A stretch of 64,000 nucleotides of DNA, taken from Deltaproteobacteria bacterium. Its GTDB lineage: Bacteria; UBA10199; JADGCS01. The translations under genes and the position numbers were made by a program. The notes below the pieces were generated by a model. That model was not told where the DNA came from. It worked only from the letters and a program-made list of their open reading frames with translations, and ran no database searches. The stretch is taken from NCBI GenBank assembly GCA_015228875.1, contig JADGCS010000007.1, positions 1,494 to 65,493 on the forward strand, in the 5' to 3' direction. Position 1 is the first letter of the stretch; each line of letters begins with the position of its first letter. Positions 1 through 64,000 of the stretch are shown here, piece after piece.

Positions 1-2
1 AT

Positions 3-407
3 TTGTTTGACTTAGGTGTCAAAAGGGCCCTCGAAAACAACCTGCACTCTGCAGTCACGCCAAGCACCTACGGATTTGGCAAACTCTTTGAGCATTTTTT
101 GATAACAGAGATTGTTCACCTTAACGAATATTACCGAAGAGATTTTAGATTCTACTATTTGCGGACCCAGAATCAGCTCGAAGTAGATCTCATCATTGAG
201 CGGCCTGGCATGCCAAGGGCCCTCGTTGAAATCAAATCCTCTGATCAGGTCGATGAACGCGATACCAAAACACTTTCTCTTTTTTTGCAGGATATCAAAC
301 CCTCACAGGGTTTTTGCCTTTCTTTAGATCCCAGAGCCAAAAAGATCGGTAACGTCCACTGCCTACATTGGCAAGAGGGGCTCAAAGAAATTGGACTCAT
401 CGATTGA
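3..407 (+). CDS. C-terminal fragment of a DUF4143-type AAA+ ATPase (COG1373-like), truncated at the window start
   Basis: ORF runs from the window edge. The motif pattern (…FRFYYLRTQNQLEVDLIIER…ALVEIKSS) resembles the DUF4143 C-terminal domain of predicted ATPases. Assigned by recall of the family, not by search. Confidence 0.45.
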   Translation: MFDLGVKRALENNLHSAVTPSTYGFGKLFEHFLITEIVHLNEYYRRDFRFYYLRTQNQLEVDLIIERPGMPRALVEIKSSDQVDERDTKTLSLFLQDIKPSQGFCLSLDPRAKKIGNVHCLHWQEGLKEIGLID

Positions 408-659
408 AAACGGTAAAACGGGGTGTCGAGTAGAAGGGAAAAAGGGGACAGGAGCTTGACCAAAATCAAAAAATGACGGAGGTCAATATCATGCAGAATC
501 AAGGATCGCCTCCGACATGCAGGATTATGATGCTAGTCCTCTGTTAATAACGTGATGCCAAGCACCATCATACTCTATGCGTAAGGGCCTAACCATGGTG
601 AAAACAGAGGACTTTTTCTTCCAAAAGTAAAAGTAAAGGTTTGACCCCTTTTTTCTCCC

Positions 660-2762
660 CTACTTCACCGTCACCGTATCCAAAAAAGTTACATCGGCGT
701 TGCCTGCGACCTCGTTGTGCGACAGCACGACCACGGAGGGGATAAACTTGTCCAGGAGATTAAAGATGTGAGGGCGTACGCTCTGTGAACTTAAGATGAC
801 AGGAAAACCATCCGGCGAGGCGTGTTGGGATATTTTGTGTGTGGTACCCTCGATAAATTTTTGTGATGTGACAGGATCGACATGCATCTCGGGACCTGTG
901 TTTGTCATCTGAATCGAGGCGTTGAGTTTGTCCTCTAACGCCTTGTCTATGCCAATCCCCCTGATCCGCCCCTGATGCGTCTTGTAGAGGCTTGTGATCA
1001 TCGGACCAAGGGCCTGACGCACATACTCCGTCAGGTTTGACGCGTCCTTGGTGTGCGTGGCCTCGGAGGCCAAGGTTTCGAGTATGGTCAAAAGATCGCG
1101 TATCGGCACCCTCTCCTTAAGCAGATGCTGCAGGACCTTAAGGACAGTGCCAAACGGTAACAGTTCCGGGATCAGATCGCCAACCACTTTGGGATAGGTT
1201 TTTTTAAATTCATCGAGCAGCAGCTGCAGATCCTGTCTGTTAAATATTTGATGCGCGTATTTTCTGATCACCTCGCTTAAATGCGTGGCGAGAACCGAAC
1301 CAAGATCCACCACCGTGTAGCCGGCAATGATCGCGTCTTCTTTTCTGGTCTCATGCACCCACAGGGCCGGCAGGCCGTATGTGGGTTCTTTTGTGGGAAT
1401 ACCATCGACGGTTCTCATAAGCTTGCCAGACTCCATGGCAAGAAAATGGTTGGGCAAAAGCTCTCCCTTGCCGACAGGGACCGACTTGAGAAGTATCTGA
1501 TACGCATTGCCCTTGAGTTTGAGGTTGTCCTGAATGTGAATCGGCGGGATCACAATCCCCATTTCCTGCGCAAACTGCTTGCGGATCGCCAGGATCCTTT
1601 TCACAAGATCGTTGTTCTGTCGGTTGCTGACAAGCGGGACAAGATCATAACCGACTTCTATCTCAAGAATATCAATCGTTGGCGGCATATCGGCAGAGGC
1701 CTCTTTTTTTCCTTCTTCTGTTTTTTCCAGATGAGGCAATAGTTTTTTCTCGATCGCCTCCTTTTTATTCTGGCGATTAAGAAAATAGGTCAGCATTCCT
1801 ATGAGAAACGAAAGCGTGACAAAGGGAATGGCCGGCAGCCCAGGAATCATCCCCATCAGAAACAAGATGACGCTTACAAGCATCAACGGGCGCAGGGCTG
1901 AAAGAATCTGCTGAAAGAGCTGTGTTTTAAGATCAAATTTTTTGTCGACCTTTGTGACAAGAACCCCTGAAGAAAATGAGATGATCAGCGCCGGGATCTG
2001 GGACACAAGACCGTCTCCAATAGTGAGGATCGTGTAGACACTCAAGGCGTCCTGAAATGACATGCCCTCCTTGAGCATCCCAATGATAAAACCACCGATG
2101 ATGTTGATGGCCGTGATCAGCATACTGGCGATGGCATCACCCTTGACAAACTTTTGCGCCCCATCCATGGAACCGTAAAAATCAGCCTCAGATTGTATTT
2201 CCTGCCGTCGTCTCTTGGCCTCGGACTCATTGATAATCCCGGCATTAAGATCGGCATCGATAGCAAGCTGTTTGCCTGGCATTGCGTCCAAAGTAAAGCG
2301 GGCGCTGACCTCTGATATCCTGCCAGCACCTTTGGTGATCACAACAAAATTGATGATAATGAGGATAAGAAAAATGATAAAGCCGACGATCTCACTCCCC
2401 CCGACCACAAACTGCCCGAAGGCCTGAATCACCCTGCCCGCCGCGATAGAACCTTCCGAGCCATGAAGCAGAATCAGGCGGGTCGATGCCAGGTTAAGGG
2501 CCAGCCGGTACATGGTGGACATGAGCAACACCGTCGGAAAGATGGAGAGTTCAAGCGGTCTTGTGACATAAATGGAGACCAGGAGCATCGTCAGGGAAAA
2601 GCCAATGGAGATGGTCAAAAAAAGATCAAGGATAGAAGCCGGCAGCGGGACAATCATCAGCATGAGAATAGCCACGACCACGATCGCCAGGAGGATATCC
2701 GAGTGCCGTTTTAAAAAACCAAACATGCCCTTGTCGGCGCTGAGTGCTATTGATTGATCCAT
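660..2762 (-). CDS. flhA: Flagellar biosynthesis protein FlhA (export gate)
   Basis: 700 aa. N-terminal polytopic membrane domain plus a cytoplasmic domain. FlhA-family motifs (GAGRISEVSARFTLDAMPGKQLAIDADLNAG). It is the last gene after flhB. Confidence 0.95.
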   Translation of the reverse strand: MDQSIALSADKGMFGFLKRHSDILLAIVVVAILMLMIVPLPASILDLFLTISIGFSLTMLLVSIYVTRPLELSIFPTVLLMSTMYRLALNLASTRLILLHGSEGSIAAGRVIQAFGQFVVGGSEIVGFIIFLILIIINFVVITKGAGRISEVSARFTLDAMPGKQLAIDADLNAGIINESEAKRRRQEIQSEADFYGSMDGAQKFVKGDAIASMLITAINIIGGFIIGMLKEGMSFQDALSVYTILTIGDGLVSQIPALIISFSSGVLVTKVDKKFDLKTQLFQQILSALRPLMLVSVILFLMGMIPGLPAIPFVTLSFLIGMLTYFLNRQNKKEAIEKKLLPHLEKTEEGKKEASADMPPTIDILEIEVGYDLVPLVSNRQNNDLVKRILAIRKQFAQEMGIVIPPIHIQDNLKLKGNAYQILLKSVPVGKGELLPNHFLAMESGKLMRTVDGIPTKEPTYGLPALWVHETRKEDAIIAGYTVVDLGSVLATHLSEVIRKYAHQIFNRQDLQLLLDEFKKTYPKVVGDLIPELLPFGTVLKVLQHLLKERVPIRDLLTILETLASEATHTKDASNLTEYVRQALGPMITSLYKTHQGRIRGIGIDKALEDKLNASIQMTNTGPEMHVDPVTSQKFIEGTTHKISQHASPDGFPVILSSQSVRPHIFNLLDKFIPSVVVLSHNEVAGNADVTFLDTVTVK

Positions 2763-2805
2763 AGTAACAACGAACTGCTTGCGACAGTTCAGTATTTAAA
2801 GCCTA

Positions 2806-3927
2806 TCAGGAAACCCTTGTTGTCTGCGGTAAAACCGTTACGCCTTGTGCCAACTGTCTCTGCCTCTTTTTTTCTTCTTCCATGTTAAATATCGTAGCAA
2901 TAATTTTTGCAACCGCCTGATAGAAGGCCCGCGGAATATCGCGTCCCACCTTGACTTCCCGGTAAAGGGCCCTGGCAAGAGGGGGGCTTTCTACAATGGG
3001 GACTCCATGCTTTTTTGCAATATCCCTGATCCTTCTTGATAAGAGATCCACGCCCTTTGCCGTCACCTTGGGGACCGCCTGCACCCCCCTTTCGTATTTA
3101 AGCGCCACGGCAAAATGCGTGGGGTTGGTGACGATCACGGTGGCTTTGGGCACCTCTCTGTCGATCACGCGCCGCGCACGCTCCCTTTGTATGTCGCGCA
3201 CCCTTTGCCTGATCTCCGGACTCCCCTCGGTGTCTTTATGTTCTTCCCTCACCTCGTGCCGCGTCATCATAAGCCTTTGTCTGTGGCGAAATCTTTGCAC
3301 ATAGTAATCAAGAATCACCACAAAAACCATGAAAATAATGGCATAGATCATGAACCTGAGTGTAATGGACCCATAGAGAGAAAGGGCTGATTCGTACGGT
3401 CTCTTGGCCGAGTAGGCAATCTCGAGATAATAGGGTTTTACAGCAATGTAATAAACAAACATCAGCCCCATGGCCTTTAAAAAATTTTTTATAAAACTGA
3501 TGATGGTCTCCATCGAAAGCAATTTGCTGATACCCTCGATGGGATTCACCTTGTTCAAGTCGGGAGCCGCAGCCTCTGGTCTGGGCTGAACACCCTTTTG
3601 CGAGATATGCCCCAGTATGGGGGCAAGAAAACCCGCAAGCATCACAAGCGCAATGATGGCCAGAATATCATACAATTTTGAATAGACATTTTCGACGGGG
3701 ATGGTGTCGTACTGCCACGGGGCCAGTGTACTTAAAACATGATCGAACAGACCGAACAGGCTGTCATAGATGGAGCTGCCCGCCCAGTAAATCACAGTGA
3801 GTACCGCAACCACCCCGAGAATACTCCCCAGTTCTCTGGTATAAGGGATTTGTCCTTTTTTGGCGGCTTCTTCAAGCCGCTTACTAGTTGGTTCTTCGGT
3901 TTTATTTTGAGCATCATCTTCGGCCAT
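2806..3927 (-). CDS. flhB: Flagellar biosynthesis protein FlhB
   Basis: 373 aa with 4 TM helices and the NPTH autocleavage motif (VIVTNPTHFAVALKY). Sits directly upstream of flhA. Confidence 0.95.
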   Translation of the reverse strand: MAEDDAQNKTEEPTSKRLEEAAKKGQIPYTRELGSILGVVAVLTVIYWAGSSIYDSLFGLFDHVLSTLAPWQYDTIPVENVYSKLYDILAIIALVMLAGFLAPILGHISQKGVQPRPEAAAPDLNKVNPIEGISKLLSMETIISFIKNFLKAMGLMFVYYIAVKPYYLEIAYSAKRPYESALSLYGSITLRFMIYAIIFMVFVVILDYYVQRFRHRQRLMMTRHEVREEHKDTEGSPEIRQRVRDIQRERARRVIDREVPKATVIVTNPTHFAVALKYERGVQAVPKVTAKGVDLLSRRIRDIAKKHGVPIVESPPLARALYREVKVGRDIPRAFYQAVAKIIATIFNMEEEKKRQRQLAQGVTVLPQTTRVS

Positions 3928-3959
3928 AAATTGCCCTTGTTATAAAAAACTGATGAACA

Positions 3960-4069
3960 GGAATTTCAAAGTTGACAGAGCGCGGGTGCATGCCTCGCAA
4001 AATAGCGGCATTCAACCGCGTCCCCCAAGGGGATTTCCTTCGGGGCATCAAAGTCAAGTTAGTAACTTG
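3960..4069 (-). mobile_element. MITE copy 1 (long ~108-bp variant, inverted orientation)
   Basis: GGAATTTCAAAGTTGACAGAGCGCGGGTGC…CCCCAAGGGGATTTCCTTCGGGGC…GTCAAAGTCAAGTTAGTAACTTG. It abuts the fliR stop codon. Confidence 0.8.
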
Positions 4070-4852
4070 TCAGGCCACAACAAGAAAGGATGACAAGTAG
4101 TCCTCAAGGTGTTTAAGCGAGATTCCAAAATAATTCATGATGGTCGGGATGCTGACCGCAAAAAACACCAGAGCAATAACAATATTGAGTGTGATCGCCG
4201 CATTAAAATAAATATTCATCTGCGGTGCCGTGATCTGCACAATCCCCATGGTGAGGTGCGACAGCATGATAATGACAATCACCGGCAAAACGAGACGAAA
4301 AGACATAAAGAAGACAGCGGCAAAAAGTTTAACGAGTCCCGGAAGCACCTCTGTAAAGGACATAAAACCCGCCCCCACGGGGATGGCATCGTAGCTGCCA
4401 ACCAGCATCAGGATCAGGGCATGGTGAATATTGAACATAAAAAAAACAACGAGAAAAAAATTTCTAAGGACGACCGATAAAAGCGAGAGCTGCCCCAGAT
4501 TGGGATCGAAGAAAGTAGCCATCATCAGCCCCGCGTTCATCCCTGTCAGGTGCCCAACCATTGTGGCCATATCCATGACAACGCTGACCGAGAAGCCCAT
4601 GATCACGCCGACAAGAATCTCCGAGCAAACAGCGAGCATGATGTTGATCACCCCTGATGTCATGAGAGGCATGATGTCGTAGGACACAGCGGGGGCAATA
4701 AGAAACGCGATCCCCACAGGCAGAATGACCGTCACCACAATACCAATCTTGACCTCAGAAAATACGGGCAGGCTCATAAACAAGGCCGACAAACGGATAC
4801 TCATCATCACTGCAAACAGAAAATGATTGATGTTGTAATCAAGAATGCTCAT
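4070..4852 (-). CDS. fliR: Flagellar biosynthetic protein FliR
   Basis: 260-aa polytopic membrane protein between fliQ and flhB. FliR-like hydrophobic profile. Confidence 0.9.
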   Translation of the reverse strand: MSILDYNINHFLFAVMMSIRLSALFMSLPVFSEVKIGIVVTVILPVGIAFLIAPAVSYDIMPLMTSGVINIMLAVCSEILVGVIMGFSVSVVMDMATMVGHLTGMNAGLMMATFFDPNLGQLSLLSVVLRNFFLVVFFMFNIHHALILMLVGSYDAIPVGAGFMSFTEVLPGLVKLFAAVFFMSFRLVLPVIVIIMLSHLTMGIVQITAPQMNIYFNAAITLNIVIALVFFAVSIPTIMNYFGISLKHLEDYLSSFLVVA

Positions 4853-5118
4853 TGAATGTATTTATACCCCTCTCCCAAAAACATGTTGGACAGTCTGATG
4901 ATTTCACCAAGCATCCAGGGAGCAAAAAGAATGATCGACAGAAAAATGGCGATAAGTTTGGGGACAAAACTAAAAGTGTACTCATGAATCTGAAAGATGG
5001 CCTGCGCGAGCGACATAAGAACGCCGACCACAAAACTTGCCACAAGGACCGGCGCCGAAATCAACATGGCACTGTACATGGCTTTTTGGGCAATGGTCAT
5101 TACGAGATCTATCGACAT
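4849..5118 (-). CDS. fliQ: Flagellar biosynthetic protein FliQ
   Basis: The ~89-aa core MSIDLVMTIAQKAMYSAMLISAPVL… is typical FliQ. The track ORF extends to 5166, but a start at 5118 fits FliQ length and the fliP stop at 5124. Confidence 0.85.
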   Translation of the reverse strand: MSIDLVMTIAQKAMYSAMLISAPVLVASFVVGVLMSLAQAIFQIHEYTFSFVPKLIAIFLSIILFAPWMLGEIIRLSNMFLGEGYKYIQ

Positions 5119-5123
5119 AATCT

Positions 5124-5897
5124 TTACCTGAAACTCCTGATTAAAGATGTCACCACAAGATCCCACCCGTTCACCACCACAAAAAGCATCACCTTAAACG
5201 GCAGTGAAATGATCACGGGCGGCAAAACCATCATCCCCATGGATAAGAGAATCATGGCCACAATCATATCCATCACCACAAACGGGATATAGAGCATAAA
5301 ACCTATCTGAAAGGCCGTTTTTAATTCTGAGATCACAAACGCCGGGATCAAGACCATTGTGGGCAGGTCTTCAAACTTTTCGACAGGACCCGCCTTTGAA
5401 ATCTGCAGCATTAGATTCACGTCGCTGGTCCTTGTCTGCCTGAACATAAAGTTTCTTAAGGGTGCTTCAACCCTCTTAAACGCCACCTCCTCGCTAATCT
5501 GCCCGTCAAGATAAGGCTTGATGCCGTTTTTGTTCATCTCGGTAAAGACGGGGGTCATGATGGCAAAGGTCATAAAAAGCGAAAGACCGATAAGAATCTG
5601 GTTGGGAGGGGCCTGATGCAGACCAATGGCCTGCCTTAAAAAAGAAAATACGATAATGATCCTTGTAAAAGAGGTCAGACTGATAAACAGGGCCGGCAAA
5701 AAAGTAAGAAAGGTGACAATGAGAAGGATTTTGATGGGGGTGGCAAGCCCCTGAGTCTGATCAAGCGGGATATTGATGCTGATTGCATTTCCGGGAGCGG
5801 CGCTTTGGGCCTGCGCCATTGCCTGATCGGAACACAAGACCACGGCCAGAGGCACAAAAAATAATAAAAACAAAATGAGCCCTTTGTTTATCTGCAT
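5124..5897 (-). CDS. fliP: Flagellar biosynthetic protein FliP
   Basis: 257 aa with a signal peptide and FliP family motifs (LIVTFLTFLPALFISLTSFTRIIIVFSFLRQA, MGMMVLPP). Confidence 0.95.
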   Translation of the reverse strand: MQINKGLILFLLFFVPLAVVLCSDQAMAQAQSAAPGNAISINIPLDQTQGLATPIKILLIVTFLTFLPALFISLTSFTRIIIVFSFLRQAIGLHQAPPNQILIGLSLFMTFAIMTPVFTEMNKNGIKPYLDGQISEEVAFKRVEAPLRNFMFRQTRTSDVNLMLQISKAGPVEKFEDLPTMVLIPAFVISELKTAFQIGFMLYIPFVVMDMIVAMILLSMGMMVLPPVIISLPFKVMLFVVVNGWDLVVTSLIRSFR

Positions 5898-5926
5898 TTT
5901 GCTCCCTGTTTTTTTATTGATGGACT

Positions 5927-6862
5927 TTACGCAAGTTTTTTCAAGCCTTTGAGCTTTTCCCTTACCCTCATTGCGGCCGAGGCCTGTTCCCCGCTTAAAG
6001 TTGTCCCGTCTGCACCGGCGGGTTGATCTGTGCCTGAAGCTGAAGTCTTGTCTGCAACTGCCCTCGACACATATTTTTTTTCTGCAATTGAACCAAACTC
6101 TACCTCCCCGCTGCTGGCGTAGAAATCGATATCAGCCAGAAGACTGATGTTGGACTCGGTGGCACCCACCAGATATTTTTTTCCCAAGGCATCCACAATG
6201 AGTACCCTTGATTTGGGACTGATCATTTGTTGAGCGATAATTTTGAGTTCGGCACCTTTACCACCCATAAGAAGTCCGCCAGATTTTTTCTGCAGCCATT
6301 TCCATAACAGGGCAAGCAGAACAACAACGACACCAAGCGCCAGTGTGGTGAACATCATTTTCATGAACATGGGGTTAAAGCTGCTCTTGGGCACTTCGCC
6401 GAGCACCACAGTGTTTAAGGGCATCTGCGGTTTTTCTCCGAGTTTGACGCCGTTTTTTAAGTCCTCCTTGACGATAAAATCTGTTTTTTCAGGAAAATCG
6501 TTTTTGACCATTGAATTAAACACCGCGTCTTCTTTGGAGGGTTCTTGTGCCGCTTCGTCGTGGGAGCCTTCGATAGCAGAATCTGCACTTTCTTCGTCAT
6601 CGACAGGTTTTTCTGTATCTGTCCCGGCCGCTTCGACAGGTTTTTCTGCGGACTCGTCTGCTGTGGCCCGTGTGTCTTTATTTACAATCTTGGTCTTGGT
6701 CTGTATGGCCCTGGCAACGGTCATGACCGGTTGTGACAAAGAATCCTGTGTGACAGCCGCGTGCGCAGAAGATGCTGCGGCGAAAACACGGGTTCCGGTA
6801 AAAACCAGAAGAAAAGCCACACAAAAAAACACTGCCAAAACACCTGTCTTTGCTTTTGTCAT
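5927..6862 (-). CDS. fliO: FliO/FliZ-like flagellar protein with a long acidic N-terminal extension
   Basis: The C-terminal ~120 aa have one TM helix plus a FliO-like segment (LKIIAQQMISPKSRVLIVDALGKKYLVGATESNISLL). Position between fliN and fliP is as in fla operons. Confidence 0.6.
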   Translation of the reverse strand: MTKAKTGVLAVFFCVAFLLVFTGTRVFAAASSAHAAVTQDSLSQPVMTVARAIQTKTKIVNKDTRATADESAEKPVEAAGTDTEKPVDDEESADSAIEGSHDEAAQEPSKEDAVFNSMVKNDFPEKTDFIVKEDLKNGVKLGEKPQMPLNTVVLGEVPKSSFNPMFMKMMFTTLALGVVVVLLALLWKWLQKKSGGLLMGGKGAELKIIAQQMISPKSRVLIVDALGKKYLVGATESNISLLADIDFYASSGEVEFGSIAEKKYVSRAVADKTSASGTDQPAGADGTTLSGEQASAAMRVREKLKGLKKLA

Positions 6863-6944
6863 AATTTTTTTCTCCCCTTTTTGCCGCCCTCTTTGACCGG
6901 CAGACCACCCCCTAAAATGATGGGGTTAAAATTTCCCGTATGAA

Positions 6945-7313
6945 TTATTCTGGCAACACCGGGGCGGAAACCACCTCTACCACCTTTAGCCCAAGACGAT
7001 CATGCATCATGACAACCTCACCCCTTGCCACTATTTTTCCGTTAACCATTAAATCAAAAGGCTCCGAGGCCTTTTTGCCAATATCGATTACAGAACCGGG
7101 ACCACAGCTTAAGAGTTCTTTAATGCTGAGCTTGACACTCCCTAAAAGCACGTCAACCCTTACCGGCAGCTCCTGCAAATATGCGGGAATAACAGGATTA
7201 CCGCCGGTTTTTTTTGCTGCGTCTGCCCCTTGCAGGGCGGGAATGGCGGGCCCATTCTGAACAGATTGTTCCGTGTTGTCTGCCTTGGTTTGTCCGCTGT
7301 TTTCCTCGGCCAT
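6945..7313 (-). CDS. fliN: Flagellar motor switch protein FliN
   Basis: 122 aa. SpoA/FliN C-terminal domain (VRVDVLLGSVKLSIKELLSCGPGSVIDIGKKASEPFDLMVNGKIVARGEVV). Confidence 0.9.
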   Translation of the reverse strand: MAEENSGQTKADNTEQSVQNGPAIPALQGADAAKKTGGNPVIPAYLQELPVRVDVLLGSVKLSIKELLSCGPGSVIDIGKKASEPFDLMVNGKIVARGEVVMMHDRLGLKVVEVVSAPVLPE

Positions 7314-7340
7314 AAAAGCTCCTCTTTTTAATACATTTTT

Positions 7341-8288
7341 TTAATACATTAATTCTTCAACACGCACGGCGAAGTTGCCATCTACAACACCGATGGTCCC
7401 TTTAACAACGGGCTTGTCGTACTGGTACACTGTGACCTGCGGGCTTGTCTTGTCCCAGGAAAAAACCTCACCGGCCTTGAGATTAAGAAAGCGGTCAAAA
7501 GGGATGCTGATCTGACCCAACGAGACATTAAGGTCCAGATCTGACGAATAAAATGCGTTGGTCACCGCCGCTTGCCAGAGCGGGTCATCCTGGCGGCCCG
7601 CAACGTGGGTCCTTTCGGCCGCCTTTTCTTCGAGATAACTGGCAAATGTCAGGGGAATCGCCAACGAAAATTTAAAGCTGTCCTTTTCTTTTTCGGTCAC
7701 CAACTCAACCACCAGATGTTTTGTGTAAAGCTCTTTGTCCTGGTCTTCAATGGCAAATTCTGTGTTGACCAGCTTGAGATCCAGTTTGCCAAGATAGGCA
7801 AAGGATCTGGTGATATGCAGACAGATTTTTTCCATGATCTGTTTTAAAAAATATTGTTCAATCTCTGTGAGGATCTCATTTTCTTTATGGCTCTCCGCAT
7901 TTTCTCCGCCCAGATAATCGTTGAGGAGAAAGTAAAAGGTCTCAATGCTCATGTAGACCAAAAAGGATTCTTTTATGAGCTCTGTTGTGAGTTGAGAACA
8001 AAAACAATTTTCCCGGAATTGGTATTCAGCAAGGTTTTCGACCTGCTCTTTTTCTCTTTGAATGGCACAGTCTTCGAAATAATTTAGTTTCCAGTCTTTT
8101 TCGATGGAGTCTGTTAGTTTTTCCAGCCCCTTTTCAAACACCGCAAGATCAAGCGTTTTTTTCTTTTTTTGCTCGAAATCAAACCGTTTGAAATGACCCT
8201 TAAAGACACGGCTTGCGGCGCTGATGTCCATCGCCCCGGTCTCCCGAAGAATATCATCAAGAACATTCTGTGGTAATAAGTCTTTCAT
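7341..8288 (-). CDS. fliM: Flagellar motor switch protein FliM
   Basis: 315 aa. FliM middle domain plus a C-terminal FliN-like SpoA domain (KAGEVFSWDKTS…VVDGNFAVRVEEL). Sits between fliL and fliN. Confidence 0.85.
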   Translation of the reverse strand: MKDLLPQNVLDDILRETGAMDISAASRVFKGHFKRFDFEQKKKKTLDLAVFEKGLEKLTDSIEKDWKLNYFEDCAIQREKEQVENLAEYQFRENCFCSQLTTELIKESFLVYMSIETFYFLLNDYLGGENAESHKENEILTEIEQYFLKQIMEKICLHITRSFAYLGKLDLKLVNTEFAIEDQDKELYTKHLVVELVTEKEKDSFKFSLAIPLTFASYLEEKAAERTHVAGRQDDPLWQAAVTNAFYSSDLDLNVSLGQISIPFDRFLNLKAGEVFSWDKTSPQVTVYQYDKPVVKGTIGVVDGNFAVRVEELMY

Positions 8289-8314
8289 ATGATTCTGCCA
8301 GCAATTTTTTCCCG

Positions 8315-8422
8315 CAAGTTACTAACTTGACTTTGATGCCCCGAAGGAAATCCCCTTGGGGGACGCGGTTGAATTACTCCATTTTGCGAGGAAAGCACCC
8401 GCGCTCTGTCGACTTTGATTCC
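8315..8422 (+). mobile_element. MITE copy 2 (long variant) in the fliM-fliL intergenic region
   Basis: CAAGTTACTAACTTGACTTTGATGCCCCGAAGGAAATCCCCTTGGGGGACGCGGTTGAAT…GCACCCGCGCTCTGTCGACTTTGATTCC. Confidence 0.8.
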
Positions 8423-8477
8423 TATACATCGAGTTACAGGTCAAACCACTGAAGCGGACAGCGTAAAGCGTCCCTCA

Positions 8478-9041
8478 TCATTGAATCGTGAACTCCGTAA
8501 AATAAATACTGAGCACCTTGCCCTTGCCCAGAATCTTGTTGACCGTTTTGACTAAATTTTCCTTAAGAAGATTTTGTGATTGATTGTCCAGGAGCTCGCG
8601 TAGTGTAAAATCGCTCAACACAAAGATCATCGCATCCCTGAGTTGTGGATTTCTGACCGCGATTTCTTCTTTAATGCTCTCGCTCGCAAGTTCGAGCGAC
8701 AACACGACTTTAAGATAATGAACCTTTTCACGGTCAAAGATGCTCACAATAAAGGGATCGTAATTGTGAAAGATTCCGGAATGCCCCCCTTCGAGCATCT
8801 CCTGTGTTGCCACGGATGCCTCTTGCGCACCCGCTTGCTGGGCCGCATCTGCCCCTGCCTCTTCGGGCAAAGGCCCCTGCTTTGGGCTGATAACAAAGGC
8901 AAAGACCAGACCGACCACTGCCGCTGTGACTGCCGAAGTGATGACAGGGATAAGCAGGGCCTTGATCTTGGATTCTTTTTTTTCTTCTTCTTCGCCTTCT
9001 TCTGCTGCAGCCGCACCTTTTTCTGGTTCTTTTTCTGCCAT
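8478..9041 (-). CDS. fliL: Flagellar basal body-associated protein FliL
   Basis: 187 aa. Acidic N-terminus, a single TM helix, and a FliL C-terminal domain (…VLSDFTLRELLD…KVLSIYFTEFTIQ). Confidence 0.85.
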   Translation of the reverse strand: MAEKEPEKGAAAAEEGEEEEKKESKIKALLIPVITSAVTAAVVGLVFAFVISPKQGPLPEEAGADAAQQAGAQEASVATQEMLEGGHSGIFHNYDPFIVSIFDREKVHYLKVVLSLELASESIKEEIAVRNPQLRDAMIFVLSDFTLRELLDNQSQNLLKENLVKTVNKILGKGKVLSIYFTEFTIQ

Positions 9042-9137
9042 AACAACTCCTTTTATTTACCCTTTGGTTTCTCCCTTACCATGTCAGAGTCAAAATTTCA
9101 GCAAAAACTGTCAAAATTTACACCTTTTGCCCTAAAG

Positions 9138-9170
9138 AAAAAAAGCGCCTTGTCGAGTGGCGCTTTTTAT
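9138..9170. terminator. Bidirectional Rho-independent terminator between flgE and fliL
   Basis: AAAAAAA-AGCGCC-ttgtcgagt-GGCGCT-TTTTT: a 6-bp GC stem flanked by an A-run and a T-run. Confidence 0.6.
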
Positions 9171-9197
9171 ATTGATGTTTATTTATCGGCACTCAAG

Positions 9198-10472
9198 TTA
9201 ACCTCCCAGGCTCACCAATGACCCCAGCAGTTCATTGACCACAGAAATTGTCCTAGTGTTTGCCTGAAAACCACGCTGGATAATCACCAGTTTAATGAGT
9301 TCGTTCGCAAGGTCCACGTTTGACTGCTCCAGTGTCGATGACAGAACAGCCCCCCGCCCCCCTGATTCAGCGATTGCCAGGAGCGGCACACCCGAAGTCA
9401 GCGAGTCATCCCATGCGTTGTGTCCCATCCTCTGCAGGGCCTGATTGTCGGCAAACAGTGCAATACCCACCTGCCCCAGTGTCAGACGCTGTCCGTTCGT
9501 GTATGTCCCGGAGATCGTCCCGTCTGTCCCTATCTCGATGGTGTTGAGGATGCCCGACGCGTACCCATCCTGTGTGATCGACGTGAGCGAAGAATCGCCG
9601 CCAAACTGTGTGATCCCGTCTAGTCCCGTGCTGGATGCAGACAAGACCGTGCCAAAATCAAATGTAATACTTTGATCCTGTGTTGCACCAACAAAGTCAA
9701 AATCGTTGGTGAGTTCGGTCGTACTGATCAAGGCACCGTTGGGATTAAACAGCAGGGTCCCGCTTGCCTCTATCTGCGCCGTTGTCGCGCCCGTGATATC
9801 ATCGGAATCACACACCGCGTACCATTCCCATTGTTCGTTCACACCAGCGGCGCCGTTGTTCCTGTAATAGAGGGTTAAAAGATGGCTCGAACCCAGAGAA
9901 TCATACACCGTCACGCCTGCCGAGTAGTTTGAGGTGTTGATCGGATCCGCGGCGTCAAAGGCCGCCGGCGTTGCTGCTGTGGCCGTCAGGTTGGCCGCAA
10001 CAGTCACGTTGTCGGTGCTGTTGGGGGCGTTGGGTTCATAGGAAAACTGAAAATCAACCTGTTCGGAGGTCACCGAATTGTTTTCATCGACGCCAAACCC
10101 CCTGAGCCTGTGTCCCTGAAGATTGACCACGTACCCGTCTTCATCAACAATAAACTGACCGGCCCGCGTGTAAATATACCTCTGGTTCACAAAATCGTTG
10201 ACCTCAAAAAAACCCTGGCCATCAATGGCAAGGTCCGTCACGCTTGAGGTGGCCTCAAACCCGCCCTGGGAAAACTGCTGCGTGGTCCCCGCAACACGGG
10301 ACCCCATGCCGGCAATCTGGCTCGAACCGGCTACAATGTCCGAAAACTCGGCACGGGAAGATTTGTACCCCGTCGTGTTGACGTTTGAAATATTGTCCCC
10401 GATCAGTGCCGTGACAGCGCCGTTGGCATTGATTCCGTTTACGCCTGAGTAGAGTGCTTGGTAAATAGTCAT
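9198..10472 (-). CDS. flgE: Flagellar hook protein FlgE
   Basis: 424 aa. N-terminal flagellar rod/hook motif (NISNVNTTGYKSSRAEFSDIVAG) and C-terminal hook/rod motif (DLANELIKLVIIQRGFQANTRTI). Confidence 0.9.
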   Translation of the reverse strand: MTIYQALYSGVNGINANGAVTALIGDNISNVNTTGYKSSRAEFSDIVAGSSQIAGMGSRVAGTTQQFSQGGFEATSSVTDLAIDGQGFFEVNDFVNQRYIYTRAGQFIVDEDGYVVNLQGHRLRGFGVDENNSVTSEQVDFQFSYEPNAPNSTDNVTVAANLTATAATPAAFDAADPINTSNYSAGVTVYDSLGSSHLLTLYYRNNGAAGVNEQWEWYAVCDSDDITGATTAQIEASGTLLFNPNGALISTTELTNDFDFVGATQDQSITFDFGTVLSASSTGLDGITQFGGDSSLTSITQDGYASGILNTIEIGTDGTISGTYTNGQRLTLGQVGIALFADNQALQRMGHNAWDDSLTSGVPLLAIAESGGRGAVLSSTLEQSNVDLANELIKLVIIQRGFQANTRTISVVNELLGSLVSLGG

Positions 10473-10523
10473 GGTAATAACCTCCTTGTCTGTCTATTAA
10501 GAAAAGCCTTGTCCCTGTTCACA

Positions 10524-11192
10524 TTAAAAAATCCTTTGAATGTCGGTGATACCAAAGTCGTCCTTGCCAATAGCAAAGACGGGGACACCACCCTCGAGCC
10601 GGATACTGTTGATCGTCCCCACCGAGTAGGTATTCACCGGAATGGCGTCTCCCACATCATTGTAGGCCTCCACTGTGTACGCATAGTAGCCGTCCTCCAG
10701 CGGTTTGTTGTCCATCCCAAGACCGCCAAAGGGGATCTGTTGCATACCCGCCGATTCAATCTGCGGTGAAAATTCGGATACAAGATTGTTAAACTTGTCA
10801 AAGACCCTGATGGTGGCCGTCTCGGGCACATGCGCAATCTCAAAATTAAGGCTGCCCTTGTTTTCCCCTTTGAGCTCAAATGTGTTGCCCTTCGCCAGTG
10901 CGCTTTTGCCAACCATAGAGGAGTACGTCGCGATTTGCGACCCCGCTGTGATGTTAACGAGACCCTCGACATTTTTGTTAAGGTCAAACAACTGCTCCAA
11001 CTGTCCCAGCGACATCATCTGCTGCGTCATCTGATCTGTGTCGGTTGGAGACAGGGGATCCTGATTTTTAAGCTGCGCCAGAAGAAGGGTCAAAAACTGC
11101 ATCTTGGTCTCTTCGATATCATCGCCTCCCGTGGTCCCCTGATACATACCAGTCTTTGATGTTGAAGAAGTTGATGAAATGTCATTGAGCAT
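10524..11192 (-). CDS. flgD: Flagellar hook assembly (capping) protein FlgD
   Basis: FlgD N-terminal motif (FLTLLLAQLKNQDPLSPTD). The ATG at 11192 is preferred over the track start at 11219 because it has an AAGGAG RBS 6 nt upstream. Confidence 0.85.
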   Translation of the reverse strand: MLNDISSTSSTSKTGMYQGTTGGDDIEETKMQFLTLLLAQLKNQDPLSPTDTDQMTQQMMSLGQLEQLFDLNKNVEGLVNITAGSQIATYSSMVGKSALAKGNTFELKGENKGSLNFEIAHVPETATIRVFDKFNNLVSEFSPQIESAGMQQIPFGGLGMDNKPLEDGYYAYTVEAYNDVGDAIPVNTYSVGTINSIRLEGGVPVFAIGKDDFGITDIQRIF

Positions 11193-11208
11193 AATGTCTC
11201 CTTCTTTA

Positions 11209-11291
11209 CAAGTTACCAACTTGACTTTGACGCGGTTGAATGCCTCTATTTTGCGAGGAATGCACCCGCGCTCTGTCAGCTTTGAAATTCC
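11209..11291 (+). mobile_element. MITE copy 3 (short ~83-bp variant) between flgD and fliK, overlapping the flgD RBS region
   Basis: CAAGTTACCAACTTGACTTTGACGCGGTTGAATGCC…GCACCCGCGCTCTGTCAGCTTTGAAATTCC. Confidence 0.8.
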
Positions 11292-11303
11292 TATACATTA
11301 AAA

Positions 11304-12827
11304 CTACGCAGTCACATCCAGATTTTTGGTGGAGCCTCTGTTTCTTTTTATTTTTTCACCCACCATCTCTCTTAATTTTTCAATCTCCTGCCTTTTGGTT
11401 TCACTGTGATCCTGATACATCCCCCTGTCCGTCTCATGCCGCTGCCTTGCAAAGTCCGAGATCACCTGTTGCTGATCTGTCTTAAAAAAATCCCTATCCT
11501 GAACCACTTCAAAGCTTGTGACCTCAAGTTTTTCGACCATCACAATTTCCTTGAGATACCCTGCGTGGCTCTCAAGCATGGACTTTGTGGCCTTTTCTTC
11601 CGTGATAATCTGAATCTTGACCTTATCGTTGTGCACACTGAACCTGATGTTGACCGCCCCAAGTTCTGGTGGATAAATCTGGATCCTGGTGATGCCTGAT
11701 TTTCCCGCCTGCGACATCTGCAGCATGATCTCCCCTATTTTTTCCCGCAGCGGGGCAAGATAGGACATGCCGACAACAGTCTGGTTGTTATTGTCTGCCA
11801 GACCCGTCAGCATGAACTGGGGAGGCACGTCGGAACCTGGCTGACCGGACTTGGACACCTCAAACATATTCTGCAAACCTTTGGCCTTGAAGTCGATGAT
11901 GCCTTCGGGGTCAAGTGTGTCCGCCGACATCAACACAAAATCACCCTTCTGATCTTTGGGGGCTTTAAGCCTGTTTAAATCAATGGCCACCACATCCATG
12001 ACCACATCTGGTTCCTGATCCAGACCAACGTAGGCGCCAACTGCACGCTGCGCCTCCAGAGATTTTGAGAGTGCTGAATTTTGTCCAGGTTGTGATTTTA
12101 AAAAATTGTCAGTCACATCTGACTGGAACATGTCTTTTAATGGACCCTTGATATCGACGGGTGCTGCCTGTTGCGTCTCTTCTACCATCATGTTTGATAT
12201 TTCAGCGGTCACCTCACTTGCGGACAGAATCTCCATCTGGTCCTGCGGGGCACCCAGCATCTCTCTGGGCACCTCCGAATGAATATCGACAGGCTCTTTT
12301 TGCGCCATCACAAGCTCCATCTGCTGCCTTAATGTTTCAACATCTATTTTTTTAAGAAGTTCCTCGGAGATGTTTCTGGCAGGCTTTACACTCTCGACGA
12401 CAATCTGCGTGAGAGGTCCCGCAGCATTGATCTGCTGCTCTGCCGGCATATTGTTTTTGAGCTGTTCAAAACTTAAATTGAGTTGATGTGCCAGTTCGGC
12501 AACATCAATCTTGTAGGTGTCTATCTCTGTCTGCTCCTGATCATTAAGCCCCTTTGTTCCCTCGTGTGATGCATCGTCCTTGTTGATTTTGTCGTCAGTA
12601 TCGGCCTCGCGGGTTTTGGCCTTTTTGTTCATGGCCATTTCTTCGGCCCCGGTCTCGTCTTTGTTGGATTCATTTTTTTCAGACGTCCCCTGCTTCGGGG
12701 AGGCCATATCAACAATACCACCAAAGGCATCGGCGTTTTCTGTGGGAGTCACGGAGTTGGCATTTGAGACGCTTTGTATGGCCGACATAACACTGGAACT
12801 GGCGCTGATTTCTTTGAGTCGCGACAT
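11304..12827 (-). CDS. fliK: Flagellar hook-length control protein FliK
   Basis: 507 aa. Low-complexity acidic N-terminal and central regions, and a FliK C-terminal domain (ITRIQIYPPELGAVNIRFSVHNDKVKIQIITEE). Position between ylxF-like and flgD as in B. subtilis. Confidence 0.8.
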   Translation of the reverse strand: MSRLKEISASSSVMSAIQSVSNANSVTPTENADAFGGIVDMASPKQGTSEKNESNKDETGAEEMAMNKKAKTREADTDDKINKDDASHEGTKGLNDQEQTEIDTYKIDVAELAHQLNLSFEQLKNNMPAEQQINAAGPLTQIVVESVKPARNISEELLKKIDVETLRQQMELVMAQKEPVDIHSEVPREMLGAPQDQMEILSASEVTAEISNMMVEETQQAAPVDIKGPLKDMFQSDVTDNFLKSQPGQNSALSKSLEAQRAVGAYVGLDQEPDVVMDVVAIDLNRLKAPKDQKGDFVLMSADTLDPEGIIDFKAKGLQNMFEVSKSGQPGSDVPPQFMLTGLADNNNQTVVGMSYLAPLREKIGEIMLQMSQAGKSGITRIQIYPPELGAVNIRFSVHNDKVKIQIITEEKATKSMLESHAGYLKEIVMVEKLEVTSFEVVQDRDFFKTDQQQVISDFARQRHETDRGMYQDHSETKRQEIEKLREMVGEKIKRNRGSTKNLDVTA

Positions 12828-12900
12828 TGTTTATCTCCTCCACCCCGCATCAGAGGCTGTCTAAATCGACAGCCTCATCACACGAGGTGCCTTGCGATCT

Positions 12901-13677
12901 TTAGAACCCCCTGACAATTCTGCTGGACAGGGCCGCTGACAGTTTGGGGTCCATAGCGCTTAATATCTTCCCCAGTTTTTTGGCCTGCATGCCTCTTAAA
13001 ATGGCAAGCGTCATATCAAGATCAAGATTGGTGAGCCTTGCCGCAGCCTCTTCCGGGCTGAAGCTTTCATACAGCCTGACCATCTTGTCGAGCTGTGGGT
13101 TGTCCTTGAGATTGGAAGGATCATACTGCACAATCTTTTTGATCCTTTCTTCGATCTCCAGATAATTTTTGGTCAGGCCCTCCATCCTCTCTTTCATCTC
13201 GGCAAGCAGTTTTTCTTCCTGTTTGAGGCTGCGCTCCTTCTCTTTAAGTCTTTCCGACAAGTCGTCCAGATAAACCGTAAATTCCTTGCAAGTCTCGGGT
13301 GTCTTGTAAATCACCTTTACATTTTCTTCTTCGCTATATTCGCTCACGTCCTTGTCGACAACCTCTGTGGATTTAATATTGGTCTTTGCCCCAATCTGTT
13401 TTGGTTTTTCATCCTCCGCCGTCTTTACCGCGGTCTGCTGCTTTTTTGTGGCTGCTGCGGGTGTCTTTTTTGTCTCAGCTGTTTTTTTCTCGTCCTTTGC
13501 TTCTTCCTCTTTTTCTTTCCCTTCTTTTTTTTCTTCTTTGGATGCTTTCATTTCCTCCTGCTTGATCCCCTCAACCTCTTCGCCTTTTTTTGCGGCCGCT
13601 CTGGTATTAAGAACCCCAAAGATAAGAACCGAAACAAAGATCCCGACAACCATCCCTGTCATAAAATTTCTTTTCAT
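12901..13677 (-). CDS. YlxF/MotE/FlbB-like flagellar protein with a MgtE_N-like C-terminal domain
   Basis: 258 aa. Signal/TM segment, Lys/Glu-rich coiled coil, and a C-terminal MgtE-N-like segment (LTNLDLDMTLAILRGMQAKKLGKILSAMDPKLSAAL). Position between fliJ and fliK matches B. subtilis ylxF. Confidence 0.5.
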   Translation of the reverse strand: MKRNFMTGMVVGIFVSVLIFGVLNTRAAAKKGEEVEGIKQEEMKASKEEKKEGKEKEEEAKDEKKTAETKKTPAAATKKQQTAVKTAEDEKPKQIGAKTNIKSTEVVDKDVSEYSEEENVKVIYKTPETCKEFTVYLDDLSERLKEKERSLKQEEKLLAEMKERMEGLTKNYLEIEERIKKIVQYDPSNLKDNPQLDKMVRLYESFSPEEAAARLTNLDLDMTLAILRGMQAKKLGKILSAMDPKLSAALSSRIVRGF

Positions 13678-13735
13678 AAGCCACCCTCTTTAAATGCGCG
13701 CTGACGCATTTGTTTCCCTTGCCGCTTCACAACAT

Positions 13736-14182
13736 TTACATGGCCTGCCTGGCAAAACTTAACACAGCCATTTCATCACTCAGTTTTTCTTCCTGCCTGT
13801 TAAATTCTGCCCTGTATTCATTAAGCCTCTTGTCGCGCAGGTGCTCCAGCATTTTGACCTCGCGTTTCACCTCGGTGTATTGCCGGATCACATCCTCTTT
13901 TTTTCGCTGATACACCTCAAGACTGATCATAAGCTGTTCACGGTAGCGGTACAGTCCCTGAATATGATAATCGATAATCGAAAGCTGCACCGCATTAAAT
14001 CCTCTCCGCATCACCGTATTATAATAACTGGACCAGTCGCTGACTTTTTCTTCTGTGTCCTTTATTTTGTTTTCCTGTTCCGCAACCAGACGCTGTATTC
14101 CCATCAGTTCGTTGCGTATCTCTTTTTCAACGGACTGTTTGATACGTAACATCCCCTGCAATTTGTATTTAAACTTTTTCAT
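13736..14182 (-). CDS. fliJ: Flagellar export chaperone FliJ
   Basis: 148-aa all-coiled-coil protein between fliI and ylxF-like. The family is poorly conserved, so the call rests on context. Confidence 0.7.
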   Translation of the reverse strand: MKKFKYKLQGMLRIKQSVEKEIRNELMGIQRLVAEQENKIKDTEEKVSDWSSYYNTVMRRGFNAVQLSIIDYHIQGLYRYREQLMISLEVYQRKKEDVIRQYTEVKREVKMLEHLRDKRLNEYRAEFNRQEEKLSDEMAVLSFARQAM

Positions 14183-14204
14183 TTAACACACCTTCAAGTT
14201 ACTA

Positions 14205-14277
14205 ACTTGACTCTGACGCGGTTGAGTTCCTTCGCTATGCGAGGCAGGCATCCGCGCCCTGTCAACTTTAAAATTCC
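14205..14277 (+). mobile_element. MITE copy 4 (short) between fliJ and fliI
   Basis: CAAGTTACTAACTTGACTCTGACGCGGTTGAGTTCC…CATCCGCGCCCTGTCAACTTTAAAATTCC. Confidence 0.75.
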
Positions 14278-14289
14278 CGGACATTACAC

Positions 14290-15618
14290 TTACTGTGCAA
14301 GTTGTCTCAACCAGGTCTGTGTCTCGGCAAAACCTGATTTTTCGGTGATATCCTGTCTTAAAAATTGTTTAATGTGTCGTATTTTTTTTACGGCCTCATC
14401 TAGCTCGCTGTTTTTTCCCGGGATGTACGCGCCAATGTTGATGTAGTCTTCCATCTCGGTATAGTTTGCAAGCAGCGCCCTGACCTTTCTGGCGTTCGTC
14501 TGATGGCCTTCGTCGGTCACATCGATCATCACACGAGACAGTGAATTAAGAACATCAATGGATGGGTAGTGTCCCTCGTTTGACAATTTTCTGCTTAAAA
14601 CAATGTGACCGTCGGTGATGGATCTCACGCAGTCGGCAATGGGGTCGTTGATATCGTCACCCTCCGTGAGAATGGTATAAAATCCCGTGATGCTGCCCTG
14701 ATGCGCGGTTGTCCCGGCCCTTTCCAGAAGCTTGGGCAGCGTTGTAAAAGTGGATGGCGTGTACCCTCTGGATGTGGGAGGCTCTCCTACAGAAAGTCCC
14801 ACCTCGCGTGTCGCCATTGAAAAACGTGTCAGGCTGTCCATGAGCAGAAGGACCTTTGATCCCCTGTCGCGAAAATATTCTGCAATGGCTGTGGCCACAA
14901 AGGCACATCTCATACGGATGAGCGGCGGTGTATCACTTGTAGCCACAACAACAACAGAGCGTCTCAACCCCTCTTCGCCCAGATCCTTTTCGATAAAATC
15001 CCTGACCTCCCTCGCCCTTTCACCCAGCAGTGCAATCACGTTGATATCGCTCTCTGTGTAGCGGGCCATCATGCCCAGGAGCGTTGATTTTCCCACACCG
15101 GAACCCGACATAATCGCGACCCTTTGTCCTTCCGCACAGGTCATCAGGCTGTCAATCGCCCGAACCCCGAGACTCACGGGCGTCTGCACACGCTTTCTGC
15201 CCATGGCCGCTATGGGGCTCTGGTACAGGGGATACTCGCTCTCGTATTGTATTTTTCCCGCATTATCCATTTCGCTGCCGTCGGGATTGATGACCCTGCC
15301 CAATAATTTTTTTCCAACCTTAACACGGGCCCTGTTTTGTACCACCTTGACATGACTGCCTATCCTGACACCGGCAACATCCCCAATCATCATCATCTGA
15401 ACATGGTTTTCTTTAAGACCAATCACCTCGGCCTGCCGTTTTTTATTATCATCTTCTGTAAACACATCACAGATAGCACCAATGGGCGCATCGGGGAGCG
15501 ATGCCTCGACCACAAGCCCAAGCACCCGGCTGACCTTGCCCAGTGTCTCGAAACGCCGTGCACCCCTTATTTTATCAAGGTAAGGGGTACTTTCAAATTT
15601 TTGTCTCTGTGTTGTCAT
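14290..15618 (-). CDS. fliI: Flagellum-specific ATP synthase FliI
   Basis: 442 aa. Walker A (GSGVGKSTLLGMMAR) and an F1/T3SS ATPase fold. Confidence 0.95.
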   Translation of the reverse strand: MTTQRQKFESTPYLDKIRGARRFETLGKVSRVLGLVVEASLPDAPIGAICDVFTEDDNKKRQAEVIGLKENHVQMMMIGDVAGVRIGSHVKVVQNRARVKVGKKLLGRVINPDGSEMDNAGKIQYESEYPLYQSPIAAMGRKRVQTPVSLGVRAIDSLMTCAEGQRVAIMSGSGVGKSTLLGMMARYTESDINVIALLGERAREVRDFIEKDLGEEGLRRSVVVVATSDTPPLIRMRCAFVATAIAEYFRDRGSKVLLLMDSLTRFSMATREVGLSVGEPPTSRGYTPSTFTTLPKLLERAGTTAHQGSITGFYTILTEGDDINDPIADCVRSITDGHIVLSRKLSNEGHYPSIDVLNSLSRVMIDVTDEGHQTNARKVRALLANYTEMEDYINIGAYIPGKNSELDEAVKKIRHIKQFLRQDITEKSGFAETQTWLRQLAQ

Positions 15619-15650
15619 ATTCTGTCATCAAATAATTTTACAAGTTACCA

Positions 15651-15675
15651 ACCTGACCTTAATGCCTGTACATCA
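15651..15675 (+). mobile_element. MITE fragment (5' terminus only) between fliI and fliH
   Basis: CAAGTTACCAACCTGACCTTAATGCC matches the element terminus. The rest is missing. Confidence 0.45.
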
Positions 15676-15677
15676 AT

Positions 15678-16367
15678 TCATGTGGGCCCCGTCTCCCCGG
15701 CCGGTGCAAAGAGAATGTGTTCCTTCATGTTGTTGATCACTGTGATCATTGAGGCATCCAGTCTGTACTGATCTGTATCCAGAAAAATCTCTCCCTGTGC
15801 CAGGCGGCTGTCGCCGATCCATTTTATCCTTGAATTCTCCATGAGGCGCTTGACATTGTCATCCTGTGACGCCTTTATAGAAGCGAGGTCTTCCTGCGCG
15901 ATCCTGATCTCAACGGGCGCTGTTGTTCTGACAGACTCAAGTGCCAGGCAGATCTGTTTTGTCAAAAGAACCGGATCGGCCTTGATCGCTGTCAGGACCA
16001 TCTTTTCGGCAAGGGCAAGGGCAAAGGTTGCCAGTTCATCGGCATTTGACTCCCAATGGCTCTTTTTTATTTTTTCAAACTCCTCCATAATTTTTCCAAT
16101 GCATTCTGCCTGTTCTGACAGTCTGGCTGTTGTGTCCTCTGTCTCCTTAAGTTTTGCTGCCACGATCTCTTGTTGTCTCTGGATCTCCCCTTTTAACTCA
16201 TTAATCTTTTTTTCTTTAGCCCTGATGATTTCCTCATAGTTTTCTTTTGAGCTGAGATCCTTAAAGACCGACCAGTCGTCAAAAGAAACCCTGGAGCCGT
16301 TTACAAGCTGGTCCTTGCCAAAGCCGTCCAGTTCCTTAAAGAATCCCTGTCCTAAAGTTTCCTGCAT
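15678..16367 (-). CDS. fliH: Flagellar assembly protein FliH
   Basis: 229 aa. Coiled-coil N-terminus and a FliH C-terminal domain. Sits between fliG and fliI. Confidence 0.7.
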   Translation of the reverse strand: MQETLGQGFFKELDGFGKDQLVNGSRVSFDDWSVFKDLSSKENYEEIIRAKEKKINELKGEIQRQQEIVAAKLKETEDTTARLSEQAECIGKIMEEFEKIKKSHWESNADELATFALALAEKMVLTAIKADPVLLTKQICLALESVRTTAPVEIRIAQEDLASIKASQDDNVKRLMENSRIKWIGDSRLAQGEIFLDTDQYRLDASMITVINNMKEHILFAPAGETGPT

Positions 16368-16394
16368 CGTTTTATCTCCATCTGTTGCACCACA

Positions 16395-17447
16395 TTAATC
16401 ATCCGCCAAGGGCGCCAATGCCATTTGTCCTTCCATAATCAATTTCTTGGCCTCTTCCAAAATCGCATCAACAGCGGCCTCAACATCTTCGGCCTTTTGC
16501 TCGCGCATGACTTCCATGTCTTCCCGCATCAGTGTGGCCGCGCGCGTAGACATATTTGAAAAAAACAGGTCCTGTATTTCTGTGGGCTGGCCCTTGAGGG
16601 CCAGGGACAACGAGGCCATCTCGACGCTGCGGAGCAGTGCCCGAACACCGTGGCCATCGGCCCTTTTTAAATCTTCCATTGTAAAAAACTTTTTTCTCAA
16701 AACAGCCGCCACCTTGGGATTTTTTTTCTCAATCTGCGCAATCACTTCTTCTGCCTTTGTCCAGTCAAGCCCTTTGACATATCTTAAGACATGATCACTG
16801 CCCTCTACTTCAACGGCCTTTTTCTTTCCTGCAGCGCCGGTGCTCAGATCACCCGATGCCAGTTTGTTTCTGTAGTTATCTGCAAGAAAGTTGATCAGAT
16901 CTTCCGGAACCTTTGAGAGAACAGACATCCTGTACAGACAGTCCGCCTGCGGTTTCTTTTCCATTTTTTTGATAACCAGACTCGAAAGCATCGGTTTAAT
17001 CAGTGACAAAATCACGGCGATCGTCTGAGGGTGTTCATCCTGTATCAGGGAGTAGATCTGATCGGGAGAGAGTTCATCGAACATGCTTTCGAGGGGATTC
17101 TGTTTGGACCCCTTGCCACCCTTGATGTTCTTGATCTTGAGAATGCGGCCCTTGCGTTCTTCGGGCAGAGACTTGCTGACAAGTTTATTGTACAGTTTTT
17201 CTCCGGACATCTGCCCGGCTTCAATGCCAAGGTCGTTGTGAAACTCGGTTAACACCTCATTCATGCTTGCGATGGGAATTTCTCCCATCCCCAAAAGTAT
17301 GTTTCCGAGTTTTTTGATATCCTCATCTGACATGTAGTCAAACAAACGGGCCACGCCTTTTTCTTCCAGCAAAAGAAAAATCAGCGCCGCTTTTTGTGCA
17401 CGGGAAATCGTATTTACGTTTGCATTGCCTTTGGTTTTCTCTGCCAT
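16395..17447 (-). CDS. fliG: Flagellar motor switch protein FliG
   Basis: 350 aa. FliG N-terminal, middle and C-terminal domains (…MEDLKRADGHGVRALLRSVEMASLSLALKG…). Confidence 0.9.
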   Translation of the reverse strand: MAEKTKGNANVNTISRAQKAALIFLLLEEKGVARLFDYMSDEDIKKLGNILLGMGEIPIASMNEVLTEFHNDLGIEAGQMSGEKLYNKLVSKSLPEERKGRILKIKNIKGGKGSKQNPLESMFDELSPDQIYSLIQDEHPQTIAVILSLIKPMLSSLVIKKMEKKPQADCLYRMSVLSKVPEDLINFLADNYRNKLASGDLSTGAAGKKKAVEVEGSDHVLRYVKGLDWTKAEEVIAQIEKKNPKVAAVLRKKFFTMEDLKRADGHGVRALLRSVEMASLSLALKGQPTEIQDLFFSNMSTRAATLMREDMEVMREQKAEDVEAAVDAILEEAKKLIMEGQMALAPLADD

Positions 17448-17479
17448 TTTTTCTCCACGCTATTTCTTAACTTGTTTTC

Positions 17480-17535
17480 TCCGCTGTGTATTCACATTCA
17501 CTGCACACACAAGTTACTCAATATGTACCCTCTCA
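17480..17535 (+). repeat. Possible degenerate MITE remnant in the fliG-fliF intergenic region
   Basis: CTTAACTTG…CACACAAGTTACTCAATATG reproduces only the CAAGTTAC/GTAACTTG terminal palindrome of the element. Confidence 0.3.
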
Positions 17536-19068
17536 TTCAAGCCACTTTTTAAGAACCTCAACCATGTCCCCTGGATTGGTAGCTGCTTTTTTCTCCAGAG
17601 CCATTTTCGCCTCATCAGTTGTCAGCATTTTTTGCCCTCCCTCGGCCAAGGCAGGGAATCCGGCACCCATACCTGCGACAGCCAGCGTGTCACGCCGCCG
17701 CACATTCCAAGCGCCGATCACAGGGCGAATCACAAAGAGGATGATGAGGATTGCAATCATCGCGATCACCACATTTACAATGATGCCGAGATAAAACGAA
17801 TTACTGCTCACATCGACAAGAGACGAAGACTCCTGTTGTGCAAAAAGCGTTTCGGGATTCTGAAAGGCAAGATTCATGACCCTGATCTGATCCCCACGTG
17901 CTTGATTAAAACCAACCGCGCTTTTAATAATATCTTCAAAGCTTTGTATTTCTTCCGGCGTTCGTGCTGCGTACGCTGTTGTGCCGTCTTCATTTTTCTG
18001 ATACACACCATCGATGATCACAGCCACCGACAGGTTTTTGAGATTTCCGGTGGGGTGATTGATGTGCTGAATCTGTTTGCTCACCTCGTAGGTCATGGTC
18101 TCGGTCTGCACATCCTTTTGTTTGCCGGCACCAGCTGCCTGTTTTTCTTCGCCAGCGGTTTCCTCCGACTCCTTGTTTCTGGTCCGTGTTTCGTTTCTCA
18201 CTGCAATGGAGTCAGGGTCATATTTTTCCTCTGTTGTTTCCTTTGATGTAAAATCCAGATCCGCTGTCACCTTGACCCTGATCTTGCCAAACCCGACAAT
18301 CGGTTCGAGAAGCGACCTGACCTTTTGTTCATACGCAGATTCGAGATCACTTTTTTTCTGCATGCCACCGGCACCGCCCATCGCATCGCCATCGGTGTTG
18401 TCGGCCGTCAAGAGGGAGCCATCGGTTGTCACCACAGTCACCTTGGACGCATCCAGATTGGATACGCTGGTGCTGACAAGGTGCACAATGCTTCTTACCG
18501 TTTCTTCGCGAATCTTTTCACCAGCCTCCAGTTTTAAAATAATTGAGGCCGTCGCGCCTTCTTTGTCCTTTAAAAAAACAGATTCCTGGGGAACGACCAG
18601 ATGAACACGCGAGTCTTCGATCTCCATGAACTCGTTGATGGTCCTCTGCAGCTCTCCCTGCAAGGCCCTCTGGTAATTGAGGCGTTGTTCAAAATCGGTC
18701 ATGCCAAACGAGTTTTTGTCAAAGATCTCAAATCCAACACCGCCGTATTTGGGCAGACCATCCTTTGACAACTTGATGCGTGTCTCCAGAACCTTGCTCC
18801 CGGGAACCAGAATGGCCTTGGAGTCGGACTGGATCTGATATTCCACATTGTATTTGTCGAGGGCTGTGGCAATGGCCGTGATGTCCTCTGTTTCAAGATT
18901 ACTGAACAACACCTGATACTCGGATTTTCCCGACAACTGCCCCAGAAAAACAAGAATCGCCACACTCACACCCACAGTGATGAGGATCGAGAGTTTTTTG
19001 AGAAACGGCATCTCAACAATCAGTGTTTTGATCTGCTGAAAAGTTTCATTGAGCTTTATGTCCGCCAT
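17533..19068 (-). CDS. fliF: Flagellar MS-ring protein FliF
   Basis: 511 aa. N-terminal TM, YscJ/FliF periplasmic domains, and a C-terminal TM. Confidence 0.9.
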   Translation of the reverse strand: MADIKLNETFQQIKTLIVEMPFLKKLSILITVGVSVAILVFLGQLSGKSEYQVLFSNLETEDITAIATALDKYNVEYQIQSDSKAILVPGSKVLETRIKLSKDGLPKYGGVGFEIFDKNSFGMTDFEQRLNYQRALQGELQRTINEFMEIEDSRVHLVVPQESVFLKDKEGATASIILKLEAGEKIREETVRSIVHLVSTSVSNLDASKVTVVTTDGSLLTADNTDGDAMGGAGGMQKKSDLESAYEQKVRSLLEPIVGFGKIRVKVTADLDFTSKETTEEKYDPDSIAVRNETRTRNKESEETAGEEKQAAGAGKQKDVQTETMTYEVSKQIQHINHPTGNLKNLSVAVIIDGVYQKNEDGTTAYAARTPEEIQSFEDIIKSAVGFNQARGDQIRVMNLAFQNPETLFAQQESSSLVDVSSNSFYLGIIVNVVIAMIAILIILFVIRPVIGAWNVRRRDTLAVAGMGAGFPALAEGGQKMLTTDEAKMALEKKAATNPGDMVEVLKKWLE

Positions 19069-19112
19069 TCTGTCTCTCCTTTCAAGCTACGAACTTGACT
19101 GTCACATCCGAT

Positions 19113-19436
19113 TTACACCGACATACGCATGACTTCCTTGTAGGCCTCGACAACCTTGTTTTTGATCGTCGCCATCAACCGTAAGCTTAAATCGGCATGT
19201 TCTCCCTTTAAGACCAGCTCGTGCAGGTTAATGCTCTCACCTTTTGCAAACTGGTCCGATATAGCCTCGTACTCCTTAACTGTGGCATCCACTTTTTTAA
19301 CACCATTGACCATCAGATCGGTAAAACTTTCTGGCTTGTCCTCTTTGTTTAAGCCCACCTTGCCGGGAAACTCACCCGAACTGACGTTTCCAATCCGCGG
19401 CATCTGCTGGGGCTGTATGACTTTTCCTGTTGTCAT
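19113..19436 (-). CDS. fliE: Flagellar hook-basal body complex protein FliE
   Basis: FliE C-terminal motif (HELVLKGEHADLSLRLMATIKNKVVEAYKEVMRM). A start at MTTGKV (19436) with a GAGGAA RBS is preferred over the longer track ORF. Confidence 0.8.
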   Translation of the reverse strand: MTTGKVIQPQQMPRIGNVSSGEFPGKVGLNKEDKPESFTDLMVNGVKKVDATVKEYEAISDQFAKGESINLHELVLKGEHADLSLRLMATIKNKVVEAYKEVMRMSV

Positions 19437-19484
19437 ATATAATTCCTCACCCGCATAACGCGACAAATACTACGCGCGGGGTGC

Positions 19485-19565
19485 ATTGCGATCGGACATG
19501 AATAATTTCATGTCTGGCGCTATGCGCCAATTGCGATCGGATATGAATGATTTCATGTCCGGCGC
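19485..19565. repeat. Two tandem 36-bp palindrome-containing repeats (45-bp period) in the flgC-fliE intergenic region
   Basis: ATTGCGATCGGACATGAATAATTTCATGTCTGGCGC / ATTGCGATCGGATATGAATGATTTCATGTCCGGCGC. Each holds an 8-9-bp inverted repeat GACATGAA-N4-TTCATGTC. The palindrome GGCGCTATGCGCC lies between them. Confidence 0.7.
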
Positions 19566-19567
19566 GT

Positions 19568-19587
19568 AAAAAAAACCTTCCAAGGTT
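19568..19587 (-). terminator. Weak hairpin + U8 tract immediately after the flgC stop (possible attenuator)
   Basis: The minus-strand RNA reads AACCUUGGAAGGUU followed by UUUUUUUU. The stem is short and AT-rich. Confidence 0.3.
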
Positions 19588-20022
19588 TTATACCTTGGCC
19601 ATATCCAGAATCTTTAACGCCATTGTCTTTGTTGTGTTGAATGCCGTCACATTGGCCTCGTAGGCGCGGGAGGCCATAAGCATATCCGTCATCTCTTGCA
19701 CCAGATTGACATTGGGCAATTCAACAAAGCCTTTTTTGTCGGCATCGGGGTGACCCGGATCATACACCCTCTGAAAGGGTGTTGGATCCTTGTAAATCTC
19801 GGCCAGCTTGACCTCGCTGAGTTGCACATCGATCTGATCCTTTAAGGCGGTTTCAAAATTGAGCGGCACGGCTTCGAAGACGGGCGAGATTCTCTGATAA
19901 GGCTTGCCATCCGGCCCGCGTGTTGTCTGGGCGTTAGCGAGGTTGGCGCTGGTGATGTCCATCTGCATCTTTTGCGCCTTAAGCCCTGATGCCGTGACTG
20001 CTAATGAAGGCAATAATGACAT
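19588..20022 (-). CDS. flgC: Flagellar basal-body rod protein FlgC
   Basis: 144 aa. Rod N-terminal motif (ITSANLANAQTT) and C-terminal rod motif (MTDMLMASRAYEANV). Confidence 0.9.
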   Translation of the reverse strand: MSLLPSLAVTASGLKAQKMQMDITSANLANAQTTRGPDGKPYQRISPVFEAVPLNFETALKDQIDVQLSEVKLAEIYKDPTPFQRVYDPGHPDADKKGFVELPNVNLVQEMTDMLMASRAYEANVTAFNTTKTMALKILDMAKV

Positions 20023-20048
20023 GGTTCTCTCCCTTGTGCGTACAAAGT

Positions 20049-20423
20049 TTATTGATCAGCCGCCGCAAACTTGAGCAGTGCCAGATTCTTTTTAATCACC
20101 TCGGTGGCCACCATAAATTCTACGGAATTATCCGCAAGCCTTGCCATTTGATCTTCCATGATCACGTTGTTCCCGTTGGCCTTGGCGTCGGTGTCGATCT
20201 TGGTTTCTTCCATCTTGGGTTCGATGTTTATCTGATCCATCTGCTTTGCCTCTTCCGACTGAAACCCCTCTACAAATCCCTGAAATAAAAGATCCTTTGC
20301 CTGATAATTGGGTGTTTCCATATGAGCGATATTTTGTGCAAGAAGATCGTTACGGGCACCCAGATAAGAGAGCCTGCCTGACAATCGTTGTATGATATCG
20401 GTATTTAATATGATGCCCGGCAT
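20049..20423 (-). CDS. flgB: Flagellar basal-body rod protein FlgB
   Basis: 124 aa. FlgB N-terminal motif (NDLLAQNIAHMETPNYQAKDL). First gene of the operon. Confidence 0.9.
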   Translation of the reverse strand: MPGIILNTDIIQRLSGRLSYLGARNDLLAQNIAHMETPNYQAKDLLFQGFVEGFQSEEAKQMDQINIEPKMEETKIDTDAKANGNNVIMEDQMARLADNSVEFMVATEVIKKNLALLKFAAADQ

Positions 20424-20607
20424 GATTCCCCCCTCGTTTTTTTAAACTCACAGGGCCGTTTTTTTATGTTGCCCCTGTTTCTTGTTGTTCATCATTTTGT
20501 GCTGTTTCATAAGCCACTCATCACAAATTTTTTGTTTAAAAAAATATTCCTCAAGTTTTCTTATCAGAATTCCGATAAGCCTATAAAGTAGAACTATAAT
20601 AGGACTA

Positions 20608-20624
20608 TGCAAAAGAGGTGCCAA
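20608..20624 (-). promoter_or_regulatory. Consensus sigma-54 (-24/-12) promoter for the flgB operon
   Basis: The minus strand reads TTGGCAC-CTCTT-TTGCA, i.e. TGGCAC-N5-TTGC. It lies ~185 nt upstream of the flgB ATG. Confidence 0.7.
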
Positions 20625-20969
20625 AAGCACATCACAATATTATCAACAACTTAGCCTGGTTCAAGGTTGCCAGGGGGAAAAAATTGCCCGGATAAATAGC
20701 GGGGAACTAGGAATTAATGACCGAGCCTGTTCGCTATTCCCTACCTTGTGTTGACATCCTTTAATATCCCTTAACAGGTGTGATCATATAAAATTATTAT
20801 TTGCCATACAGGGATGCGTTCACCATAGCGAAAAATCAACGGCAAGCCCATAAGCATGTTTTGGGCGCAATGGGTGGGGTGTAGATTTATTCTGCCATTT
20901 TGGAGGAAGGTCCCCGTCCAAATTATTTGATCTTATCACCCAGAAATACCAATAGATCACAATCACCTC

Positions 20970-21659
20970 ATGCAAAGCCCAATTAAAATATTATTTCATG
21001 ATGATCATTACATTGCTGTCCATAAATCGGCCAACCTGCTTGTGCACCGGTCTCAAATCTCAAGCGACCGTATTTTTTTGCTCAACACTTTAAGGGATCA
21101 GATCAATCAGAGGATTTACCCCGTTCACAGACTCGACAGGCCTACTTCTGGCGTTATTATTTTTGGACTTAATCCATCAGCAACACAAAGACTGTCGCAA
21201 CTTTTTAAAGACGGGCTCGTTAAAAAAACATATCTCGCGGTCGTCCGTGGTTGTGTCCACGGCACGCAACGTATCGACTACCCGCTCAAAGAAGGTGCAC
21301 AGACAAACCTTAAAACGGCCATCACCGATCTTCAATCATTGGCAACTCTTGAACTCCCGATTGCAAACTCCAGGCACACCACATCGCGCTACACATTCTT
21401 AAGACTCTTTCCAAAGACCGGAAGATACCATCAGCTCCGCAAACATCTCGCCCACATCTCTCATCCGGTTATCGGTGATGTGAGGCATGGTTCGGGGGAA
21501 CACAATCAAATTTTTAGAACACACCTCAACGTAAACAGGCTCCTGCTGTTTGCCGAGAGTCTGCAATTCACACACCCCTATACAGATCAGGACGTCACCA
21601 TCAGGATGGATCCAGACGCAGACTTTGTGAAGGTCTGTGAATTATTTGGAGGGCTTTGA
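20970..21659 (+). CDS. RluA-family pseudouridine synthase (TruC-like tRNA pseudouridine synthase)
   Basis: 229 aa. Catalytic motif HRLDRPTSGVIIFG with the RluA-family fold. The size fits TruC. Confidence 0.8.
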   Translation: MQSPIKILFHDDHYIAVHKSANLLVHRSQISSDRIFLLNTLRDQINQRIYPVHRLDRPTSGVIIFGLNPSATQRLSQLFKDGLVKKTYLAVVRGCVHGTQRIDYPLKEGAQTNLKTAITDLQSLATLELPIANSRHTTSRYTFLRLFPKTGRYHQLRKHLAHISHPVIGDVRHGSGEHNQIFRTHLNVNRLLLFAESLQFTHPYTDQDVTIRMDPDADFVKVCELFGGL

Positions 21660-21774
21660 ATTTCGGGGCCAGTCTTGCCTTTTTAAGTTTTGGTTGCAGG
21701 TGACAAGAATGTTGTAACCATTGAGAATCAATATTGCGATCTCCGGATCCCAAACCAACGTCAGCCCCCCCCCC

Positions 21775-23076
21775 TCACACCCTTGCGCCAAGCGGTGCAG
21801 CCACCACAAATTCTTCGTATTTGTTCTGCCATTTAGGCGGGAGGTCTACCTCGATTTCGGATCCGTGCGCGGTGTTTTTTGATGAGATCACACAGCCGTG
21901 TGTGTAGAGATCATGGAGCACCTTGCCCAATGAATGCGGGACCAGCAGGCGCAGACGGCGGTAGTAACACAGGCTGAGTTTTTCTTCGACCTGAGTCAGC
22001 AGTGTTTCGATGCCAAAGCCCTTGAGTGCCGATATTTTAACCGCGCCATTGACAGCGTTGCTCAACACGCAACCCTCGGGCAGCTCTGTCTCCAGGCGGT
22101 CTATCTTGTTTAACACATTGATGACCGGTTTGTGATGAAGGCCCAGATCTACCAGCAGATTTTCGACAGTCTTGATCTGCTGCGCCCTGTCCGGGTGACT
22201 CGCATCGATAATGTGCAGCAGCACATCGGCATTGGCCACTTCTTGAAATGTTGATTTAAAGGACTCGATGAGCTCGAGGGGAAGATTGCGGATAAATCCC
22301 ACCGTGTCCGAGACCAGAACCTTCTGCCCCGATGCCAGACGAATTTTTTTTGTCTTGGGATCAAGCGTCGCAAAGAGTTTGTCTTCAACAATCACATCGT
22401 CACTGCCGGTGAGCTGATTAAATAATGTCGACTTGCCGGCATTTGTGTAACCGATAAGAGAGAGCGTTGGGATCGGGACAGAGTTTCTTTTGTTGCGATG
22501 CACCTCACGTGAACAGGCCACCTTTTTTAGATTTTTTCTAAGCATGTTGATACGCTCACGCACACGCCTGCGGTCAACTTCGAGTTGTGTTTCGCCGGCC
22601 CCGCGCAGGCCAATGCTGCCACCGCGCTGTTTGGAAAAATGCGTCCAAGCCCCGACAAGTCTTGGCAGCAGGTATTGGTACTGGGCAAGCTCGACCTGCA
22701 GTTTGCCCTCCTTTGACTGGGCACGCTGCGCAAAGATATCGAGGATCAGGCCGGTCCGGTCAATCACACGAACCCCCCACGCCTCTTCGAGATTTCTGTT
22801 TTGTATGGGGGACAACTGATGATCAACAATCGCAAGTTCGACGTTGAGTTCCTTAAGACGATTTTTAACTTCTTCTACTTTGCCCTGTCCGATGAATGTG
22901 GAGGGGTTGAATTGCCTGATCTCGACAAACTCGCTGCCCACAAGGTCTGCACCGGCGGTGTATACAAGATTCATGGTCTCTTCGACACTCTCGTGGGCCT
23001 CGGATCGCGTCATTTTAAAGGTGTGTATACCCAATACGTATGTTCTTTCAGGTACAAATTTTCTTTGATACATCAA
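21775..23076 (-). CDS. hflX: GTPase HflX
   Basis: 433 aa. HflX N-terminal domain and G-domain motifs (GYTNAGKSTLFNQLTG, DTVGF, NKID). Confidence 0.9.
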   Translation of the reverse strand: MMYQRKFVPERTYVLGIHTFKMTRSEAHESVEETMNLVYTAGADLVGSEFVEIRQFNPSTFIGQGKVEEVKNRLKELNVELAIVDHQLSPIQNRNLEEAWGVRVIDRTGLILDIFAQRAQSKEGKLQVELAQYQYLLPRLVGAWTHFSKQRGGSIGLRGAGETQLEVDRRRVRERINMLRKNLKKVACSREVHRNKRNSVPIPTLSLIGYTNAGKSTLFNQLTGSDDVIVEDKLFATLDPKTKKIRLASGQKVLVSDTVGFIRNLPLELIESFKSTFQEVANADVLLHIIDASHPDRAQQIKTVENLLVDLGLHHKPVINVLNKIDRLETELPEGCVLSNAVNGAVKISALKGFGIETLLTQVEEKLSLCYYRRLRLLVPHSLGKVLHDLYTHGCVISSKNTAHGSEIEVDLPPKWQNKYEEFVVAAPLGARV

Positions 23077-23152
23077 ACCTCTTTTGTTTTAGGCCAAAGA
23101 TCCCAATGACAAGGTTTTGCACCCAATGCCGTGCCCTGTTATTTGCTTTTCG

Positions 23153-26100
23153 TCAGACAAACCTCACCGCCTTGTGATCAAACAACTCGTTAATCCTGTG
23201 CTGCAGAGGCTCACACGCGATCACAGAATGCTCTGCCGGCAGTGCGATAACCGTCTCGAAAAAATGCTCTTCTTTAAGGTGAAAAAAAACCAGACTGTCG
23301 CCCTTGTAGTGTTTAATGATGTCCATGAAGGATTGAACTTTATCTCCCGTAAACTTTTTATAAGGAATTTCCAGATGAATACTCCTTGTTGCCTGCTTGA
23401 TCCTCTCGCTTAATATTTCGATCTCCTCTACCACTATTTTATCACCTTCGCTCCCATGGTCAACGATTCCTTTAATGATGAGAGGCTGATCAACAGCCAA
23501 CTTCCCTTCGCACGCCTTAAAAGCCCTGGCAAACACCACCACCTCAACTTTGCCGTAAAGGTCTTCCAGAAAACCAAAGGCCATCTTCTGCCCTTTTTTG
23601 GTCACGATGACACGGTGGGAAAGGATGGTCCCGCCTACCGTCACGGGTGTGTCTTTTGACAGCCTGCTTAAATCGCGGATGCTATGGGTTGTCACCGCTT
23701 TAAGGTGATCTGCATAGGCCTCAAGCGGATGACCGGAAAAATAAAAACCAAAGACCTCTTTTTCAAATTTTAATATTTCGTTCTTTGACCACTCTCCCTC
23801 GTCCTTGACACTCAGACCCACCGGGGATTCCTTGGTTGTGTCCATGCCAGAGAAGAGATCGCCCTGTCCCTGCCGCTCGTCTTTCTGCCGTGTCACAGCA
23901 AGATCAACAATCTGGGGCGCCAACTCACACATGGCTTTTTTGGTCATGCTAAAATCATCAAACGCACCCGCCTTGATAAGAACATCAATCACTTTTCTTG
24001 TGACGCGGCTTAAATCTACCCGCACACAAAAATCGTACAGGCTTTTAAAAACACCGCCGGACTCCCTGGCTGTGATGATGGAATCAATGGCGCTGCTGCC
24101 CACCCCCTTGAGTGCTGCAAGCCCATACCGGATAAATCCGCTTTTCTCTACTGTAAAATCAATCTCACTCAGGTTGATATCGGGGGGCAGTAGCTTGATG
24201 TTGTGATGCTTGCAATCATCGATGAAGATAAAAATCTTGTCCGTGTCGTTAATTTCTGTCGACAGTATGGCTGCCATGTATTCTGCCGGGTAGTGGGTTT
24301 TGAGCCATGCCGTCTGATAGGACACCATCGCGTATGCCGCAGAATGTGACTTGTTAAAACCATACCCCGCAAACTTTGCCATAAGGTCGAAGACATTTTC
24401 TGCCTTTTTAAGATCGAGGTTGTTTTGTTTTGCACCGTCCAAAAATCTTTTTTTCTGCGCGTCCATCTCCTTGACCTTTTTTTTGCCCATGGCACGGCGC
24501 AAAATATCGGCCTCTCCGAGGCTATAATTGGCCAGTTCCGAGGCGATCTTCATCACCTGTTCCTGATAAACAATGACCCCGTAGGTCCCTTTTAAAATTT
24601 TTTCGAGCTGTGGGAAAGAATAGACAATCTCTTTTCTGCCCCATTTGCGCTCGATAAAATCATCCACCATCCCCGACTCCAGAGGCCCCGGCCTGTACAA
24701 CGCCACAAGCGCAATGATATCCTCAAAGCAGCCGGGCTTGAGTTTTTTCATCAACTCACGCATCCCCGATGATTCGAGCTGAAATATCCCGCAGCCGTCG
24801 CCCTCTCCCAGGGACTTTAAAACGGTTTCGTCATTCATCGGGATATCGGTGATATCAACCTCGACACCGCAGGATCTTTTGATGTTATCGATCGTCTTTT
24901 TGATCACCGTCAGGGTTTTAAGTCCCAGAAAATCAAACTTGATCAGCCCGATCTTCTCCGCGCTCTTCATGTCAAACTGCAATACAATATCTTCCTTTGA
25001 ACCCTTGTACAGGGGGGAAAAATGCCACAGGGGTTTGTCGGTGATGATCACACCCGCCGCATGCACCGATGCGTGGCGGCTTAAACCCTCAAGCCTCAGT
25101 GAAACATCCACAAGACGCCTGACCGTGTCTTCCTTCTCATACAGCGCCTTTAAATCGGGCTCCTGCTCCAGGGCCTTTGTGAGTGTGATGTCCAGCGCAT
25201 TGGGAACCATTTTTGCAATCTTGTCCACGTAGTCGTAATCGAGCTCCATCACGCGCCCCACATCGCGCAAAACCGCTTTGGCCTTCATTTTGCCAAAGGT
25301 GATGATCTGTGAGACATTGCCGTATTTTTTTGTCACGTAGTCAATAACCTCTCCGCGACGGTCCTGGCAAAAATCCACATCAAAATCTGGCATGCTGATG
25401 CGTTCGGGATTAAGAAATCTTTCGAACAGAAGATCAAAGGGAATGGGGTCGATGTCTGTAATTGAGAGCGCGTAGGCCACCAGAGAACCCGCGCCAGACC
25501 CGCGTCCGGGGCCGACAGGAATCCCACGCTGCTTGGCCCAGTTGATAAAATCGGCCACGATGAGAAAATAACCGGAGAAGCCCATTTTTTGGATCACAGA
25601 GAGTTCGTGCTTAAGCCTCTCCTCGTAAAACGCCCGGTCTTCATCCAAAAGTTTCTGCGCTGTTTTTATTCTGTCCCAGCGTTGGTTAAAACCATGCGCG
25701 GCCTTTTCTGTCAGGGATTCATCCAGTGTCTTTCCGGGTTCCACCTCATATTGCGGCAGGTAATATTGACCGTAAGTAAAATGATAATCGCAGCGGCCGA
25801 CAATCTCCTGAGTACTGGCAAGGGCCTCTGGACAAAACGCAAACAGCTCCTGCATTTCCTGCTCTGATCTAAAGTGGTATTCATCAGTAGAAAATTTCAT
25901 CTGGTCGTGGGGAGATGTGATGGTTCTGCCAATCTGAATATCGCGCAGGACCTCGAACGCGCTTGCGTCTTCCCTGCCAAGGTAATGGATGTTGTTGGTT
26001 GCAACAACAGGAACACCTGTTTCCTTTGCAATCGACACAAGTTCTTCATTTGTTTTTTTTTGCCCCGCAAGACCGTTGTCCTGAAGTTCGATGTAATAAT

Positions 26101-26602
26101 CAGAAAAAATAGACGCGTATTTTTTGACCGCACGAACAGCCTCTTCGCGTCTCTCGTTATAAAGATGGTGGTTGATCTCGCTGTTAAAACCGGATGAGAG
26201 GGCTATGAGACCTTGGCCGTATTCTTTGAGCAGCGCAGTATCGACACGCGGCTTGTAATAAAACCCCTCAAGATAGCTCTGTGTGATCAAACGCGAAAGA
26301 TTTTTGTAACCCTCTTCATTTTTGACAAGCAAGAGAATCTGCCAGAGAACATCCTCTCCTTTTTTGTATTGTTTAAGTTTGTGATTATCGTAATTGGGCA
26401 GAAAGAGCACGCACCCAAGCAAGGGTTTGATCCCGGCCTGCTCCGCCGATTCAAAAAACTCGACGGCACCAAAGATATTCCCGTAATCCGTGATGGCAAG
26501 CGCCGGCATCTCGTGTGTTTTGGCCTTGCCCACGGCGTCCTTAATACGCGTGGCCCCGTTTAAGAGACTGTACTCGGTGTGCAGATGCAGGTGTGAAAAC
26601 AT
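23153..26602 (-). CDS. dnaE: DNA polymerase III alpha subunit DnaE
   Basis: 1149 aa. PHP domain (MFSHLHLHTEYSLL), polymerase core, and OB fold. Confidence 0.95.
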   Translation of the reverse strand: MFSHLHLHTEYSLLNGATRIKDAVGKAKTHEMPALAITDYGNIFGAVEFFESAEQAGIKPLLGCVLFLPNYDNHKLKQYKKGEDVLWQILLLVKNEEGYKNLSRLITQSYLEGFYYKPRVDTALLKEYGQGLIALSSGFNSEINHHLYNERREEAVRAVKKYASIFSDYYIELQDNGLAGQKKTNEELVSIAKETGVPVVATNNIHYLGREDASAFEVLRDIQIGRTITSPHDQMKFSTDEYHFRSEQEMQELFAFCPEALASTQEIVGRCDYHFTYGQYYLPQYEVEPGKTLDESLTEKAAHGFNQRWDRIKTAQKLLDEDRAFYEERLKHELSVIQKMGFSGYFLIVADFINWAKQRGIPVGPGRGSGAGSLVAYALSITDIDPIPFDLLFERFLNPERISMPDFDVDFCQDRRGEVIDYVTKKYGNVSQIITFGKMKAKAVLRDVGRVMELDYDYVDKIAKMVPNALDITLTKALEQEPDLKALYEKEDTVRRLVDVSLRLEGLSRHASVHAAGVIITDKPLWHFSPLYKGSKEDIVLQFDMKSAEKIGLIKFDFLGLKTLTVIKKTIDNIKRSCGVEVDITDIPMNDETVLKSLGEGDGCGIFQLESSGMRELMKKLKPGCFEDIIALVALYRPGPLESGMVDDFIERKWGRKEIVYSFPQLEKILKGTYGVIVYQEQVMKIASELANYSLGEADILRRAMGKKKVKEMDAQKKRFLDGAKQNNLDLKKAENVFDLMAKFAGYGFNKSHSAAYAMVSYQTAWLKTHYPAEYMAAILSTEINDTDKIFIFIDDCKHHNIKLLPPDINLSEIDFTVEKSGFIRYGLAALKGVGSSAIDSIITARESGGVFKSLYDFCVRVDLSRVTRKVIDVLIKAGAFDDFSMTKKAMCELAPQIVDLAVTRQKDERQGQGDLFSGMDTTKESPVGLSVKDEGEWSKNEILKFEKEVFGFYFSGHPLEAYADHLKAVTTHSIRDLSRLSKDTPVTVGGTILSHRVIVTKKGQKMAFGFLEDLYGKVEVVVFARAFKACEGKLAVDQPLIIKGIVDHGSEGDKIVVEEIEILSERIKQATRSIHLEIPYKKFTGDKVQSFMDIIKHYKGDSLVFFHLKEEHFFETVIALPAEHSVIACEPLQHRINELFDHKAVRFV

Positions 26603-26652
26603 TTTTTTAAATTACGAGATTCCGACCATGATCCCGGCTAAGGGCTAAGGGC

Positions 26653-28251
26653 TCAGGGCCGGGGGCTCTCCCTATATTCCCCAAAGACTTCCCGGAGTGT
26701 GAGAGAAATCTCTCCCAGAGTGGTGTAACATTTTACCGCCTCGTAAATAACCGGCATGAGATTTTCTGTGCCGCTTGCTGCCTGTCTCACTGCCGCCAAC
26801 GCCTTTTTTACCTGATGATTGTCCCGTCTGCCTTTGAGTGTGGCCAGTCTTTTTATCTGTTCGGCGGCAATCCCCTCGTCAACCTTAAGGATGGGGGGCT
26901 TTATTTTTTCTGTGAGGACATAATCGTTGACGCCCACCACAGTCCTGTCTTTTTGTTCGAGAGATTTTTGATACTCGTAGGCAGCACTTTGAATCTCCCT
27001 TTGCATATAGCCTGATTCAACAGCCTTGACCGCCCCGCCCATCTCGTCAATCTTTGTGATGTACTCCATGGCCCGCTTTTCAATCTCGTCCGTCAGTGAC
27101 TCGACAAAATAAGAGCCGGCCAGAGGGTCCGCCGTGTCTGTGACGCCGGTCTCGTGTGCCAGGATCTGCTGTGTCCGCAGGGCAATCATGGCAGACTGTT
27201 CTGTCGGTAACGCCAGAGCCTCATCTCTGCTGTTGGTGTGCAGGCTCTGTGTCCCGCCAAGGACGGCACTGAGGGCCTGATAGGCTACACGGACAACATT
27301 GTTGTCGATCTGCTGCGCGGTGAGTGTTGACCCGCCTGTCTGCGTGTGAAACTTGAGTTGACAGGAACGGTCGTTAGCGCCAAATCTTTCGCGCATGAGT
27401 TTTGCCCACAGGCGGCGTGCGGCCCGAAACTTTGCCACTTCTTCAAAAAAATAATTATGTGCGTTAAAAAAGAATGAGAGATTGGGGGCAAACTCATCGA
27501 CCTTAAGCCCCGCATCAAGCGCCGCCTTTACGTAGGCCAGACCATTGGCGAGCGTAAAGGCAACCTCCTGAACAGCAGAACTCCCCGCCTCGCGAATATG
27601 ATATCCCGAGATGGAGATGGTGTTCCACTTGGGAACACGCTGTTTGCAGAAGGCAAAAATATCGGTGATGATCCTCAGCGATTCCCGGACAGGGTAGATG
27701 TAGGTCCCACGCGCCACGTATTCTTTGAGAAGATCGTTTTGAATGGTCCCTTTAAGTTCTGTCGCTGCAATCCCCTTTTTTTCTGCTGCTGCGATATACA
27801 TCGCAAGCAGCACCGCTGCTGTGGCATTGATGGTCATCGATGTAGAGACCCTGGAGAAATCAATACCGTCAAAGAGAATCTCTATGTCCTCAAGGCTGTC
27901 AATCGCCACCCCCGCCTTGCCGACCTCGCCCCGTGCCCTTGGATCGTCAGAATCAAACCCCATCTGGGTGGGCAGATCAAACGCAACAGACAGGCCCGTG
28001 CCGCCGGATGCGATGAGTTTTTGATAACGCTGATTGGACTCGCGGGCAGACCCAAAGCCCGCATAGAGCCTCATGGTCCACAAGCGTCCGCGGTACATGT
28101 CGTTGTACACACCGCGAGTAAAGGGATGTTGGCCGGGGAGTGAGAGCCCATCGCATGCCCCCGAGTCTCTCTGCCCTGCCATATAAACAGGGGCCACAGA
28201 AATTTTGGACGGGGTATGATATTCGAGCTTGCGCTTGTTGGAGTGTGTCAT
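26653..28251 (-). CDS. Methylmalonyl-CoA mutase family catalytic (N-terminal/large) subunit, lacking a fused B12-binding domain
   Basis: 532 aa, colinear with the MCM TIM-barrel catalytic domain (…RESNQRYQ…, …[21 protein letters not shown]…). No B12-binding (DxHxxG) domain is seen at the C-terminus. Confidence 0.8.
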
Positions 28252-28353
28252 TTCTAAAACAATGAGCGGCCCCTGCAGTAAACATCAGGGCCTCGATTCT
28301 TAAACCAGAATGCAGCCATTGAAACGTGCTGGCAACAGGGGATACGGTTTATG

Positions 28354-28791
28354 TTAAAACGGGATATCGTCATCAGTCTCAAACATAGGCGGGCCGTTGT
28401 CGGCCGGGGCCGAGGCTGCGCCATCACTCTGAGAAATGTCGGCAGCGGGAGCTGAACCCCGCTTATCCAAAAACTGAACGATCTGCGCGTTGACCTCTGT
28501 TGTATATCTTTTGTTGCCGTCTTTATCGTCCCATTGACGTGTCTGGAGACGCCCTTCGATATACACCGCACGCCCCTTGGCAAGATACTCTTTACACAGC
28601 TCTGCCAGCTTGCCCCACACCACGATCCGGTGCCACTCGGTCTTTTCTTCGAGATTACCGGTCTGTTTGTCCTTCCAGCGTTCTGTTGTTGCAATATTAA
28701 AATTTGCAACAGCACTCCCGCTCGCTGTGTAACGAATCTCGGGGTCTTTGCCCAGATTGCCTATCAGTATAACCTTGTTAACACTTGCCAT
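28354..28791 (-). CDS. ssb: Single-stranded DNA-binding protein SSB
   Basis: 145 aa. OB fold ([19 protein letters not shown]…[10 protein letters not shown]) and an acidic DDDIPF tail. Confidence 0.95.
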
Positions 28792-28864
28792 GATTTACCT
28801 CTTTATTTGGCGCCTTTGAGTGCTGCGAAAATACCCACAAGCAAAGGCGTATGGTTTATGTTCA

Positions 28865-28974
28865 GGAATTTCAAAGTTGACAAACCGCGGGTGCCTGCCT
28901 CGCATAACGAGGCGACTCAACCGCGTCCCCCAAGGGGATTTCCTTCGGGGCATCAAAGTCAAGTCAGTCACTTG
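28865..28974 (-). mobile_element. MITE copy 6 (long variant) between ssb and the sigma-54 regulator gene
   Basis: GGAATTTCAAAGTTGACAAACCGCGGGTGCC…CCCCCAAGGGGATTTCCTTCGGGGCATCAAAGTCAAGTCAGTCACTTG. Confidence 0.8.
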
Positions 28975-29256
28975 TGTTTGTTCAAACAGTCTTTGCTAAA
29001 CACGACGCAGGTCATTGTCAATGGGTTAAATCAAGATGTAAGGACAACACCGTTTTTTCTAAAAAAAACAAGAAACTTTACACATGTCTGTCCGATGCTG
29101 CAGACAGGGGGATGCTTTGTCCAAGATTTTATTGATTCCAGAATTTTGAACACGGTGTGTCCATGATTTTTGGCAATGTGTATAAAATATTGGACACCCC
29201 GATGTTTTATAAATATAACTGTATAACAATTGTGACATTTAATTGTTTGATTTTTT

Positions 29257-29272
29257 GGCACAATGATTGCTT
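29257..29272 (+). promoter_or_regulatory. Consensus sigma-54 promoter for the NtrC-type regulator gene
   Basis: TGGCAC-AATGA-TTGCT on the plus strand, ~26 nt upstream of the ATG at 29298. A GGAGG RBS lies at 29285-29289. Confidence 0.65.
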
Positions 29273-29297
29273 CTAAGCTTAAGCGGAGGGGCCACAC

Positions 29298-30677
29298 ATG
29301 GATAATCACATTTTATTTATAGACGATGACAACACCTTTCTCGCAGGACAAAGGGACCTCTTGTCTGATCGATTTATGGTCTCAATAACCAGCAGTCTGG
29401 ACTCTGCGTTCTTGATTATCGAACAAAACCCTGTTGACCTCGTCTTTCTCGATGTTAACTTTGGATTAATAAAGGAAGGCATTAACTATTTAAGGGTTTT
29501 AAAAGAAAAAGACCCGTCCCTTGTGGTCATCATGCTTTCCGGGTGCAAGGATCCGGACCTTGTGGTGAGGGCCATTAAAAATGGGGCTGATGACTACATC
29601 TGCAAGCCCTGTCCTATCGGTGAGCTCATCGGTGTGATAGAAAAAAATCTCTCAAAAAAATCAGAAAAGGATAAAAGTGCCGCGTTGATCGAATACTGCA
29701 ACGATCAAAAAAACAAGATCAAGTTTTTAACCAATTCGGAAAAGGCAAAAGAGGTCTTAAGAAAGGCTGGCCTGTTAAAAGGGCATAACACCAATATTCT
29801 CATCGAGGGGGAGAGCGGCACGGGAAAAGAAGTTCTTGCCAAATACATTCACTCCCTCGAAAACAATCCCAAAAGACCTTTTATTGCCCTTAACTGCGCG
29901 GCCATTCCCGACAATCTTTTAGAGTCTGAGCTTTTTGGATACGAGCGGGGTGCATTTACGGGGGCCATCAAGAGAAAAATTGGCAAGTTTGAACTTGCTG
30001 ACAAGGGCGATATTTTTCTGGACGAAATCAATTCCCTTAAACCGGATTTTCAGGCAAAGCTCCTGCGTATCCTGCAGGAAAAAGAGTTTTATCGCGTGGG
30101 CGGGACAGTCTCTGTCAAAGTCAACGTGAGGGTGATTGTTGCCTCCAATAAAGACCTTCAGACCGAAGTCCTCGAAGGCCGATTTCGCCAGGACCTCTTT
30201 TACAGACTCAGGGTCATAGCGCTCACGATCCCGCCTTTAAGAGACAGACCAGAAGATGTCTCGCTGCTGTTTAACCATTTTATCAAGACCTACAAAAAAA
30301 ATGAGGGGTCCGTGGTCTTTTCACAAAACGCCCTCAAGGTCATTCAGGGCTATAGCTGGCCCGGCAATGTCAGGGAGTTGGAAAATCTGGTGCAGTCCCT
30401 CCTGATTGTCTCAGGGCATGGGGAGATCAAGGTGGAAAACCTCCCCGTCTGGATGCTCGGAAACAACAAGTTTAAACCCGAAGCCCGCGATCTCACAGAG
30501 CTTACTCACAACGAAATCACACGTGCGCTTAATTATTATATCGAAAAACACGAGAAGCTTATTATCAAAAAAGCCATAGAGGAAAATAAAGGAAACACCA
30601 CAGAGGCCGCTAAAGTTCTCAACATCAGCAGATCGACGCTCTATAACAAACTGAACAAAGAAGGGCTCGACGCCTGA
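29298..30677 (+). CDS. Sigma-54-dependent Fis-family response regulator (NtrC/FleR/PilR-type enhancer-binding protein)
   Basis: 459 aa. REC domain with a D52-like acceptor, AAA+ sigma-54 activator domain (GESGTGKEVLAKYIH, ESELFGYERGAFTGA), and a C-terminal Fis-type HTH. Confidence 0.9.
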   Translation: MDNHILFIDDDNTFLAGQRDLLSDRFMVSITSSLDSAFLIIEQNPVDLVFLDVNFGLIKEGINYLRVLKEKDPSLVVIMLSGCKDPDLVVRAIKNGADDYICKPCPIGELIGVIEKNLSKKSEKDKSAALIEYCNDQKNKIKFLTNSEKAKEVLRKAGLLKGHNTNILIEGESGTGKEVLAKYIHSLENNPKRPFIALNCAAIPDNLLESELFGYERGAFTGAIKRKIGKFELADKGDIFLDEINSLKPDFQAKLLRILQEKEFYRVGGTVSVKVNVRVIVASNKDLQTEVLEGRFRQDLFYRLRVIALTIPPLRDRPEDVSLLFNHFIKTYKKNEGSVVFSQNALKVIQGYSWPGNVRELENLVQSLLIVSGHGEIKVENLPVWMLGNNKFKPEARDLTELTHNEITRALNYYIEKHEKLIIKKAIEENKGNTTEAAKVLNISRSTLYNKLNKEGLDA

Positions 30678-30878
30678 CTCAAAATGTCACTAACGATAGA
30701 AAATACGTTTGACATTTTGACGCTGTGTGTGCTCCCATTTAAAGGGGCTTTTAACACAAGTTGATCTTTTAATAATAAATATCCCTGGGGTTTGTGTGTA
30801 CCAAAAGTCATAGAGAACCTCTGTAGTGTAAAGCAATGCTGATTTTTTGCGTTTGACATTATTTATCTCAGGAGTTTC

Positions 30879-33812
30879 ATGGTTCTTCCAACCCGACCAC
30901 CCTCGTCGGCCGTTAACCTGCCGGTCAGGCAACTCACACCAGGTGCCCCTGCCCCTGGTGCCCCTGCCCCTGGTGCCCCTGTGTCAGGTGGTGCTCCAGT
31001 CCCGTCGCGAGTTTTGCCATCGCCATCTCCTGATCATTTTGATCCCACCAAAAGGCCATCGGCCCCTTACATTTTTGTCCCTGCCAGTCCATGCGCATTA
31101 GGTGTTGACAGGTTTGCAAGCGAGCCACCAGCCAGTGTTTTGGGCCGCGGTAGACCGACCCATGTTGTCAAACTTACAGGGCCAGAAGCTGCTGTATTCA
31201 GTGCCATGCATCATGCTCGCGCAGCGTCACGACAGGCGACCGAGACTGTCTCAGAGGCTCAGGGAGCAATGCGCGAGCAGGGAGAACAGCGTCTCCAGGC
31301 GCTTTCTGTCATCCGCGAAACAGGTGTGATCGAGAGCGATCTTAAGGCCGCCGAAGGGCATTTCAAACAGGCAGAGACCGCTGTCAAAAAGGTCAACGCG
31401 TTCTTTGGTCCTTTAAGCAAGGGGGTAGGCGGTGCAACCAGAGAGTCTGCAGCAAAACAACTACGGGATCTTCTGGAGATGCAAAATTTTAACGAGATTG
31501 CGGCAATTGTAGATGCGTTTAAAATAAGTCATCCAGAAATCTTTAACCAAACAAACCTCGCGTCCTTTATAAAAAATGAAGCGCAAAAAACAAGTGATCT
31601 CGACAGCGAAGATCTTTCTCCCAATGCCATAAAGGACTTTATCGAAAAAACACTTCAGTGGGGAAGGCTTTATCTTAACTCTGCGGGCGATGCGCTTGCT
31701 GCAAGACTTAACGAGATCATCGCAAAAAATCCAGGCATGAACCTGGGCCCTCCTGTGGGCAGCATGAGCGCAGAGTCTGAGGCCCTCCTTCAAAGGGCCG
31801 AAGGGCTTACTCAACAGGCTAATGCCTTGGAAAAGTTGCTGTCAGAAGAGGACAAACTGCGCAGAAGCGCCATTCTGAGACAGACGAAAGAAGACTCCCT
31901 AACGCTGGGGGAGCTTAACAAAAACATCTCACGACTCGAAAAGCTTGTCGCAAAAAAAATCAAGGTCCAAGAGTACGCAGCTTTTCTCAACGACCCTGCC
32001 AACAACGATCCCGATAAACAGACAAAAATCAACCAGCAGACCGCGGAGCTTCAAAAGATAACCGCAGCAGAAGAGGAATTACAAACCCTCACGCAGCAAA
32101 GGCTGGCTGTCAATCAGCGCATAGACGCTGGCAAGAACGAAATGAACCACATCATGGGACCCATCCTTTCTTTGAGGGAAGAGTCCGGCCTGTTAAGACA
32201 ACAGGCAAAGGACCTTGTGGACAGCAGGTTGTCGGCATTCCGCAACGCTGTTGTGGACATAAGAACCGCTGCAGAACAAGTCGTTGAGGACTCTTACAAA
32301 CGCGAGGGCGAGATTATCTCCGGTCTCGTCGAAAATGCCGTTGATGTCTCCTACTCCGGCATGAAACTCTATAAGCAAGGCGCAGACAAGACAACAATAG
32401 AAACAAGAAAGGCTCATCTCGCTCAATATCAAAAAACACGACACCTTTATTATCAAATGCTTTCAGCAGCAGCACAGCTCTATAACGCATCCGTTGATTC
32501 TGATAAAGAGGCGTACGAAGCAAACAGCCAGCATATTGGCAAAAGCAAACAACTGCTCAAGGCCCATAAGCGACGGGTCACCGCACAAAGAGGCATGACC
32601 CTGCCCGAAGAGCAAAAGGGACGCGGTTTGTTTTATACAGATATGCCGGAGGGACTTAACCTTCCTGACCGCATCCCCCTCTTTGCACGCCCTGTACAAC
32701 GCAGTGCAGAAGGAAAATCTGTGGGCAAAGATGCGGCCTATATAGGTAGTGGCGAGATGCCCCGCTACTTCGACATTGCGCTTGGCACAGCTGTCATGTT
32801 TCAACACCCGGACGAGATTCTCCCAACAGATCAGGCCATTTTGCTGGATTTTCACGGCGCCACAACGCAGAACTCCAGCATCAACTCGCTGGGGTATGAT
32901 ATCGGCCTCTTTAACACCCGATTTGCGGACAGGACACCCAATAATACCCCGCAGAGGCTGATGGCCACTATAGGTTTTAGCAATCCCTTTCACGATCTTG
33001 GACCGCATGACCCCGCCCTTTATCAAATGCCTGAGCTGATTCGCTGGGTCTCTGCCATTGTCGAGAGGTACGGTGGTTATGACAAACCCATAGAACTCAA
33101 GGGCAGGAGCTTTGGGGCAAACCTTGTATTAGAATACAGACAGCAGGTCCGCGATTCAAAGGTCAGGCGGGTCTACGCCCAGTCCGGTTATAACGCCACA
33201 CCTTACTGGCTCTGGGAAGATTTTAAATCCCTCAGAGAAAGGGGGCGTCAGTTCTATCAGCCAGCCGTTGACTGGCTTAAGTTTCTTGAATCACAGTGGA
33301 CCTTCCTTGACCTTGCAGGTCAACCTCCAAACATGCAGGCTGTGCTTCTTGTGGGACTAAAGGATGACTACGTAAAAAAATCTCCAGCACAATACCCCGA
33401 AGATTTCTTAACGGCCCACCCGGAGTTTAGGGACAGGACTCCGGACGAGATCGGGCTCCTAAGTTTCTGGCTCTCTTTTTTAACAAAGAGTAAAAATGTA
33501 GATGCCAGGTTCTATCGTGATGGCGGACATTTTCTTTACAACGCCGATTTCGAAAGCCCGCATCTCATCGCACAGGTCTTACAAGACCTCGACGCATACT
33601 TCAGAAACAATCCCCAGAGATCCGATTTTCCTGGTTCAGGGGCAGACAAACCTGTTGGAGAACAACTGGCTGATTTTTTCAGACAGTTTGTCGCGCGCGG
33701 AGGTAACATCCATGCCGATCTTATCAACGATGAAGGCGTGTTAACACCGGAAGAGGCCATGAGGTTGTCAGGGCTGATCTTTGCGGGAGAGGGTGAAAGT
33801 GACAGGTCTTGA
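30879..33812 (+). CDS. Large hypothetical protein: Pro-rich repetitive N-terminus, long coiled-coil/Q-rich middle, C-terminal alpha/beta-hydrolase-like domain
   Basis: 977 aa. N-terminal PGAPAPGAPAPGAP repeats. A candidate nucleophile elbow GRSFG (LKGRSFGANLV), an acidic Asp in VGLKDDYV, and a His in RDGGHFLYN are in the right order for a Ser-Asp-His triad. Confidence 0.6.
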   Translation: MVLPTRPPSSAVNLPVRQLTPGAPAPGAPAPGAPVSGGAPVPSRVLPSPSPDHFDPTKRPSAPYIFVPASPCALGVDRFASEPPASVLGRGRPTHVVKLTGPEAAVFSAMHHARAASRQATETVSEAQGAMREQGEQRLQALSVIRETGVIESDLKAAEGHFKQAETAVKKVNAFFGPLSKGVGGATRESAAKQLRDLLEMQNFNEIAAIVDAFKISHPEIFNQTNLASFIKNEAQKTSDLDSEDLSPNAIKDFIEKTLQWGRLYLNSAGDALAARLNEIIAKNPGMNLGPPVGSMSAESEALLQRAEGLTQQANALEKLLSEEDKLRRSAILRQTKEDSLTLGELNKNISRLEKLVAKKIKVQEYAAFLNDPANNDPDKQTKINQQTAELQKITAAEEELQTLTQQRLAVNQRIDAGKNEMNHIMGPILSLREESGLLRQQAKDLVDSRLSAFRNAVVDIRTAAEQVVEDSYKREGEIISGLVENAVDVSYSGMKLYKQGADKTTIETRKAHLAQYQKTRHLYYQMLSAAAQLYNASVDSDKEAYEANSQHIGKSKQLLKAHKRRVTAQRGMTLPEEQKGRGLFYTDMPEGLNLPDRIPLFARPVQRSAEGKSVGKDAAYIGSGEMPRYFDIALGTAVMFQHPDEILPTDQAILLDFHGATTQNSSINSLGYDIGLFNTRFADRTPNNTPQRLMATIGFSNPFHDLGPHDPALYQMPELIRWVSAIVERYGGYDKPIELKGRSFGANLVLEYRQQVRDSKVRRVYAQSGYNATPYWLWEDFKSLRERGRQFYQPAVDWLKFLESQWTFLDLAGQPPNMQAVLLVGLKDDYVKKSPAQYPEDFLTAHPEFRDRTPDEIGLLSFWLSFLTKSKNVDARFYRDGGHFLYNADFESPHLIAQVLQDLDAYFRNNPQRSDFPGSGADKPVGEQLADFFRQFVARGGNIHADLINDEGVLTPEEAMRLSGLIFAGEGESDRS
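30942..30982 (+). repeat. In-frame 15-bp tandem repeat (GGTGCCCCTGCCCCT x ~2.7) encoding (GAPAP)n
   Basis: Direct tandem copies are visible in the sequence. The unit length is a multiple of 3. Confidence 0.7.
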
Positions 33813-33823
33813 CATGTTGACAC

Positions 33824-34309
33824 CTACTGCATGGTGATCAGCCCCGAATTGTTTATCGTGATGGTCTTGGTGTCCCCATTTTCATTGCGCAGGACAAAAC
33901 TCCCATCGCCATTGATCGCTGTGGGTGTCCCCACATCATCAAAGGTCACTGTGTCAGAAGCGGGAAAGGTAATCCCGTGGTACTCCTCGCCCGTGTTTGA
34001 AAGGTCCTCTGACATGGGCAGGTGATCGTAAGGAGAGGTCACCACGGTATCGGTGGCCACCTCGTAGACTTCGTACGTTGTCCCGCCCGCACCACCGGTG
34101 GTCCTTACTCCGTGGTCATTGCCGGTTGTCATCGAAAGATTCTGCGCGTATCTCATGTCACCCTCTAGTTTTCTCGCGGCACCGTCCAGCGTGATCGCCT
34201 GCGTGTCTGCAAGCATGGGAAAGGACGAGATAGCCACAATGGATACAAGAGCAAGGACCAGGACAAGCTCCATGAGCGAAAAACCCAGATTGTTGAACAA
34301 AAGTTTTTT
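33824..34309 (-). CDS. Type IV pilus minor pilin/pseudopilin (FimT/GspH-like) with a prepilin N-terminal methylation motif
   Basis: N-terminus reads MKKLLFNNLGFSLMELVLVLALVSIVAI (G-F-S-L-M-E class III signal). Start chosen at MKK (34309) inside the longer track ORF. Confidence 0.6.
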   Translation of the reverse strand, partial: KKLLFNNLGFSLMELVLVLALVSIVAISSFPMLADTQAITLDGAARKLEGDMRYAQNLSMTTGNDHGVRTTGGAGGTTYEVYEVATDTVVTSPYDHLPMSEDLSNTGEEYHGITFPASDTVTFDDVGTPTAINGDGSFVLRNENGDTKTITINNSGLITMQ

Positions 34310-34365
34310 CATAAATATTGCAACCGACTTTAACCCTACAAACAGCAATTGAACCACACTAAGCG

Positions 34366-34471
34366 ACAGGAGATACGGGATTTAATTGGGTTCGGAGAGT
34401 CAAAGTTGCTCACCCAACGGGTGAAGCACGGGAAGTCGCGTAGAACCCAATTAAATCCCGTATCTCCTGTC
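34366..34471. repeat. 27-bp perfect inverted repeat flanking a 50-nt spacer (large hairpin / small MITE-like element) inside the minor pilin operon
   Basis: ACAGGAGATACGGGATTTAATTGGGTTC … GAACCCAATTAAATCCCGTATCTCCTGT. The spacer carries a nested CACCC-AAC-GGGTG hairpin. Confidence 0.7.
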
Positions 34472-34500
34472 GCCTTGTATTCTTAAACTGCCGCTTCCAG

Positions 34501-34532
34501 GTTAACAGCCCCTATGATCAGGGGCTGTTAAA
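34501..34532. repeat. Perfect 13-bp-stem palindrome 20 nt downstream of the pilX-like stop
   Basis: GTTAACAGCCCCT-atgatc-AGGGGCTGTTAAC. No flanking U-tract. Confidence 0.6.
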
Positions 34533-34551
34533 CAAATGCCATGACCAACAA

Positions 34552-36111
34552 CTACTGCACCTGAGAGAGGCTCATGATCACCACAAGGTCCTGAAAATCT
34601 GCGCCGGTTGTATCGCCTTCGTTCATGTTTGTCCCCAGCTCGAAGAGATAGATCACCTGATTGGCCTCTATACTGACAAGACCGGCCTCATCGAGATAGG
34701 GTTCCAAAAATTCGGCCACACTCTGCTGATCCCCAAAACCAACCATGGCAGGCGGGGCGTCTCCATTAACCAGCGTTTGCACCTGGCTTAAGTTTGTTGA
34801 GTTGTAGGTCCTGCTAAAATTGTTGCACGAGGCAAGGCTCGCCGTGGCACGTATGACGTAATCGCTTTCTGTTGTCGTGGTTGTTTCGTAGGACTCGCCA
34901 CCGTCTACATCGGCGCCGCTATAGAGTGCAGAGCAGACATTATCCTTGCAAAGCTCGACACTGACGTTGATTTCGGCCCCACCCACACCACAGGTGATCG
35001 AGGAACCAATGACATCAAGGTCGACAAGGTAGTTGGTCTCGACAGTGACCACCCCGTTTGTGACCTCAAAACCCTCTCCCAGAGCAGCAGAGGCATCAGG
35101 GACATCACCCGCCCTGAAGGTGCTTTCAAGATGACTGCCGTCCGAGAAATCAAAGCGGACCGTGTACCAGCCGCCGGAGACAGGTTCTGCTGAAAAAGTT
35201 GCATCAACCAGATAATTGTTGTCGTTATCTGTCAGGTTGAAATTGGAAACGTCGATCTCCTGTCCGGCAGAGGCCGCTGCTGTTGTTGCTGCGGGGATCT
35301 CTCCCACCTTAAAGATAGAGGTTCCGTTGACATCAATCTGTTGCACCGTTGCGTCCAGGGTCTCGTCCTCACAGGCCGCAAGATCAACAAGCTGATCCCC
35401 GCTTGCCGTGCATGAGGTCACAACGGGAAGATCTGCCTCGCAGGGACCTATATAATCCTGATTGTGATGTTCACCCTCTCCATTGTTGTGGCCATTGCGC
35501 CACCCGGCCTCGTTAACAGAAAGTGTGTGCGCGTTTTCGGGATTCCCCGGCGGCACATGGCAGATCCAGAACTTGCCGTTTGGAGGCTCGCCAATACCCG
35601 ACTGGTCTGCCTCACATCCGATACCTACAGCGCACGCGCTCCAGTCCCATGACACTGTTACCTTGGTCAGGATAGCCACTTCATTACAGCCCTTGTCCAG
35701 CGACATATTAAAAACCTGGTTATCCTGCTTGATGGCCGTACTTAAAACATCATCGACACAACTCCCCGCAAAATTGGCATTGATGGTCTGGGTCTTGACG
35801 GCATTGCCCACAGTCGCTGTGACGGTGATGGTCCCGGCTGCAGGATCGGTGGTCACATCAAAAGAACCCTTGCCGTCGAAGGTCTTGTTTGTCACAGCGG
35901 GGTCGTCTCCTTTGGAGAGTTTGTCCAGCGCCCATTGAATCCCCCCGTTACCGTAGGCCAGTGCCTTGACAGAATCGCTGTGATTGGCAGAACTGGATGT
36001 GTCGGTTCCCGAGATATTAACCACGGTTGTCGCCGCCGCAGCAAGCACAACCATCACCACAACCGCACCCAGCAGACTGCTCCCTCTGTTGTTTTTAAGA
36101 GTGTTAAACAT
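34552..36111 (-). CDS. PilX-like type IV pilus minor pilin / putative tip-associated protein (large, Cys-rich)
   Basis: 519 aa. The N-terminus (MFNTLKNNRGSSLLGAVVVMVVLAAAATTV) resembles the PilX N-terminal domain. The rest is Thr/Asp/Gly-rich with many Cys. Position after pilV/pilW. Confidence 0.5.
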   Translation of the reverse strand: MFNTLKNNRGSSLLGAVVVMVVLAAAATTVVNISGTDTSSSANHSDSVKALAYGNGGIQWALDKLSKGDDPAVTNKTFDGKGSFDVTTDPAAGTITVTATVGNAVKTQTINANFAGSCVDDVLSTAIKQDNQVFNMSLDKGCNEVAILTKVTVSWDWSACAVGIGCEADQSGIGEPPNGKFWICHVPPGNPENAHTLSVNEAGWRNGHNNGEGEHHNQDYIGPCEADLPVVTSCTASGDQLVDLAACEDETLDATVQQIDVNGTSIFKVGEIPAATTAAASAGQEIDVSNFNLTDNDNNYLVDATFSAEPVSGGWYTVRFDFSDGSHLESTFRAGDVPDASAALGEGFEVTNGVVTVETNYLVDLDVIGSSITCGVGGAEINVSVELCKDNVCSALYSGADVDGGESYETTTTTESDYVIRATASLASCNNFSRTYNSTNLSQVQTLVNGDAPPAMVGFGDQQSVAEFLEPYLDEAGLVSIEANQVIYLFELGTNMNEGDTTGADFQDLVVIMSLSQVQ

Positions 36112-36194
36112 ACACGTACCCCCTTCTTTTTGGAAACTGGTTTTAGTAAACTATTAAATACCCCCCCACAACAAAACAAGACTCTCATGCACTG

Positions 36195-36743
36195 CTACTG
36201 ATAATTAACATACCCCAAAAAAGATCTGGGGATCACCGTTGTGCTCAGGGTGATACTCCCCTCTTCGTCCATAGGCTCGGTGGTCACCGTGATTTTAAAC
36301 CGTCTCACATCGGTAATACTGCCATCAACAGGCTCCAACACAGCACCGGTGCCATCTTGATACTCGATATCAAAGTCCTCAACCTTGGGAATAATAACGT
36401 CACTGTTACGAAAGACAGCAAGGCTCCCTCCGCTTGCGGACAGGCTGAATGTGGCCGGCTGCCCGTCTTCGTCTATAAAGCTCATGCTGCTTGCCGTGAT
36501 GCTGGAGATGTCCGTTGTTTCGAAATAGCGTATTTCGTGCACCATGCGATTTACAGCGTAACGCACATCGGCGATGGTGGTTTTTCTGTTGGCAATAAAG
36601 GAATAGGTCTTTGCCTGCTGAATCATGGTCTCGGAGGCGACACCAAAGATAATCCCCGCAATCACAATGGAAAGCACGATCTCAAACAGGGTAAAACCCC
36701 CGCTGCTTTTGAGACGCATTGACATGCTGCTGTTTTTTTTCAT
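36195..36743 (-). CDS. PilW-like type IV pilus minor pilin (prepilin-type N-terminal domain)
   Basis: Prepilin motif SGGFTLFEIVLSIVIAGIIF. The start is uncertain (36743 or 36725/36719) inside the longer track ORF. Confidence 0.55.
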   Translation of the reverse strand: MKKNSSMSMRLKSSGGFTLFEIVLSIVIAGIIFGVASETMIQQAKTYSFIANRKTTIADVRYAVNRMVHEIRYFETTDISSITASSMSFIDEDGQPATFSLSASGGSLAVFRNSDVIIPKVEDFDIEYQDGTGAVLEPVDGSITDVRRFKITVTTEPMDEEGSITLSTTVIPRSFLGYVNYQ

Positions 36744-37199
36744 TACGGCTCCCAAAGATGATCTGTATTCCTTGTGTCGCGGCATAGCACACCCATTAAA
36801 TTCCTTCCATCTTTTTTGTCCCCCCAGGCGATCCCTCAATTGATCAGAAGCAACCTCTGTGCCAACAATGCGCCACCTTTTCGCTTCACGGCAAAACTTT
36901 TATGCAACCAGCGCATTTTATTTTGCAAACTCCGCTCTGCCCGACCAGCTTCTGATTACTGCTGGCCATCTCCACCGTGATGGTGTCCCAAAAAAATATA
37001 TGCAGAACACAGGCCAACCAAAACCATGTCTTCAGGGAGTAAATGAGAAGGGTTGGGAAGGTGCCGGGCTTGAAACACCCTCCCAACCCAGGGAAGTGAA
37101 AAACAGAGAAGATCAACCTTTAACATCAACAGCAAACCGTGCGCGCTTCTTTCTCACAGGGAGACACAGATCTCATCACCACCCCCACATTCAGCACAA

Positions 37200-37661
37200 C
37201 TACATCACCCCTACAACAGCCTCCTCACCTGCAGATCCAATATCGGCAACAAGGGTGGATACCATGACTTTTTGATTATCTTCTGTACCCCAACGCACCA
37301 CAACGTCGACCTTCTTTATCCCGCTCCCCTCCTCCGGTGTGGTCAGATCGCTGGCAGATACCTCTGTGATCGTAACGATCCTGATGTATCCCTCAAAATC
37401 CCCTGTGAGTGTCTCGGCCGCGTACGTTTGAGAGTCTTCCACAATGTAACTGTAACCCACAAACTGATTATCAGCGAGTATACTTTCCACCTTTTCATTG
37501 GCAAGCTGAGAAGCAACTACGCTCATCTCCCGGTTGACAGACCGAGAGAGCGACCCCTGAGTCACACCCAAGCCACCCATCACGATGATCGAAAGGATGA
37601 CAACAGACAGCAGAGACTCCATGAGTGAAAAGCCTCTATTGTTTTTGAGCGATCTAATCAT
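37200..37661 (-). CDS. pilV: Type IV pilus modification protein PilV-like minor pilin
   Basis: N-terminus reads MIRSLKNNRGFSLMESLLSVVILSIIVMGGLG, a PilV-type motif. Start chosen at MIR (37661). Confidence 0.65.
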   Translation of the reverse strand: MIRSLKNNRGFSLMESLLSVVILSIIVMGGLGVTQGSLSRSVNREMSVVASQLANEKVESILADNQFVGYSYIVEDSQTYAAETLTGDFEGYIRIVTITEVSASDLTTPEEGSGIKKVDVVVRWGTEDNQKVMVSTLVADIGSAGEEAVVGVM

Positions 37662-37700
37662 ACCCCCCCCAAAGACCATTGCTTCCCCACATCACTCCCA

Positions 37701-37716
37701 AGCAACCCTTGTGCCA
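37701..37716 (-). promoter_or_regulatory. Consensus sigma-54 promoter upstream of the pilV-pilW-pilX-fimT minor pilin operon
   Basis: The minus strand reads TGGCAC-AAGGG-TTGCT. It lies ~25-40 nt upstream of the pilV start. Confidence 0.6.
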
Positions 37717-37912
37717 AAAGACTGACATTTTTATACCGCATTGATATCAAATGAAATTTTATGCCCCTTGTTTTGTGGCGCTGGTTTTTTAAATCCAAAC
37801 AAGAAACAAGTGCCATCAATTTGTGATGATTTGTTACGTTTGTGGGGATCGACACAAGAGGAAGGCTTTTTTTACCGTGATTATCAACCTCAAGCAAGCT
37901 AGTAACCGTCTC

Positions 37913-38608
37913 ATGATGTCGGTAAACAGGCAGCAACAACAGGAGATCACCAACTACCTCGCGGGTTTTATCTCCGAGCACAAAAAAAATAAAATCGAGG
38001 AAATTTTAAACAAACGGACCCGATACTTGACCGTCGCCTTCGAAAATGTCTACCAGTCACATAACGCGAGCGCCGCTCTCAGATCCTGCGAGTGCTTTGG
38101 TATTCAAGATGCCCACATCATAGAAAAAAACAACAGCTTTAAACCCAACAGCGACTGTCTGCAGGGATCAGCCAAGTGGCTCACAATAAAAAAACACCCG
38201 CACACAGATCCTGATAACCTTGAAAACTGCATACGCTCGTTAAGAGACGGTGGTTATCACATTGCGGCAACAACCCTGCGTGAGGGCAGTATTCCCATTC
38301 AGGGGCTTTTTCTCGAAAAAAAAACCGCGCTGTTTTTTGGAACCGAAAAAGAGGGCCTCAGCGAAGAGGTCCACAGGGCGGCAGACACGCTTGTGCAAAT
38401 CCCGATGCGCGGTTTTACCCAGAGTTTTAATTTATCAGTGGGTGTGGCCCTCTGCCTTTACGAACTGACCAAGAGGTTATCACACTTAAAAGAACACAGG
38501 GGCCTCAGCTCAGAAGAAAAAGACACGCTGAGACTTGAGTGGTACACACGCACGGTTCATCACGGGGATCTGTTGATAAAAAAATACCTCGACACTCAAC
38601 AGGTTTAG
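37913..38608 (+). CDS. trmH: SpoU-family tRNA (Gm18) 2'-O-methyltransferase TrmH
   Basis: SPOUT motifs (LTVAFENVYQSHNASAALRSCECFGI; LFFGTEKEGLS; IPMRGFTQSFNLSVGVALCLYE). Start chosen at the internal MMSVNR, giving ~231 aa like TrmH. Confidence 0.8.
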   Translation: MMSVNRQQQQEITNYLAGFISEHKKNKIEEILNKRTRYLTVAFENVYQSHNASAALRSCECFGIQDAHIIEKNNSFKPNSDCLQGSAKWLTIKKHPHTDPDNLENCIRSLRDGGYHIAATTLREGSIPIQGLFLEKKTALFFGTEKEGLSEEVHRAADTLVQIPMRGFTQSFNLSVGVALCLYELTKRLSHLKEHRGLSSEEKDTLRLEWYTRTVHHGDLLIKKYLDTQQV

Positions 38609-39318
38609 TTTTGCAGGTTGGCAATCCTCATGAGGGCCTTAGGATCAAGGATTTTGATGTGTTTGCCGCGGGTTTCGATAACCTGCTCCGCCTTAAAGTC
38701 CGACAAAAGCCTGATCAGGGTCTCTGTTGCCGTGCCCACAAAACTGGCGAGTTCTTCTCGTGAAAGTTTGGCATTAAGCACACCGCTGTCTGCCTTGTCT
38801 GTCCCAAACTTGTTTCTCAACAAAAGCAAAACCTCGGCAAGGCGCTCTCTGACGGACTTTTGCGCCATGTCTCTCAACAGTTCTTCGGCAGTGCGCAACT
38901 GCGTTGTCAACAGCTTGATGATATTTAACGATAACCGGCTGTCTTCTTTGAGGACGCCGTAAAAATCGTCTTTGTCGATAAAACAAATAAGGGAATCATC
39001 AAGAGACGCCGCCGTTGCCGTGTAGCTGTCCTCTCCCAAAAAAGAACGGTAACCGATAATGTCGCCGGGTGTCGCCAGACGCACGATCTGTTCCCGCCTG
39101 TCGATCCCCGTCTTGAAGATTTTAACCTTCCCACTCCTGAGACAGTACAAACCCAAAGGCCTGTTGCCTTCGTGAAAAACAATCTGTCCCTTTTTGTAGG
39201 TGTTACAGGTTTTTTGAGAGCTGATTTTGGCCAACGCAGAATCATCCAGATTACAAAAAAGTGATTCCTTTAAGGCCGGGCATTTACTACAATCATAACC
39301 AGAGCTAACATTTGTCAT
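38605..39318 (-). CDS. Crp/Fnr-family transcriptional regulator (cNMP-binding domain + C-terminal HTH), with an N-terminal Cys cluster
   Basis: 237 aa. cNMP-binding beta-roll and HTH (LSREELASFVGTATETLIRLLSDF). N-terminal C-x2-C-x8-C is reminiscent of Fnr-type sensors. Confidence 0.85.
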   Translation of the reverse strand: MTNVSSGYDCSKCPALKESLFCNLDDSALAKISSQKTCNTYKKGQIVFHEGNRPLGLYCLRSGKVKIFKTGIDRREQIVRLATPGDIIGYRSFLGEDSYTATAASLDDSLICFIDKDDFYGVLKEDSRLSLNIIKLLTTQLRTAEELLRDMAQKSVRERLAEVLLLLRNKFGTDKADSGVLNAKLSREELASFVGTATETLIRLLSDFKAEQVIETRGKHIKILDPKALMRIANLQN

Positions 39319-39500
39319 GTTTTAGCGTCTACCAACATTAAATACGCCGCGTCAAAAAAAATTTTGCAAAATAAATTCAGTAAAGGTCCGGGAAGATCGC
39401 CATATCCTTTGACCTGTCAGCCAAAACTGCGATAAAAAGGGCCGCTGGGAGGGGTGAGTGTTATGTACACTCAACCGCGATTGGTTTATTTCTGTGAGGC

Positions 39501-40094
39501 TTGATGAAAAAAACATTTTTTTATCCGTTAACAATCGGCATTCTTTTGTTTGTTCCCTTAACAGTGTTGGCACACACGGGCGTTGGCAGTACGACGGGGC
39601 TTATTGCCGGCCTGTGTCACCCGTTTATGGGCCTTGACCACATGCTGGCCATGATCGCTGTTGGTCTGTGGGCCGCCCAGCGCGGGGGACGTGCAGTCAT
39701 TGGATTACCGCTGACCTTTGTCTCTCTTATGATTATGGGGGGGATTCTTTCGTTCTGCGGTATTTCTGTTCCCTTTGTCGAAGAGGGCATCCTCGTCTCC
39801 GTGCTTGGGTTGGGGCTTCTCATCGTAACAGCCTTTAAGGTGACAACCGTCTTCAGTGTTGTTGTGGTGGCTGTTTGTGCCGTGTTCCATGGCCATGCGC
39901 ATGGGTCCGAAATCCCTGCAGCAGCCGGCGCTGTAACCTACAGCGCAGGTTTTGCGCTTGCCACAGCCCTGCTGCATATCACCGGAATTTTCTGCGGCAC
40001 AGCCCTTGATAAAAGCACCTTTAAAATGGCCTTGCGTCTTGGCGGCGGCATGATCGCCTTGGGTGGTTTGTTTCTGGCGCTGATATCATTGTAA
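39501..40094 (+). CDS. HupE/UreJ-family Ni/Co transporter
   Basis: 197 aa. Signal peptide and the HupE/UreJ signature (HPFMGLDHMLAMIAVGLWAAQ; HGHAHG). Confidence 0.85.
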   Translation: MMKKTFFYPLTIGILLFVPLTVLAHTGVGSTTGLIAGLCHPFMGLDHMLAMIAVGLWAAQRGGRAVIGLPLTFVSLMIMGGILSFCGISVPFVEEGILVSVLGLGLLIVTAFKVTTVFSVVVVAVCAVFHGHAHGSEIPAAAGAVTYSAGFALATALLHITGIFCGTALDKSTFKMALRLGGGMIALGGLFLALISL

Positions 40095-40137
40095 CAGCCC
40101 CCATGAGATAAAAAATATCCTCACCGGCACTTTTCTG

Positions 40138-42408
40138 TTGTTTTACTCCCACGAACCTGCCATCTTTTTTTTCATGGCACTGGCAATCCCCGCGTATCTG
40201 ACACCCTCTGCGCCCTTAACATCAGGGAATCTCAGTGCTGTCTGGCAAGGGCCCCCCCCCGATACAAGCCGTTCATTCTTTTCGCCAGAAATGCAGTCTT
40301 ACTTTGAGGGGCTCACCACCAGAGGGCTTGTGCGCAGGCCCCCCGCCCTGTTTAATGCAACACAACAGCGGGTGTTCTGTCCGCCCGGCCTCAGAGAATC
40401 AGCACAAATCACAGAAACACGCAGGCCCCCCGCCACACACGAGGACCCCATTGTTCATGCCGATCCTTTCCGTTGGCTCGAAACAGACTCGCCAGAGCGC
40501 GACCGCTGGCTCTCTGCTCAAAACGCTTATTCAAAGCGTTTTTTTAGAGGACTCAAGTGTCACACACGGTGGGAGTCCATCTTTAGAAATCTTTTTAACG
40601 AACCCAATGTCATAAAGTCCGTTGATCTTGGCGATCTCAGCATAGAACTGATCGACAGGGGTCTTAACAAACCAACCGAGCTTGTTGTCAAAAAGGGTGG
40701 CAAGGAAATCAAAACCCTCTTTTCAACCCACAGCCTTGCGCGCAACGGCACTGCCGCAGCCACAAGTTTCGAGATCGATCCCAACCAAAAATACGTGATC
40801 CTGCCCGTGTCCCGCAGGGGTTCCATCGATAACTACGATCTTTACGTTATCAACATCCGTACAGGCAAAACGCTTGAAATAGTCAAAAACGCTAGGGGCA
40901 ACGGCTGGCTCTCCTGGCTGTCGGCGGATACCTTTAAGTACAACAGACTTGTCGGTAGGGACGAGATTACACTTATTCATAAACTGGGGAGCAGCAGGGA
41001 TGGGATAGGGCAGGACAGGTTTTTAGAAACCAACGCCCGATTCTTTAACTCAAAAGATCGGGATGTCGTCTTTCGCAGCACACCGGACAACACATGGGTC
41101 AAAGCAATGAGCGGCAGCAAATGGAAACGCCTTAATGTGGTTGTTCAAAGGGACTTTGGCCAGATTGGCGATGAAAGACTTGTAGAAATCAAACACAATG
41201 GCAAAACAAAACTTGCCAAATTGACACTCAACAATACCACAGAGGGACAAGCCAGGGCTGCTACCGTGCAAGTTGTTCACGAAGCACAAGAAGACGCTGT
41301 GATAAAAAACATCACAAGAAACGAAGATCACATCGTGATACATTACGCTTATGGCAAAAAGCAGTGGCTGGAAGTCCTTAAATCCGATGGCACAAAAGAG
41401 AACGCATTCGACCTGCCTGATTGTTTTTCAATCACCCACATGGATTTTGTGGACAAGACCACATTAACGCTGACACTCACCTCTAATGTCATCAGAAAAA
41501 AAGACTTCAAGTTCGATATTGCAACGGGCCTTTTTGTTGACGCTGATCCTCAAACGGAGATGACAACCGATGAAAAGGGGCAGGTGTTTGTCACAGAGTA
41601 TGTTGAGGTGGTCAGCAAGGACGGTACAAAGGTGCCGGTGAGACTCACTTATAAAAAGGGGCTTGTTAAAAATGGGCAAAACCCCGTGCTGATCGAGGGG
41701 TATGGCGGCTTTAATGTCCCCGGGCATTTTTATCCCGCGTTCAGCACACAATTAAAACACTTTATCGATCATGGTGGCGTCTACGTAGCCCCTGCCTTAA
41801 GGGGAGGAAACGAACTTGGAGAGAGCTGGCACAAACAGGGCATGAAAGAAAAAAAACAAAACGTCTTTAACGATCTCTTTGCCACCGCAGAGTTTCTTAT
41901 TAAAGACCAGCTCACGCAGCCAAAAAAGATCGCCGCAATGGGTTGGTCAAACGGCGGGCTGCTCATGGCGGTTGCCGCCACCCAGCGTCCCGATCTTTTT
42001 GGTCTTATCATTGCCGGTAATGGTGTTCACGACATGCTCAGGCGCGACAATCTTGATCCCGAGTTTAACGACGGCTGGGCTTATGAGTACGGCCATACCC
42101 AAGACCCCAGGCAGTGGCCTTATTTCGAGGCCTATTCACCCGTCCATAACGCACGCCCCAGTCCCCACATGCCAACGGTGCTTGTCCTTGTTGGCAGAAA
42201 CGACTCGCGGGTTGACCCCGCCCACTCCTATAAGTTTGCCGCAGCCCTGCAGAAGGTGAGTCACCCGGATCAAAAAATTCTCTTAAGCAGCATGCCCAAT
42301 GCCGGCCACTGGATGACGTACGAAGATCTGCAGGATCTCATTGGCTGGTGCAGCAATGCGCGTATCTGGTCCACCATTTTTGAAACGCTGGGGATGGAGG
42401 TGGCTTGA
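40138..42408 (+). CDS. Prolyl oligopeptidase (S9A serine peptidase) with an unusual Pro-rich N-terminal extension
   Basis: Beta-propeller plus alpha/beta hydrolase with GWSNGG nucleophile. The PEP N-terminal motif (VHADPFRWLETDSPERDRWLSAQNAYSKRFF) begins ~100 aa into the ORF. The true start is uncertain. Confidence 0.85.
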   Translation: MFYSHEPAIFFFMALAIPAYLTPSAPLTSGNLSAVWQGPPPDTSRSFFSPEMQSYFEGLTTRGLVRRPPALFNATQQRVFCPPGLRESAQITETRRPPATHEDPIVHADPFRWLETDSPERDRWLSAQNAYSKRFFRGLKCHTRWESIFRNLFNEPNVIKSVDLGDLSIELIDRGLNKPTELVVKKGGKEIKTLFSTHSLARNGTAAATSFEIDPNQKYVILPVSRRGSIDNYDLYVINIRTGKTLEIVKNARGNGWLSWLSADTFKYNRLVGRDEITLIHKLGSSRDGIGQDRFLETNARFFNSKDRDVVFRSTPDNTWVKAMSGSKWKRLNVVVQRDFGQIGDERLVEIKHNGKTKLAKLTLNNTTEGQARAATVQVVHEAQEDAVIKNITRNEDHIVIHYAYGKKQWLEVLKSDGTKENAFDLPDCFSITHMDFVDKTTLTLTLTSNVIRKKDFKFDIATGLFVDADPQTEMTTDEKGQVFVTEYVEVVSKDGTKVPVRLTYKKGLVKNGQNPVLIEGYGGFNVPGHFYPAFSTQLKHFIDHGGVYVAPALRGGNELGESWHKQGMKEKKQNVFNDLFATAEFLIKDQLTQPKKIAAMGWSNGGLLMAVAATQRPDLFGLIIAGNGVHDMLRRDNLDPEFNDGWAYEYGHTQDPRQWPYFEAYSPVHNARPSPHMPTVLVLVGRNDSRVDPAHSYKFAAALQKVSHPDQKILLSSMPNAGHWMTYEDLQDLIGWCSNARIWSTIFETLGMEVA

Positions 42409-42491
42409 CAAGTGACTCACTTGACCTTGACGCGATTGAGTGCTTCTATCATGCAAAGAATGAGCCCGCGCTCAATCAGCTTTGAAATTCT
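42409..42491 (+). mobile_element. MITE copy 7 (short), starting immediately after the prolyl oligopeptidase stop
   Basis: CAAGTGACTCACTTGACCTTGACGCGATTGAGTGC…GAGCCCGCGCTCAATCAGCTTTGAAATTC. Confidence 0.75.
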
Positions 42492-42502
42492 TGGACTTCG
42501 AG

Positions 42503-42949
42503 TTACAGCGGTGCAGCTGATTTTTGTTCCCTGTAGACATGAACCGAGGCCTCACCGGACGATATGATACCCAATTCCTTTGCCGCCGCAAAGGACACAT
42601 CTATCCCGCGCTCTTTGACAAAGGGACCGCGGTCATTAACCCTGACAATCACGGTCTTTTGGTTGGCTGTGTTCTTGATAAGCAACCTCTCCCCAAATGG
42701 AAAAGTTCTGTGTGCAGCGGTCATCATGTGCATGTCGAAAGTTTCTCCGCTTGCCGTTTTTTTTCCGTGAAATTCCCTGCCGTACCAGCTTGCCTTTGAT
42801 GCAAAAGCAAATTTGAATTTGTAAACCTTGACTGTCTGTTTGACAATCTCTGGCTTGATCGGCGCCGTTGCGCAGCCATTAATAAATAAGCCAAACAACG
42901 CCGTCATGACCGCAAGACAGATGATTTTTTTGTTTGAGATTGTCGTCAT
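42503..42949 (-). CDS. rlpA: RlpA-like lipoprotein (double-psi beta-barrel)
   Basis: 148 aa. Lipobox (LFINGC) and a DPBB motif (ASWYGREFHGKKTASGETFDM…VIVRVNDRGPFVKERGIDVSFAAAKELG). Confidence 0.8.
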   Translation of the reverse strand: MTTISNKKIICLAVMTALFGLFINGCATAPIKPEIVKQTVKVYKFKFAFASKASWYGREFHGKKTASGETFDMHMMTAAHRTFPFGERLLIKNTANQKTVIVRVNDRGPFVKERGIDVSFAAAKELGIISSGEASVHVYREQKSAAPL

Positions 42950-42950
42950 T

Positions 42951-43694
42951 TTAAAACCACTTATCTGCCACTTTGTTCTGCGCCTTGATCTCCGTCTTAA
43001 GCGCCCGGTCCGCGTGATTAAACACCTCTAGATAAACACTGTTATAGATACCCTTGTCTTTTTCGTTTAAGATATCTGGTGCTGATATCTCAAAACCAAG
43101 ACGATCGTGCAGCTTGTAAAGGTCCTTATAAAGATCGACATTGGTGATGGGCTTTCCCGGTCTTGTCCCCGCAAAGTCTGTCTGTTCAAGCCTGGGTCTC
43201 TTGGCAAAGGCGTCCGCGATGGTCTTTACATGGTTATAAAGTGTCAACCGCGATGATTTAATTTCTGTGGGTAGTGTCTCAAGGGCCCAGATTGTGGCAA
43301 GAAACTCAAGACGTATGGGTGTGGTGTCTTTAACCTCATGTGTGTCTACCTTTAATGTGTCCTGTTTAAAACCTTGGAAGGTTTTTTCTACGCGTTTCGG
43401 CATCAATTTTTGCATGGTGTCCGCCCGCGTAGTGTCTGGCGCATAGCGCCAAACATGAAACTCTTCATGTTTGATCGCAATGCACTCCGCTTTATGCGGG
43501 TTAAGGTTCAGGCTGCCGATTCTGGTATCAGGGATGATGAGCCTGCCAGCCGATCCCAGTTTTAGTCTCGCGTCAAAGTTTACGGCCACAAAGATAATCT
43601 GATGATCCCTGCCTGTGCTTTGAGGGTTGTTCTTCATAAAGTGCGGGATTAACTGATTCCCGCCACACTTTCCAACCACTTTTTTTATTATCAC
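42951..43694 (-). CDS. Hypothetical protein
   Basis: 247-aa ORF immediately upstream of rlpA (1-nt gap). No recognisable motifs. Start uncertain. Confidence 0.4.
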   Translation of the reverse strand: MIIKKVVGKCGGNQLIPHFMKNNPQSTGRDHQIIFVAVNFDARLKLGSAGRLIIPDTRIGSLNLNPHKAECIAIKHEEFHVWRYAPDTTRADTMQKLMPKRVEKTFQGFKQDTLKVDTHEVKDTTPIRLEFLATIWALETLPTEIKSSRLTLYNHVKTIADAFAKRPRLEQTDFAGTRPGKPITNVDLYKDLYKLHDRLGFEISAPDILNEKDKGIYNSVYLEVFNHADRALKTEIKAQNKVADKWF

Positions 43695-43868
43695 TTGCCC
43701 AATCTCTGTGAATGAGGTGCCCTGCCTTGCCCCTTAAAAGGCCAGGGATGGGGAATATTCTGCCTGCCAGAGTCTTCTCATTTTGATAATTTTCTTGATT
43801 TGATAAAAAAACCAGTGGGTGCTAATTTATAACCTATTAAAATCACTAAGAGCTTTAGGACATCCGTC

Positions 43869-43884
43869 TGGCACGGTCTTTGCT
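43869..43884 (+). promoter_or_regulatory. Consensus sigma-54 promoter upstream of the Cys-rich protein / J-domain paralog operon
   Basis: TGGCAC-GGTCT-TTGCT on the plus strand, ~115 nt upstream of the ATG at 43998. Confidence 0.6.
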
Positions 43885-43997
43885 TCGTTTAGGGGCTGAG
43901 GTCCTCCCTCTGGGGGGATGTTTGCATAGTCTTAAGGTCTTTAGGTTGTGGGGTTGTCGGCATTTGATTTGTGGCTTATTAAGGCAGGGGGTGTTTT

Positions 43998-44588
43998 ATG
44001 AAGTCATGTTTACAAGTTACTCACTTGACTTTGACGCGATTGAATTCCTTCATTTTGCGAGGAGTGCGCCCGCGCTCTGTCGACTTTAAAATTCCTATCC
44101 ATAAACATGCCGCCATCGTTTTTTTGTATTTTATCGTTTTGTTCCTCCCTTTTTTAAGCCTTGCAAAAGAAAAGAGGGATGGGCCAGACTGCAAGGGTAA
44201 GTGCTCTGTCATCAATAAACAATGCGATGCGCATTGTGCGTTAAGTCCCAACGCGGGCGATTGTCAAAAGGGGTGCAATGCCTCCTTTAAGGATGCCAAG
44301 GGTTACTGCCTGAGTAGTTGTGCCACACAGCCCACGTTTTTAGAGCCTTGTCCCGGCTCGGGGGACGACCCCTCCGTCGAAAAAACCGAGGACGACTGTC
44401 TGTATTCCTGTGAGGATCACTACAGCAACTGTGTGCTGTCCTGCAGGGGCCATTTTGAAGGCGGTTCTCCCGGGATCAAAAACTGCTACAACAGCTGTAA
44501 CGATACCTTTGCCGAGGAAGAGGGGTTCTGCAAGTTTCAGTGCAGAACCGATTTTGATTTTATGGCGGTGTGTGCGGCAGAGGAATAG
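43998..44588 (+). CDS. Small Cys-rich, probably secreted, protein whose 5' end is formed by a MITE copy
   Basis: 196 aa. A hydrophobic segment (AAIVFLYFIVLFLPFLSLA) is followed by ~26 Cys in CxxxC/CxxC arrays. Codons 5-33 are translated from the MITE copy at 44013-44095. A GGGGGTG RBS precedes the ATG. Confidence 0.5.
   Translation: MKSCLQVTHLTLTRLNSFILRGVRPRSVDFKIPIHKHAAIVFLYFIVLFLPFLSLAKEKRDGPDCKGKCSVINKQCDAHCALSPNAGDCQKGCNASFKDAKGYCLSSCATQPTFLEPCPGSGDDPSVEKTEDDCLYSCEDHYSNCVLSCRGHFEGGSPGIKNCYNSCNDTFAEEEGFCKFQCRTDFDFMAVCAAEE
44013..44095 (+). mobile_element. MITE copy 8 (short) inside the 5' coding region of the Cys-rich protein gene
   Basis: CAAGTTACTCACTTGACTTTGACGCGATTGAATTCC…GTGCGCCCGCGCTCTGTCGACTTTAAAATTCC, translated as QVTHLTLTRLNSFILRGVRPRSVDFKIP. 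Confidence 0.8.
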
Positions 44589-44851
44589 CAAATATTTACA
44601 TCACGTCTTACCCATTTTTTTTGCCCCATTGAGTGGACACTTTGCGGTGTAAACCTTGCGTCCGCTTCCATGTTTTTTTTCACATATTTCAAAACATTGG
44701 GAATTCAGAAAAAAAAAAATCAAGCAACTTGCAAAAGCCCCTCAACGATAGAGCGACACGGCGACATTCGGGTTGGATATTCTTTTGAGCCATCCCACTT
44801 TTGTTTGCCAATAAATTTACAATCAAGGGTGTGTTGAAAAATGCCCCAAAC

Positions 44852-44932
44852 GTCATTGCGAGCGAAGCGCGGCAATCCAGAAGTGCTCGAAATTACTGGA
44901 TTGCCGCGCTCACTACATGCGCTCGCAATGAC
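44852..44932. repeat. Composite 13+14-bp perfect inverted repeat (long interrupted hairpin) 47 bp upstream of the paralog A start
   Basis: GTCATTGCGAGCG-aa-GCGCGGCAATCCAG-(15-nt loop)-CTGGATTGCCGCGC-tcactacat-GCGCTCGCAATGAC. Confidence 0.7.
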
Positions 44933-44978
44933 GAAATTACCATTTTTCAACAGTCCAATCAATCGCATTGAGTAGAAT

Positions 44979-47684
44979 ATGTCGTTTCATGCCGTCAACC
45001 GCCTGCACCAGGCCCTTTCTGCATCACCCTTTGCCGCTACTGTTGCGCTTAACACGGCAGCCAGCGTTCATGCTTTGTATCACGCCCACACATTGCGGCA
45101 GCTCGCGACAGTGCTCGCAGATCAGGACAAGGCCCTCGGCACACAGATGGGTACGATTGTCAACCATACCAGATTTAAAACAAGCTCGGATGAATTTAAA
45201 ACAGCATGGGACGATTATGTGGGCCTGATTGAGCAAGGCCCTGCCCCCGAAACACCCACAACCGCACAAGTTACTAACTTGACTTTGACGCGATTGAGTT
45301 TCCTCGCCATGCGAGACATACCCCCGCGCTCTGTCGACTTTGAAATTCCCAGACATCAAGAAGATCACACCATGCTGCGTGGCAACACCCTTCTCGAAGC
45401 CATCCAGCAAAAACTTGCGTTTCCAGACACCCGATACAAATGGATGACTCAGGTTCTTGCAGGCACAACCCCTGGGAGAGCAGTAAGCGACCAGGGGCTG
45501 GCCCTCATGATGGAGGCTCAAAAGATTCAGGTCTTTCTTGGTCGTGTCCCCAAAGACGATCCTCACTTTCGTGTGCGTTTAAGCCGCGATGGGTCTCTGG
45601 TGGTTGTCACACTGGAGTGCCCCGATACTTTAAAGGTCCTCTCCGAACCCATCGTGCAACACCTGTTAAGGGCGGGATTACTGACCTACCTCTGTCGGCC
45701 ACAACCCGTCACACGCCCCCATGCCACAACAGTAAGCAGGTATGACATAGAAAAAATCCACATCATAGACAAAGAAATCGAGAGCTACACAAAATTAATC
45801 AGGGTGCTTAAAAGCGAGGGCTATGTAAAACTCTCCGAAGCAATTTTGAAAACCATACAGACCGAAAAAGGGATTACCCCGCAGACACTCATTGATGCGG
45901 CCTATGAGATCTCAAAGATCAACGAGTTGCTGGGACTTCATCTCTTGTTCACCGCGATGAAGGCCTCTCTCGAAGCAACCGAAGGATCACCACATGTTGC
46001 AGTAAAAGCCTTTATTGAGACATTACAGACATCAAACTCATCATCCTATGCAGGCAAGCTCGCCCCGGTACCTATACAAGTCCTTCACCAAACCATCATG
46101 CGGACATCCATTAGTAACCCCGACAGAAGACAATGGTTTTTGAAAGGTCTTGCGTCCCTTGGTATAATAAACCGGGAAAAAATATTGGACCAACCTCCCG
46201 TCAGCATGTCCAAAAGACGGGCCGTGAATATCAGGATATCAAGGGTCCCGGGGACATTCTTTAAGCTACATCCCAGAGGGATGCGCGGGGCATCTCTGTT
46301 AACTATTGACATTGGCATCCCTCATTCTGTCGATTACTTAAGCGAGGAGCAGCTTAAGATCCTCGTCTGCGTTACGCTTGCGACCATGGCGTTTAATAAA
46401 GACGATCCAGACGCACTGCTGGCCAATGAGCTGGATGAAAAAAGTCTTGCATTGCCAGCAACAATCCTTAAACCTGCCGCCAATATTGAGCTGTCTGACG
46501 AGCACCTTATCCAAACCGGTTTGCATCACCTTGCACAAGAACAAAGGGCAGACGTGCTGTCGACCATCAGAATGTTTCAGGAGAGTTCCTGTTTAACGGC
46601 CCCATTCTCCGGCATCCCCAACGCAGGTCATATTTTTAGGCCGCTCACAAGGTACTATGTGGTTGCTTTACGGGTCTACATCACTGTTGATGAGAGGATT
46701 TTAGAACCTCTCGTGTATGCCACGTCTCGTGATCACAGGATCACACTGCGCATCCAGTGTGCCAGCAAGGATCTTGCAAAGATTGATTCGAGGGCACTGA
46801 TATCTGCTGTCTTGAAATCTCTGGACGGCACAAGTGGCCACATGCCCTTCAGACTGCTTGAGCCCCTCATCAATCCTGACGCGGTCAATGCCTTGGTGGC
46901 GCTTGAGATCTTGCAGGCCTATCTCGCAAGCCCCGTCACGCTCCCCGAACGTATTAAAATTAATGGTAGTGAAGTAACCAAAGACGTCAGAAAAAATCTT
47001 GGCCTTGCCATGATGGCGTTACACGATTTTAGCAGATACACCGATAGTCCGCTTCTCAAGGACTTGAGCGCCGGCATGCTTGTGGTCCAGCTCTATCATG
47101 TTCAGACATGGGTCACGAAGGACGAGACAACCACCATCACCGCCCTGCCAACAGACCGCGGTATTTTTATACAGATTATGGGCAGCGAGCAGAGTATAAG
47201 TCCAAGACAGTGGCTTTATCTGCTCACAGCGATGGCCGATAACCCCGGAAAGGCTGTGAGTATACGCATCGAAGGCACAGATATCCATCTGGTTTTTGGA
47301 GAACATCATGCAGGCCATGATCTTTATGCCAACATCATCAGTGACGTGAGGTTATTACGATTTGAAGTCTTTGATCCCAACGCCAAAAGGCCGCGGGTCT
47401 CTCCAAAATTTCCTGGTAACAAGCCCGCCCACGCGAATCCAAATTTTATGAAACATTCAGAGGCCGAACGACGGGCCTTTATCAGGGCCTTGATCTGGTT
47501 TGCCTATGCCCCGATACCCGATGAGTTTAAACCAACGGCAACCGACACAATGGGTGAAATTAAAAAGAAAAGAAGGGCCATGAGTTTTGCCTATCATCCA
47601 GACAACGCGCCATCAAAAGACAACATCGAATTATTTACAACAGCCAACTCATTCTGGGACACTGTAGAAGACATGAATGAATAA
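44979..47684 (+). CDS. Large hypothetical protein, paralog A, with a C-terminal J-domain-like region (HPD motif) and an in-frame MITE insertion
   Basis: 901 aa, colinear with paralog B, with ~60 % identity in the C-terminal third. The C-terminus reads EIKKKRRAMSFAYHPDNAP…ELFTTANSFWDTVED, matching J-domain helix II-HPD-helix III. Residues ~97-125 are encoded by the MITE at 45267-45349. Confidence 0.7.
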   Translation: MSFHAVNRLHQALSASPFAATVALNTAASVHALYHAHTLRQLATVLADQDKALGTQMGTIVNHTRFKTSSDEFKTAWDDYVGLIEQGPAPETPTTAQVTNLTLTRLSFLAMRDIPPRSVDFEIPRHQEDHTMLRGNTLLEAIQQKLAFPDTRYKWMTQVLAGTTPGRAVSDQGLALMMEAQKIQVFLGRVPKDDPHFRVRLSRDGSLVVVTLECPDTLKVLSEPIVQHLLRAGLLTYLCRPQPVTRPHATTVSRYDIEKIHIIDKEIESYTKLIRVLKSEGYVKLSEAILKTIQTEKGITPQTLIDAAYEISKINELLGLHLLFTAMKASLEATEGSPHVAVKAFIETLQTSNSSSYAGKLAPVPIQVLHQTIMRTSISNPDRRQWFLKGLASLGIINREKILDQPPVSMSKRRAVNIRISRVPGTFFKLHPRGMRGASLLTIDIGIPHSVDYLSEEQLKILVCVTLATMAFNKDDPDALLANELDEKSLALPATILKPAANIELSDEHLIQTGLHHLAQEQRADVLSTIRMFQESSCLTAPFSGIPNAGHIFRPLTRYYVVALRVYITVDERILEPLVYATSRDHRITLRIQCASKDLAKIDSRALISAVLKSLDGTSGHMPFRLLEPLINPDAVNALVALEILQAYLASPVTLPERIKINGSEVTKDVRKNLGLAMMALHDFSRYTDSPLLKDLSAGMLVVQLYHVQTWVTKDETTTITALPTDRGIFIQIMGSEQSISPRQWLYLLTAMADNPGKAVSIRIEGTDIHLVFGEHHAGHDLYANIISDVRLLRFEVFDPNAKRPRVSPKFPGNKPAHANPNFMKHSEAERRAFIRALIWFAYAPIPDEFKPTATDTMGEIKKKRRAMSFAYHPDNAPSKDNIELFTTANSFWDTVEDMNE
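45267..45349 (+). mobile_element. MITE copy 9 (short) inserted in-frame within paralog A
   Basis: CAAGTTACTAACTTGACTTTGACGCGATTGAGTTTCC…CCCCCGCGCTCTGTCGACTTTGAAATTCC, read as QVTNLTLTRLSFLAMRDIPPRSVDFEIP. Paralog B lacks these ~29 residues at the aligned position. Confidence 0.85.
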
Positions 47685-47712
47685 AAAATACTTGGAATAA
47701 AAATAAAAAGTA

Positions 47713-47748
47713 CCTGGCACCAAAAAAAATTTGGCACCAAAAAAAATT
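47713..47748 (+). repeat. Tandem 18-bp direct repeat (C)CTGGCACCAAAAAAAAT x2 upstream of the paralog B gene
   Basis: Direct duplication is visible. Each unit carries a TGGCAC (-24-like) hexamer but no TTGC -12 element. Confidence 0.6.
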
Positions 47749-47961
47749 CATCGCGACTGTCAGTCAAAAAAACTTCCCAAAAAAAGAAAACAAATAATCA
47801 AGCAATATCCACAACATACAGGGTATAAAAAAAACAGGCAACACGCAGGCCCCTGGCGACGATATTCCTGGTATGTTTAGGAGCAAACATAAGGTCGGAT
47901 GTTTTTTGTATCCCTCTGACTTTTGTATTAAAAAATCACAAACAAAGGTAGCAATTTAAAA

Positions 47962-50709
47962 ATGAGTTTTCCAGCCGTCAACAACCTGCATCAAGCCCTT
48001 GCTCAGTCGCCATTTGCGGGTGCAGTTGCGCTTAACACAAGGCTGCCGACTGACCTTTTGTACGACTTTGGCACACTGCGACAGCTCGCAGTAATACTTT
48101 CCGGTCAGGATAAAGTTTTGGCTGCCGAGGTCAAGGCGGTCACTGCAATACCTCATCGAAAAAATACTCCGAGATTTGATCGGCAATGGAGTGACTGCGT
48201 GAGTCTTATCGCAGGCAGGCAGTCCGCAAGAAGACAACAGCCAGAAACAGGAGAGCAAACAGCCCTGACAGGCAACACCCTGATTGAAGCCGTCCAACGG
48301 CAACTCGATGATAGAACAACCAGACAAGAATGGATCTCCCGCGCACTCGCCAGGGTCGGGGCAAAACAACGCACCAAAGAGGTGGTACTTGCACACATCG
48401 AACCCGTTAACAATCTCAGACTGCAGCTTGGTCCTGTCAGCAACAGAGACTATCGTGTGCAATTAAATGAACAGGGTGAGCTTGTGGTCGTCACCATGGA
48501 ATGCCCCAGCTCGTTAAGAGTCTTCTCGATGCCCATTGTAGAGCACCTGCTGGGCATGGGACTCAGGGCGTATTTTTTCACACCCCCCGCTCCCGCAAGC
48601 CCCCTTTTTACCAAGGTCTCCGCCGCAGATATCGAAGGCATTCATTCCGTCGATCAGGAGGTTGAACTCAACGCAGAATTAATCAGGGCCTTACAAACAG
48701 CAGGGTTTAATAAACTCTCCCAAGATGCAGTAAAAAAATTGAGGGAAAGAAAAGGCCTTGACCCGCAAACACTTATAGACATTGCATTTGAAGTCTCGGA
48801 GACCCACAAACACACAGGGCTTCAACTTTTAAGCACCGCCTTAAAGGCCAAAATACAAGATAATCATAAATCACTTTATGCCTCATGGAAGTTATTCTGC
48901 AACCAACTGATTTCGATGGATAGCAAAGAGAAGGGCAAGCCAGTCCCGGTCTCGATGGAGGATCTACAAGAGACCATTCTACTGACATCCATCGAAAACC
49001 CAGATAGAAGAAAATGGTTCGAGGACGGCCTTAAGTCCCTTGGTGTCCCCAATCCCAAGGCCATACTGGATGAAAAGCCGATTGATCTTGACAAGAGAAA
49101 GGCCGTTTATATCAAGATAAGCAGAACCCCGGGCAACGCATTTCATCTAGACCTTGATGCACCCGTTGGCGCATCCTCCATGCTGCTTAATATCGGTGTC
49201 CCTCGTTCGGTGACACACTTAAGCAAAGATAACATAAAGCTCCTGGTCGCTCTTGCCATTGTTAAAGAGGCGTTTGGTGATTACAACTCGGATAATCTGA
49301 TCGCCGAAACTGTGACGCTACAAAGCCTCTCCTCACCAAAAGACCTGCTCAAACCCCTCGCGTCGATGACACTATCAGCAGATAGTTACCGCAGAATCAG
49401 TGCGGACAGCCTTTCAAGGGAGCAACAGAAAGAATTGCAGGCGGTGATCCATATGTTTAAAGCCCTCACGAGCGTTGCCGCCCAGCAACACGCAAAGGAA
49501 TCTGAGGGCAGTGTTTTTCGAACAGAAAAAAGATCTCACGAAAAAATAATCGCCGGCGTAGCAGACAAACTTGAGCCCTTGTTTGCCATCCCCCATGCAG
49601 AGCATTTTTTTAAGGCCCTGAGCAAATGCCACATTGCCGATTTTAATATCGCCATCACGGTTGATGACACGATTGAGGGCCCGGTTGTTTCTGCACGGGC
49701 CATGGCTAAAAAGATCACATTTTTTATTAAGTGTGCCCACAAGGACATCCCCCAAATTAATGCACAGACACTGATAGCCCTGGTCCTCAGGTTTTTTGAC
49801 CGCGGTCTTGCCTCATCAAACAAACTGTTTGATCCACCCACCGAGCCCGATTCGATCATGGCCCTCGCAGCGCTCGAGGTGCTTCAAGAATTTCTTGTTT
49901 CTCCCAACACACCGCCAGAGAGGCTTGCCGTCACCGGCAGCGACGAAACCAAGCCCGTCAGGCAGGCGCTTGGTCACGCCATGATGGCGCTGCACGATTT
50001 TAGTAAGAGAACCGACAACCCGCTCCTCGGACACTTAAGCACCAACATGCTTTCTGCCCAGCGTTATCATGTTCAGGTGTTGACCACCACAGATGACACC
50101 ACAACCATCACAGCCCTGCCAACAGACCGCGGTGTTTTTATACAGATTAAGGGCAAGCAACAAAACATTAACGCAAAACAGTGGCTCTATCTGTTAACGG
50201 TGCTGGCAGATAATCCCGGAAAAGCAGTCTGCATCTGCATCAGGGGCAATGATATCAGCATTGTTTTTGGAACCCACAAGGCTGGCCGTGACCTCTACGC
50301 CAGTATAATCAGCGACGTGCGGCTGTTACGGTTTGGGGTCTTTGATCCCGCTGCCAAGAGGCCACAGGTCTCTCCAAAATTCCCCGGCGACAAGGCGGCC
50401 GATGCACATCCAAACTTTATGCAGAGTCCCTTGGCTCTGCGGCGGGCCTATATCAAGGCATTGATCTGGTTTGCCTATGCCCAAATACCCGATGAGCTTA
50501 AACCAACGGCCACTGATACCCCGAATGAAATCAAACAGAAAAAAAAGGCCATGAGTTTTGCCTATCATCCGGACAGACTCGGTCAACAATATAGAGGGGC
50601 AGAACTGGCAGAAAAAGCAGAGTTGTTCAAAACAGCCAACACGCATTGGGATACTATTGAGGCCATGAATAACGTGAACACACAATTTAACACACCAACT
50701 GATGCATGA
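47962..50709 (+). CDS. Large hypothetical protein, paralog B, with a C-terminal J-domain-like region (HPD motif)
   Basis: 915 aa. Shares the N-terminus MSF(H/P)AVN(R/N)LHQAL and a long conserved C-terminal block (QWLYLLT…ADNPGKAV…IISDVRLLRF…RALIWFAYA…KAMSFAYHPD) with paralog A. Confidence 0.7.
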   Translation: MSFPAVNNLHQALAQSPFAGAVALNTRLPTDLLYDFGTLRQLAVILSGQDKVLAAEVKAVTAIPHRKNTPRFDRQWSDCVSLIAGRQSARRQQPETGEQTALTGNTLIEAVQRQLDDRTTRQEWISRALARVGAKQRTKEVVLAHIEPVNNLRLQLGPVSNRDYRVQLNEQGELVVVTMECPSSLRVFSMPIVEHLLGMGLRAYFFTPPAPASPLFTKVSAADIEGIHSVDQEVELNAELIRALQTAGFNKLSQDAVKKLRERKGLDPQTLIDIAFEVSETHKHTGLQLLSTALKAKIQDNHKSLYASWKLFCNQLISMDSKEKGKPVPVSMEDLQETILLTSIENPDRRKWFEDGLKSLGVPNPKAILDEKPIDLDKRKAVYIKISRTPGNAFHLDLDAPVGASSMLLNIGVPRSVTHLSKDNIKLLVALAIVKEAFGDYNSDNLIAETVTLQSLSSPKDLLKPLASMTLSADSYRRISADSLSREQQKELQAVIHMFKALTSVAAQQHAKESEGSVFRTEKRSHEKIIAGVADKLEPLFAIPHAEHFFKALSKCHIADFNIAITVDDTIEGPVVSARAMAKKITFFIKCAHKDIPQINAQTLIALVLRFFDRGLASSNKLFDPPTEPDSIMALAALEVLQEFLVSPNTPPERLAVTGSDETKPVRQALGHAMMALHDFSKRTDNPLLGHLSTNMLSAQRYHVQVLTTTDDTTTITALPTDRGVFIQIKGKQQNINAKQWLYLLTVLADNPGKAVCICIRGNDISIVFGTHKAGRDLYASIISDVRLLRFGVFDPAAKRPQVSPKFPGDKAADAHPNFMQSPLALRRAYIKALIWFAYAQIPDELKPTATDTPNEIKQKKKAMSFAYHPDRLGQQYRGAELAEKAELFKTANTHWDTIEAMNNVNTQFNTPTDA

Positions 50710-50745
50710 GTTGTTAATGCATTATTAATTTAAACATGCCAATGA

Positions 50746-52734
50746 TTGGCAGACAAGGAGAGAAAAATGTTACCCACAACCCCAAGAGTATTAACCGTAC
50801 AAACAATGCAGACCCCATCCGCCCTGATACAGGCCGTCAAGAGCACCTTTACAGACCTGCCAGACGCACCCGTCATGACACCGCACCAAACAGCAGAGTT
50901 CGAAAGGCTGGGGCACGCGCTTACAAGTCAAGGAGCAACAAAACACGGCATGGCATTGGTAAGAGCCTGCAGCAATACTGCTGCGGCTTCACCTGTAGAA
51001 TATACCAAACAGATAGTACGCGCTGTCGAAGCGCTCAGCAACGTTGAGACGCCCGCCTTTACCCTCGGCGGTGTGGCACTTGCAAAGGCTGGCGAGGTTT
51101 ATGGATTAAGACCTGAGCGGCAGGCGGATCCCACAAGTACCGAACTCACACAGCAATTGGATACGGGGTTAATAACTGAAACCCTTGATGTTGATATTGG
51201 CCATGATACTGGCAGCGAAAAGTTGGAAAAACCAGAGCCTGTTTTTTATCCCCACAATACAACACCCAAGGAAGAATCCGCCGTTGCCCTTGACCAGGCC
51301 ACCCTCGCAAGAGCAAGGACCAACATGGCAGAGGCAATGACTGCGCTTGCCAACGAATCCCCCATGCTCCCAGCCATGCTGCCCCTGCACCTTTCTGCCC
51401 TTATTATGGGAGAGATCAATGCCAATGTGGATCTGAGAACCGAGGCGGTCAGCTTTATTGCAGAGAGCGTCTACAATGCCACAATTTACGGTGCGGCTGT
51501 CATTGCCAATGTTGTCGATACAGGCCGCTTTCACCTGCCGCTCACCACAATCCCCGTCACCTGGAGCTCGCGCGTAGCCGACGAGGCACCACAGGTCGCA
51601 GATGCTATTGTCAATGGCATCGAAAATGTTCAAAATATCTTAAGAATAATAAGATCCTTGCGCGTAGCATACCCCGAGGCAATGGCATCACTGGCAACTG
51701 CTAATCCGGGTGCCTTTGGACCAGAGGCGCTCAGAGAACTTGGTAACATATATCAACTGCACGAATTGGCCGCCACACACCCGGCGCAAGACCTGGTGGA
51801 TTTTATCCTTGCAGGCGACATCCCCGTCCGATTTGTGAGCTTGGGGGAAGATCATGAGCTGATTAAGGTCAGGGCGCCGAGGTCTGATGGTCAACCCGTG
51901 AACTCAACACCAAGTGATTGGGCCGATCCCGTAAGCAATTTTTTGCAACGTGCGGATTGGACAGATTATGTGCGGACTTTCGATATCAAGGAATTCATTG
52001 CCGACTCCATGCCGACAGCATCCCAAGCAGAACAAAAAGTCCTTATCCATGTCCGTGAACTTGACTATCAAAGTAATCAAAGCAGGGCCTTCGAAATACT
52101 GTTGTCGAAAATCCTGCTTCCAAGACTCAAAGAGGAGGTCACAAGCCTCAACACATGGGGGATCACCCAGTTTGACATAGTCCCTGCAATGATAGAAGCA
52201 ATGATCGGGCGCGGTGAATACCAACAGGCACTGGTGCTCTATAATTTTACGCATAGCAGACTCCAGGAGATCTCTAACGCCGTGAACAGGATCGAATACC
52301 ATCAGGAGAGACTGTTCTTGATCGGAGAACGAAAGGCGCGCAATAAATTTCTTGCACTGGCCCGCCGGATGATTCGGGATGGCAATCTTGAGGCAGCACA
52401 ACGCCTCTCTCGTTCGATGGCCAGACAGGGCAGGGGCAGAGAGCCCGTGGTCAGGATAAAACAGGGGGCCCTCTCAAAACAACTGAGTTCAGTTGTTGCC
52501 TTCATTGCCGAGTCCATGAGGTCCTTGGGGGCGCTTCCCGCAGGCGAAGCCACACTCAGTCTCGCGAGTTCTGTGCCGTCCACAGCCTCTCTGATGGATT
52601 TCCGGAAATTCGACCCTCGGCTCAGCGTCGCTGATTACCTTGCGTTGTTTGGGATCCCTGCCCCGGGAAGCAAAGATGTACCCGCCCTTGGGGTTAGCGG
52701 GGCAACGGGATTTCGTGCAGGTAAAAGGCAATAG
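50746..52734 (+). CDS. Hypothetical protein (662 aa), last gene of the putative sigma-54 operon
   Basis: Long ORF with an AAGGAG RBS, 36 nt after the paralog B stop. No recognisable domain. Confidence 0.55.
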   Translation: MADKERKMLPTTPRVLTVQTMQTPSALIQAVKSTFTDLPDAPVMTPHQTAEFERLGHALTSQGATKHGMALVRACSNTAAASPVEYTKQIVRAVEALSNVETPAFTLGGVALAKAGEVYGLRPERQADPTSTELTQQLDTGLITETLDVDIGHDTGSEKLEKPEPVFYPHNTTPKEESAVALDQATLARARTNMAEAMTALANESPMLPAMLPLHLSALIMGEINANVDLRTEAVSFIAESVYNATIYGAAVIANVVDTGRFHLPLTTIPVTWSSRVADEAPQVADAIVNGIENVQNILRIIRSLRVAYPEAMASLATANPGAFGPEALRELGNIYQLHELAATHPAQDLVDFILAGDIPVRFVSLGEDHELIKVRAPRSDGQPVNSTPSDWADPVSNFLQRADWTDYVRTFDIKEFIADSMPTASQAEQKVLIHVRELDYQSNQSRAFEILLSKILLPRLKEEVTSLNTWGITQFDIVPAMIEAMIGRGEYQQALVLYNFTHSRLQEISNAVNRIEYHQERLFLIGERKARNKFLALARRMIRDGNLEAAQRLSRSMARQGRGREPVVRIKQGALSKQLSSVVAFIAESMRSLGALPAGEATLSLASSVPSTASLMDFRKFDPRLSVADYLALFGIPAPGSKDVPALGVSGATGFRAGKRQ

Positions 52735-52767
52735 TGTAAGGGTGATGATTCCCTCTCACGTTAATAG

Positions 52768-54051
52768 ATGACCCAGAACAAACCAATCTCCATCCGCACC
52801 GAGTTTATCGCGGGGGTGACCACTTTTTTTACGATGGCCTACATCGTTGTGGTCAACCCCTCTATTCTGGCATCGCCGGGCACGGGGATGAGTTTCTCCG
52901 GCGTCCTCACGGCAACGGTCCTGCTCTGCCTTGTGATGACGCTGTTTATGGGGCTGTATGCAAAGCTCCCCTTTGCCGTGGCCCCAGGCATGGGCATCAA
53001 CGCCTTTTTTACCTACACGGTGATTATAGGAAAAAATGTGCCCTGGCCCACAGCGCTGGGCACAGTGTTTTGGGCGGGTGTGCTCTTTGTCTTGATCTCG
53101 GTCACCCCTGCCCGCGTGGCCATTGCCAATGCGATTCCCAGGGGCCTGCGCTGCGCTGCTGCCGCGGGCATCGGGATTTTTTTGACATTCATCGGCCTCA
53201 AAAATGTGGGCTTTGTGGCGGCTGACCCTGTCACACTTGTCAAACTGGGCACCATCGATGCAAAAACGCTGCTGAGTTTTGCAGGCTTTGGGTTGATTAT
53301 TTTTCTGATGCACAAAAAAAGCCCGCTTGCCTTTTTGATCGGCATTTTTATGGTGACAGCACTCGCCTTGTCAGCCGGTTTTATTAATGCCCCCGCACGG
53401 TTTTTAAGCTGGCCCGACTTTGGTTCTGTTTTTTTTAAACTTGATATTTGGGGCTCCCTTAAACTTGCAGTCCTTCCGGTGATTGTCTCTATCATGCTGA
53501 CCGATTTGTTTGATTCTATTTCTACATTTGTCGGCGTGTCGCACGCCACAAAACTTTTTGATGCAAACGGGCAGCCTAAAAATTTAAAAGAGGGCCTTAT
53601 TGTTGACGCCTTTGCAACCATGGGGGCGGGTCTGTTTGGCACATCATCCGGAACGGCTTACATTGAGAGCGTTGCCGGGATCGAGATGGGAGGACGCACG
53701 GGGCTCACCAGCGTGTTTACCGCACTTTGTTTTATCCCCTGTTTTTTTATTGCCCCGCTTGCCGGCATGGTGCCTGCATTTGCGACAGCGCCGGTGCTCG
53801 TTATTGTTGGCGGGTTAATGTTTAAAAGCGTGCGTGACATCCCCCTGGATCATATCGAAGATATTTTGCCCGCTTTTTTGACAATCATTCTCATCCCGCT
53901 CACGTTTTCGATCACACAGGGGATCCTCTGGGGCATGATTGCCCATGTGGTCATGTACCTCATGACCGGCCGGCGCAAAGAGATAAAACCCATGCTGTAT
54001 GTCATTGCAGTGGTTGCCGTGGCACTGCTGGCGATCGAGCAGGGGTTTTGA
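52768..54051 (+). CDS. NCS2/AzgA-family purine (adenine/guanine/hypoxanthine) permease
   Basis: 427 aa, ~13 TM helices. AzgA-type N-terminal motif (EFIAGVTTFFTMAYIVVVNPSIL). Confidence 0.9.
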   Translation: MTQNKPISIRTEFIAGVTTFFTMAYIVVVNPSILASPGTGMSFSGVLTATVLLCLVMTLFMGLYAKLPFAVAPGMGINAFFTYTVIIGKNVPWPTALGTVFWAGVLFVLISVTPARVAIANAIPRGLRCAAAAGIGIFLTFIGLKNVGFVAADPVTLVKLGTIDAKTLLSFAGFGLIIFLMHKKSPLAFLIGIFMVTALALSAGFINAPARFLSWPDFGSVFFKLDIWGSLKLAVLPVIVSIMLTDLFDSISTFVGVSHATKLFDANGQPKNLKEGLIVDAFATMGAGLFGTSSGTAYIESVAGIEMGGRTGLTSVFTALCFIPCFFIAPLAGMVPAFATAPVLVIVGGLMFKSVRDIPLDHIEDILPAFLTIILIPLTFSITQGILWGMIAHVVMYLMTGRRKEIKPMLYVIAVVAVALLAIEQGF

Positions 54052-54085
54052 TGTCTTGTGAATCTGTGAGCGCGCGCAATGATCA

Positions 54086-54418
54086 TTGGGTTTTATGAAA
54101 AAAATCCTGCTTATTACCTTGAGCACTGCAGTGTTGGCTGTCCTTCTCACCGTGGTATTTTGGCCGTTTAATCGCCCGCGTTATTGGTTTTTGCCGCCCA
54201 TTGCCGTCGAATATTACGAGTGCTCCAAATGCGAAAGCATGGAGGGTGGGATCTACGGGAAAGGCCCATTTGAAAGATTCCGATCAAAAAAATCCAGGCT
54301 GTGTCTTCATCAGTGGCAACCCATCTCCCGTGCAAAATTTATTGAGCGGGCAAAGCAAAACTTCGGGGTCGATTTAACCAAAAATTGGTGGTGGGCCCAA
54401 GAAATGGAATTGCGATAA
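54086..54418 (+). CDS. Hypothetical small membrane-anchored protein
   Basis: 110 aa with an N-terminal TM helix and a CxxC pair. No family recognised. Confidence 0.35.
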   Translation: MGFMKKILLITLSTAVLAVLLTVVFWPFNRPRYWFLPPIAVEYYECSKCESMEGGIYGKGPFERFRSKKSRLCLHQWQPISRAKFIERAKQNFGVDLTKNWWWAQEMELR

Positions 54419-54576
54419 AAAGGCACTTAAACCAGATGGCGATCCCAAAGTCATGCTGGACATTCGAGAACTCTTCGGTCAATAACTGGGCGTAATGTTA
54501 AGATGAGATTAGCAATATTAAAAGCAATATAATTATATGGCTTTATTTGTGGCTATTATTTTACTAATGAGATACA

Positions 54577-54867
54577 ATGAAAATACCGGATTTTGAATGG
54601 GATGACCAAAAGAATAATGAAAATGTTACAAAACACGGCATTTCATTCTACGAAGCACAGTACGCCTTTAAAGATCCAAAGCGTGTTATCGCTGAAGACC
54701 TTGGGCATAGCGGCAAAGAAAAAAGATATTACTGTTTTGGTTCAGTCTCCAACGGGATTCTGACGGTAAGATTTACACACAGAAGCAATAAAATCCGAAT
54801 CTTTGGTGCCGGATACTGGCGCAAAGGAAAGGCTTTGTATGAAAAGGAAAATAAATTACACAAATGA
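54577..54867 (+). CDS. brnT: BrnT-family (DUF497) type II toxin
   Basis: 96 aa. DUF497 motifs (FEWDDQKNNENVTKHGISFYEAQYAFKDP…IRIFGAGYWRKGKALYE). Confidence 0.8.
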   Translation: MKIPDFEWDDQKNNENVTKHGISFYEAQYAFKDPKRVIAEDLGHSGKEKRYYCFGSVSNGILTVRFTHRSNKIRIFGAGYWRKGKALYEKENKLHK

Positions 54868-55075
54868 GCCAATCGGTGATCTCAATATTATCAAGGACTT
54901 TTTACCTTCTCCTGCCGATCTATGCTTTAATGACGACAACGTGAAGATCACCATTTCACTCAGCAAATCAAGTATTGATTTTTTTAAAAAACATGCAAAA
55001 AAGCACAAAACGCAATATCAAAAAATGATCAGAAAACTGCTTGATCTTTACGCTGTTCGTCACCAAAGAACGTAA
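54839..55075 (+). CDS. brnA: BrnA-family antitoxin (ribbon-helix-helix)
   Basis: ~78 aa starting MKRKINYT. It overlaps the brnT 3' end by 29 nt, as is typical for brnTA. Start chosen inside the longer track ORF. Confidence 0.75.
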   Translation: MKRKINYTNEPIGDLNIIKDFLPSPADLCFNDDNVKITISLSKSSIDFFKKHAKKHKTQYQKMIRKLLDLYAVRHQRT

Positions 55076-55099
55076 TATATCACTCGTGCAACAAGAGGG

Positions 55100-55846
55100 C
55101 TAGCGCGACCCACGATTTTGTCTTTTTCTAAGCTCCTTAAGGTTGTTGCTGGGAAATTCGTAATTATCAGGGGCCAGCGAAATTGACTTTTTCAACACAC
55201 GTTCGGCCTCATCTAATTGCCCTGCTTCTAATAAAGAATACCCCAAATCATTTAAATGAAAATAATTGTCTGGTTCCAGATCGTTTGCACGTCTGTGTTT
55301 TTTTACCGAATCTCCATAAAGCCCAAGTTTTCCCATACAATATCCCGATCCCACCAAATACAAGGCCTCATTTGGAAATGACTTCTCTGCGGCTAAATAC
55401 AATGTGAGGGCATTGGCGTAATCATGACAATCAATAAGAAAATCCCCGGCCTTATCGATAATAACACTCAAATCATCTTCATCTTCAGGCAATTTGGTAA
55501 GTGATAAAAACAGGTTCATGGCCTCATCTGGACGACCGACCTGATATTCTAATGAACCAACGGTCAGAATGGCTGGTGCATAAAGCGGATCAATGGCCAG
55601 TGATGCGAAAGCCTCAGGCCAATATGAGCTTCTAAGCCCTGTTCGACCCGCTTGTGCCAGAGCATTATTAAAAACATGACTGGCAACTTCCGAGTGATAC
55701 TGCCAATCTGCTGCATCCCTTCGTTGAGATTTTGTTTTTAAAGAGTTCTCGCGCCGCAGATCTGAGAGCTCTTGATCTTCTTTTATGAGGACAGAGAAGG
55801 ACTGTTTTTTAAATTTTGTGTGTCCATCTGTTTTCTTGCGTGCCAT
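55100..55846 (-). CDS. TPR-repeat protein
   Basis: 248 aa. Tandem TPR-like helical repeats (…ALTLYLAAEKSFPNEALYLVGSGYCMGKLGLYGDSVKKHRRANDLEPDN…). Confidence 0.6.
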   Translation of the reverse strand: MARKKTDGHTKFKKQSFSVLIKEDQELSDLRRENSLKTKSQRRDAADWQYHSEVASHVFNNALAQAGRTGLRSSYWPEAFASLAIDPLYAPAILTVGSLEYQVGRPDEAMNLFLSLTKLPEDEDDLSVIIDKAGDFLIDCHDYANALTLYLAAEKSFPNEALYLVGSGYCMGKLGLYGDSVKKHRRANDLEPDNYFHLNDLGYSLLEAGQLDEAERVLKKSISLAPDNYEFPSNNLKELRKRQNRGSR

Positions 55847-55861
55847 ATTTTAAACCTCTTT

Positions 55862-58579
55862 TTACGCCGCCATCTCCGCTGTGCCCATCTGGTATATTTT
55901 TGCGAGTGATGCCGCGAGCTGTTCCAACACACCCTCGTTGGGAAGCGTGACCGTGAGTTTGAGGTTGCCGCTCTCATCGCGATCCAGACAATCAGAGAGA
56001 TTTCTTTTAAACTGCTCAATGACCTTTTTGTTTTGTTCATCTCCCGCAATGTCCCCTCCCTTTTCGCGTGGCGTGAGGACCTCGCCCATAAAAGAAAAGG
56101 CGGCGCTCAAGAGTTCTCCACCGGCCATGGCCACTGTCTCCCTCTTTTTAATCAGGGCCGCCTCTGTCACGACCTTTTGTTCCTGACTCATATCCACTGG
56201 GGCGTCAGGTTTTTGGCCCACCAGGACCTCCAGACGTCTTTTGAGTTCTTCAATACCTACAGACATGTCAACCTGAGTAATGTTTGAGTCCACATCGAGC
56301 GCGGCAAAGGCCAGCTCCTGCTTGACAGCCAGTGTGTGCAAAAGACTCTCCTCGATCGTGTCGACTGTTACCAGCAGATAGACCTGTATGGCCCTCTTTT
56401 GACCCATGCGGTGTGCGCGGGATATCCTCTGCTCCAGAACCGCGGGGTTCCATGGCAGATCAACATTGATCACCGTATTGGCGGCCTGCAGATTAAGGCC
56501 CGTGCTCCCCGCGTTGGTGGTGATGAAGACCTTGCACCCCGGGTTGTTTTGAAACTGCTTCACCAGCCCCTGCCGTTTTTTTTGCGGCACAGAACCATCC
56601 AGACGAACAAACTCGGCCCCTGTCTGTTTAATCAACGGCTCTATCAGGTCCAGCATGGTCGTCCATTCCGAAAACAACACAATCTTGCGATCCTCCTCGG
56701 AAAGAAGTGTTTTTAATAACTCTTCGAGTTCCACAAGTTTTGAGGAATAACCCGGGGCCACCTTGTTGACGAGAAACGTGCTGTCTGCCGACATGCGGCA
56801 CATCAAGAGATACTTTTGCAGACGTAAAAGATCCATCTCGGAGATGTAGGGTTTGTTGATGATGCGGCTGATGATTTTTTTGTATTCTTTATCCAGACCA
56901 AGTTGTTCGTCTGTTGGTGTGATTCTCACAATCTGTGTTGTGCGCGGCGGAAGGTCCTCCATCACCGACTTGCGTGTACGCCTAAGGAGAACGGGCTTGA
57001 GTTTCTCGCGTATTTCGTCGAGATTTTTATACCCAAGCGGCTTGCCCTTTTCGTCAACAACCTTGTACCTGTTATAAAACCTGAACGCGGGGCCCAATTG
57101 ATGTTCGCTGATAAACTCGACCACAGAATAAAGCTCTTCAAGCCGGTTTTCGAGCGGCGTTCCCGTCAGCACAAGGGCATACTTTGACCTTAATGACTTG
57201 ATGGTCTGACTTGTCTTTGCCTCCCAGTTTTTAATCCTCTGGCCTTCATCCAGAATAATCAGGTCCCATGCGACTGATTCGATCTCGATAATATCACGCA
57301 GGACCTGTTCGTAATTGCACACAGTAAAAAAACAGCCGTTATTGTACTGCCCCCCCCTTTCTTTTTTGCTGCCAAGAATCGTCTGCACAGACCTGTCAGA
57401 AAATCTGTTAATCTCTTCGCGCCACTGAAATTTGAGAGAGGTGGGGCAGACAACCAGGGCCTTGCTTATGCCCGTCTGTTTGGCCAGCAACTCTGCCACA
57501 CCAATCCCCTGAATGGTCTTTCCAAGGCCCATGTCATCAGCAAGCACAGACCGCCCGGCCCCAACGGCAAAGCCTATCCCGTCCATCTGATACGGCAGCA
57601 ACTCTGTCTTGAGGAGTGTCTTTCTTAACGGATGGTCTTTGGGATCCTTGCGGATCTCCTGCGATATTTTTTTTAGTTTTTCCAAAGACAGTTGTTGCTG
57701 AATGTATTCTTCCGCATCGGAATAAATATTGACCGCAAACCCCCGGCCCTCCAATTTTTTGATGATCGACAAAAGAGAATGAATATCTGTGACTGGTTTT
57801 TTATACACCGGCCGGATGATGGCTGCTATTTCTTCGGAGGTGGTATCGGGTGTCAACAACCGGAGCTCCGGCGACAGCTGTCCATAATGCATATGCACAC
57901 CAAAACCTTTGCGCTTGTACGGCGTGTTTTGTGCCCGTGGCGAAAATTTTGTCTTGATTTTCTGTTGGGCATACAAGATGTGCTTGCAGACCCCCAGCGT
58001 ATTTTTTTTAAAATCGGAGCACGAACAGTAAGACTGGCCTCTTTCAAACCCGCGCATCGCCACGCGATAAGTCTTGCCAGAGGTCTTGCTGGACAAAAGA
58101 TAATCTGTCCATATTTTGTTTTTATCTGTGGATGTGAGGACCATGCGCTCCTTTTTGGCCCGCTCTATCCTCTCTTGAATAGCCCTTGCCACAAGGTCCT
58201 GCTCGCTTAAACTTTCGATGGGGATTTTGGGTGTGGGTTCTTTGGCAAGCCCCAGCGCCGTTTTTTCTTCGAGGATCAGCGACAATGTGGCACCCAGGTG
58301 TTCGCAGGGGCCTTGACAGACAGAGCACCCAAAATCGAGGGCGTTATTTTTAAGGGGATTAAGGCGAATGGTCGTGACCGCATCAGACATTTTTACGGTA
58401 AAAGACTCGGCGTCCTGTCTGACCTGCTCTTCTATGTTGATCTCATACTTGCCCCCCTTTTTTATCAACTCCTCACCTCCCTGCCCCAGCAAGCGACAGG
58501 CCTGCATGTATTTAAGGTGTGACAATCGATCCTTTAAGGTAATCTCGGTTTTGTTTTGACGCATCATGGTACTCCTCAT
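55862..58579 (-). CDS. SNF2-family helicase with an N-terminal SWIM zinc finger
   Basis: 905 aa. SWIM (CSCSDFKKNTLGVCKHILYA), SNF2_N (DDMGLGKTIQ; DLIILDEGQRIKN; LTGTPLENRLEEL), and helicase C (…ITTNAGSTGLNLQAANTVINVDLPWNPAVLEQRISRAHRMGQ). Confidence 0.85.
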   Translation of the reverse strand: MRSTMMRQNKTEITLKDRLSHLKYMQACRLLGQGGEELIKKGGKYEINIEEQVRQDAESFTVKMSDAVTTIRLNPLKNNALDFGCSVCQGPCEHLGATLSLILEEKTALGLAKEPTPKIPIESLSEQDLVARAIQERIERAKKERMVLTSTDKNKIWTDYLLSSKTSGKTYRVAMRGFERGQSYCSCSDFKKNTLGVCKHILYAQQKIKTKFSPRAQNTPYKRKGFGVHMHYGQLSPELRLLTPDTTSEEIAAIIRPVYKKPVTDIHSLLSIIKKLEGRGFAVNIYSDAEEYIQQQLSLEKLKKISQEIRKDPKDHPLRKTLLKTELLPYQMDGIGFAVGAGRSVLADDMGLGKTIQGIGVAELLAKQTGISKALVVCPTSLKFQWREEINRFSDRSVQTILGSKKERGGQYNNGCFFTVCNYEQVLRDIIEIESVAWDLIILDEGQRIKNWEAKTSQTIKSLRSKYALVLTGTPLENRLEELYSVVEFISEHQLGPAFRFYNRYKVVDEKGKPLGYKNLDEIREKLKPVLLRRTRKSVMEDLPPRTTQIVRITPTDEQLGLDKEYKKIISRIINKPYISEMDLLRLQKYLLMCRMSADSTFLVNKVAPGYSSKLVELEELLKTLLSEEDRKIVLFSEWTTMLDLIEPLIKQTGAEFVRLDGSVPQKKRQGLVKQFQNNPGCKVFITTNAGSTGLNLQAANTVINVDLPWNPAVLEQRISRAHRMGQKRAIQVYLLVTVDTIEESLLHTLAVKQELAFAALDVDSNITQVDMSVGIEELKRRLEVLVGQKPDAPVDMSQEQKVVTEAALIKKRETVAMAGGELLSAAFSFMGEVLTPREKGGDIAGDEQNKKVIEQFKRNLSDCLDRDESGNLKLTVTLPNEGVLEQLAASLAKIYQMGTAEMAA

Positions 58580-58626
58580 TGATTTGTTGGTACAAAAATT
58601 CTCCCATCAACACAATTTAATGTCTA

Positions 58627-58710
58627 GGAATTTCAAAGTTGACAGAGCGCGGGTGCGTTCCTCGCATAACGGAGGAACTTAAATCGCGTCAAAGTCAAGT
58701 TAGTAACTTG
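58627..58710 (-). mobile_element. MITE copy 10 (short, inverted orientation) between the SNF2 helicase and the TPR gene
   Basis: GGAATTTCAAAGTTGACAGAGCGCGGGTGCGTTCC…GCGTCAAAGTCAAGTTAGTAACTTG. Confidence 0.8.
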
Positions 58711-59651
58711 TCCAGCCTGCGCAGTCTGCCATAAAGCGGTTTGTGTCCTGCGGCCAGTGCCTCGTAGATGGTTTTAAGCCCTGCAACACGGTTGCACTTT
58801 CTGGCGCACATTTCAATTGTGTTAAGAAATTTAAAATTATCGAGGTTGGTTTGAATATTAAGGGCAAACAACTCAAAGGCCAGATCAAAGGCCTTGAAGC
58901 GATAACAGGTCCATCCGGCATCCACACCAAATTTGGACCTCAGCGGTTCGAGGTTTTTTTTGATGACCTCGCGAGCCCCCTCGACATCTGCTGTCTTGAG
59001 AAGTTTTTCGATGAGAGGGGGGATCAGATGGGGTGGGGTCTCGTCGCCAAGCTCTGCAAGGTCCTCCATTTCTTCGATCAAATCTTTCGAATCAAGCATC
59101 CGCGCCTTCATCTCGACCACCTTTTTTAGGGCAAACTCGTGATCCGGATATGCCTCCAGGAACATCCCGTATTGATCCAGCGCAAGCTGCCATTTTTTTT
59201 GTCTCTCATACAGCCAGCCCAGATCCATCCTTGCCGGGGGGTACTGCCTGACCAGCAATTCAAGGATGGGCCCAGCCTCTGCAAAAGCTCCCATTTGCGT
59301 GAGTGCCTTGGCCCGCCAGTATTCTGAGACCCTGTGAGGGTTCACCCTTGACGCCTCGGTAAAATAGGTGGCGGCCTTTTTGTAATCCTTGAGACCATAA
59401 TAGACATGACCTGCAAGCAGGAGCACCCTTCCCGAATCGGGGAAAAGTTTGGTTAACTGCAGGGCCAGGGTGGCCCCACTTTTATAATCCTTTTTTTTGA
59501 CAAGAAACTCCAGTTCCATGCCCCTTGTTTCGACAGAAAGGGGGTCAATCTGTTTGAGGTGGGAGAGGGCCGTGGCGGCCTCTTCAAGGTTTTTGTGTTT
59601 GAGGGCTTGAGATAAATTGTAGCGAAGGGTATGGACAGGGCCTGAAACCAC
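58695..59651 (-). CDS. TPR-repeat protein (start uncertain)
   Basis: TPR-like repeats throughout. The annotated 5' ~70 codons overlap the opposite-strand ATPase gene, so a GTG at 59651 is proposed as start. Confidence 0.55.
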   Translation of the reverse strand: MVSGPVHTLRYNLSQALKHKNLEEAATALSHLKQIDPLSVETRGMELEFLVKKKDYKSGATLALQLTKLFPDSGRVLLLAGHVYYGLKDYKKAATYFTEASRVNPHRVSEYWRAKALTQMGAFAEAGPILELLVRQYPPARMDLGWLYERQKKWQLALDQYGMFLEAYPDHEFALKKVVEMKARMLDSKDLIEEMEDLAELGDETPPHLIPPLIEKLLKTADVEGAREVIKKNLEPLRSKFGVDAGWTCYRFKAFDLAFELFALNIQTNLDNFKFLNTIEMCARKCNRVAGLKTIYEALAAGHKPLYGRLRRLDKLLT

Positions 59652-59714
59652 GGGGGCGTTTTGACAGAAACAACAACCATAAGTCAATTGATCAGTGTAG
59701 AAAAACAGCCCACC

Positions 59715-62700
59715 GTGGTGCGCCTTGACCACCTGAGTACTGGCGATGCAGGCTGGATCTCGCAGGGTTATTACCTGACAGAGCAGGTGCAGGGTTATCT
59801 TAAAAATCTTGAAAACTGCCTGTCTGCAAACAAGGGGCTTGGCTTTTTTCTCATTGGACATTTCGGTTCAGGCAAGTCCCATTTTCTTGCCTATCTGGCC
59901 CAACAGATCAAAACAGGGTCTTTGGCGGGGTTTGGGGTCCGGGCATACCCTGTGTCCCTGCTTAACTACAGGGCCGATCAAACACTCGAATCCATTATTG
60001 AATCAAACTTGGGGATAGCAGCAACTCATAAAGAACGAGATCTCAACTGGCAGGCGTTTGAATCACGCGTTTCATCAAAAAACATGCTCATCCTCGACGA
60101 ACTCTCCGAATTTTTAAGATCCAAGCCAACGCCGCAGAGCTTTAACGAAGACGTCCGGTATCTGCAGTATCTTGGGGAGCGGGGGCAAAATCACACCCTG
60201 TGGGTCATTGCCGCCATGCAGGAAAAAATAGAAAACACGGGCGAGATCGACGGCGATCTCTTTAGAAAGATCAGGGACCGCTACCCCGCACGATTCATAC
60301 TCAACCCGGCACATGTGCGCGACCTGATCAGCAGGAGGATCCTCAAGAAAAAAGAACCCTACAAAAAAGCGATGGACGGCCTTATTGCAAAACTCAAACA
60401 AAACTTTGCCGAAGATCAAATCAGTTACGCCGATATCGTCAATTTTTATCCCCTGCACCCGGAGACCATCAACCTGCTCGAAGAAATCCGCGACCGTTTT
60501 TCGCAGGCGCGCGGTATTATCGAATTCACGCTCTCGCGCCTTGCAGGCAATCCGTCACGCGGTATTGCGCCGTTTCTAGACAGGGACTTGGGAGAATTTC
60601 TCACCCCCGATTACATTGTCTCTCACTTCGAGGATCTTTTCGAGATACAACCCGAATTCATGCCCCTCTCCCGAAAGGTCCTCCCCTGCCTTAAAAAAGA
60701 ACTGCCCGCACTTTTTAACAACGAAAAACAGAGAGCGCTTGCCTTTCGCCTCTTAAACCTGCTGATACTGGCGCACCTCTCTCCTGTAAGAAACGGGATC
60801 ACCAGTAACAACGCGGTTCTCTGGTTACTGCAAAAAACCAGCACGGTCGATCCCTCCCGCAACAAAAAAATTATCGAGGGCATGCTCAACCAGATGGTGG
60901 ATCAAGCCTCTTACATCAAAAAAGCAGACGACCGTTTTTTTCTGGATATCGAGGACGACAGCAGACAGAATCTGGACAGGATTATCGAAAAAACAGCGGG
61001 CGAAATCAAAGACAGGGGAGAGTCTCTGTTTGACCTGCTCATCCCGCTGTTTAAATCCCCTGATTTTAATCCCTTCGAGACAGAGCAAAACACCTGGCAG
61101 ACACGTTCTGTCACATGGTACTTTCACCAACGAAAAATCTCCGTCTTTACGGGTGCGGCACCGCATCAGGACAAGACCACAAACCTGGAATCCGTAAAAC
61201 TTAAAATCCTCCTCCCATGGGGCAACAGGGAGACCTTAAGCGACGACATCCATTATTTTGTCCCCGACTCACTTAAACTGACACCCGACATCCTCGAACT
61301 CGCGGCGCTGACAAGCATCACAGAGCGTCCTCTGTCGCCAGACCTTATAAACAGGGCGCGGGAGAGGCTCAAGCAAAAAAGCGGGGTTTTGTTCAAGCAG
61401 GTCCGGATGTGCTTTATCTCCGGAGATATCATCTCCCCCTTCTGTCCACCACAAAAGCTGTTCCTCTCAAAACCCCCCCAGGACATGACAGAACTTGTCA
61501 ACACCTGTGCTATTGCAGTTTTTAAAAAAACCTACCCCCAGTTTGAATCCTATGCACCCTCAATGGGCCCCCTGCCGCCCTCCGTGTACAGGGAGTTTCT
61601 GATCTACGTGACAGAACATGACCTTTTTACCGGTGATCCCCCCGATAAAATTGCCCAGATCATCGAGGGCTACCTCGTCCCTTTAAAGCTCATTAAAAGA
61701 ATGGGGCGCGGTTACAGCGTCATGCCTCACCTCGAAAGGCACGAACTCGTGGCAAAAATAAGTCAGACCGCCGCGCAGGAGCCAAGTGTTGACAGGGTCT
61801 GCCAGATGTTTTTTAATCCGGTCTATGGTCTGGTGCCGGAGCAGGTTAATTTTCTTTTGCTGTTTCTTTTGATTCATGGCGAGATAGACATCATCAAAAA
61901 CGGCGTCTCGTACAGGGATGCCTGCCACGAACTCCCCAACCCTTCTGCGTACGATGTCATCACACCCGGCAAGGGCCTTTCGCCCCCCCAAATTCGAAAA
62001 CTCGAGGAGATCTGCTTTTCGCTCAATATCCGCACACCACAGCAGTGGAACGTCCTTGCGCAAAGGCAAATAGGCACACAACTCAGGGTACTGGCGCGCA
62101 AACAAAGGGATGATCTCGGCCGCTTTTTATCCCGTGTTCAAGAAGAAGACAATGCCGAAGAGGCACAAAGCCTCACGATGAACATTCAGCGTCTGATGTC
62201 GTATTGGCACGCACTGGAGGACAACGACGAACTCGATGGCCTTATGCAGTTTCTTTACCAAGTCGACGCGGCCCACACCTTTCTGGAACTGCATCAGGAC
62301 ATGATACTCCTGCAGGCGCAGATCGAAAAGCTGATCAGGGAGCGGGCCCGTTTTGCCCATTTGTTCTCCAATGCCATCTTTACAAACTGCACGGACCCCA
62401 TCATCAAAGACGGGGCAAAAGATTTCGTCACACGACCCACCCTCGCAGAACCCACAGAACTCAGGACCTGGCTGTCAGAGGCCGAAAAATTCTACCTCAC
62501 CTATACCCAGTGGTATAAAGAGGCTCACGCAAAATATCAGGACACATTAAAACAATCGCCTGCCTTTGGTTATACCCCGCCAAGGGTTGCAGACTTAAAG
62601 GCCGTGGGGCTTGATGGTCTCCTTGCAGAATTTAAAGCGGGGAGGGAAAAACTTAAACTGGCCCTGTGCCATGGTGTGTCTTCGCTCGAATTTTCGCCCC

Positions 62701-64000
62701 TGTGCCGCTGTGGTTTTGACGGCGAAAATACCACCACACTCTCTCTGATGTCGCGGTTGCGGGAACTTGCCGACACTTTGGAAGCAAGCCTTTGTCGTTT
62801 TTTTAAACAAAAAAATGTCTATCAAAAAATCAAGGCATGGGCAGAGGCGGGACAGCACCACATCCAGGGCGGCAATATCATCGATTATATCAATGGCAAG
62901 GCCCCCTATCCCGACCCGGGGGCTGATCTCGAACTCTTTAACAAACACCTGATGGGGTTGGAGACGTGCAAAAAAATCGAGATGCTGGAATTTTTAAAAC
63001 CTTTAACCAATCGCATCTGGAAGCACGCGGATTTTAAGGCAGAGGTCCTCAAGCAAATCCAGAATTTTCCAGAGGTCTTTCGTATCGAGACTGCCGAGAC
63101 CTCAAAGACAGGAGATGCTGCAATGATGGGCCTTGGATCGTGGTGCCTCGAACACGCCATCAGGCACGGTGTGCCGCTGCCCGATGCCATCAGCCACACA
63201 GGGCATCAGTGGGATGCCTCTGCGTTGATGCAGCAGGGTTGGGTGGGCGCCGCCTGTCTTGACAGACTTGAAGACTTAAACCTCGGAGAACAGGCAGAAG
63301 ACACAATACTCAAATGGATTTTTGAGGGGGCCATCCCCCTTGCCGCTTCCAACATCCGATCAGGGCTTGTCAAGACTGCGGGGTTTGTCCTCTCTCCACC
63401 AACAAACATCGAGATCACCGACCTTGCCGCCATTGTTCATGATGCCTACTGCCACCATTACAGATTTTTAAAGTTGCTGGGCAAAAAATGGCTGCAGTTT
63501 CTGGGCAATCTCTCCAACAACCACATCAATACCGCCCCGTCCCTGCTCTTTGATCTACTTGACAAAGAAAGGGCGAGTCAGTGGCTCTTGATTGACGGGT
63601 TTGGGATTGCCCTTGTCAATGCCCTTAAACCCGAAATTTCAAAATTGTTACCCGACTGGTCCCTCGAAAATGTGCGCTTCTGTCAGGTTGACGGCAGGAC
63701 AAGCACGGCAGCCTTTTGGGACGATGTGGTCCTAAAAAAATGGCATAAACAGATCGAAAAAATAAACGACATCGATCGTCTTGTGCATGAGCGCAAAGAT
63801 TTTATAGAGATTGTCATGCTCGCAAGGGCAGAACTTGGCCTTGCAATCAAAAAAATCATCAAAAGATTCGACCCCACAAAACCACTTCTTGTTTTTTCCG
63901 ATCACGGGTTTAGACTCAGCCCCGACGGCAAGTCCTTTATCCACGGCGGTCAAAGCGTCCTGGAGAGGACCGTACCGGTCATCAAGCTTTTACCCCGTTT
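59715..64000 (+). CDS. Large P-loop NTPase with a C-terminal PglZ (alkaline-phosphatase-like) domain, BREX/Pgl-related; truncated at the window end
   Basis: Open frame from ~59646 to the window end with no stop; absent from the ORF track, presumably because it lacks an in-window stop. Walker A (LIGHFGSGKSHFLAYL) sits ~50 aa from a probable GTG/TTG start. PglZ motifs (WLLIDGFGIALVNAL; LLVFSDHGF…FIHGGQSVLERTVPVI) lie near 63590-63980. Confidence 0.6.
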   Translation, partial: MVRLDHLSTGDAGWISQGYYLTEQVQGYLKNLENCLSANKGLGFFLIGHFGSGKSHFLAYLAQQIKTGSLAGFGVRAYPVSLLNYRADQTLESIIESNLGIAATHKERDLNWQAFESRVSSKNMLILDELSEFLRSKPTPQSFNEDVRYLQYLGERGQNHTLWVIAAMQEKIENTGEIDGDLFRKIRDRYPARFILNPAHVRDLISRRILKKKEPYKKAMDGLIAKLKQNFAEDQISYADIVNFYPLHPETINLLEEIRDRFSQARGIIEFTLSRLAGNPSRGIAPFLDRDLGEFLTPDYIVSHFEDLFEIQPEFMPLSRKVLPCLKKELPALFNNEKQRALAFRLLNLLILAHLSPVRNGITSNNAVLWLLQKTSTVDPSRNKKIIEGMLNQMVDQASYIKKADDRFFLDIEDDSRQNLDRIIEKTAGEIKDRGESLFDLLIPLFKSPDFNPFETEQNTWQTRSVTWYFHQRKISVFTGAAPHQDKTTNLESVKLKILLPWGNRETLSDDIHYFVPDSLKLTPDILELAALTSITERPLSPDLINRARERLKQKSGVLFKQVRMCFISGDIISPFCPPQKLFLSKPPQDMTELVNTCAIAVFKKTYPQFESYAPSMGPLPPSVYREFLIYVTEHDLFTGDPPDKIAQIIEGYLVPLKLIKRMGRGYSVMPHLERHELVAKISQTAAQEPSVDRVCQMFFNPVYGLVPEQVNFLLLFLLIHGEIDIIKNGVSYRDACHELPNPSAYDVITPGKGLSPPQIRKLEEICFSLNIRTPQQWNVLAQRQIGTQLRVLARKQRDDLGRFLSRVQEEDNAEEAQSLTMNIQRLMSYWHALEDNDELDGLMQFLYQVDAAHTFLELHQDMILLQAQIEKLIRERARFAHLFSNAIFTNCTDPIIKDGAKDFVTRPTLAEPTELRTWLSEAEKFYLTYTQWYKEAHAKYQDTLKQSPAFGYTPPRVADLKAVGLDGLLAEFKAGREKLKLALCHGVSSLEFSPLCRCGFDGENTTTLSLMSRLRELADTLEASLCRFFKQKNVYQKIKAWAEAGQHHIQGGNIIDYINGKAPYPDPGADLELFNKHLMGLETCKKIEMLEFLKPLTNRIWKHADFKAEVLKQIQNFPEVFRIETAETSKTGDAAMMGLGSWCLEHAIRHGVPLPDAISHTGHQWDASALMQQGWVGAACLDRLEDLNLGEQAEDTILKWIFEGAIPLAASNIRSGLVKTAGFVLSPPTNIEITDLAAIVHDAYCHHYRFLKLLGKKWLQFLGNLSNNHINTAPSLLFDLLDKERASQWLLIDGFGIALVNALKPEISKLLPDWSLENVRFCQVDGRTSTAAFWDDVVLKKWHKQIEKINDIDRLVHERKDFIEIVMLARAELGLAIKKIIKRFDPTKPLLVFSDHGFRLSPDGKSFIHGGQSVLERTVPVIKLLPR

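Follow-up and report, generated by a model that had tools for sequence, protein, structure and literature searches.

Rare tandem proteins with C-terminal J domains are paired with one conserved partner protein in a deltaproteobacterial locus and its relatives

The J domain is the module that switches on Hsp70/DnaK. In E. coli DjlA it lies at the C-terminus, as it does in HopI1 of Pseudomonas syringae, a type III effector with a Pro/Gln-rich repeat region that is translocated by a pathogen possessing an injectisome. Bacterial class C J-domain proteins (JDPs) reveal specialised uses of Hsp70, and few of them have been characterised. Class C (type III) JDPs, e.g., DjlA, HscB, and DjlB/DjlC, have the J domain alone in common with DnaJ, carry it at any position in otherwise unrelated proteins ranging from 54 aa to over 1000 aa, and use it to direct Hsp70 to a single specific site or client (PMC8215388). 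A phage example is Rki of phage RB43, an orphan J-domain protein acting on host DnaK (PMC3486835). Here, we analysed a locus in a window of 64,000 nt (the whole stretch of DNA studied) from a deltaproteobacterial contig. With its genes for flagella, pilin, DnaE, HflX, and MCM, the window is ordinary chromosomal DNA of a motile bacterium. The unit of interest is the pair of J-tail proteins and a partner protein, D, and not the sigma-54 "effector operon" proposed by the initial annotation. Features of the locus are listed in Table 1.

Table 1. Features of the locus, with positions counted from the first nucleotide of the window.
Feature	Position	Strand	Remarks
Sigma-54 (-24/-12) promoter-like site, TGGCACGGTCTTTGCT	43869..43884	+	Exact TGGCAC-N5-TTGCW match, c. 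114 bp 5' of the ORF1 start codon (ATG)
Cys-rich ORF1, 196 aa	43998..44588	+	Residues 1-36 largely repeat-encoded; c. 38-56 hydrophobic signal or anchor segment; then two 9-Cys modules
Dispersed repeat copy, c. 92-97 nt	44009..44105	+	Translated as ORF1 N-terminus
J-tail paralog A, 901 aa (MBF0104176.1, HQM16_02505)	44979..47684	+	
Dispersed repeat copy	45263..45359	+	In-frame insert in paralog A, 32 extra residues (97-128), missing from paralog B
J domain of paralog A	47448..47684	+	Helices I-III; HPD = residues 873-875, nt 47595-47603
J-tail paralog B, 915 aa (HQM16_02510)	47962..50709	+	3-4 repeats of a c. 100-aa alpha/beta module, then J domain
J domain of paralog B	50422..50709	+	HPD = residues 869-871, nt 50566-50574
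Partner D, 655 aa (HQM16_02515)	50767..52734	+	AGGAG ribosome-binding site before ATG; alternative TTG 50746 (662 aa)

The two large proteins A and B are paralogs, as initially annotated, and align from end to end with 45% identity (730 bits). Both are basic and revealed no signal peptide and no transmembrane (TM) or other hydrophobic segment. Comparison of the repeats within B resulted in a probability of 99.1% (E 4.5e-19) for R1 with R2 and an E value of 3e-5 for R2 with R3. AF2 prediction from just the two paralogs led to a useless model (pLDDT 35), while an alignment of 22 sequences gave a model of B with a pLDDT of 83.5. For the first c. 820 residues, profile and fold searches revealed no significant structural match, Pfam family, PDB fold, or recognisable catalytic domain, the last in agreement with the initial annotation. 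The repeat modules showed weak, non-significant matches to zincin-like folds such as CapP, IrrE, and SprT; a role as zincin peptidases was rejected, since the fold scores were weak and an HExxH motif was present in none of 22 members. Presumably, the repeat region is the part that binds a client or partner.

Word-indexed homolog searches with B, D, and the 22-sequence family alignment resulted only in the query itself, and it was an exhaustive HMM search that revealed the family, with about 20 relatives (cluster representatives) among 1.84 billion, all of them from environmental metagenomes or MAGs. A metagenome scan added one further locus (L012). A motif scan of 185,579 GTDB representative genomes revealed no relatives for the motifs used, and none were found in viral contigs, PHROGs, or BFVD apart from a generic J-domain match of one paralog of locus L007, so that a phage origin was rejected. 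The J-tail family is rare and undescribed, and its N-terminus is strongly conserved.

Both tails contain the motif AMSFAYHPD, followed by a helix ending in FWDTVEDM (A) or HWDTIEAM (B); compared with A, the J domain of B is longer by 7 residues inserted after HPD and by 15 residues at the C-terminus. The Pfam model PF00226, named in the initial annotation as a check on these tails, gave matches specific to DnaJ, but A (18.4-18.9 bits, E 0.0016-0.0023) and B (14.9 bits, E 0.03) each stayed below its cut-off of 27.8 bits. At the family level, 14 of 21 tails matched PF00226 (best E 1.3e-7). A phmmer search of the PDB with the tail of A resulted in six matches, all to J domains (best Ydj1, 5vso, E 8.4e-4). 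The initial annotation had also envisaged that profile searches might find no J-domain similarity at all; with a profile of 21 tails, 53 of 56 PDB matches at E<1 were J domains, the best being that of CbpA (E 8.2e-6). Furthermore, one family member bears the NCBI product name "J domain-containing protein", and three paralogs of L007 carry precomputed DnaJ matches. The tail of the AF2 model superposes on J domains, with the antiparallel hairpin of helix II and helix III and a basic helix II, and the HPD motifs of A and B, both canonical, are located between these two predicted helices. Based on profiles, family conservation, and the model, the C-terminal segments of A and B are thus supported as J domains with an HPD motif, as had been proposed. 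Unlike canonical J domains, the tails have no helix IV; A ends 26 residues past HPD, directly after helix III, which indicates a three-helix minimal J domain, and family tails end 30-48 residues past the aromatic residue preceding HPD.

Whether such tails act on Hsp70 has to be weighed against a reading as degenerate J-like domains, inactive on Hsp70, with a structural or dimerisation role as in Pam16/Tim16 versus Pam18, in proteins unrelated to chaperones. The scores of A and B under the Pfam threshold and the missing helix IV would fit this, as would the middle residue of HPD, which among 27 family tails is proline in 16 and serine in 7, with T, D, F, and A found once each. Some of the 11 members with a replaced proline may be J-like rather than active, and canonical and variant copies occur together in one locus (L007, L008), recalling J/J-like pairs. 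Against it, H and D of the motif are invariant in all 27 tails, and mutating either residue has abolished the stimulation of ATPase activity wherever this was tested (PMC8215388), which argues for selection on the Hsp70 contact. The conserved basic and aromatic positions of helix II in the family correspond to DnaJ R22, Y25, K26, L28, and Y32, described as DnaK-contacting or core residues (PMC8215388). In addition to the canonical HPD and basic helix II of A and B, conservation is highest in the tail, with 68-78% identity between A and B versus 45% overall. We consider degenerate, inactive tails unlikely for this family.

The second component of the locus is D, for which NCBI annotates the 655-aa form. 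D is acidic and revealed no TM or hydrophobic segment and no Pfam or PDB match. An assignment as a divergent Hsp70 or as a J-less paralog was rejected based on this lack of similarity and on hhalign, which detected no profile-profile relation to either J-tail subtype. While the initial annotation had treated the 662-aa gene as a passenger, it turned out to be the one strictly conserved partner. A D homolog adjoins the J-tail genes in the window and in all ten related loci with DNA beyond the J-tail gene (L001-L005, L007, L008, L009, L011, and L012), each of which harbors exactly one D homolog of c. 650-790 aa together with 1-8 J-tail genes. The order varies from J-D-J' (L002, L004, L008, L012) to J-J-D (window) and D followed by eight J-tail genes (L007), and the chromosomal neighbourhood differs in each genome with the module.

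The genes upstream of this pair do not share its conservation. An exact sigma-54 site on the + strand precedes four co-oriented genes, in agreement with the initial annotation. In the window, five exact TGGCAC-N5-TTGCW matches were detected versus 0.11 expected, all intergenic and in the same orientation as the next gene, the other four being located 5' of the flagellar cluster, an NtrC-type activator gene, and two pilin genes. On this sequence basis, the site is a credible promoter. The NtrC-type activator gene (29298-30677) lies 14 kb from the locus, and none adjoins it. A direct repeat of TGGCACC-A8 in the gap between A and B (47715, 47732) was rejected as a further sigma-54 promoter, as it lacks the -12 TTGC. 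The gaps had been described as short, which applies to the last one (57 bp between the B stop codon and the RBS-backed ATG of D, or 36 bp to the TTG) but not to the first two, of 390 bp (ORF1 to A) and 277 bp (A to B); because of these, a clear link to the promoter exists for the Cys-rich gene only. As had been stated, we found no convincing terminator between the four genes on the + strand, nor a sigma-70 site, though this does not by itself prove a single transcript; read-through into the J-tail/D module is possible. A + strand sigma-54 site upstream of the module was present in none of 11 related loci, so that it was rejected as a conserved feature of the module, and the Cys-rich gene is likewise missing from all of them, which speaks against the proposed four-gene sigma-54 operon as a unit.

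ORF1 is therefore a neighbour outside the conserved module. Its product is probably a secreted disulfide-rich protein: the hydrophobicity reaches a Kyte-Doolittle maximum of 2.59 at residue 38, and 18 of its 19 cysteines (26 had been counted initially) follow the hydrophobic segment, where two copies of the pattern C-x3-C-x6-C-x3-C-x8/13-C-x3-C-x10-C-x3-C-x9-C were identified. No matches to ORF1 were found in Pfam, NCBIfam, PADLOC, or PHROG. Its N-terminus shares 61% identity over 31 aa (BLASTP) with the repeat-encoded insert of paralog A, which adjoins the position of a low-confidence loop (88-101) in the model of B. Recent MITE activity had been taken as a mark of this locus; however, the repeat occurs in at least nine copies throughout the window, the flagellar cluster among their sites, and is thus not specific to this locus. 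An Rfam scan of the window gave no match, the repeat included.

As the best explanation, to which we would jointly give a little better than an even chance, the core of the locus is a two-family module of J-tail proteins and D instead of a four-gene sigma-54 operon, and A and B are cytoplasmic class C J-domain co-chaperones by which DnaK of the same cell is recruited to D. The repeat region would bind D or an assembly based on it, and the J domain would dock onto the cell's own ATP-bound DnaK and trigger ATP hydrolysis. DnaK would thereby be loaded onto a specific client, which would be assembled, remodelled, or disassembled, by a logic that may resemble auxilin, HscB, or DjlA, unlike that of the general DnaJ. 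A partnership with DnaK, a site of action in the cytoplasm, and D as the client are the conditional parts of this scheme, and D might just as well act as a regulator or be an enzyme with a fold not recognised so far. Points against the scheme are the sub-threshold Pfam scores of A and B, the missing helix IV, the replaced proline in 11 of 27 tails, and the lack of a neighbouring Hsp70 gene in all loci. On a more speculative level, it is conceivable, albeit on the unlikely side, that the J-tail/D module represents a self-contained Hsp70-recruiting system, in which D is served by an expandable and diversifying set of J-domain adaptors of a new repeat fold, either as a conflict/defence system or as a specialised assembly machine with DnaK as its motor.

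The defence role can also be taken as an explanation of its own, i.e., an anti-phage or toxin-like system whose diversifying J-tail paralogs are sensors or adaptors coupling an invader signal to DnaK or to D as effector. Such a system might be expected from the tandem arrays, in which 1-8 divergent paralogs vary in number beside one constant partner, from the island-like change of neighbourhoods between genomes, and from the sporadic distribution, with no member at the motifs searched in the GTDB representatives. Just downstream in the window are a BrnT/BrnA pair and an SNF2 helicase gene, and the zincin-like folds weakly resembled by the repeat module include CapP, IrrE, and SprT. However, PADLOC gave a single match, in which B hit a type IIG restriction enzyme model partially at 14 bits. 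Motifs of effectors, be they nuclease, NTPase, TIR, protease, or of another kind, were not detected (HExxH in 0 of 22 members examined), and no mobile-element genes adjoin the module, so that a defence system appears rather improbable. Highly improbable is the effector or chaperone-hijacking reading of the initial annotation, according to which A and B would be secreted or translocated and, as HopI1 does, subvert Hsp70 in a eukaryotic host or prey organism: the C-terminal J domain on a large, otherwise novel protein, the tandem duplication and copy-number variation, the patchy and rare occurrence, and the flagellar type III export apparatus encoded within the window would be in line with it, but A and B lack export signals, no injectisome, T4SS, or T6SS genes were seen in the window or any related locus, the window revealed neither a non-flagellar secretion system nor a mobile-element context, the strongly conserved N-terminus would be atypical of type III secretion signals, the organism has flagella and pilins in an ordinary chromosomal context, the relatives are solely environmental, and the strictly co-conserved, cytoplasmic-looking D fits an intracellular module better. 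A literature search on bacterial effectors with C-terminal J domains resulted in nothing specific.

Seen as co-chaperones, the J-tail proteins offer a clean genetic pairing (1-8 J proteins with one partner D), a confidently modelled yet unmatched repeat architecture, and natural variation of the HPD proline against invariant His and Asp. Owing to its rarity and confinement to uncultured bacteria, the family is probably of limited general importance, unless it proves to have a role in conflict or assembly.

In comparison with described systems, HopI1 likewise combines an otherwise novel bacterial sequence with a J domain at the C-terminus, but it is much smaller, and its Pro/Gln-rich repeats, injectisome, and translocation have no counterpart seen here. 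Rki is small and phage-borne, whereas the J-tail family has no relatives in the viral contigs, PHROGs, or BFVD beyond the generic L007 match. Auxilin, GAK, and plant JAC1 are eukaryotic proteins whose C-terminal J domain brings Hsc70 to a particular assembly; the J-tail proteins are bacterial and show no relation to them in sequence or fold outside the J domain. The closest likeness in principle is to class C JDPs, with a J domain in an otherwise unrelated protein, though the N-terminal c. 820 aa of A and B match no described JDP partner domain. DjlA, DjlB, and DjlC are membrane-anchored, while A and B lack an anchor, and hscBA and hscC-djlBC include an adjacent dedicated Hsp70 gene, whereas none adjoins the module in any J-tail locus. 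Apart from that, the J-tail proteins are set apart from other class C JDPs by the absent helix IV, their tandem multiplication, and their constant pairing with D.

Judged by their sequences, the tails of the two large tandem proteins (paralogs A and B) and of their relatives are genuine minimal three-helix J domains, the module that switches on Hsp70/DnaK, as the initial annotation had proposed for A and B. Comparison with PF00226 gave a divided result: A and B alone reached 18.4 and 14.9 bits, below the threshold of 27.8, with matches that were specific and in register, but 14 of 21 individual family tails matched (best E 1.3e-7). A phmmer search with the A tail against all PDB sequences resulted in six matches, all J domains, the best being Ydj1 (E 8.4e-4, aligning TATD..EIKK..YHPD..F..A). 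A profile of the 21 tails retrieved J domains in 53 of 56 PDB matches at E<1, led by that of CbpA (8.2e-6), and one family member is already named 'J domain-containing protein' by NCBI. The tail consensus, YIxALRWFA...P..WKP.A.D....VKKKYRAM..AWHPD.......LL..S..HW..V, maps to DnaJ helix I, the I-II loop, helix II (R22, Y25, K26, L28, Y32; for their roles, see PMC8215388), HPD, and helix III; helix IV is missing, with 26 residues from HPD to the end of A. The middle residue of HPD is Pro in 16 of 27 tails, Ser in seven, and Thr, Asp, Phe, or Ala in one each. That the tails are degenerate J-like domains with a structural role is improbable, given that His and Asp are invariant (27/27) and that both A and B carry the canonical HPD; in both paralogs, the J domain can very probably act on Hsp70.

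The alignment of A with B spans both proteins (45% identity), with conservation peaking in the first 50 residues (62%) and the C-terminal ~200 (62-78%). Word-indexed searches retrieved nothing beyond A, B, and the downstream protein D, annotated as hypothetical in the 'Deltaproteobacteria bacterium' MAG. When 1.84 billion cluster representatives were searched exhaustively with an HMM, 23 proteins emerged at E <= 0.001, of which 22, including A and B, form the family set (the weakest match, P0024, was left out). All members are singletons from metagenomes or MAGs, and no relatives were found in IMG/VR or, at the motifs searched, in 185,579 GTDB representative genomes. Upstream of the tail, a structural model and profile-profile comparison revealed repeats of a ~100-residue unit that combines helices with a three-stranded meander and an 'LSxxxLxxLVARAL'-bearing helix (R1, 100-210, vs. 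R2, 326-440: 99.1% probability, E 4.5e-19; R2 vs. R3, 520-618: E 3e-5). Between these and the J domain lies a fourth unit that matches R1-R3 in the order of secondary structure, with no significant sequence similarity to them.

Eleven related loci were recovered and compared by all-against-all BLAST. In all loci with sufficient DNA (L001-L005, L007, L008, L009, L011, and L012), a D homolog adjoins the J-tail gene(s). D is often followed by a J-tail gene of a divergent second subtype (~830 aa), which shares homology with subtype 1 across its C-terminal ~450 residues (hhalign 99.3%) and likewise has an HPD or HTD tail. The arrangement is J-J-D in the window and J-D-J' in L002, L004, L008, and L012, while L007 (GCA_043818055.1, JBDRGF010000029.1, 549-20988) harbors a single D gene and, after it, a tandem array of eight J-tail genes (705-834 aa) with mixed tails (HPD in three, HSD in four, HFD in one), the first and last of these genes being subtype 2 with canonical HPD. 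D showed no similarity in Pfam or PDB and no relation to the J-tail families; its conserved motifs include LPxHLxAIISGEIGAP, NPxAFG, QAEALLDF, ESxRSLGALP, and a C-terminal GIPxPGxPxVPALGT. The module is flanked by different genes at each locus, all ordinary chromosomal ones. Variable tandem arrays and island-like placement would fit a conflict or defence system, but PADLOC support is absent and we consider this reading to be of low probability.

Features of the window
Feature	Position	Strand	Remarks
Flagellar export, hook and C-ring cluster, full	660-19068	-	
Sigma-54 site	20608-20623	-	upstream of three small ORFs heading flagellar cluster
Sigma-54 site	29256-29271	+	before NtrC-type sigma-54 activator gene
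Sigma-54 sites	36849-36864, 37701-37716	both -	before two pilin-like genes
247-aa ORF	42951-43694	-	divergent from 43869 sigma-54 promoter region
Sigma-54 site TGGCACGGTCTTTGCT	43869-43884	+	exact TGGCAC-N5-TTGCW; precedes Cys-rich ORF
Cys-rich ORF, 196 aa	43998-44588	+	
Paralog A, 901 aa	44979-47684	+	HQM16_02505
Paralog B, 915 aa	47962-50709	+	HQM16_02510
D, 655 aa	ATG at 50767	+	HQM16_02515; AGGAG ribosome-binding site; alternative TTG at 50746
Dispersed repeat copies	3953-4070, 8315-8418, 11205-11301, 14191-14287, 28855-28975, 42405-42501, 44009-44105, 45263-45359, 58617-58711		

The perfect sigma-54 site reported at 43869 was confirmed. Since five exact matches occur in the 64-kb window versus 0.11 expected from shuffles, and the organism clearly uses sigma-54, it is a credible promoter. 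Together, the five sites would outline a small RpoN regulon comprising the head of the flagellar cluster, the NtrC-type activator, for which autoregulation is possible, two pilin-like genes, and the Cys-rich secreted protein. The boundaries of the four-gene sigma-54 operon found no support: upstream of the module in the other loci, both a Cys-rich ORF (all-against-all BLAST) and a + strand sigma-54 site are lacking. Near-consensus sites with one mismatch in L001 (937), L002 (6607), and L005 (1099), all on the - strand, face an upstream gene with divergent transcription rather than the J-tail module. The gaps, described as short, measure 390, 277, and 57 bp (the third to ATG 50767), so that just the third counts as such. 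Simple scans of these gaps for terminators and sigma-70 promoters on the + strand detected none that were convincing, and the four ORFs may be co-transcribed. The 390-bp gap holds a second, different palindromic repeat (44854-44930; CATTGCGAGCGAAGCGCGGCAATCC ... GGATTGCCGCGCTC ... GCGCTCGCAATG) overlapping a spurious minus-strand ORF (44720-44968), and the A/B gap a direct repeat, TGGCACC-A8-TT-TGGCACC-A8 (47715-47750), with two -24-like TGGCAC elements and no -12 element.

The Cys-rich protein contains 19 cysteines instead of 26, of which 18 are arranged as a duplicated 9-Cys module, each copy having four CX3C pairs; a hydrophobic segment (residues 38-56) lies N-terminal to both. That the Cys spacing is kept in both halves points to a real, probably exported, disulfide-rich protein.

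The putative MITE taken to mark this locus is a real element, a hairpin-rich repeat of ~92-97 nt (core ACAAGTTACTAACTTGACTTTGACGCGG...CCGCGCTCTGTCAACTTTGAAATTCC) without an Rfam match, but it is genome-wide and thus no special marker of the J-tail locus. At least nine copies occur in the window on both strands, most directly after or between genes, including flagellar ones, and three bear an extra 27-nt GC hairpin (GATGCCCCGAAGGAAATCCCCTTGGGG). Two copies are translated in the identical frame, one encoding residues ~4-36 of the Cys-rich ORF and the other adding 32 residues in frame to paralog A (residues 97-128), a stretch that is missing from B and adjoins the sole long low-confidence loop in the N-terminal half of the B model (residues 88-101).

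Ordinary chromosomal DNA of a motile bacterium makes up the window, which also encodes DnaE, HflX, methylmalonyl-CoA mutase, an NtrC-type activator, type IV pilin-like genes, Crp, HupE, prolyl oligopeptidase, an RlpA-like protein, and a xanthine/uracil permease. The permease follows the J-tail/D module, and just downstream of it lie a BrnT/BrnA-type toxin-antitoxin pair and a 905-aa SNF2-family helicase (54577-55075 and 55862-58579, - strand). For the divergent 247-aa ORF, Pfam gave no match and NCBIfam just a weak one to RNase HI (E 0.004); 43437-43490 and 19476-19529 are paired by an inverted repeat. The window showed no signature of a T4SS, T6SS, phage, or plasmid and none specific to injectisomes, and A and B (basic, pI 8.3-8.9) and D (acidic, pI 5.7) have no hydrophobic segment. 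The secreted Hsp70-hijacking effector seen in the initial annotation has nothing positive in its favor and is unlikely.

With J-domain homology, constant pairing with D, and no export signal, the J-tail proteins are best understood as a new family of cytoplasmic class-C J-domain co-chaperones. We infer a DnaK partnership in which they would direct the bacterium's own DnaK to one specific partner, the client most plausibly being the invariably co-encoded D or a complex formed by D. Should J-tail/D turn out to be a dedicated system that is driven by DnaK and has a defined role, its importance would rise substantially. Compared with known class-C proteins, which share only the J domain with DnaJ, the novel repeat body, the strictly conserved partner D, and the copy-number expansion are new.

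Follow-up and report, generated by a model that had tools for sequence, protein, structure and literature searches.

The Rickettsia palindromic elements (RPE; Ogata et al. 2000) are short palindromic repeats that are located both in intergenic regions and inside open reading frames (ORFs), where they are read through in one frame (PMC10969869, PMC3184786). In-frame fusions of repeats with genes have been described as "not unusual" in bacteria, the examples including ERIC, BOX, QMITE1, the Anabaena MITEs and others (PMC10969869, PMC3184786). The elements of ERIC/IRU and RU-type (Delihas 2007), BOX/RUP/SPRITE (Croucher 2011), QMITE1 (PMC5896051) and the Anabaena MITEs are hairpin-prone intergenic repeats that occasionally extend or interrupt a gene in frame, or provide it with a new C-terminus and stop codon, and many of them carry clear terminal inverted repeats (TIRs) and target duplications (TSDs) or have a known IS partner. 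The REP/REPIN sequences, which are mobilised by the IS200/IS605-like RAYT transposases, consist of inverted half-sites around a variable spacer; they are found in either orientation at the ends of genes in operons and carry no TSD. Intragenic in-frame copies are atypical of REPINs.

Here we describe a repeat from a metagenome-assembled contig of an uncultured Deltaproteobacteria bacterium, of which a 64-kb stretch (hereafter the window) was analysed. The repeat represents a new family that is RPE-like in its behaviour. As in the case of RPE (approximately 100-150 bp), a dispersed palindromic repeat is present both between genes and inside ORFs, and its read-through in one frame adds a conserved peptide at apparently tolerant places of the protein structure, with three of the nine full copies touching coding sequence. 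The RPE host is an obligate intracellular alphaproteobacterium, whereas the genome studied here is that of a flagellated bacterium with ordinary housekeeping genes; the repeat is also shorter (93 or 120 nt, the low end of the RPE range), and the likeness is one of behaviour and not of sequence, homology to RPE sequences not being expected for a Deltaproteobacteria host. The first-pass annotation had drawn the same parallel, which is apt for behaviour, but had considered such read-through otherwise rare, in disagreement with the reviews that list several bacterial in-frame fusions (PMC10969869, PMC3184786). With the ERIC, BOX, QMITE1 and Anabaena-type elements the repeat shares the formation of a gene end, as a TPR gene terminates inside one copy (58617-58710), but it belongs to another sequence family and another lineage, and the TIRs, TSDs or IS partner of many of these elements are absent in the window.

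A dispersed repeat with two size forms

Using nhmmer, we identified nine full copies of the repeat (E values between 1e-25 and 1e-30) and two fragments on both strands of the window (Table 1). A 31-nt pattern taken from the 5' end of the repeat gave six matches in the window, against none expected from 100 shuffles, and the full copies are 78-92% identical to the family consensus (n=9). The conserved core extends over 90 nt (CAAGT...CAT) or, when taken as CAAGT...CATnAA, over 93 nt, corresponding to 31 codons, while the long form of 120 nt is composed of these 93 nt plus a nested 27-nt hairpin. Both forms are multiples of three and share one open frame; frame-breaking indels occur in two of the intergenic copies, and the peptide read from the repeat is variable at its centre across copies. 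For the copy in gene A, the first-pass annotation had proposed the extent 45267-45349, of which the start agrees with our analysis and the end does not, the conserved core reaching 45356-45359. It had also supposed that 83 bp plus a short TSD would restore a multiple of three; as the core of 90-93 nt is already such a multiple, no TSD is needed for keeping the frame.

Most of the surviving copies are located at the ends of genes, where the spacers are very short, four of them within the flagellar operon. Seven copies lie outside the two host genes and were counted as intergenic, in both orientations, and only two of the three copies touching coding sequence are internal. The TPR gene (58695-59861, minus strand) runs into the third, from which it takes its final 4-5 codons (DKLLT) and its stop codon, the TGA of the element. 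At the copy in the fliK/flgD spacer, the fliK stop is located 2 nt from the 3' end of the repeat and the Shine-Dalgarno sequence of flgD adjoins the 5' end. The copy at 42409-42501 is flanked by the genes for a prolyl oligopeptidase (stop TGA at 42406-42408) and a DPBB/RlpA-like protein (stop at 42503-42505).

Table 1. Repeat copies and associated protein-coding genes, in coordinates of the 64-kb window.
Feature	Position	Strand	Location or remark
Long-form copy (93 nt plus nested 27-nt hairpin insert)	3950-4069	-	fliR/flhB spacer, sense to genes; fliR stop TGA directly adjoins
Long-form copy, 2-nt deletion	8315-8432	+	fliL/fliN-like spacer, antisense to genes
Repeat copy	11209-11301	+	fliK/flgD spacer, flagellar operon, antisense to genes
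Repeat copy	14195-14287	+	fliI/fliJ spacer, antisense to genes
Repeat fragment, matches repeat 5' end	15638-15665	+	fliH/fliI spacer; weak, E 0.02
Long-form copy	28855-28974	-	between diverging ssb and sigma-54 response-regulator genes
Repeat copy	42409-42501	+	whole spacer of two convergent genes
Cys-rich secreted-type protein gene (HQM16_02500), 196 aa	43998-44588	+	second host gene
Repeat copy in Cys-rich protein gene	44013-44105	+	codons 6-36
Gene A (HQM16_02505, MBF0104176.1), 901 aa	44979-47684	+	host of insertion
Repeat copy in gene A	45267-45359	+	93 nt, codons 97-127
Gene B (HQM16_02510), 915 aa	47962-50709	+	tandem paralog of A, 45-48% identical, without insert
Repeat copy, 1-nt indel	58617-58710	-	end of TPR gene

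The repeat core contains a 5' hairpin of 6-7 bp and an interrupted central hairpin with imperfect internal pairing. All copies maintain this architecture, with 93% of the cells paired against 21-46% when the partner was slid, and four pairs show compensatory change (1.0 expected). By eye and in the folds, imperfect inverted half-sites, AAsTTGAC..GnCGCGG and CCGCGC..GTCAACTT, are recognised around a variable spacer, though missed by the repeat finder. In this organisation, as well as in the location at gene ends within operons, the use of both orientations and the absence of a TSD, the repeat resembles REP/REPIN, but the half-sites are imperfect and no RAYT gene is present in the window. A role as intrinsic terminator was rejected, as no T-run follows the hairpin on either strand.

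The repeat is small, multi-copy, dispersed and devoid of transposase coding, as MITEs are, and had at first been labelled a MITE. That status is not established, because we found no inverted pair of at least 8 nt as terminal inverted repeats (6-nt seed; three copies with flanks), no TSD of 2-6 nt common to the copies over a range of boundary offsets apart from a trivial internal CA, and no transposase, RAYT or other mobilising gene among the Pfam domains of about 47 ORFs scanned in the 64-kb window. No Rfam family matched the repeat at gathering or E-value thresholds. The ends given here for the repeat are tentative, and so is the absence of a TSD. The repeat was not found in scans of metagenome contigs and viral contigs, nor among the matches listed from genome contigs, where its absence is unproven. 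The repeat appears to be lineage-specific, and its mobility is read only from the dispersed copies, since it was not found in the other sequences searched.

Copies inside gene A and the Cys-rich protein gene

Gene A codes for a protein of a rare family, whose members have a length of about 900 aa and an HPD (J-domain-like) motif at the C-terminal end. The first-pass annotation had recognised an in-frame repeat copy inside its 901-aa ORF, lacking in paralog B and inserted into a pre-existing gene, and all these points were borne out. The copy, which shares 85% identity with the family consensus, contains no stop or frameshift and is read as QVTNLTLTRLSFLAMRDIPPRSVDFEIPRHQ (residues 97-127 of protein A). 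Opposite to this insert, paralog B shows a gap of 32 residues (about 29 in the earlier estimate), and among nine aligned full-length family members the 32-column block is present only in protein A, being absent from paralog B and from seven distant full-length homologs (8/8), the latter originating from other metagenomes of different samples with a GC content of 55-57%. At the loci of three distant homologs, the repeat is absent. Upstream of the insert, the N-terminus of A is conserved in B as well, and translation of A therefore starts before the element. Taken together, the comparison strongly supports the view that the repeat was inserted into the pre-existing gene A with the frame kept. 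In the alignment of A and B, a difference of 96 nt is slightly preferred over 93 nt, the divergence being too high for resolution of single codons, and therefore the boundaries of the insert are not fixed by the paralog comparison. A search with A or B for an empty site returned A alone and missed even paralog B, indicating a doubtful sensitivity; of 189 pattern matches for related loci in metagenome contigs, none was confirmed.

The alignment around the insertion site is gappy and unconserved, this being the most variable linker of the family. In the AlphaFold model of A, residues 88-136 form the only long segment with pLDDT below 50, and the insert thus probably sits in a disordered linker that follows the N-terminal helices. 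One junction peptide expected from protein A with the insert would be TPTTAQVTNLTLTR. As for the designation as J-domain protein proposed earlier, two residues of the HPD motif, H and D, are indeed invariant across the family, but the match of Pfam DnaJ (PF00226) to the C-terminal 84 aa of A gave 18.8 bits (E 0.0018), below the cut-off of 27.8. DnaJ matches at E<0.01 were obtained for three of the nine family members, Foldseek gave a local match to the Ydj1 J-domain (44 columns, rmsd 1.7, E 4.5), and a fold search with whole protein A against PDB gave no significant match. These matches hint weakly at a J-domain in protein A.

The second internal copy is located in frame in the gene for the Cys-rich protein, following the start codon and preceding the hydrophobic core (residues 38-56) of the signal peptide. 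This gene had also been noted at first pass as carrying an in-frame copy; the frame is correct, but the copy occupies codons 6-36 of the 196-aa ORF and not 5-33. Its proposed donation of the start codon is contradicted by the upstream sequence: the start ATG at 43998, also annotated by NCBI, is preceded 6 nt upstream by the Shine-Dalgarno sequence GGGGGT and lies 12-14 nt upstream of the repeat. After removal of the 93 nt, a canonical signal peptide consisting of MKSCL, HAAIVFLYFIVLFLPFLSLA and KEK is left, indicating that the element was inserted after the start codon, which does not come from the element. The protein minus residues 6-36 reads MKSCLHAAIVFLYFIVLFLPFLSLAKEK, and of the 139 residues that follow the putative cleavage site, 18 are Cys. 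No homologs of the Cys-rich protein were found, and for this reason it is regarded as an orphan. As for RPE, the insertion in gene A is in frame and the segment is missing from the homologs; the Cys-rich gene likewise carries its copy in frame, with no homolog to compare.

Origin of the in-frame copies

The explanation that we consider highly probable is the spread of this dispersed repeat through the chromosome, in the course of which two copies landed in frame in tolerant coding sites and a third made the end of the TPR gene. The lineage-specific small repeat would have been moved, presumably, by a trans-acting enzyme, and two copies would have entered coding sequence in the sole sense phase without stop codon. 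Since the unit is a multiple of three, both host ORFs were kept, each with an addition of 31 residues. The insertion in gene A may have been tolerated in a hypervariable, probably disordered linker, and that in the Cys-rich gene in the signal-peptide n-region, which is positively charged; both would persist because tolerant places were hit. The third copy would have replaced the extreme C-terminus and the stop of the TPR gene.

The direction of the event, an insertion in A and not a deletion in eight homologs, is argued for by the family comparison. An ancestral gene segment, from which the intergenic copies were derived or which was lost in the other members, would need many independent precise deletions, and the same block occurs in a second, unrelated gene, while the remaining seven copies lie between genes in either orientation and share conserved hairpin features of non-coding character. 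The placement by aligners of QVTNLT of A opposite EQTALT of B is the one observation in its favour, and this reading, otherwise a formal possibility, is effectively refuted. An assembly artefact, namely a repeat-induced chimeric join, might be suspected for a contig from a metagenome-assembled genome (MAG), as repeats can mislead assemblers, but the copy in gene A has a sequence of its own (75-87% identity to the others) and is short enough to fit within a typical read, and the ORF is in frame and colinear with its homologs before and after the insert, as would not be expected of a random chimera; we regard an artefact as very improbable.

Gene A and gene B are tandem paralogs, for which redundancy is plausible, and the repeat peptide has no homolog-supported role. 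Gene A could then be a duplicate in decay, either already a pseudogene or on its way to loss, with the insertion as damage that stops or frameshifts have yet to follow and with B carrying the function. We consider such decay unlikely, because the 2.7-kb ORF of 901 codons is intact although the inserted copy has diverged by 15% from the consensus, because the insert is located in the sole long low-confidence linker and not in the folded part, and because protein A retains all 38 of the 38 family-invariant residues, including H873 and D875 of the HPD motif. Over the whole A-B comparison dN/dS amounts to 0.29, falling to 0.18 for the C-terminal 260 codons; with dS near saturation (1.56), these values are no proof of constraint since the insertion. 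From these features we infer that gene A is still functional.

A selected role of the element inside genes, with its peptide (for interaction or targeting) or its RNA/DNA hairpin (as regulatory structure of mRNA) being co-opted and the lengths of 93 and 120 nt reflecting selection for coding compatibility, would agree with the shared open frame of both forms, with the contribution of codons by about one third of the copies and with the compensatory changes in hairpin pairs. The open frame is, however, no better than in neutral simulation: one copy contains stops, against 1.5-1.9 expected (P 0.39-0.52, a test of only nine copies with low statistical power), and an antisense frame is equally open. 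The idea that one frame is always open thus received no support beyond chance, and selection for an open frame was rejected. The frame-breaking indels of the two intergenic copies and the variable peptide centre also speak against co-option, which we judge improbable, and the added peptide may well be selectively neutral. A search for the repeat peptide in other proteins gave no match from seven candidates, but also missed A itself and is therefore uninformative.

Implications for the genome and for RPE-like repeats

As it stands, the finding extends a known phenomenon and reveals no new one. It offers a clean example of a dispersed or selfish repeat that adds a peptide without destroying the protein, in a lineage without earlier description, and for annotation it indicates that three gene models in this MAG owe part of their sequence to a repeat. 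A true counterpart of RPE outside Rickettsiales is a tentative and rather doubtful proposal. It would be a family that, in a flagellated bacterium of free-living type, systematically colonises coding genes genome-wide, with about a third of its copies contributing codons as in this window, and whose units of 93 and 120 nt were both shaped to multiples of three with one frame free of stops; if correct, the repeat would repeatedly provide proteins with new peptide segments, signal-peptide extensions and C-termini. Should the whole genome carry in-frame copies at the same frequency, RPE-like colonisation of proteins would extend beyond obligate intracellular bacteria and their reduced genomes.

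The dispersed repeat and its copies

The repeat noticed in the first-pass annotation was found to be real, as 31 nt of its 5′ end, used as a pattern, gave 6 matches in the window against 0 expected from shuffles. The window has a GC content of 48.7% and is a 64-kb piece of a 65,640-bp contig, from a metagenome-assembled genome that NCBI labels 'Deltaproteobacteria bacterium'; a profile search of the window identified nine full copies (E 1e-25 to 1e-30) plus two short fragments. The five canonical copies align without gaps. The conserved core starts at CAAGT and measures 90 nt if it is taken to end at CAT, and 93 nt if the end is CATnAA, so that the 83 nt previously assigned to the element is too short. 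Identity to the consensus is 78-92% across the copies and 85% for the copy within gene A, the host gene described below.

In three copies (3950-4069, 8315-8432 and 28855-28974) the same 27-nt hairpin, GATGCCCCGAAGGAAATCCCCTTGGGG, is nested after ACTTT with GA at each side; the length of this insert is likewise divisible by three, and the QVT frame stays open through it, reading MPRRKSPWG. Either these copies form a sub-family, or the hairpin is itself a tiny element lodged within the larger one. Beyond the 93-nt core, the tail CGAGTTACAG is common to copies 42409 and 8315 (42498-42512 and 8429-8443), and three other copies carry yTAC at roughly the same offset. In copy 42409 the TTA of the tail forms the TAA stop of an antisense DPBB/RlpA-like gene, so that the element may supply this stop, and the true 3′ end of the repeat is uncertain.

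Two hairpins are kept across copies, one of 6 bp on the 5′ side (CAAGTTAnTAACTTG) and a central one that is interrupted: 93% of hairpin cells are paired, compared with 21-46% after sliding of the partner, and compensatory change is seen at 4 pairs against 1.0 expected. In folding energy the copies surpass shuffles by a modest margin only (z -0.9 to -2.6). The proposed classification as a MITE was not established, because neither a terminal inverted repeat of at least 8 nt in the element, nor a target-site duplication of 2-6 nt common to the copies, nor a transposase or RAYT gene within the window was found. An Rfam search with the element matched no family. Scans of metagenome and viral contigs did not find the element, nor did it occur among the matches listed for genome contigs. 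Small dispersed palindromic repeat, RPE (Rickettsia palindromic element)- or REPIN-like, is the safer label.

The first 20 kb of the window hold a flagellar cluster with a complete export and basal-body set. Four copies (one sense, three antisense) and the two fragments lie wedged in its short spacers, and therefore probably form part of the operon transcript; if the element were removed, the spacers that hold copies would measure only ~0-20 nt. With its first base the element borders directly on the TGA stop of a prolyl oligopeptidase gene (42406-42408) in one copy and on that of fliR (4070-4072) in another; at its 3′ end, the stop codons of fliK, fliI and the DPBB gene are 1-2 nt away. A TPR gene runs into copy 58617-58710 and terminates at the element's own TGA (DKLLT*). 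Codons are added to annotated genes by 3 of the 9 copies.

Positions of the repeat copies (profile search) and of the associated features
Feature	Position	Strand	Remark
Repeat copy	3950-4069	-	
Repeat copy	start 8315	+	
Repeat copy	start 11209	+	
Repeat copy	start 14195	+	
Repeat copy	28855-28974	-	
Repeat copy	start 42409	+	
Repeat copy	start 44013	+	in Cys-rich gene
Repeat copy	start 45267	+	in gene A
Repeat copy	58617-58710	-	
Flagellar cluster	660-20022	-	flhA, flhB, fliR, fliP, fliO, fliN/M-like, fliL, flgE, flgD, fliK, fliJ, fliI, fliH, fliG, fliF, fliE, rod protein
Orphan ORF run	30879-37679		977, 177, 519, 214, 159 aa
DPBB/RlpA-like gene	42503-42949		
Cys-rich gene (HQM16_02500)	43998-44588	+	196 aa
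Long hairpin	44852-44934		
Gene A (HQM16_02505)	44979-47684	+	901 aa
Gene B (HQM16_02510)	47962-50709	+	tandem paralog of A
TPR gene	58695-59861		
Distant homolog locus L001	7963-15177		own contig
Distant homolog locus L002	8373-16099		own contig
Distant homolog locus L003	3863-11255		own contig

The copy in gene A

The copy at 45267-45359 forms codons 97-127 of gene A and is translated as QVTNLTLTRLSFLAMRDIPPRSVDFEIPRHQ, and the paralog B, 45-48% identical to A, shows a 32-residue gap at the insert position. A search of 1.84 billion representative proteins with a profile of A plus B gave a family of only 23 members, among which seven distant homologs, at 20-22% identity, are full-length (~900-930 aa). 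In the alignment of nine sequences the insert block is present in A only, B and all seven distant homologs being without it, and this comparison, which the first-pass annotation had named as able to refute its reading, favours insertion into a pre-existing gene. The insert site is the gappiest and least conserved part of the same nine-sequence alignment, and in the AlphaFold model of A (mean pLDDT 71.7) the sole long segment with pLDDT below 50, residues 88-136, brackets the insert. Three distant homologs were traced to contigs of other samples (GC 55-57%), on which no repeat copies were found. Neither a close ortholog nor an empty site was found by a search for related loci in metagenome contigs or by the word-indexed protein search, the negatives of which need caution because, with A as query, it recovered A only and missed even the 45%-identical B, present in the collection.

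Ahead of the insert, A and B share a conserved N-terminus (MSFxAVNxLHQAL..SPFA..VALNT), and thus translation of A begins upstream of the element. The ORF is unbroken across 2.7 kb while the inserted copy is already 15% diverged from the consensus, all 38 family-invariant residues are retained in A, and comparison of A with B gives an overall dN/dS of 0.29 and one of 0.18 for the C-terminal 260 codons, with dS near saturation. From these features of the sequence we infer that gene A is probably functional.

The description of A as a J-domain protein is weak: although the HPD-containing C-terminal motif KYRAMSxAWHPDR is conserved in the alignment of the family, the Pfam DnaJ match of A (18.8 bits) is below the cut-off of 27.8, DnaJ matches at E<0.01 were obtained for 3 of 9 members, and in Foldseek the protein as a whole matched nothing, the one result being a local alignment of 44 columns to the Ydj1 J-domain. 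A J-domain-like C-terminus is plausible rather than demonstrated. At each of the three distant loci, two large proteins without Pfam domains (~690-840 aa) come after the ~900-aa HPD-motif protein, and in the window (44979-52734) A and B are followed by one such protein only, of 662 aa; the arrangement looks like a conserved, uncharacterised gene cluster. A run of five ORFs has no Pfam match at E<=1e-5 and, added to A, B, the Cys-rich protein and the ORF of 662 aa, makes the region unusually orphan-rich. A long near-perfect hairpin (GTCATTGCGAGCGAAGCGCGGCAATCCAG, 16 nt, CTGGATTGCCGCGCTCACTACATGCGCTCGCAATGAC), single-copy in the window and distinct from the repeat studied here, is located 45 nt upstream of the gene A start; its sole Rfam match, mir-2001, is at chance level (E 0.034).

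The copy in the Cys-rich gene

The copy at 44013-44105 forms codons 6-36 of the Cys-rich ORF, the start of which agrees with the NCBI annotation. The element had been read as apparently donating or preserving this start, but the ATG, with a Shine-Dalgarno-like GGGGGT 6 nt upstream, precedes the element by 12-14 nt, and the start codon is therefore not donated by it. The strongest hydrophobic stretch of the protein is residues 38-56, and removal of residues 6-36 leaves MKSCLHAAIVFLYFIVLFLPFLSLAKEK, a predicted Sec signal peptide of textbook form. When the insert is present, the n-region is a long one of positive charge (7 K+R vs 1 D+E). Signal peptides usually tolerate such n-regions, a tolerance that would extend to the insert-bearing protein. 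A homolog search for the Cys-rich protein found none, leaving no comparator that lacks the insert.

The open frame and its meaning

The repeat consensus is free of stops in one sense frame (QVT...) and one antisense frame (..NFKVDRAR..RQSQVSNL). After simulation in which each copy was given its observed number of substitutions, stops in the QVT frame were expected in 1.5-1.9 of 7 copies against 1 of 7 observed (P 0.39-0.52), with the same outcome for the antisense frame; translation of the copies, suggested earlier as a check for an always-open frame, thus gave no more openness than chance. Since, in addition, two intergenic copies carry frame-breaking indels, nothing indicates selection on the frame. 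The simplest reading of the in-frame copies is a survivorship filter: a unit of 93 nt leaves the frame unshifted in every case, one third of the phase-and-orientation combinations are stop-free, and insertions would persist only in tolerant protein regions.

This in-frame behaviour matches that of RPEs and, more widely, the in-frame fusions of ERIC, BOX, QMITE1 and Anabaena MITEs. According to a 2024 review, in-frame repeat fusions are 'not unusual', and RPEs are distinguished by their frequency (PMC10969869); 64 kb is too little sequence to judge whether the present repeat reaches such a frequency. Delihas (2011) lists internal fusions and 3′-end extensions for several repeat families (PMC3184786). 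The behaviour is already known; the repeat family that shows it here, and its lineage, are new.

Follow-up and report, generated by a model that had tools for sequence, protein, structure and literature searches.

A single-chain BrxC–PglZ fusion with a TPR partner: a two-gene module and apparent minimal BREX relative, so far undescribed

Known BREX systems need four to eight proteins, the way in which they stop phage is unresolved, and what BrxC and PglZ each do within them is only now emerging. What, then, is a locus in which these two proteins appear to be carried by one polypeptide? Here, we examine such a locus, which lies at the end of a 64,000-nucleotide stretch of contig JADGCS010000007.1 from a Deltaproteobacteria bacterium (the whole stretch is called the window below). 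The original prediction described it as a candidate BREX/Pgl-related defence island comprising a SWIM-SNF2 helicase, two TPR proteins and an ATPase–PglZ fusion, next to a BrnTA module. We will detail the two parts of the fusion, its relatives and its surroundings, and then weigh what the module may do.

In BREX, BrxC and PglZ associate physically via BrxB (PMC13326643, PMC12205998), and it is the AAA+ domain of BrxC that binds BrxB:PglZ (PMC13326643). PglZ is both a nuclease and a phosphodiesterase, in which T538 and H741 are essential, and PglZ as well as PorX cut cyclic and linear oligonucleotides (PMC12205998). In the papers cited here (10.1101/2025.10.09.681413, PMC12205998, PMC13326643), the pairing of BrxC with PglZ is described only for BREX and BREX-related systems.

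The fusion gene lies on the + strand from a TTG start at 59661 to the last nucleotide of the window (64000), and only its final 6 codons and its stop fall just beyond. An ORF scan of the window found the reading frame uninterrupted from 59646 to 64000, and its product is 100% identical to a 1,452-aa NCBI protein, P0001. As the C-terminal end of P0001 is 6 residues beyond the window, the protein is essentially complete within it. The long frame announced by the original prediction is therefore real, and the four motifs quoted there all lie in it (GHFGSGKSH at 59856-59882, LLIDGFG at ~63585, FSDHGF at ~63894 and HGGQSVLERTVPVI at ~63942), but the start proposed at ~59715 was wrong, the NCBI start being the TTG at 59661. 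No stop or frameshift, which would have pointed to a pseudogene, precedes the PglZ motifs, the frame being open throughout.

The N-terminal module (residues 1-550, 59661-61310, + strand) is an ORC/Cdc6-clade AAA+ ATPase with its lid and a winged helix. The residues of its Walker A (GHFGSGKSH) and Walker B (LILDELSE, 60087-60110) motifs, including the D146/E147 pair at 60096-60101, are invariant in alignments of 29 and 40 sequences. A Foldseek search with this module returned solved BrxC structures as the best matches (9zdx_C and 9zll, E ~1e-8, TMt 0.52), followed by ORC/Cdc6, and a PDB profile search also matches BrxC. The Pfam model PF19557 (BrxC-PglY_N/DUF6079) scores above its gathering threshold (71.3 bits for a cut-off of 23, E 4e-20), with a match that spans just profile positions 163-491 of 1,238. 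The NCBIfam BrxC model matches with an E-value of 1.8e-23 over residues 161-871 of a 1,428-aa query (59715-63998), which correspond to ~179-889 in P0001, and the BREX_BrxC equivalog cut-off is missed (82.8 vs 400 bits). Judged by these profiles, the ATPase is a BrxC homologue and no equivalog. After the AAA+ domain, the chain runs through winged helices, an alpha+beta domain and a long helical arm to an invariant Cys knot. The latter consists of C1003, C1015 and C1017 (CHGVSSLEFSPLCRC, 62667-62711, + strand), which are invariant in the same two alignments and lie in a loop that comes after this helical, coiled-coil-like stretch and is modelled with neither helix nor strand at a pLDDT of ~83-85. 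This cluster may form a Zn knuckle or hook, with a putative role in metal binding.

The PglZ-type domain (63258-63998, + strand, residues ~1200-1446) comprises a helical linker and a compact catalytic core. A structure search on the predicted model assigns it an alkaline-phosphatase-superfamily fold (PglZ/NPP), closest to PorX and to the PglZ of BREX. D1312, T1349, K1367, D1372, H1376, D1414, H1415, H1428 and E1435 are invariant across phyla, and all of them except K1367 and E1435 lie, in the predicted structure, where strands end and helices begin, as expected of an NPP/PglZ two-metal site. In addition, the DHGF and HGGxSxxE blocks align with those of Salmonella PglZ and of PorX. From its position in the model, T1349 would be the counterpart of T272 in PorX and T538 in PglZ, and the counterpart of H500/H741 also appears to be kept. 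Profiles give a different picture: PF08665 (PglZ) has no match at E<=10 in the C-terminal 433 or 566 residues, nor in the C-terminal domains of 18 family members, no precomputed PF08665 match exists in any of 120 homologues, and a PDB profile search with the C-terminal alignment gave just sub-significant matches to PglZ and PorX (E 0.09-0.4). Thus, of the profile checks suggested originally, those with the BrxC/DUF6079 models were positive and that with PF08665 was silent, and the PglZ assignment rests on predicted structure and motifs. With this basis in mind, the polypeptide is a BrxC-type ATPase joined to a compact C-terminal domain, predicted to be a PglZ-type binuclear-metal phosphodiesterase, with the catalytic residues of both kept. 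The presence of an ATPase and a PglZ-type domain in a single polypeptide is in this way supported by the fold searches and the invariant catalytic residues. Because the PglZ domain is invisible to the Pfam and PADLOC models used, defence-system surveys would miss the family. Its Pfam annotation is limited to the DUF6079 label and a literature search found no published description; this architecture has been neither annotated nor described before.

More than 400 full-length homologues of the fusion were found, of 1,377-1,485 aa. They are evenly conserved along the chain, indels being very rare and a hypervariable sensor region absent, and a PglZ-type domain is C-terminal in every one of 110 clusters (E<=1e-30). 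Two longer proteins (P0187 and P0198, ~1,700-1,780 aa) were considered as TPR fusions and rejected: their extension holds no Pfam domain and probably results from start calls over-extended through the antisense of a divergent TPR gene. Relatives of the fusion occur in 363 of 185,579 species genomes (~0.2%), patchily across phyla, which are intermingled in places in the protein tree. A search of 72,556 plasmids, 50,697 phage records and 2.9 million viral contigs (IMG/VR) yielded no family member. In about 55 loci, the two nearest ORFs on each side are mixed housekeeping genes (H+-PPase, DAHP synthase, GlyRS, 6PGD, FlgK), with scattered defence or integrase matches only, and the position of the module is syntenic between related genera (loci L019/L055, L025/L065 and L001/L068).

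The architecture is also found in a distant clade (P0299, 1,728 aa; P0283 and P0295-P0297, 1,654-1,774 aa). Like the fusion described here, these proteins carry BrxC-PglY_N and a C-terminal PglZ on one chain, the precomputed Pfam match to the latter being faint in P0299. They differ in being 200-330 residues longer, and their ATPase is 32% identical to ours (P0295 vs P0001). P0299 is ~20% identical to an intermediate, P0290, a truncated PglZ protein of 988 aa that has a ~325-aa TPR gene 2.5 kb upstream. Next to P0299 itself, a 323-aa TPR gene overlaps co-directionally, whereas the TPR gene is usually divergent around the fusion, and the pairing is repeated at a second locus. The P0299 locus, the sole one of this clade seen whole, sits within an integrative element with an integrase and TrwC (relaxase).

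The real conserved unit consists of two genes. The sole conserved neighbour of the fusion in 81 related loci is a TPR gene, represented here by the gene at 58695-59651 on the - strand, which encodes a 318-aa cytoplasmic protein with Pfam TPR matches and no signal peptide (TPR318). It is 100% identical to NCBI P0121 (318 aa) and starts at GTG 59651; a 388-aa reading of the same ORF was rejected, since NCBI and the homologues back the shorter form. TPR318 and the fusion are arranged head-to-head, with ~9 bp separating their annotated start codons. By tblastn, the TPR gene adjoins the fusion in 70 of the 81 loci, from at least 8 phyla, and is divergent in 67 of them, the gap having a median of ~105-109 bp. 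Its orthologues form their own family (310-334 aa), and the divergence of the two proteins is similar (34-43% vs 35-47% identity). The partner has been lost in 7 of the 77 assessable loci, where room upstream is present, in one case beside an IS91 transposase. These 7 loci speak against a partnership; that the two genes mostly diverge instead of sharing a transcript speaks against a defence role. In 58.4-60.0 kb, a search for promoters and terminators returned no signal beyond chance level.

The other neighbours in the window are of a different nature. The gene at 55862-58579 (- strand) encodes a 905-aa SNF2-family helicase (Pfam SNF2-rel_dom, 3.6e-45, and Helicase_C). This ORF of the original prediction is borne out, and an N-terminal SWIM-type CxCx(n)CxH motif could be located at aa 185-200, although the Pfam SWIM model gives no score at E<=0.01. 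Between the start of this gene and the 3' end of TPR318 lies what had been called a MITE copy (58616-58711): it is present, as one copy of a ~100-nt dispersed, MITE/REP-like repeat that occurs at least 9 times in the window (repeat families D1, D3 and D4; inverted pairs I5 and I8-I10). No Rfam match was found in the whole window, this repeat included. A second TPR gene (TPR248, 248 aa, Pfam TPR, 55100-55846, - strand) lies 15 bp downstream of the SNF2 gene. The BrnTA pair (54577-55075, + strand) consists of a BrnT toxin gene (54577-54867), well above its cut-off (76.9 bits vs 34.5), and of a BrnA-like ORF that ends at 55075 and, from its probable start at ATG 54839, would share 29 nt with it; here the call of a TA pair stands for BrnT, while BrnA is just a weak match (17.1 bits vs a cut-off of 26.1, E 0.0074). 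The AT-rich patch reported around this pair is real but narrow. It covers BrnT (GC 0.385), BrnA (0.338) and TPR248 (0.427) and ends before SNF2 (0.498), TPR318 (0.506) and the fusion (0.502), the value for the window being 0.487. On these values, the fusion module was rejected as belonging to the low-GC insert, which is unrelated to it, and a foreign origin of the module is unsupported.

How does this module relate to known systems? It shares with the Type I BREX core (BrxC/PglY, BrxB and PglZ; 9zdx, 9zll, 9zn5, 9nv3) the AAA+ family, the PglZ-type fold and the catalytic residues, but it is one chain, lacks BrxA, BrxB, BrxL and PglX, and has the TPR protein as sole partner. It also falls outside BREX types 1-6, as no PglX/BrxX or PAPS reductase (type 4) turned up among the scanned genes of the window, brxC and pglZ are one ORF, and PADLOC gave the neighbours no match to type-specific genes (brxA, brxB, brxL, pglW and others). 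The DUF499-ATPase PglZ systems likewise combine a minimal PglZ catalytic domain, free of accessory domains, with a BrxC-like AAA+ ATPase. However, their PglZ gene is separate. A methyltransferase and an SNF2 helicase are invariably part of them and, in most cases, so is an inactive STAND protein, and around the fusion not one of the three is conserved; TPR proteins are unmentioned in the paper describing them. The HerA/FtsK-centred BREX-related system (PglZ, DUF6079, STAND, DUF4007, HerA, GNAT and TGT) also sets an ATPase of the DUF6079/BrxC type beside a reduced PglZ without being canonical BREX, but its seven components are separate genes, found in 45 taxa, and the other five are absent near the fusion module. 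Finally, PorX, a response regulator of type IX secretion (7pv7), is a signalling protein in which a receiver domain and the PglZ domain are fused, with neither an AAA+ ATPase nor a TPR partner. Together, the fusion and the TPR gene look like a minimal BREX relative that has not been described so far.

Before considering its function, one has to ask whether the module is complete and active. It could be one part of a larger BREX/Pgl-like island with the SWIM-SNF2 helicase, both TPR proteins and further downstream genes (a methyltransferase, BrxL or a nuclease), as first proposed. TPR318, SNF2 and TPR248 do share a strand, separated by 115 and 15 bp, SNF2 helicases are parts of BREX type 3 and of BREX-related systems (10.1101/2025.10.09.681413), and ~1.6 kb of the source contig extends past the window. 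Yet this island is improbable, given what the related loci hold. A related SNF2 (29.6% identity in the helicase core) adjoins the fusion in just one other contig (L002=L074), so that its adjacency, 1 of 80 other loci, is at about chance level, and the helicase was rejected as a system component because it is unconserved. It stays under all NCBIfam cut-offs for ZorD, DrmD, DpdE and pilus Snf2, matching through its helicase core only (ZorD 148/1,500, DrmD 157/950), and its surroundings gave no Zorya, DISARM or Dpd partner. TPR248 is found in 0 of 82 related loci (tblastn), and BrnT in one, L075, 7 kb from the fusion; the SNF2, TPR248 and BrnTA genes thus do not recur with the fusion as one island, and while Pfam confirms both TPR ORFs of the original prediction, TPR248 fails as an island member and TPR318 had been missed as the conserved partner. 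The methyltransferase or BrxL partners anticipated there are not found either: there is no such gene, nor any other BREX gene, in the scanned genes of the window (over the first 30 kb, in the best 25 of 41 Pfam families), none of methyltransferase, BrxA, BrxB, BrxL or PglX is conserved in the flanks of the 81 related loci, and PADLOC gave no BREX match in any neighbour. Nor is the claimed continuation of the system beyond the window supported, since the gene ends 6 codons past it, no downstream gene is conserved in the 81 loci, and 1.6 kb is too short for a PglX-sized gene. Even less credible, and in our view very improbable, is a C-terminal domain that is a degenerate, non-catalytic remnant with a likeness to PglZ that is structural only, or a locus that is a decaying BREX fragment. 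The blindness of the Pfam PglZ model and an unusually small core (~135 residues aligned to NPP enzymes) would fit such decay, but the seven metal and nucleophile positions, together with K1367 and E1435, show no variation between phyla, lengths are uniform and frames intact in more than 100 homologues, and the domain keeps its C-terminal place in all 110 clusters.

The more serious question is whether this two-gene machine has an immune role or a cellular one. Its job could be DNA maintenance or repair, or the turnover of (cyclic) oligonucleotide signals, with the TPR protein as adaptor. The combination of an ATPase bearing a long helical arm with a phosphoesterase is reminiscent of SbcCD/Rad50-Mre11, and signal turnover would be in line with PorX and with the cleavage of cyclic and linear oligonucleotides by PorX and PglZ (PMC12205998). 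Several observations speak for such a job and against defence: heterogeneous housekeeping flanks with no enrichment in defence genes, synteny kept between genera, a GC content equal to that of the window, the absence from the plasmids, phages and viral contigs searched, and a uniform conservation at fixed length that leaves no hypervariable sensor region. We nevertheless hold a cellular job to be possible but rather unlikely. Presence in ~0.2% of species genomes, patchy across phyla, is unlike a core function, and the protein tree mixes phyla; the distant clade has a copy inside an integrase and relaxase element; the TPR partner can be lost, once beside a transposase; and, in the papers cited (10.1101/2025.10.09.681413, PMC12205998, PMC13326643), BrxC is described only in BREX-type systems. 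The pairing of BrxC with PglZ, otherwise of BREX type, the patchy distribution and the mixing of phyla are also what leans toward defence.

We read the module as a methylation-independent, BREX-derived ATPase–nuclease with a putative, if plausible, role in defence. We consider a BREX-derived "restriction core", formed by the TPR protein and the fusion and restricting invading DNA, to be the most likely role, with an even chance of being the right one. In this restriction core, the BrxC part would bind DNA and oligomerise under ATP control, as solved BrxC does, and the ATPase would position or gate its own PglZ domain, which would cut DNA or oligonucleotides. The fusion would stand in for the BrxB-mediated bridging of BrxC and PglZ, while the TPR protein would be a binding partner that senses the trigger or restrains the enzyme. 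With no methyltransferase in the module, the choice of targets could not rest on BREX-type methylation. A more far-reaching proposal, which we make only tentatively, is that the TPR and BrxC–PglZ pair, with its two deep clades and hundreds of species, constitutes an unrecognised methylation-independent immune system, a bare BREX "restriction core" for which a TPR sensor acts as the switch.

A natural single-chain BrxC–PglZ provides "Rosetta-stone" evidence that both act as one physical unit, and its persistence without a methyltransferase suggests that the pair can work without epigenetic marking. With two genes, and with the cultured hosts Sulfidibacter corallicola M133 (locus L019, at ~3.897-3.922 Mb of NZ_CP071793.1) and Acanthopleuribacter pedis KCTC 12899, the module is small enough for testing. 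If it is immune, it would offer a two-gene model for how BREX stops phage DNA, with the ATPase and the nuclease on one chain; if it is not, a BrxC/PglZ pair would have been given a cellular role for the first time.

The + strand frame is uninterrupted from 59646 to the window end, and the motifs that the original prediction quoted from it are all found where they had been placed: GHFGSGKSH (59856-59882), QWLLIDGFGI (63579-63608), LLVFSDHGFR (63885-63914) and FIHGGQSVLERT (63936-63971). The product is identical to a protein of 1,452 aa from a Deltaproteobacteria MAG (P0001, NCBI 'hypothetical protein HQM16_02550', contig of 65,640 bp) whose start is TTG 59661 and whose last six residues fall beyond the window, so that the fusion is essentially complete here; the idea that it would run on well beyond the window has to be abandoned.

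Judging from profile comparisons, the N-terminal part belongs to the BrxC/PglY family. It matches Pfam PF19557 (4e-20) and NCBIfam BREX_BrxC (1.8e-23, over residues 161-871 of a 1,428-aa query translated from 59715-63998), the latter at 82.8 bits where the equivalog threshold requires 400, and it gives weak matches to the BrxC and SspC models of PADLOC; in a PDB search, the family profile also matches solved BrxC chains. An AlphaFold2 model of residues 1-1100 (pLDDT 85.2) has as its best match the solved Acinetobacter BrxC (9zdx_C, 9zll; E ~1e-8, TMt 0.52), followed by ORC/Cdc6 proteins. It displays, in order, an AAA+ core, a lid, a winged helix, an alpha+beta domain, two more winged helices and a long helical arm, and this modelled secondary structure keeps the domain plan given for BrxC by Rakesh & Krishnan in their section 'BrxC ATPase' (10.1101/2025.10.09.681413). 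The Walker A and Walker B residues and several arginines are invariant in the family alignments, as are C1003, C1015 and C1017, which lie in a confidently modelled loop after the helical arm and possibly form a zinc site.

The C-terminal part escapes the sequence models: with Pfam, a threshold as loose as E<=10 brings up no PglZ domain in the last 433 residues, the C-termini of 18 homologues likewise give none, and PF08665 is not among the precomputed matches of any of 120 homologues. Its structure model (last 400 window residues, pLDDT 86.8) retrieves PorX as the top Foldseek match in the PDB (E 5e-6, probability 1.00), then cofactor-independent phosphoglycerate mutase, phosphopentomutase and EptA/MCR-1. 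Alignments of 29 and 40 sequences from several phyla reveal D1312, T1349, K1367, D1372, H1376, D1414, H1415, H1428 and E1435 as invariant. In the model, the first strand ends on the Asp of this set and the Thr opens the helix that follows; then come a DxxxH pair, a DH pair closing a strand and a last His, which is the layout established in the superfamily for the NPP/PglZ two-metal site. In a PDB profile search, the DHGF and HGGxSxxE blocks align with their counterparts in Salmonella PglZ and PorX at non-significant E-values (0.09-0.4). The domain profile also reaches P0299, a distant fusion whose C-terminus has a faint precomputed Pfam PglZ match, with an hhalign probability of 96.3% for the link. 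On the modelled structure and the conserved motifs, the BrxC–PglZ fusion is real and its PglZ domain genuine, strongly reduced and divergent, with a helical linker and a catalytic core of about 135 residues.

At least 434 relatives of the fusion are present in the protein database, of which the best 120 all measure 1,377-1,485 aa and share 35-41% identity with it. One genome per species, 363 loci were found among 185,579 species, in Acidobacteriota, Myxococcota, Planctomycetota, Gammaproteobacteria (many of them Methylococcales), Gemmatimonadota, Binatia, Schekmanbacteria and Acidimicrobiia, and two of them belong to cultured strains, Sulfidibacter corallicola M133 and Acanthopleuribacter pedis KCTC 12899. 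Searched against 1.84 billion cluster representatives, the C-terminal-domain profile retrieves only 201 proteins (110 at E<=1e-30), and the domain is the extreme C-terminus in nearly all of them; the shorter matches look like contig-end fragments. Three relatives, P0187 (1,702 aa), P0196 (1,675 aa) and P0198 (1,783 aa), are annotated with 250-350 additional N-terminal residues devoid of Pfam domains. Most likely their starts were called too far upstream, in high-GC genomes where the frame crosses the divergent TPR gene antisense, though a real extension is possible.

The gene neighbours announced by the original prediction are there: an SNF2 helicase on the minus strand (55862-58579; Pfam 3.6e-45), which carries a CxCx(n)CxH motif at aa 185-200, two TPR proteins backed by Pfam, a BrnT clearly over the Pfam cut-off with a weak BrnA match, a repeat copy and a dip in GC. 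This dip concerns only BrnTA (0.34-0.385) and the 248-aa TPR gene at 55100-55846 (0.427), the SNF2 gene (0.498), the other TPR gene (0.506) and the fusion (0.502) being near the window mean of 0.487. Every flanking ORF was then compared across 82 collected loci (81 distinct), and the sole conserved neighbour family is the TPR protein of 58695-59651 (minus strand), annotated at NCBI with 318 aa and a GTG start at 59651. It adjoins the fusion in 70 of the 81 distinct loci, head-to-head in 67 of these (median start-to-start gap ~105-109 bp), co-directional and downstream in two and convergent in one. The 11 others either have no upstream sequence (4) or carry unrelated genes in that place (7), including an IS91 transposase in one and a PIN toxin in another; in L049 (353-2188), which lacks the partner, the fusion is preceded by a gene for a TPR–GGDEF diguanylate cyclase. 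The partner is a separate orthologous family of 310-334 aa without signal peptide. In the window, the annotated starts of the two divergent genes are only 9 bp apart (59651-59661), so each promoter would sit within the opposite gene; relatives usually have 20-470 bp (median ~109), and an alternative fusion start at TTG 59688 would bring the gap to 36 bp.

The other neighbours do not follow the fusion. The SNF2 helicase lies beside it in only one other contig (L002, the same as L074), BrnT recurs in one other locus (L075, 7 kb from the fusion), the TPR gene at 55100-55846 does not recur in the loci compared, and no methyltransferase, BrxA, BrxB, BrxL or nuclease family is conserved in the flanks. 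Within 10 kb upstream, L002/L074 (1-375, 4709-4843) also has two gene fragments, one from a second BrxC-PglY_N-type gene and one, of 44 aa, from an N6_Mtase, together with a DUF4160/DUF2442 pair and an IS91 transposase; this could be a defence region that has decayed or been rearranged.

A second clade consists of longer, distant BrxC–PglZ fusions (P0283, P0295-P0297 and P0299; 1,654-1,774 aa). At the P0299 locus (L083 9033-15187; GCA_023264995.1, JAHFUR010000040.1), a 323-aa TPR gene directly precedes the fusion gene, in the same direction and with a 4-nt overlap, in a segment that also holds an integrase, a TrwC relaxase, an HTH_17 gene and a small TA-like pair (DUF4160/DUF2442). At the P0290 locus (L084 6504-12967), the ORF of a truncated PglZ protein of 988 aa has a 330-aa TPR gene 2.5 kb upstream, and the uncalled 2.5-kb gap ahead of this ORF points to a fusion gene that is frameshifted or was mis-called. 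Both TPR proteins show very little similarity to that of the window, and are collinear with it (BLASTP E 6e-4). The pairing thus outlasts a change of gene order and a drop to ~20% sequence identity, strong evidence that the two proteins are functionally coupled.

The four closest known systems are the BrxC-BrxB-PglZ core of BREX, the minimal stand-alone PglZ of 'type-3 BREX-related' systems, the HerA-centred DUF6079+PglZ system and, for the fold, PorX. BREX is recognized by separate genes, a methyltransferase and accessory genes, whereas the module has none of these features and is therefore not to be filed as BREX. None of the full texts searched describes a BrxC–PglZ fusion or PglZ/TPR module, TPR is nowhere mentioned in a 2025-26 BREX survey, and PADLOC 2.0 has no dedicated model for the module. 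We know of no published defence catalogue in which a BrxC–PglZ fusion is paired with a TPR protein.

The first 30 kb of the window belong to the core chromosome, with flagellar export genes and genes for DNA polymerase III alpha, methylmalonyl-CoA mutase and HflX, and the 30-54 kb region encodes a prolyl oligopeptidase, HupE, a Crp regulator, a SpoU methylase, a permease and several large proteins without known family. In the same region, ORFs of 977 aa (30879-33812) and 519 aa (34552-36111, minus strand) have no Pfam family, and tandem paralogues of 901 aa (44979-47684; no match in a scan limited to Pfam) and 915 aa (47962-50709; no Pfam or NCBIfam match, weak PADLOC match to a type IIG enzyme, E 0.0016), 44.6% identical, precede a 662-aa ORF (50746-52734) without Pfam, NCBIfam or PADLOC match, all three on the + strand. 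A dispersed repeat of ~100 nt, without match in Rfam, has at least nine copies in both orientations (75-93% identity), at 3950-4070, 8315-8418, 11205-11301, 14191-14287, 28855-28975, 42405-42501, 44009-44105, 45263-45359 and 58616-58711. Two copies fall inside the predicted ORFs at 44979-47684 (aa 97-127) and 43998-44588 (aa 6-36); either these predictions are wrong in part or the repeat is made into protein.

In the module, a single chain carries the BrxC-type ATPase together with the PglZ-type two-metal site, the predicted catalytic residues of each being intact; a dedicated TPR partner belongs to the module and a methyltransferase does not. BrxC binds DNA and oligomerizes with ATP, and its AAA+ domain binds the BrxB:PglZ sub-complex (PMC13326643); PglZ activity depends on T538 and H741, and NTPs inhibit it (PMC12205998). 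The simplest interpretation is that the fusion would hard-wire the BrxC–PglZ association: the BrxC part would assemble on DNA under ATP control and so bring in, or gate, the PglZ nuclease of its own chain, with the TPR protein acting perhaps as sensor, adaptor or brake.

What such a machine would serve can be weighed from its surroundings. In ~55 related loci, the closest two ORFs to either side are a heterogeneous set of housekeeping genes, and the 141 flanking ORFs include two integrases and a handful of defence-model matches. Among related genera, the position is syntenic and the fusion has diverged at least as much as its flanks (fusion 48.5% and flanks 48-72% identical between Sulfidibacter and Acanthopleuribacter; 52.7% and 50-74% between two Methylococcaceae). 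Conservation is even along the protein, indels are almost absent, the neighbour-joining tree contains lineage-specific clades with some phyla mixed, and no relative turned up in the plasmid, phage and viral-contig collections. This housekeeping, syntenic and plasmid-free context counts against a classical mobile defence island and speaks for the same machine having a cellular DNA or nucleotide function, a role that we consider rather unlikely all the same. The chances seem to us about even that the module is an anti-invader system, made of an ATP-gated BrxC–PglZ nuclease and a TPR protein, in which self/non-self discrimination would not be of the BREX type, since the module has no methyltransferase.
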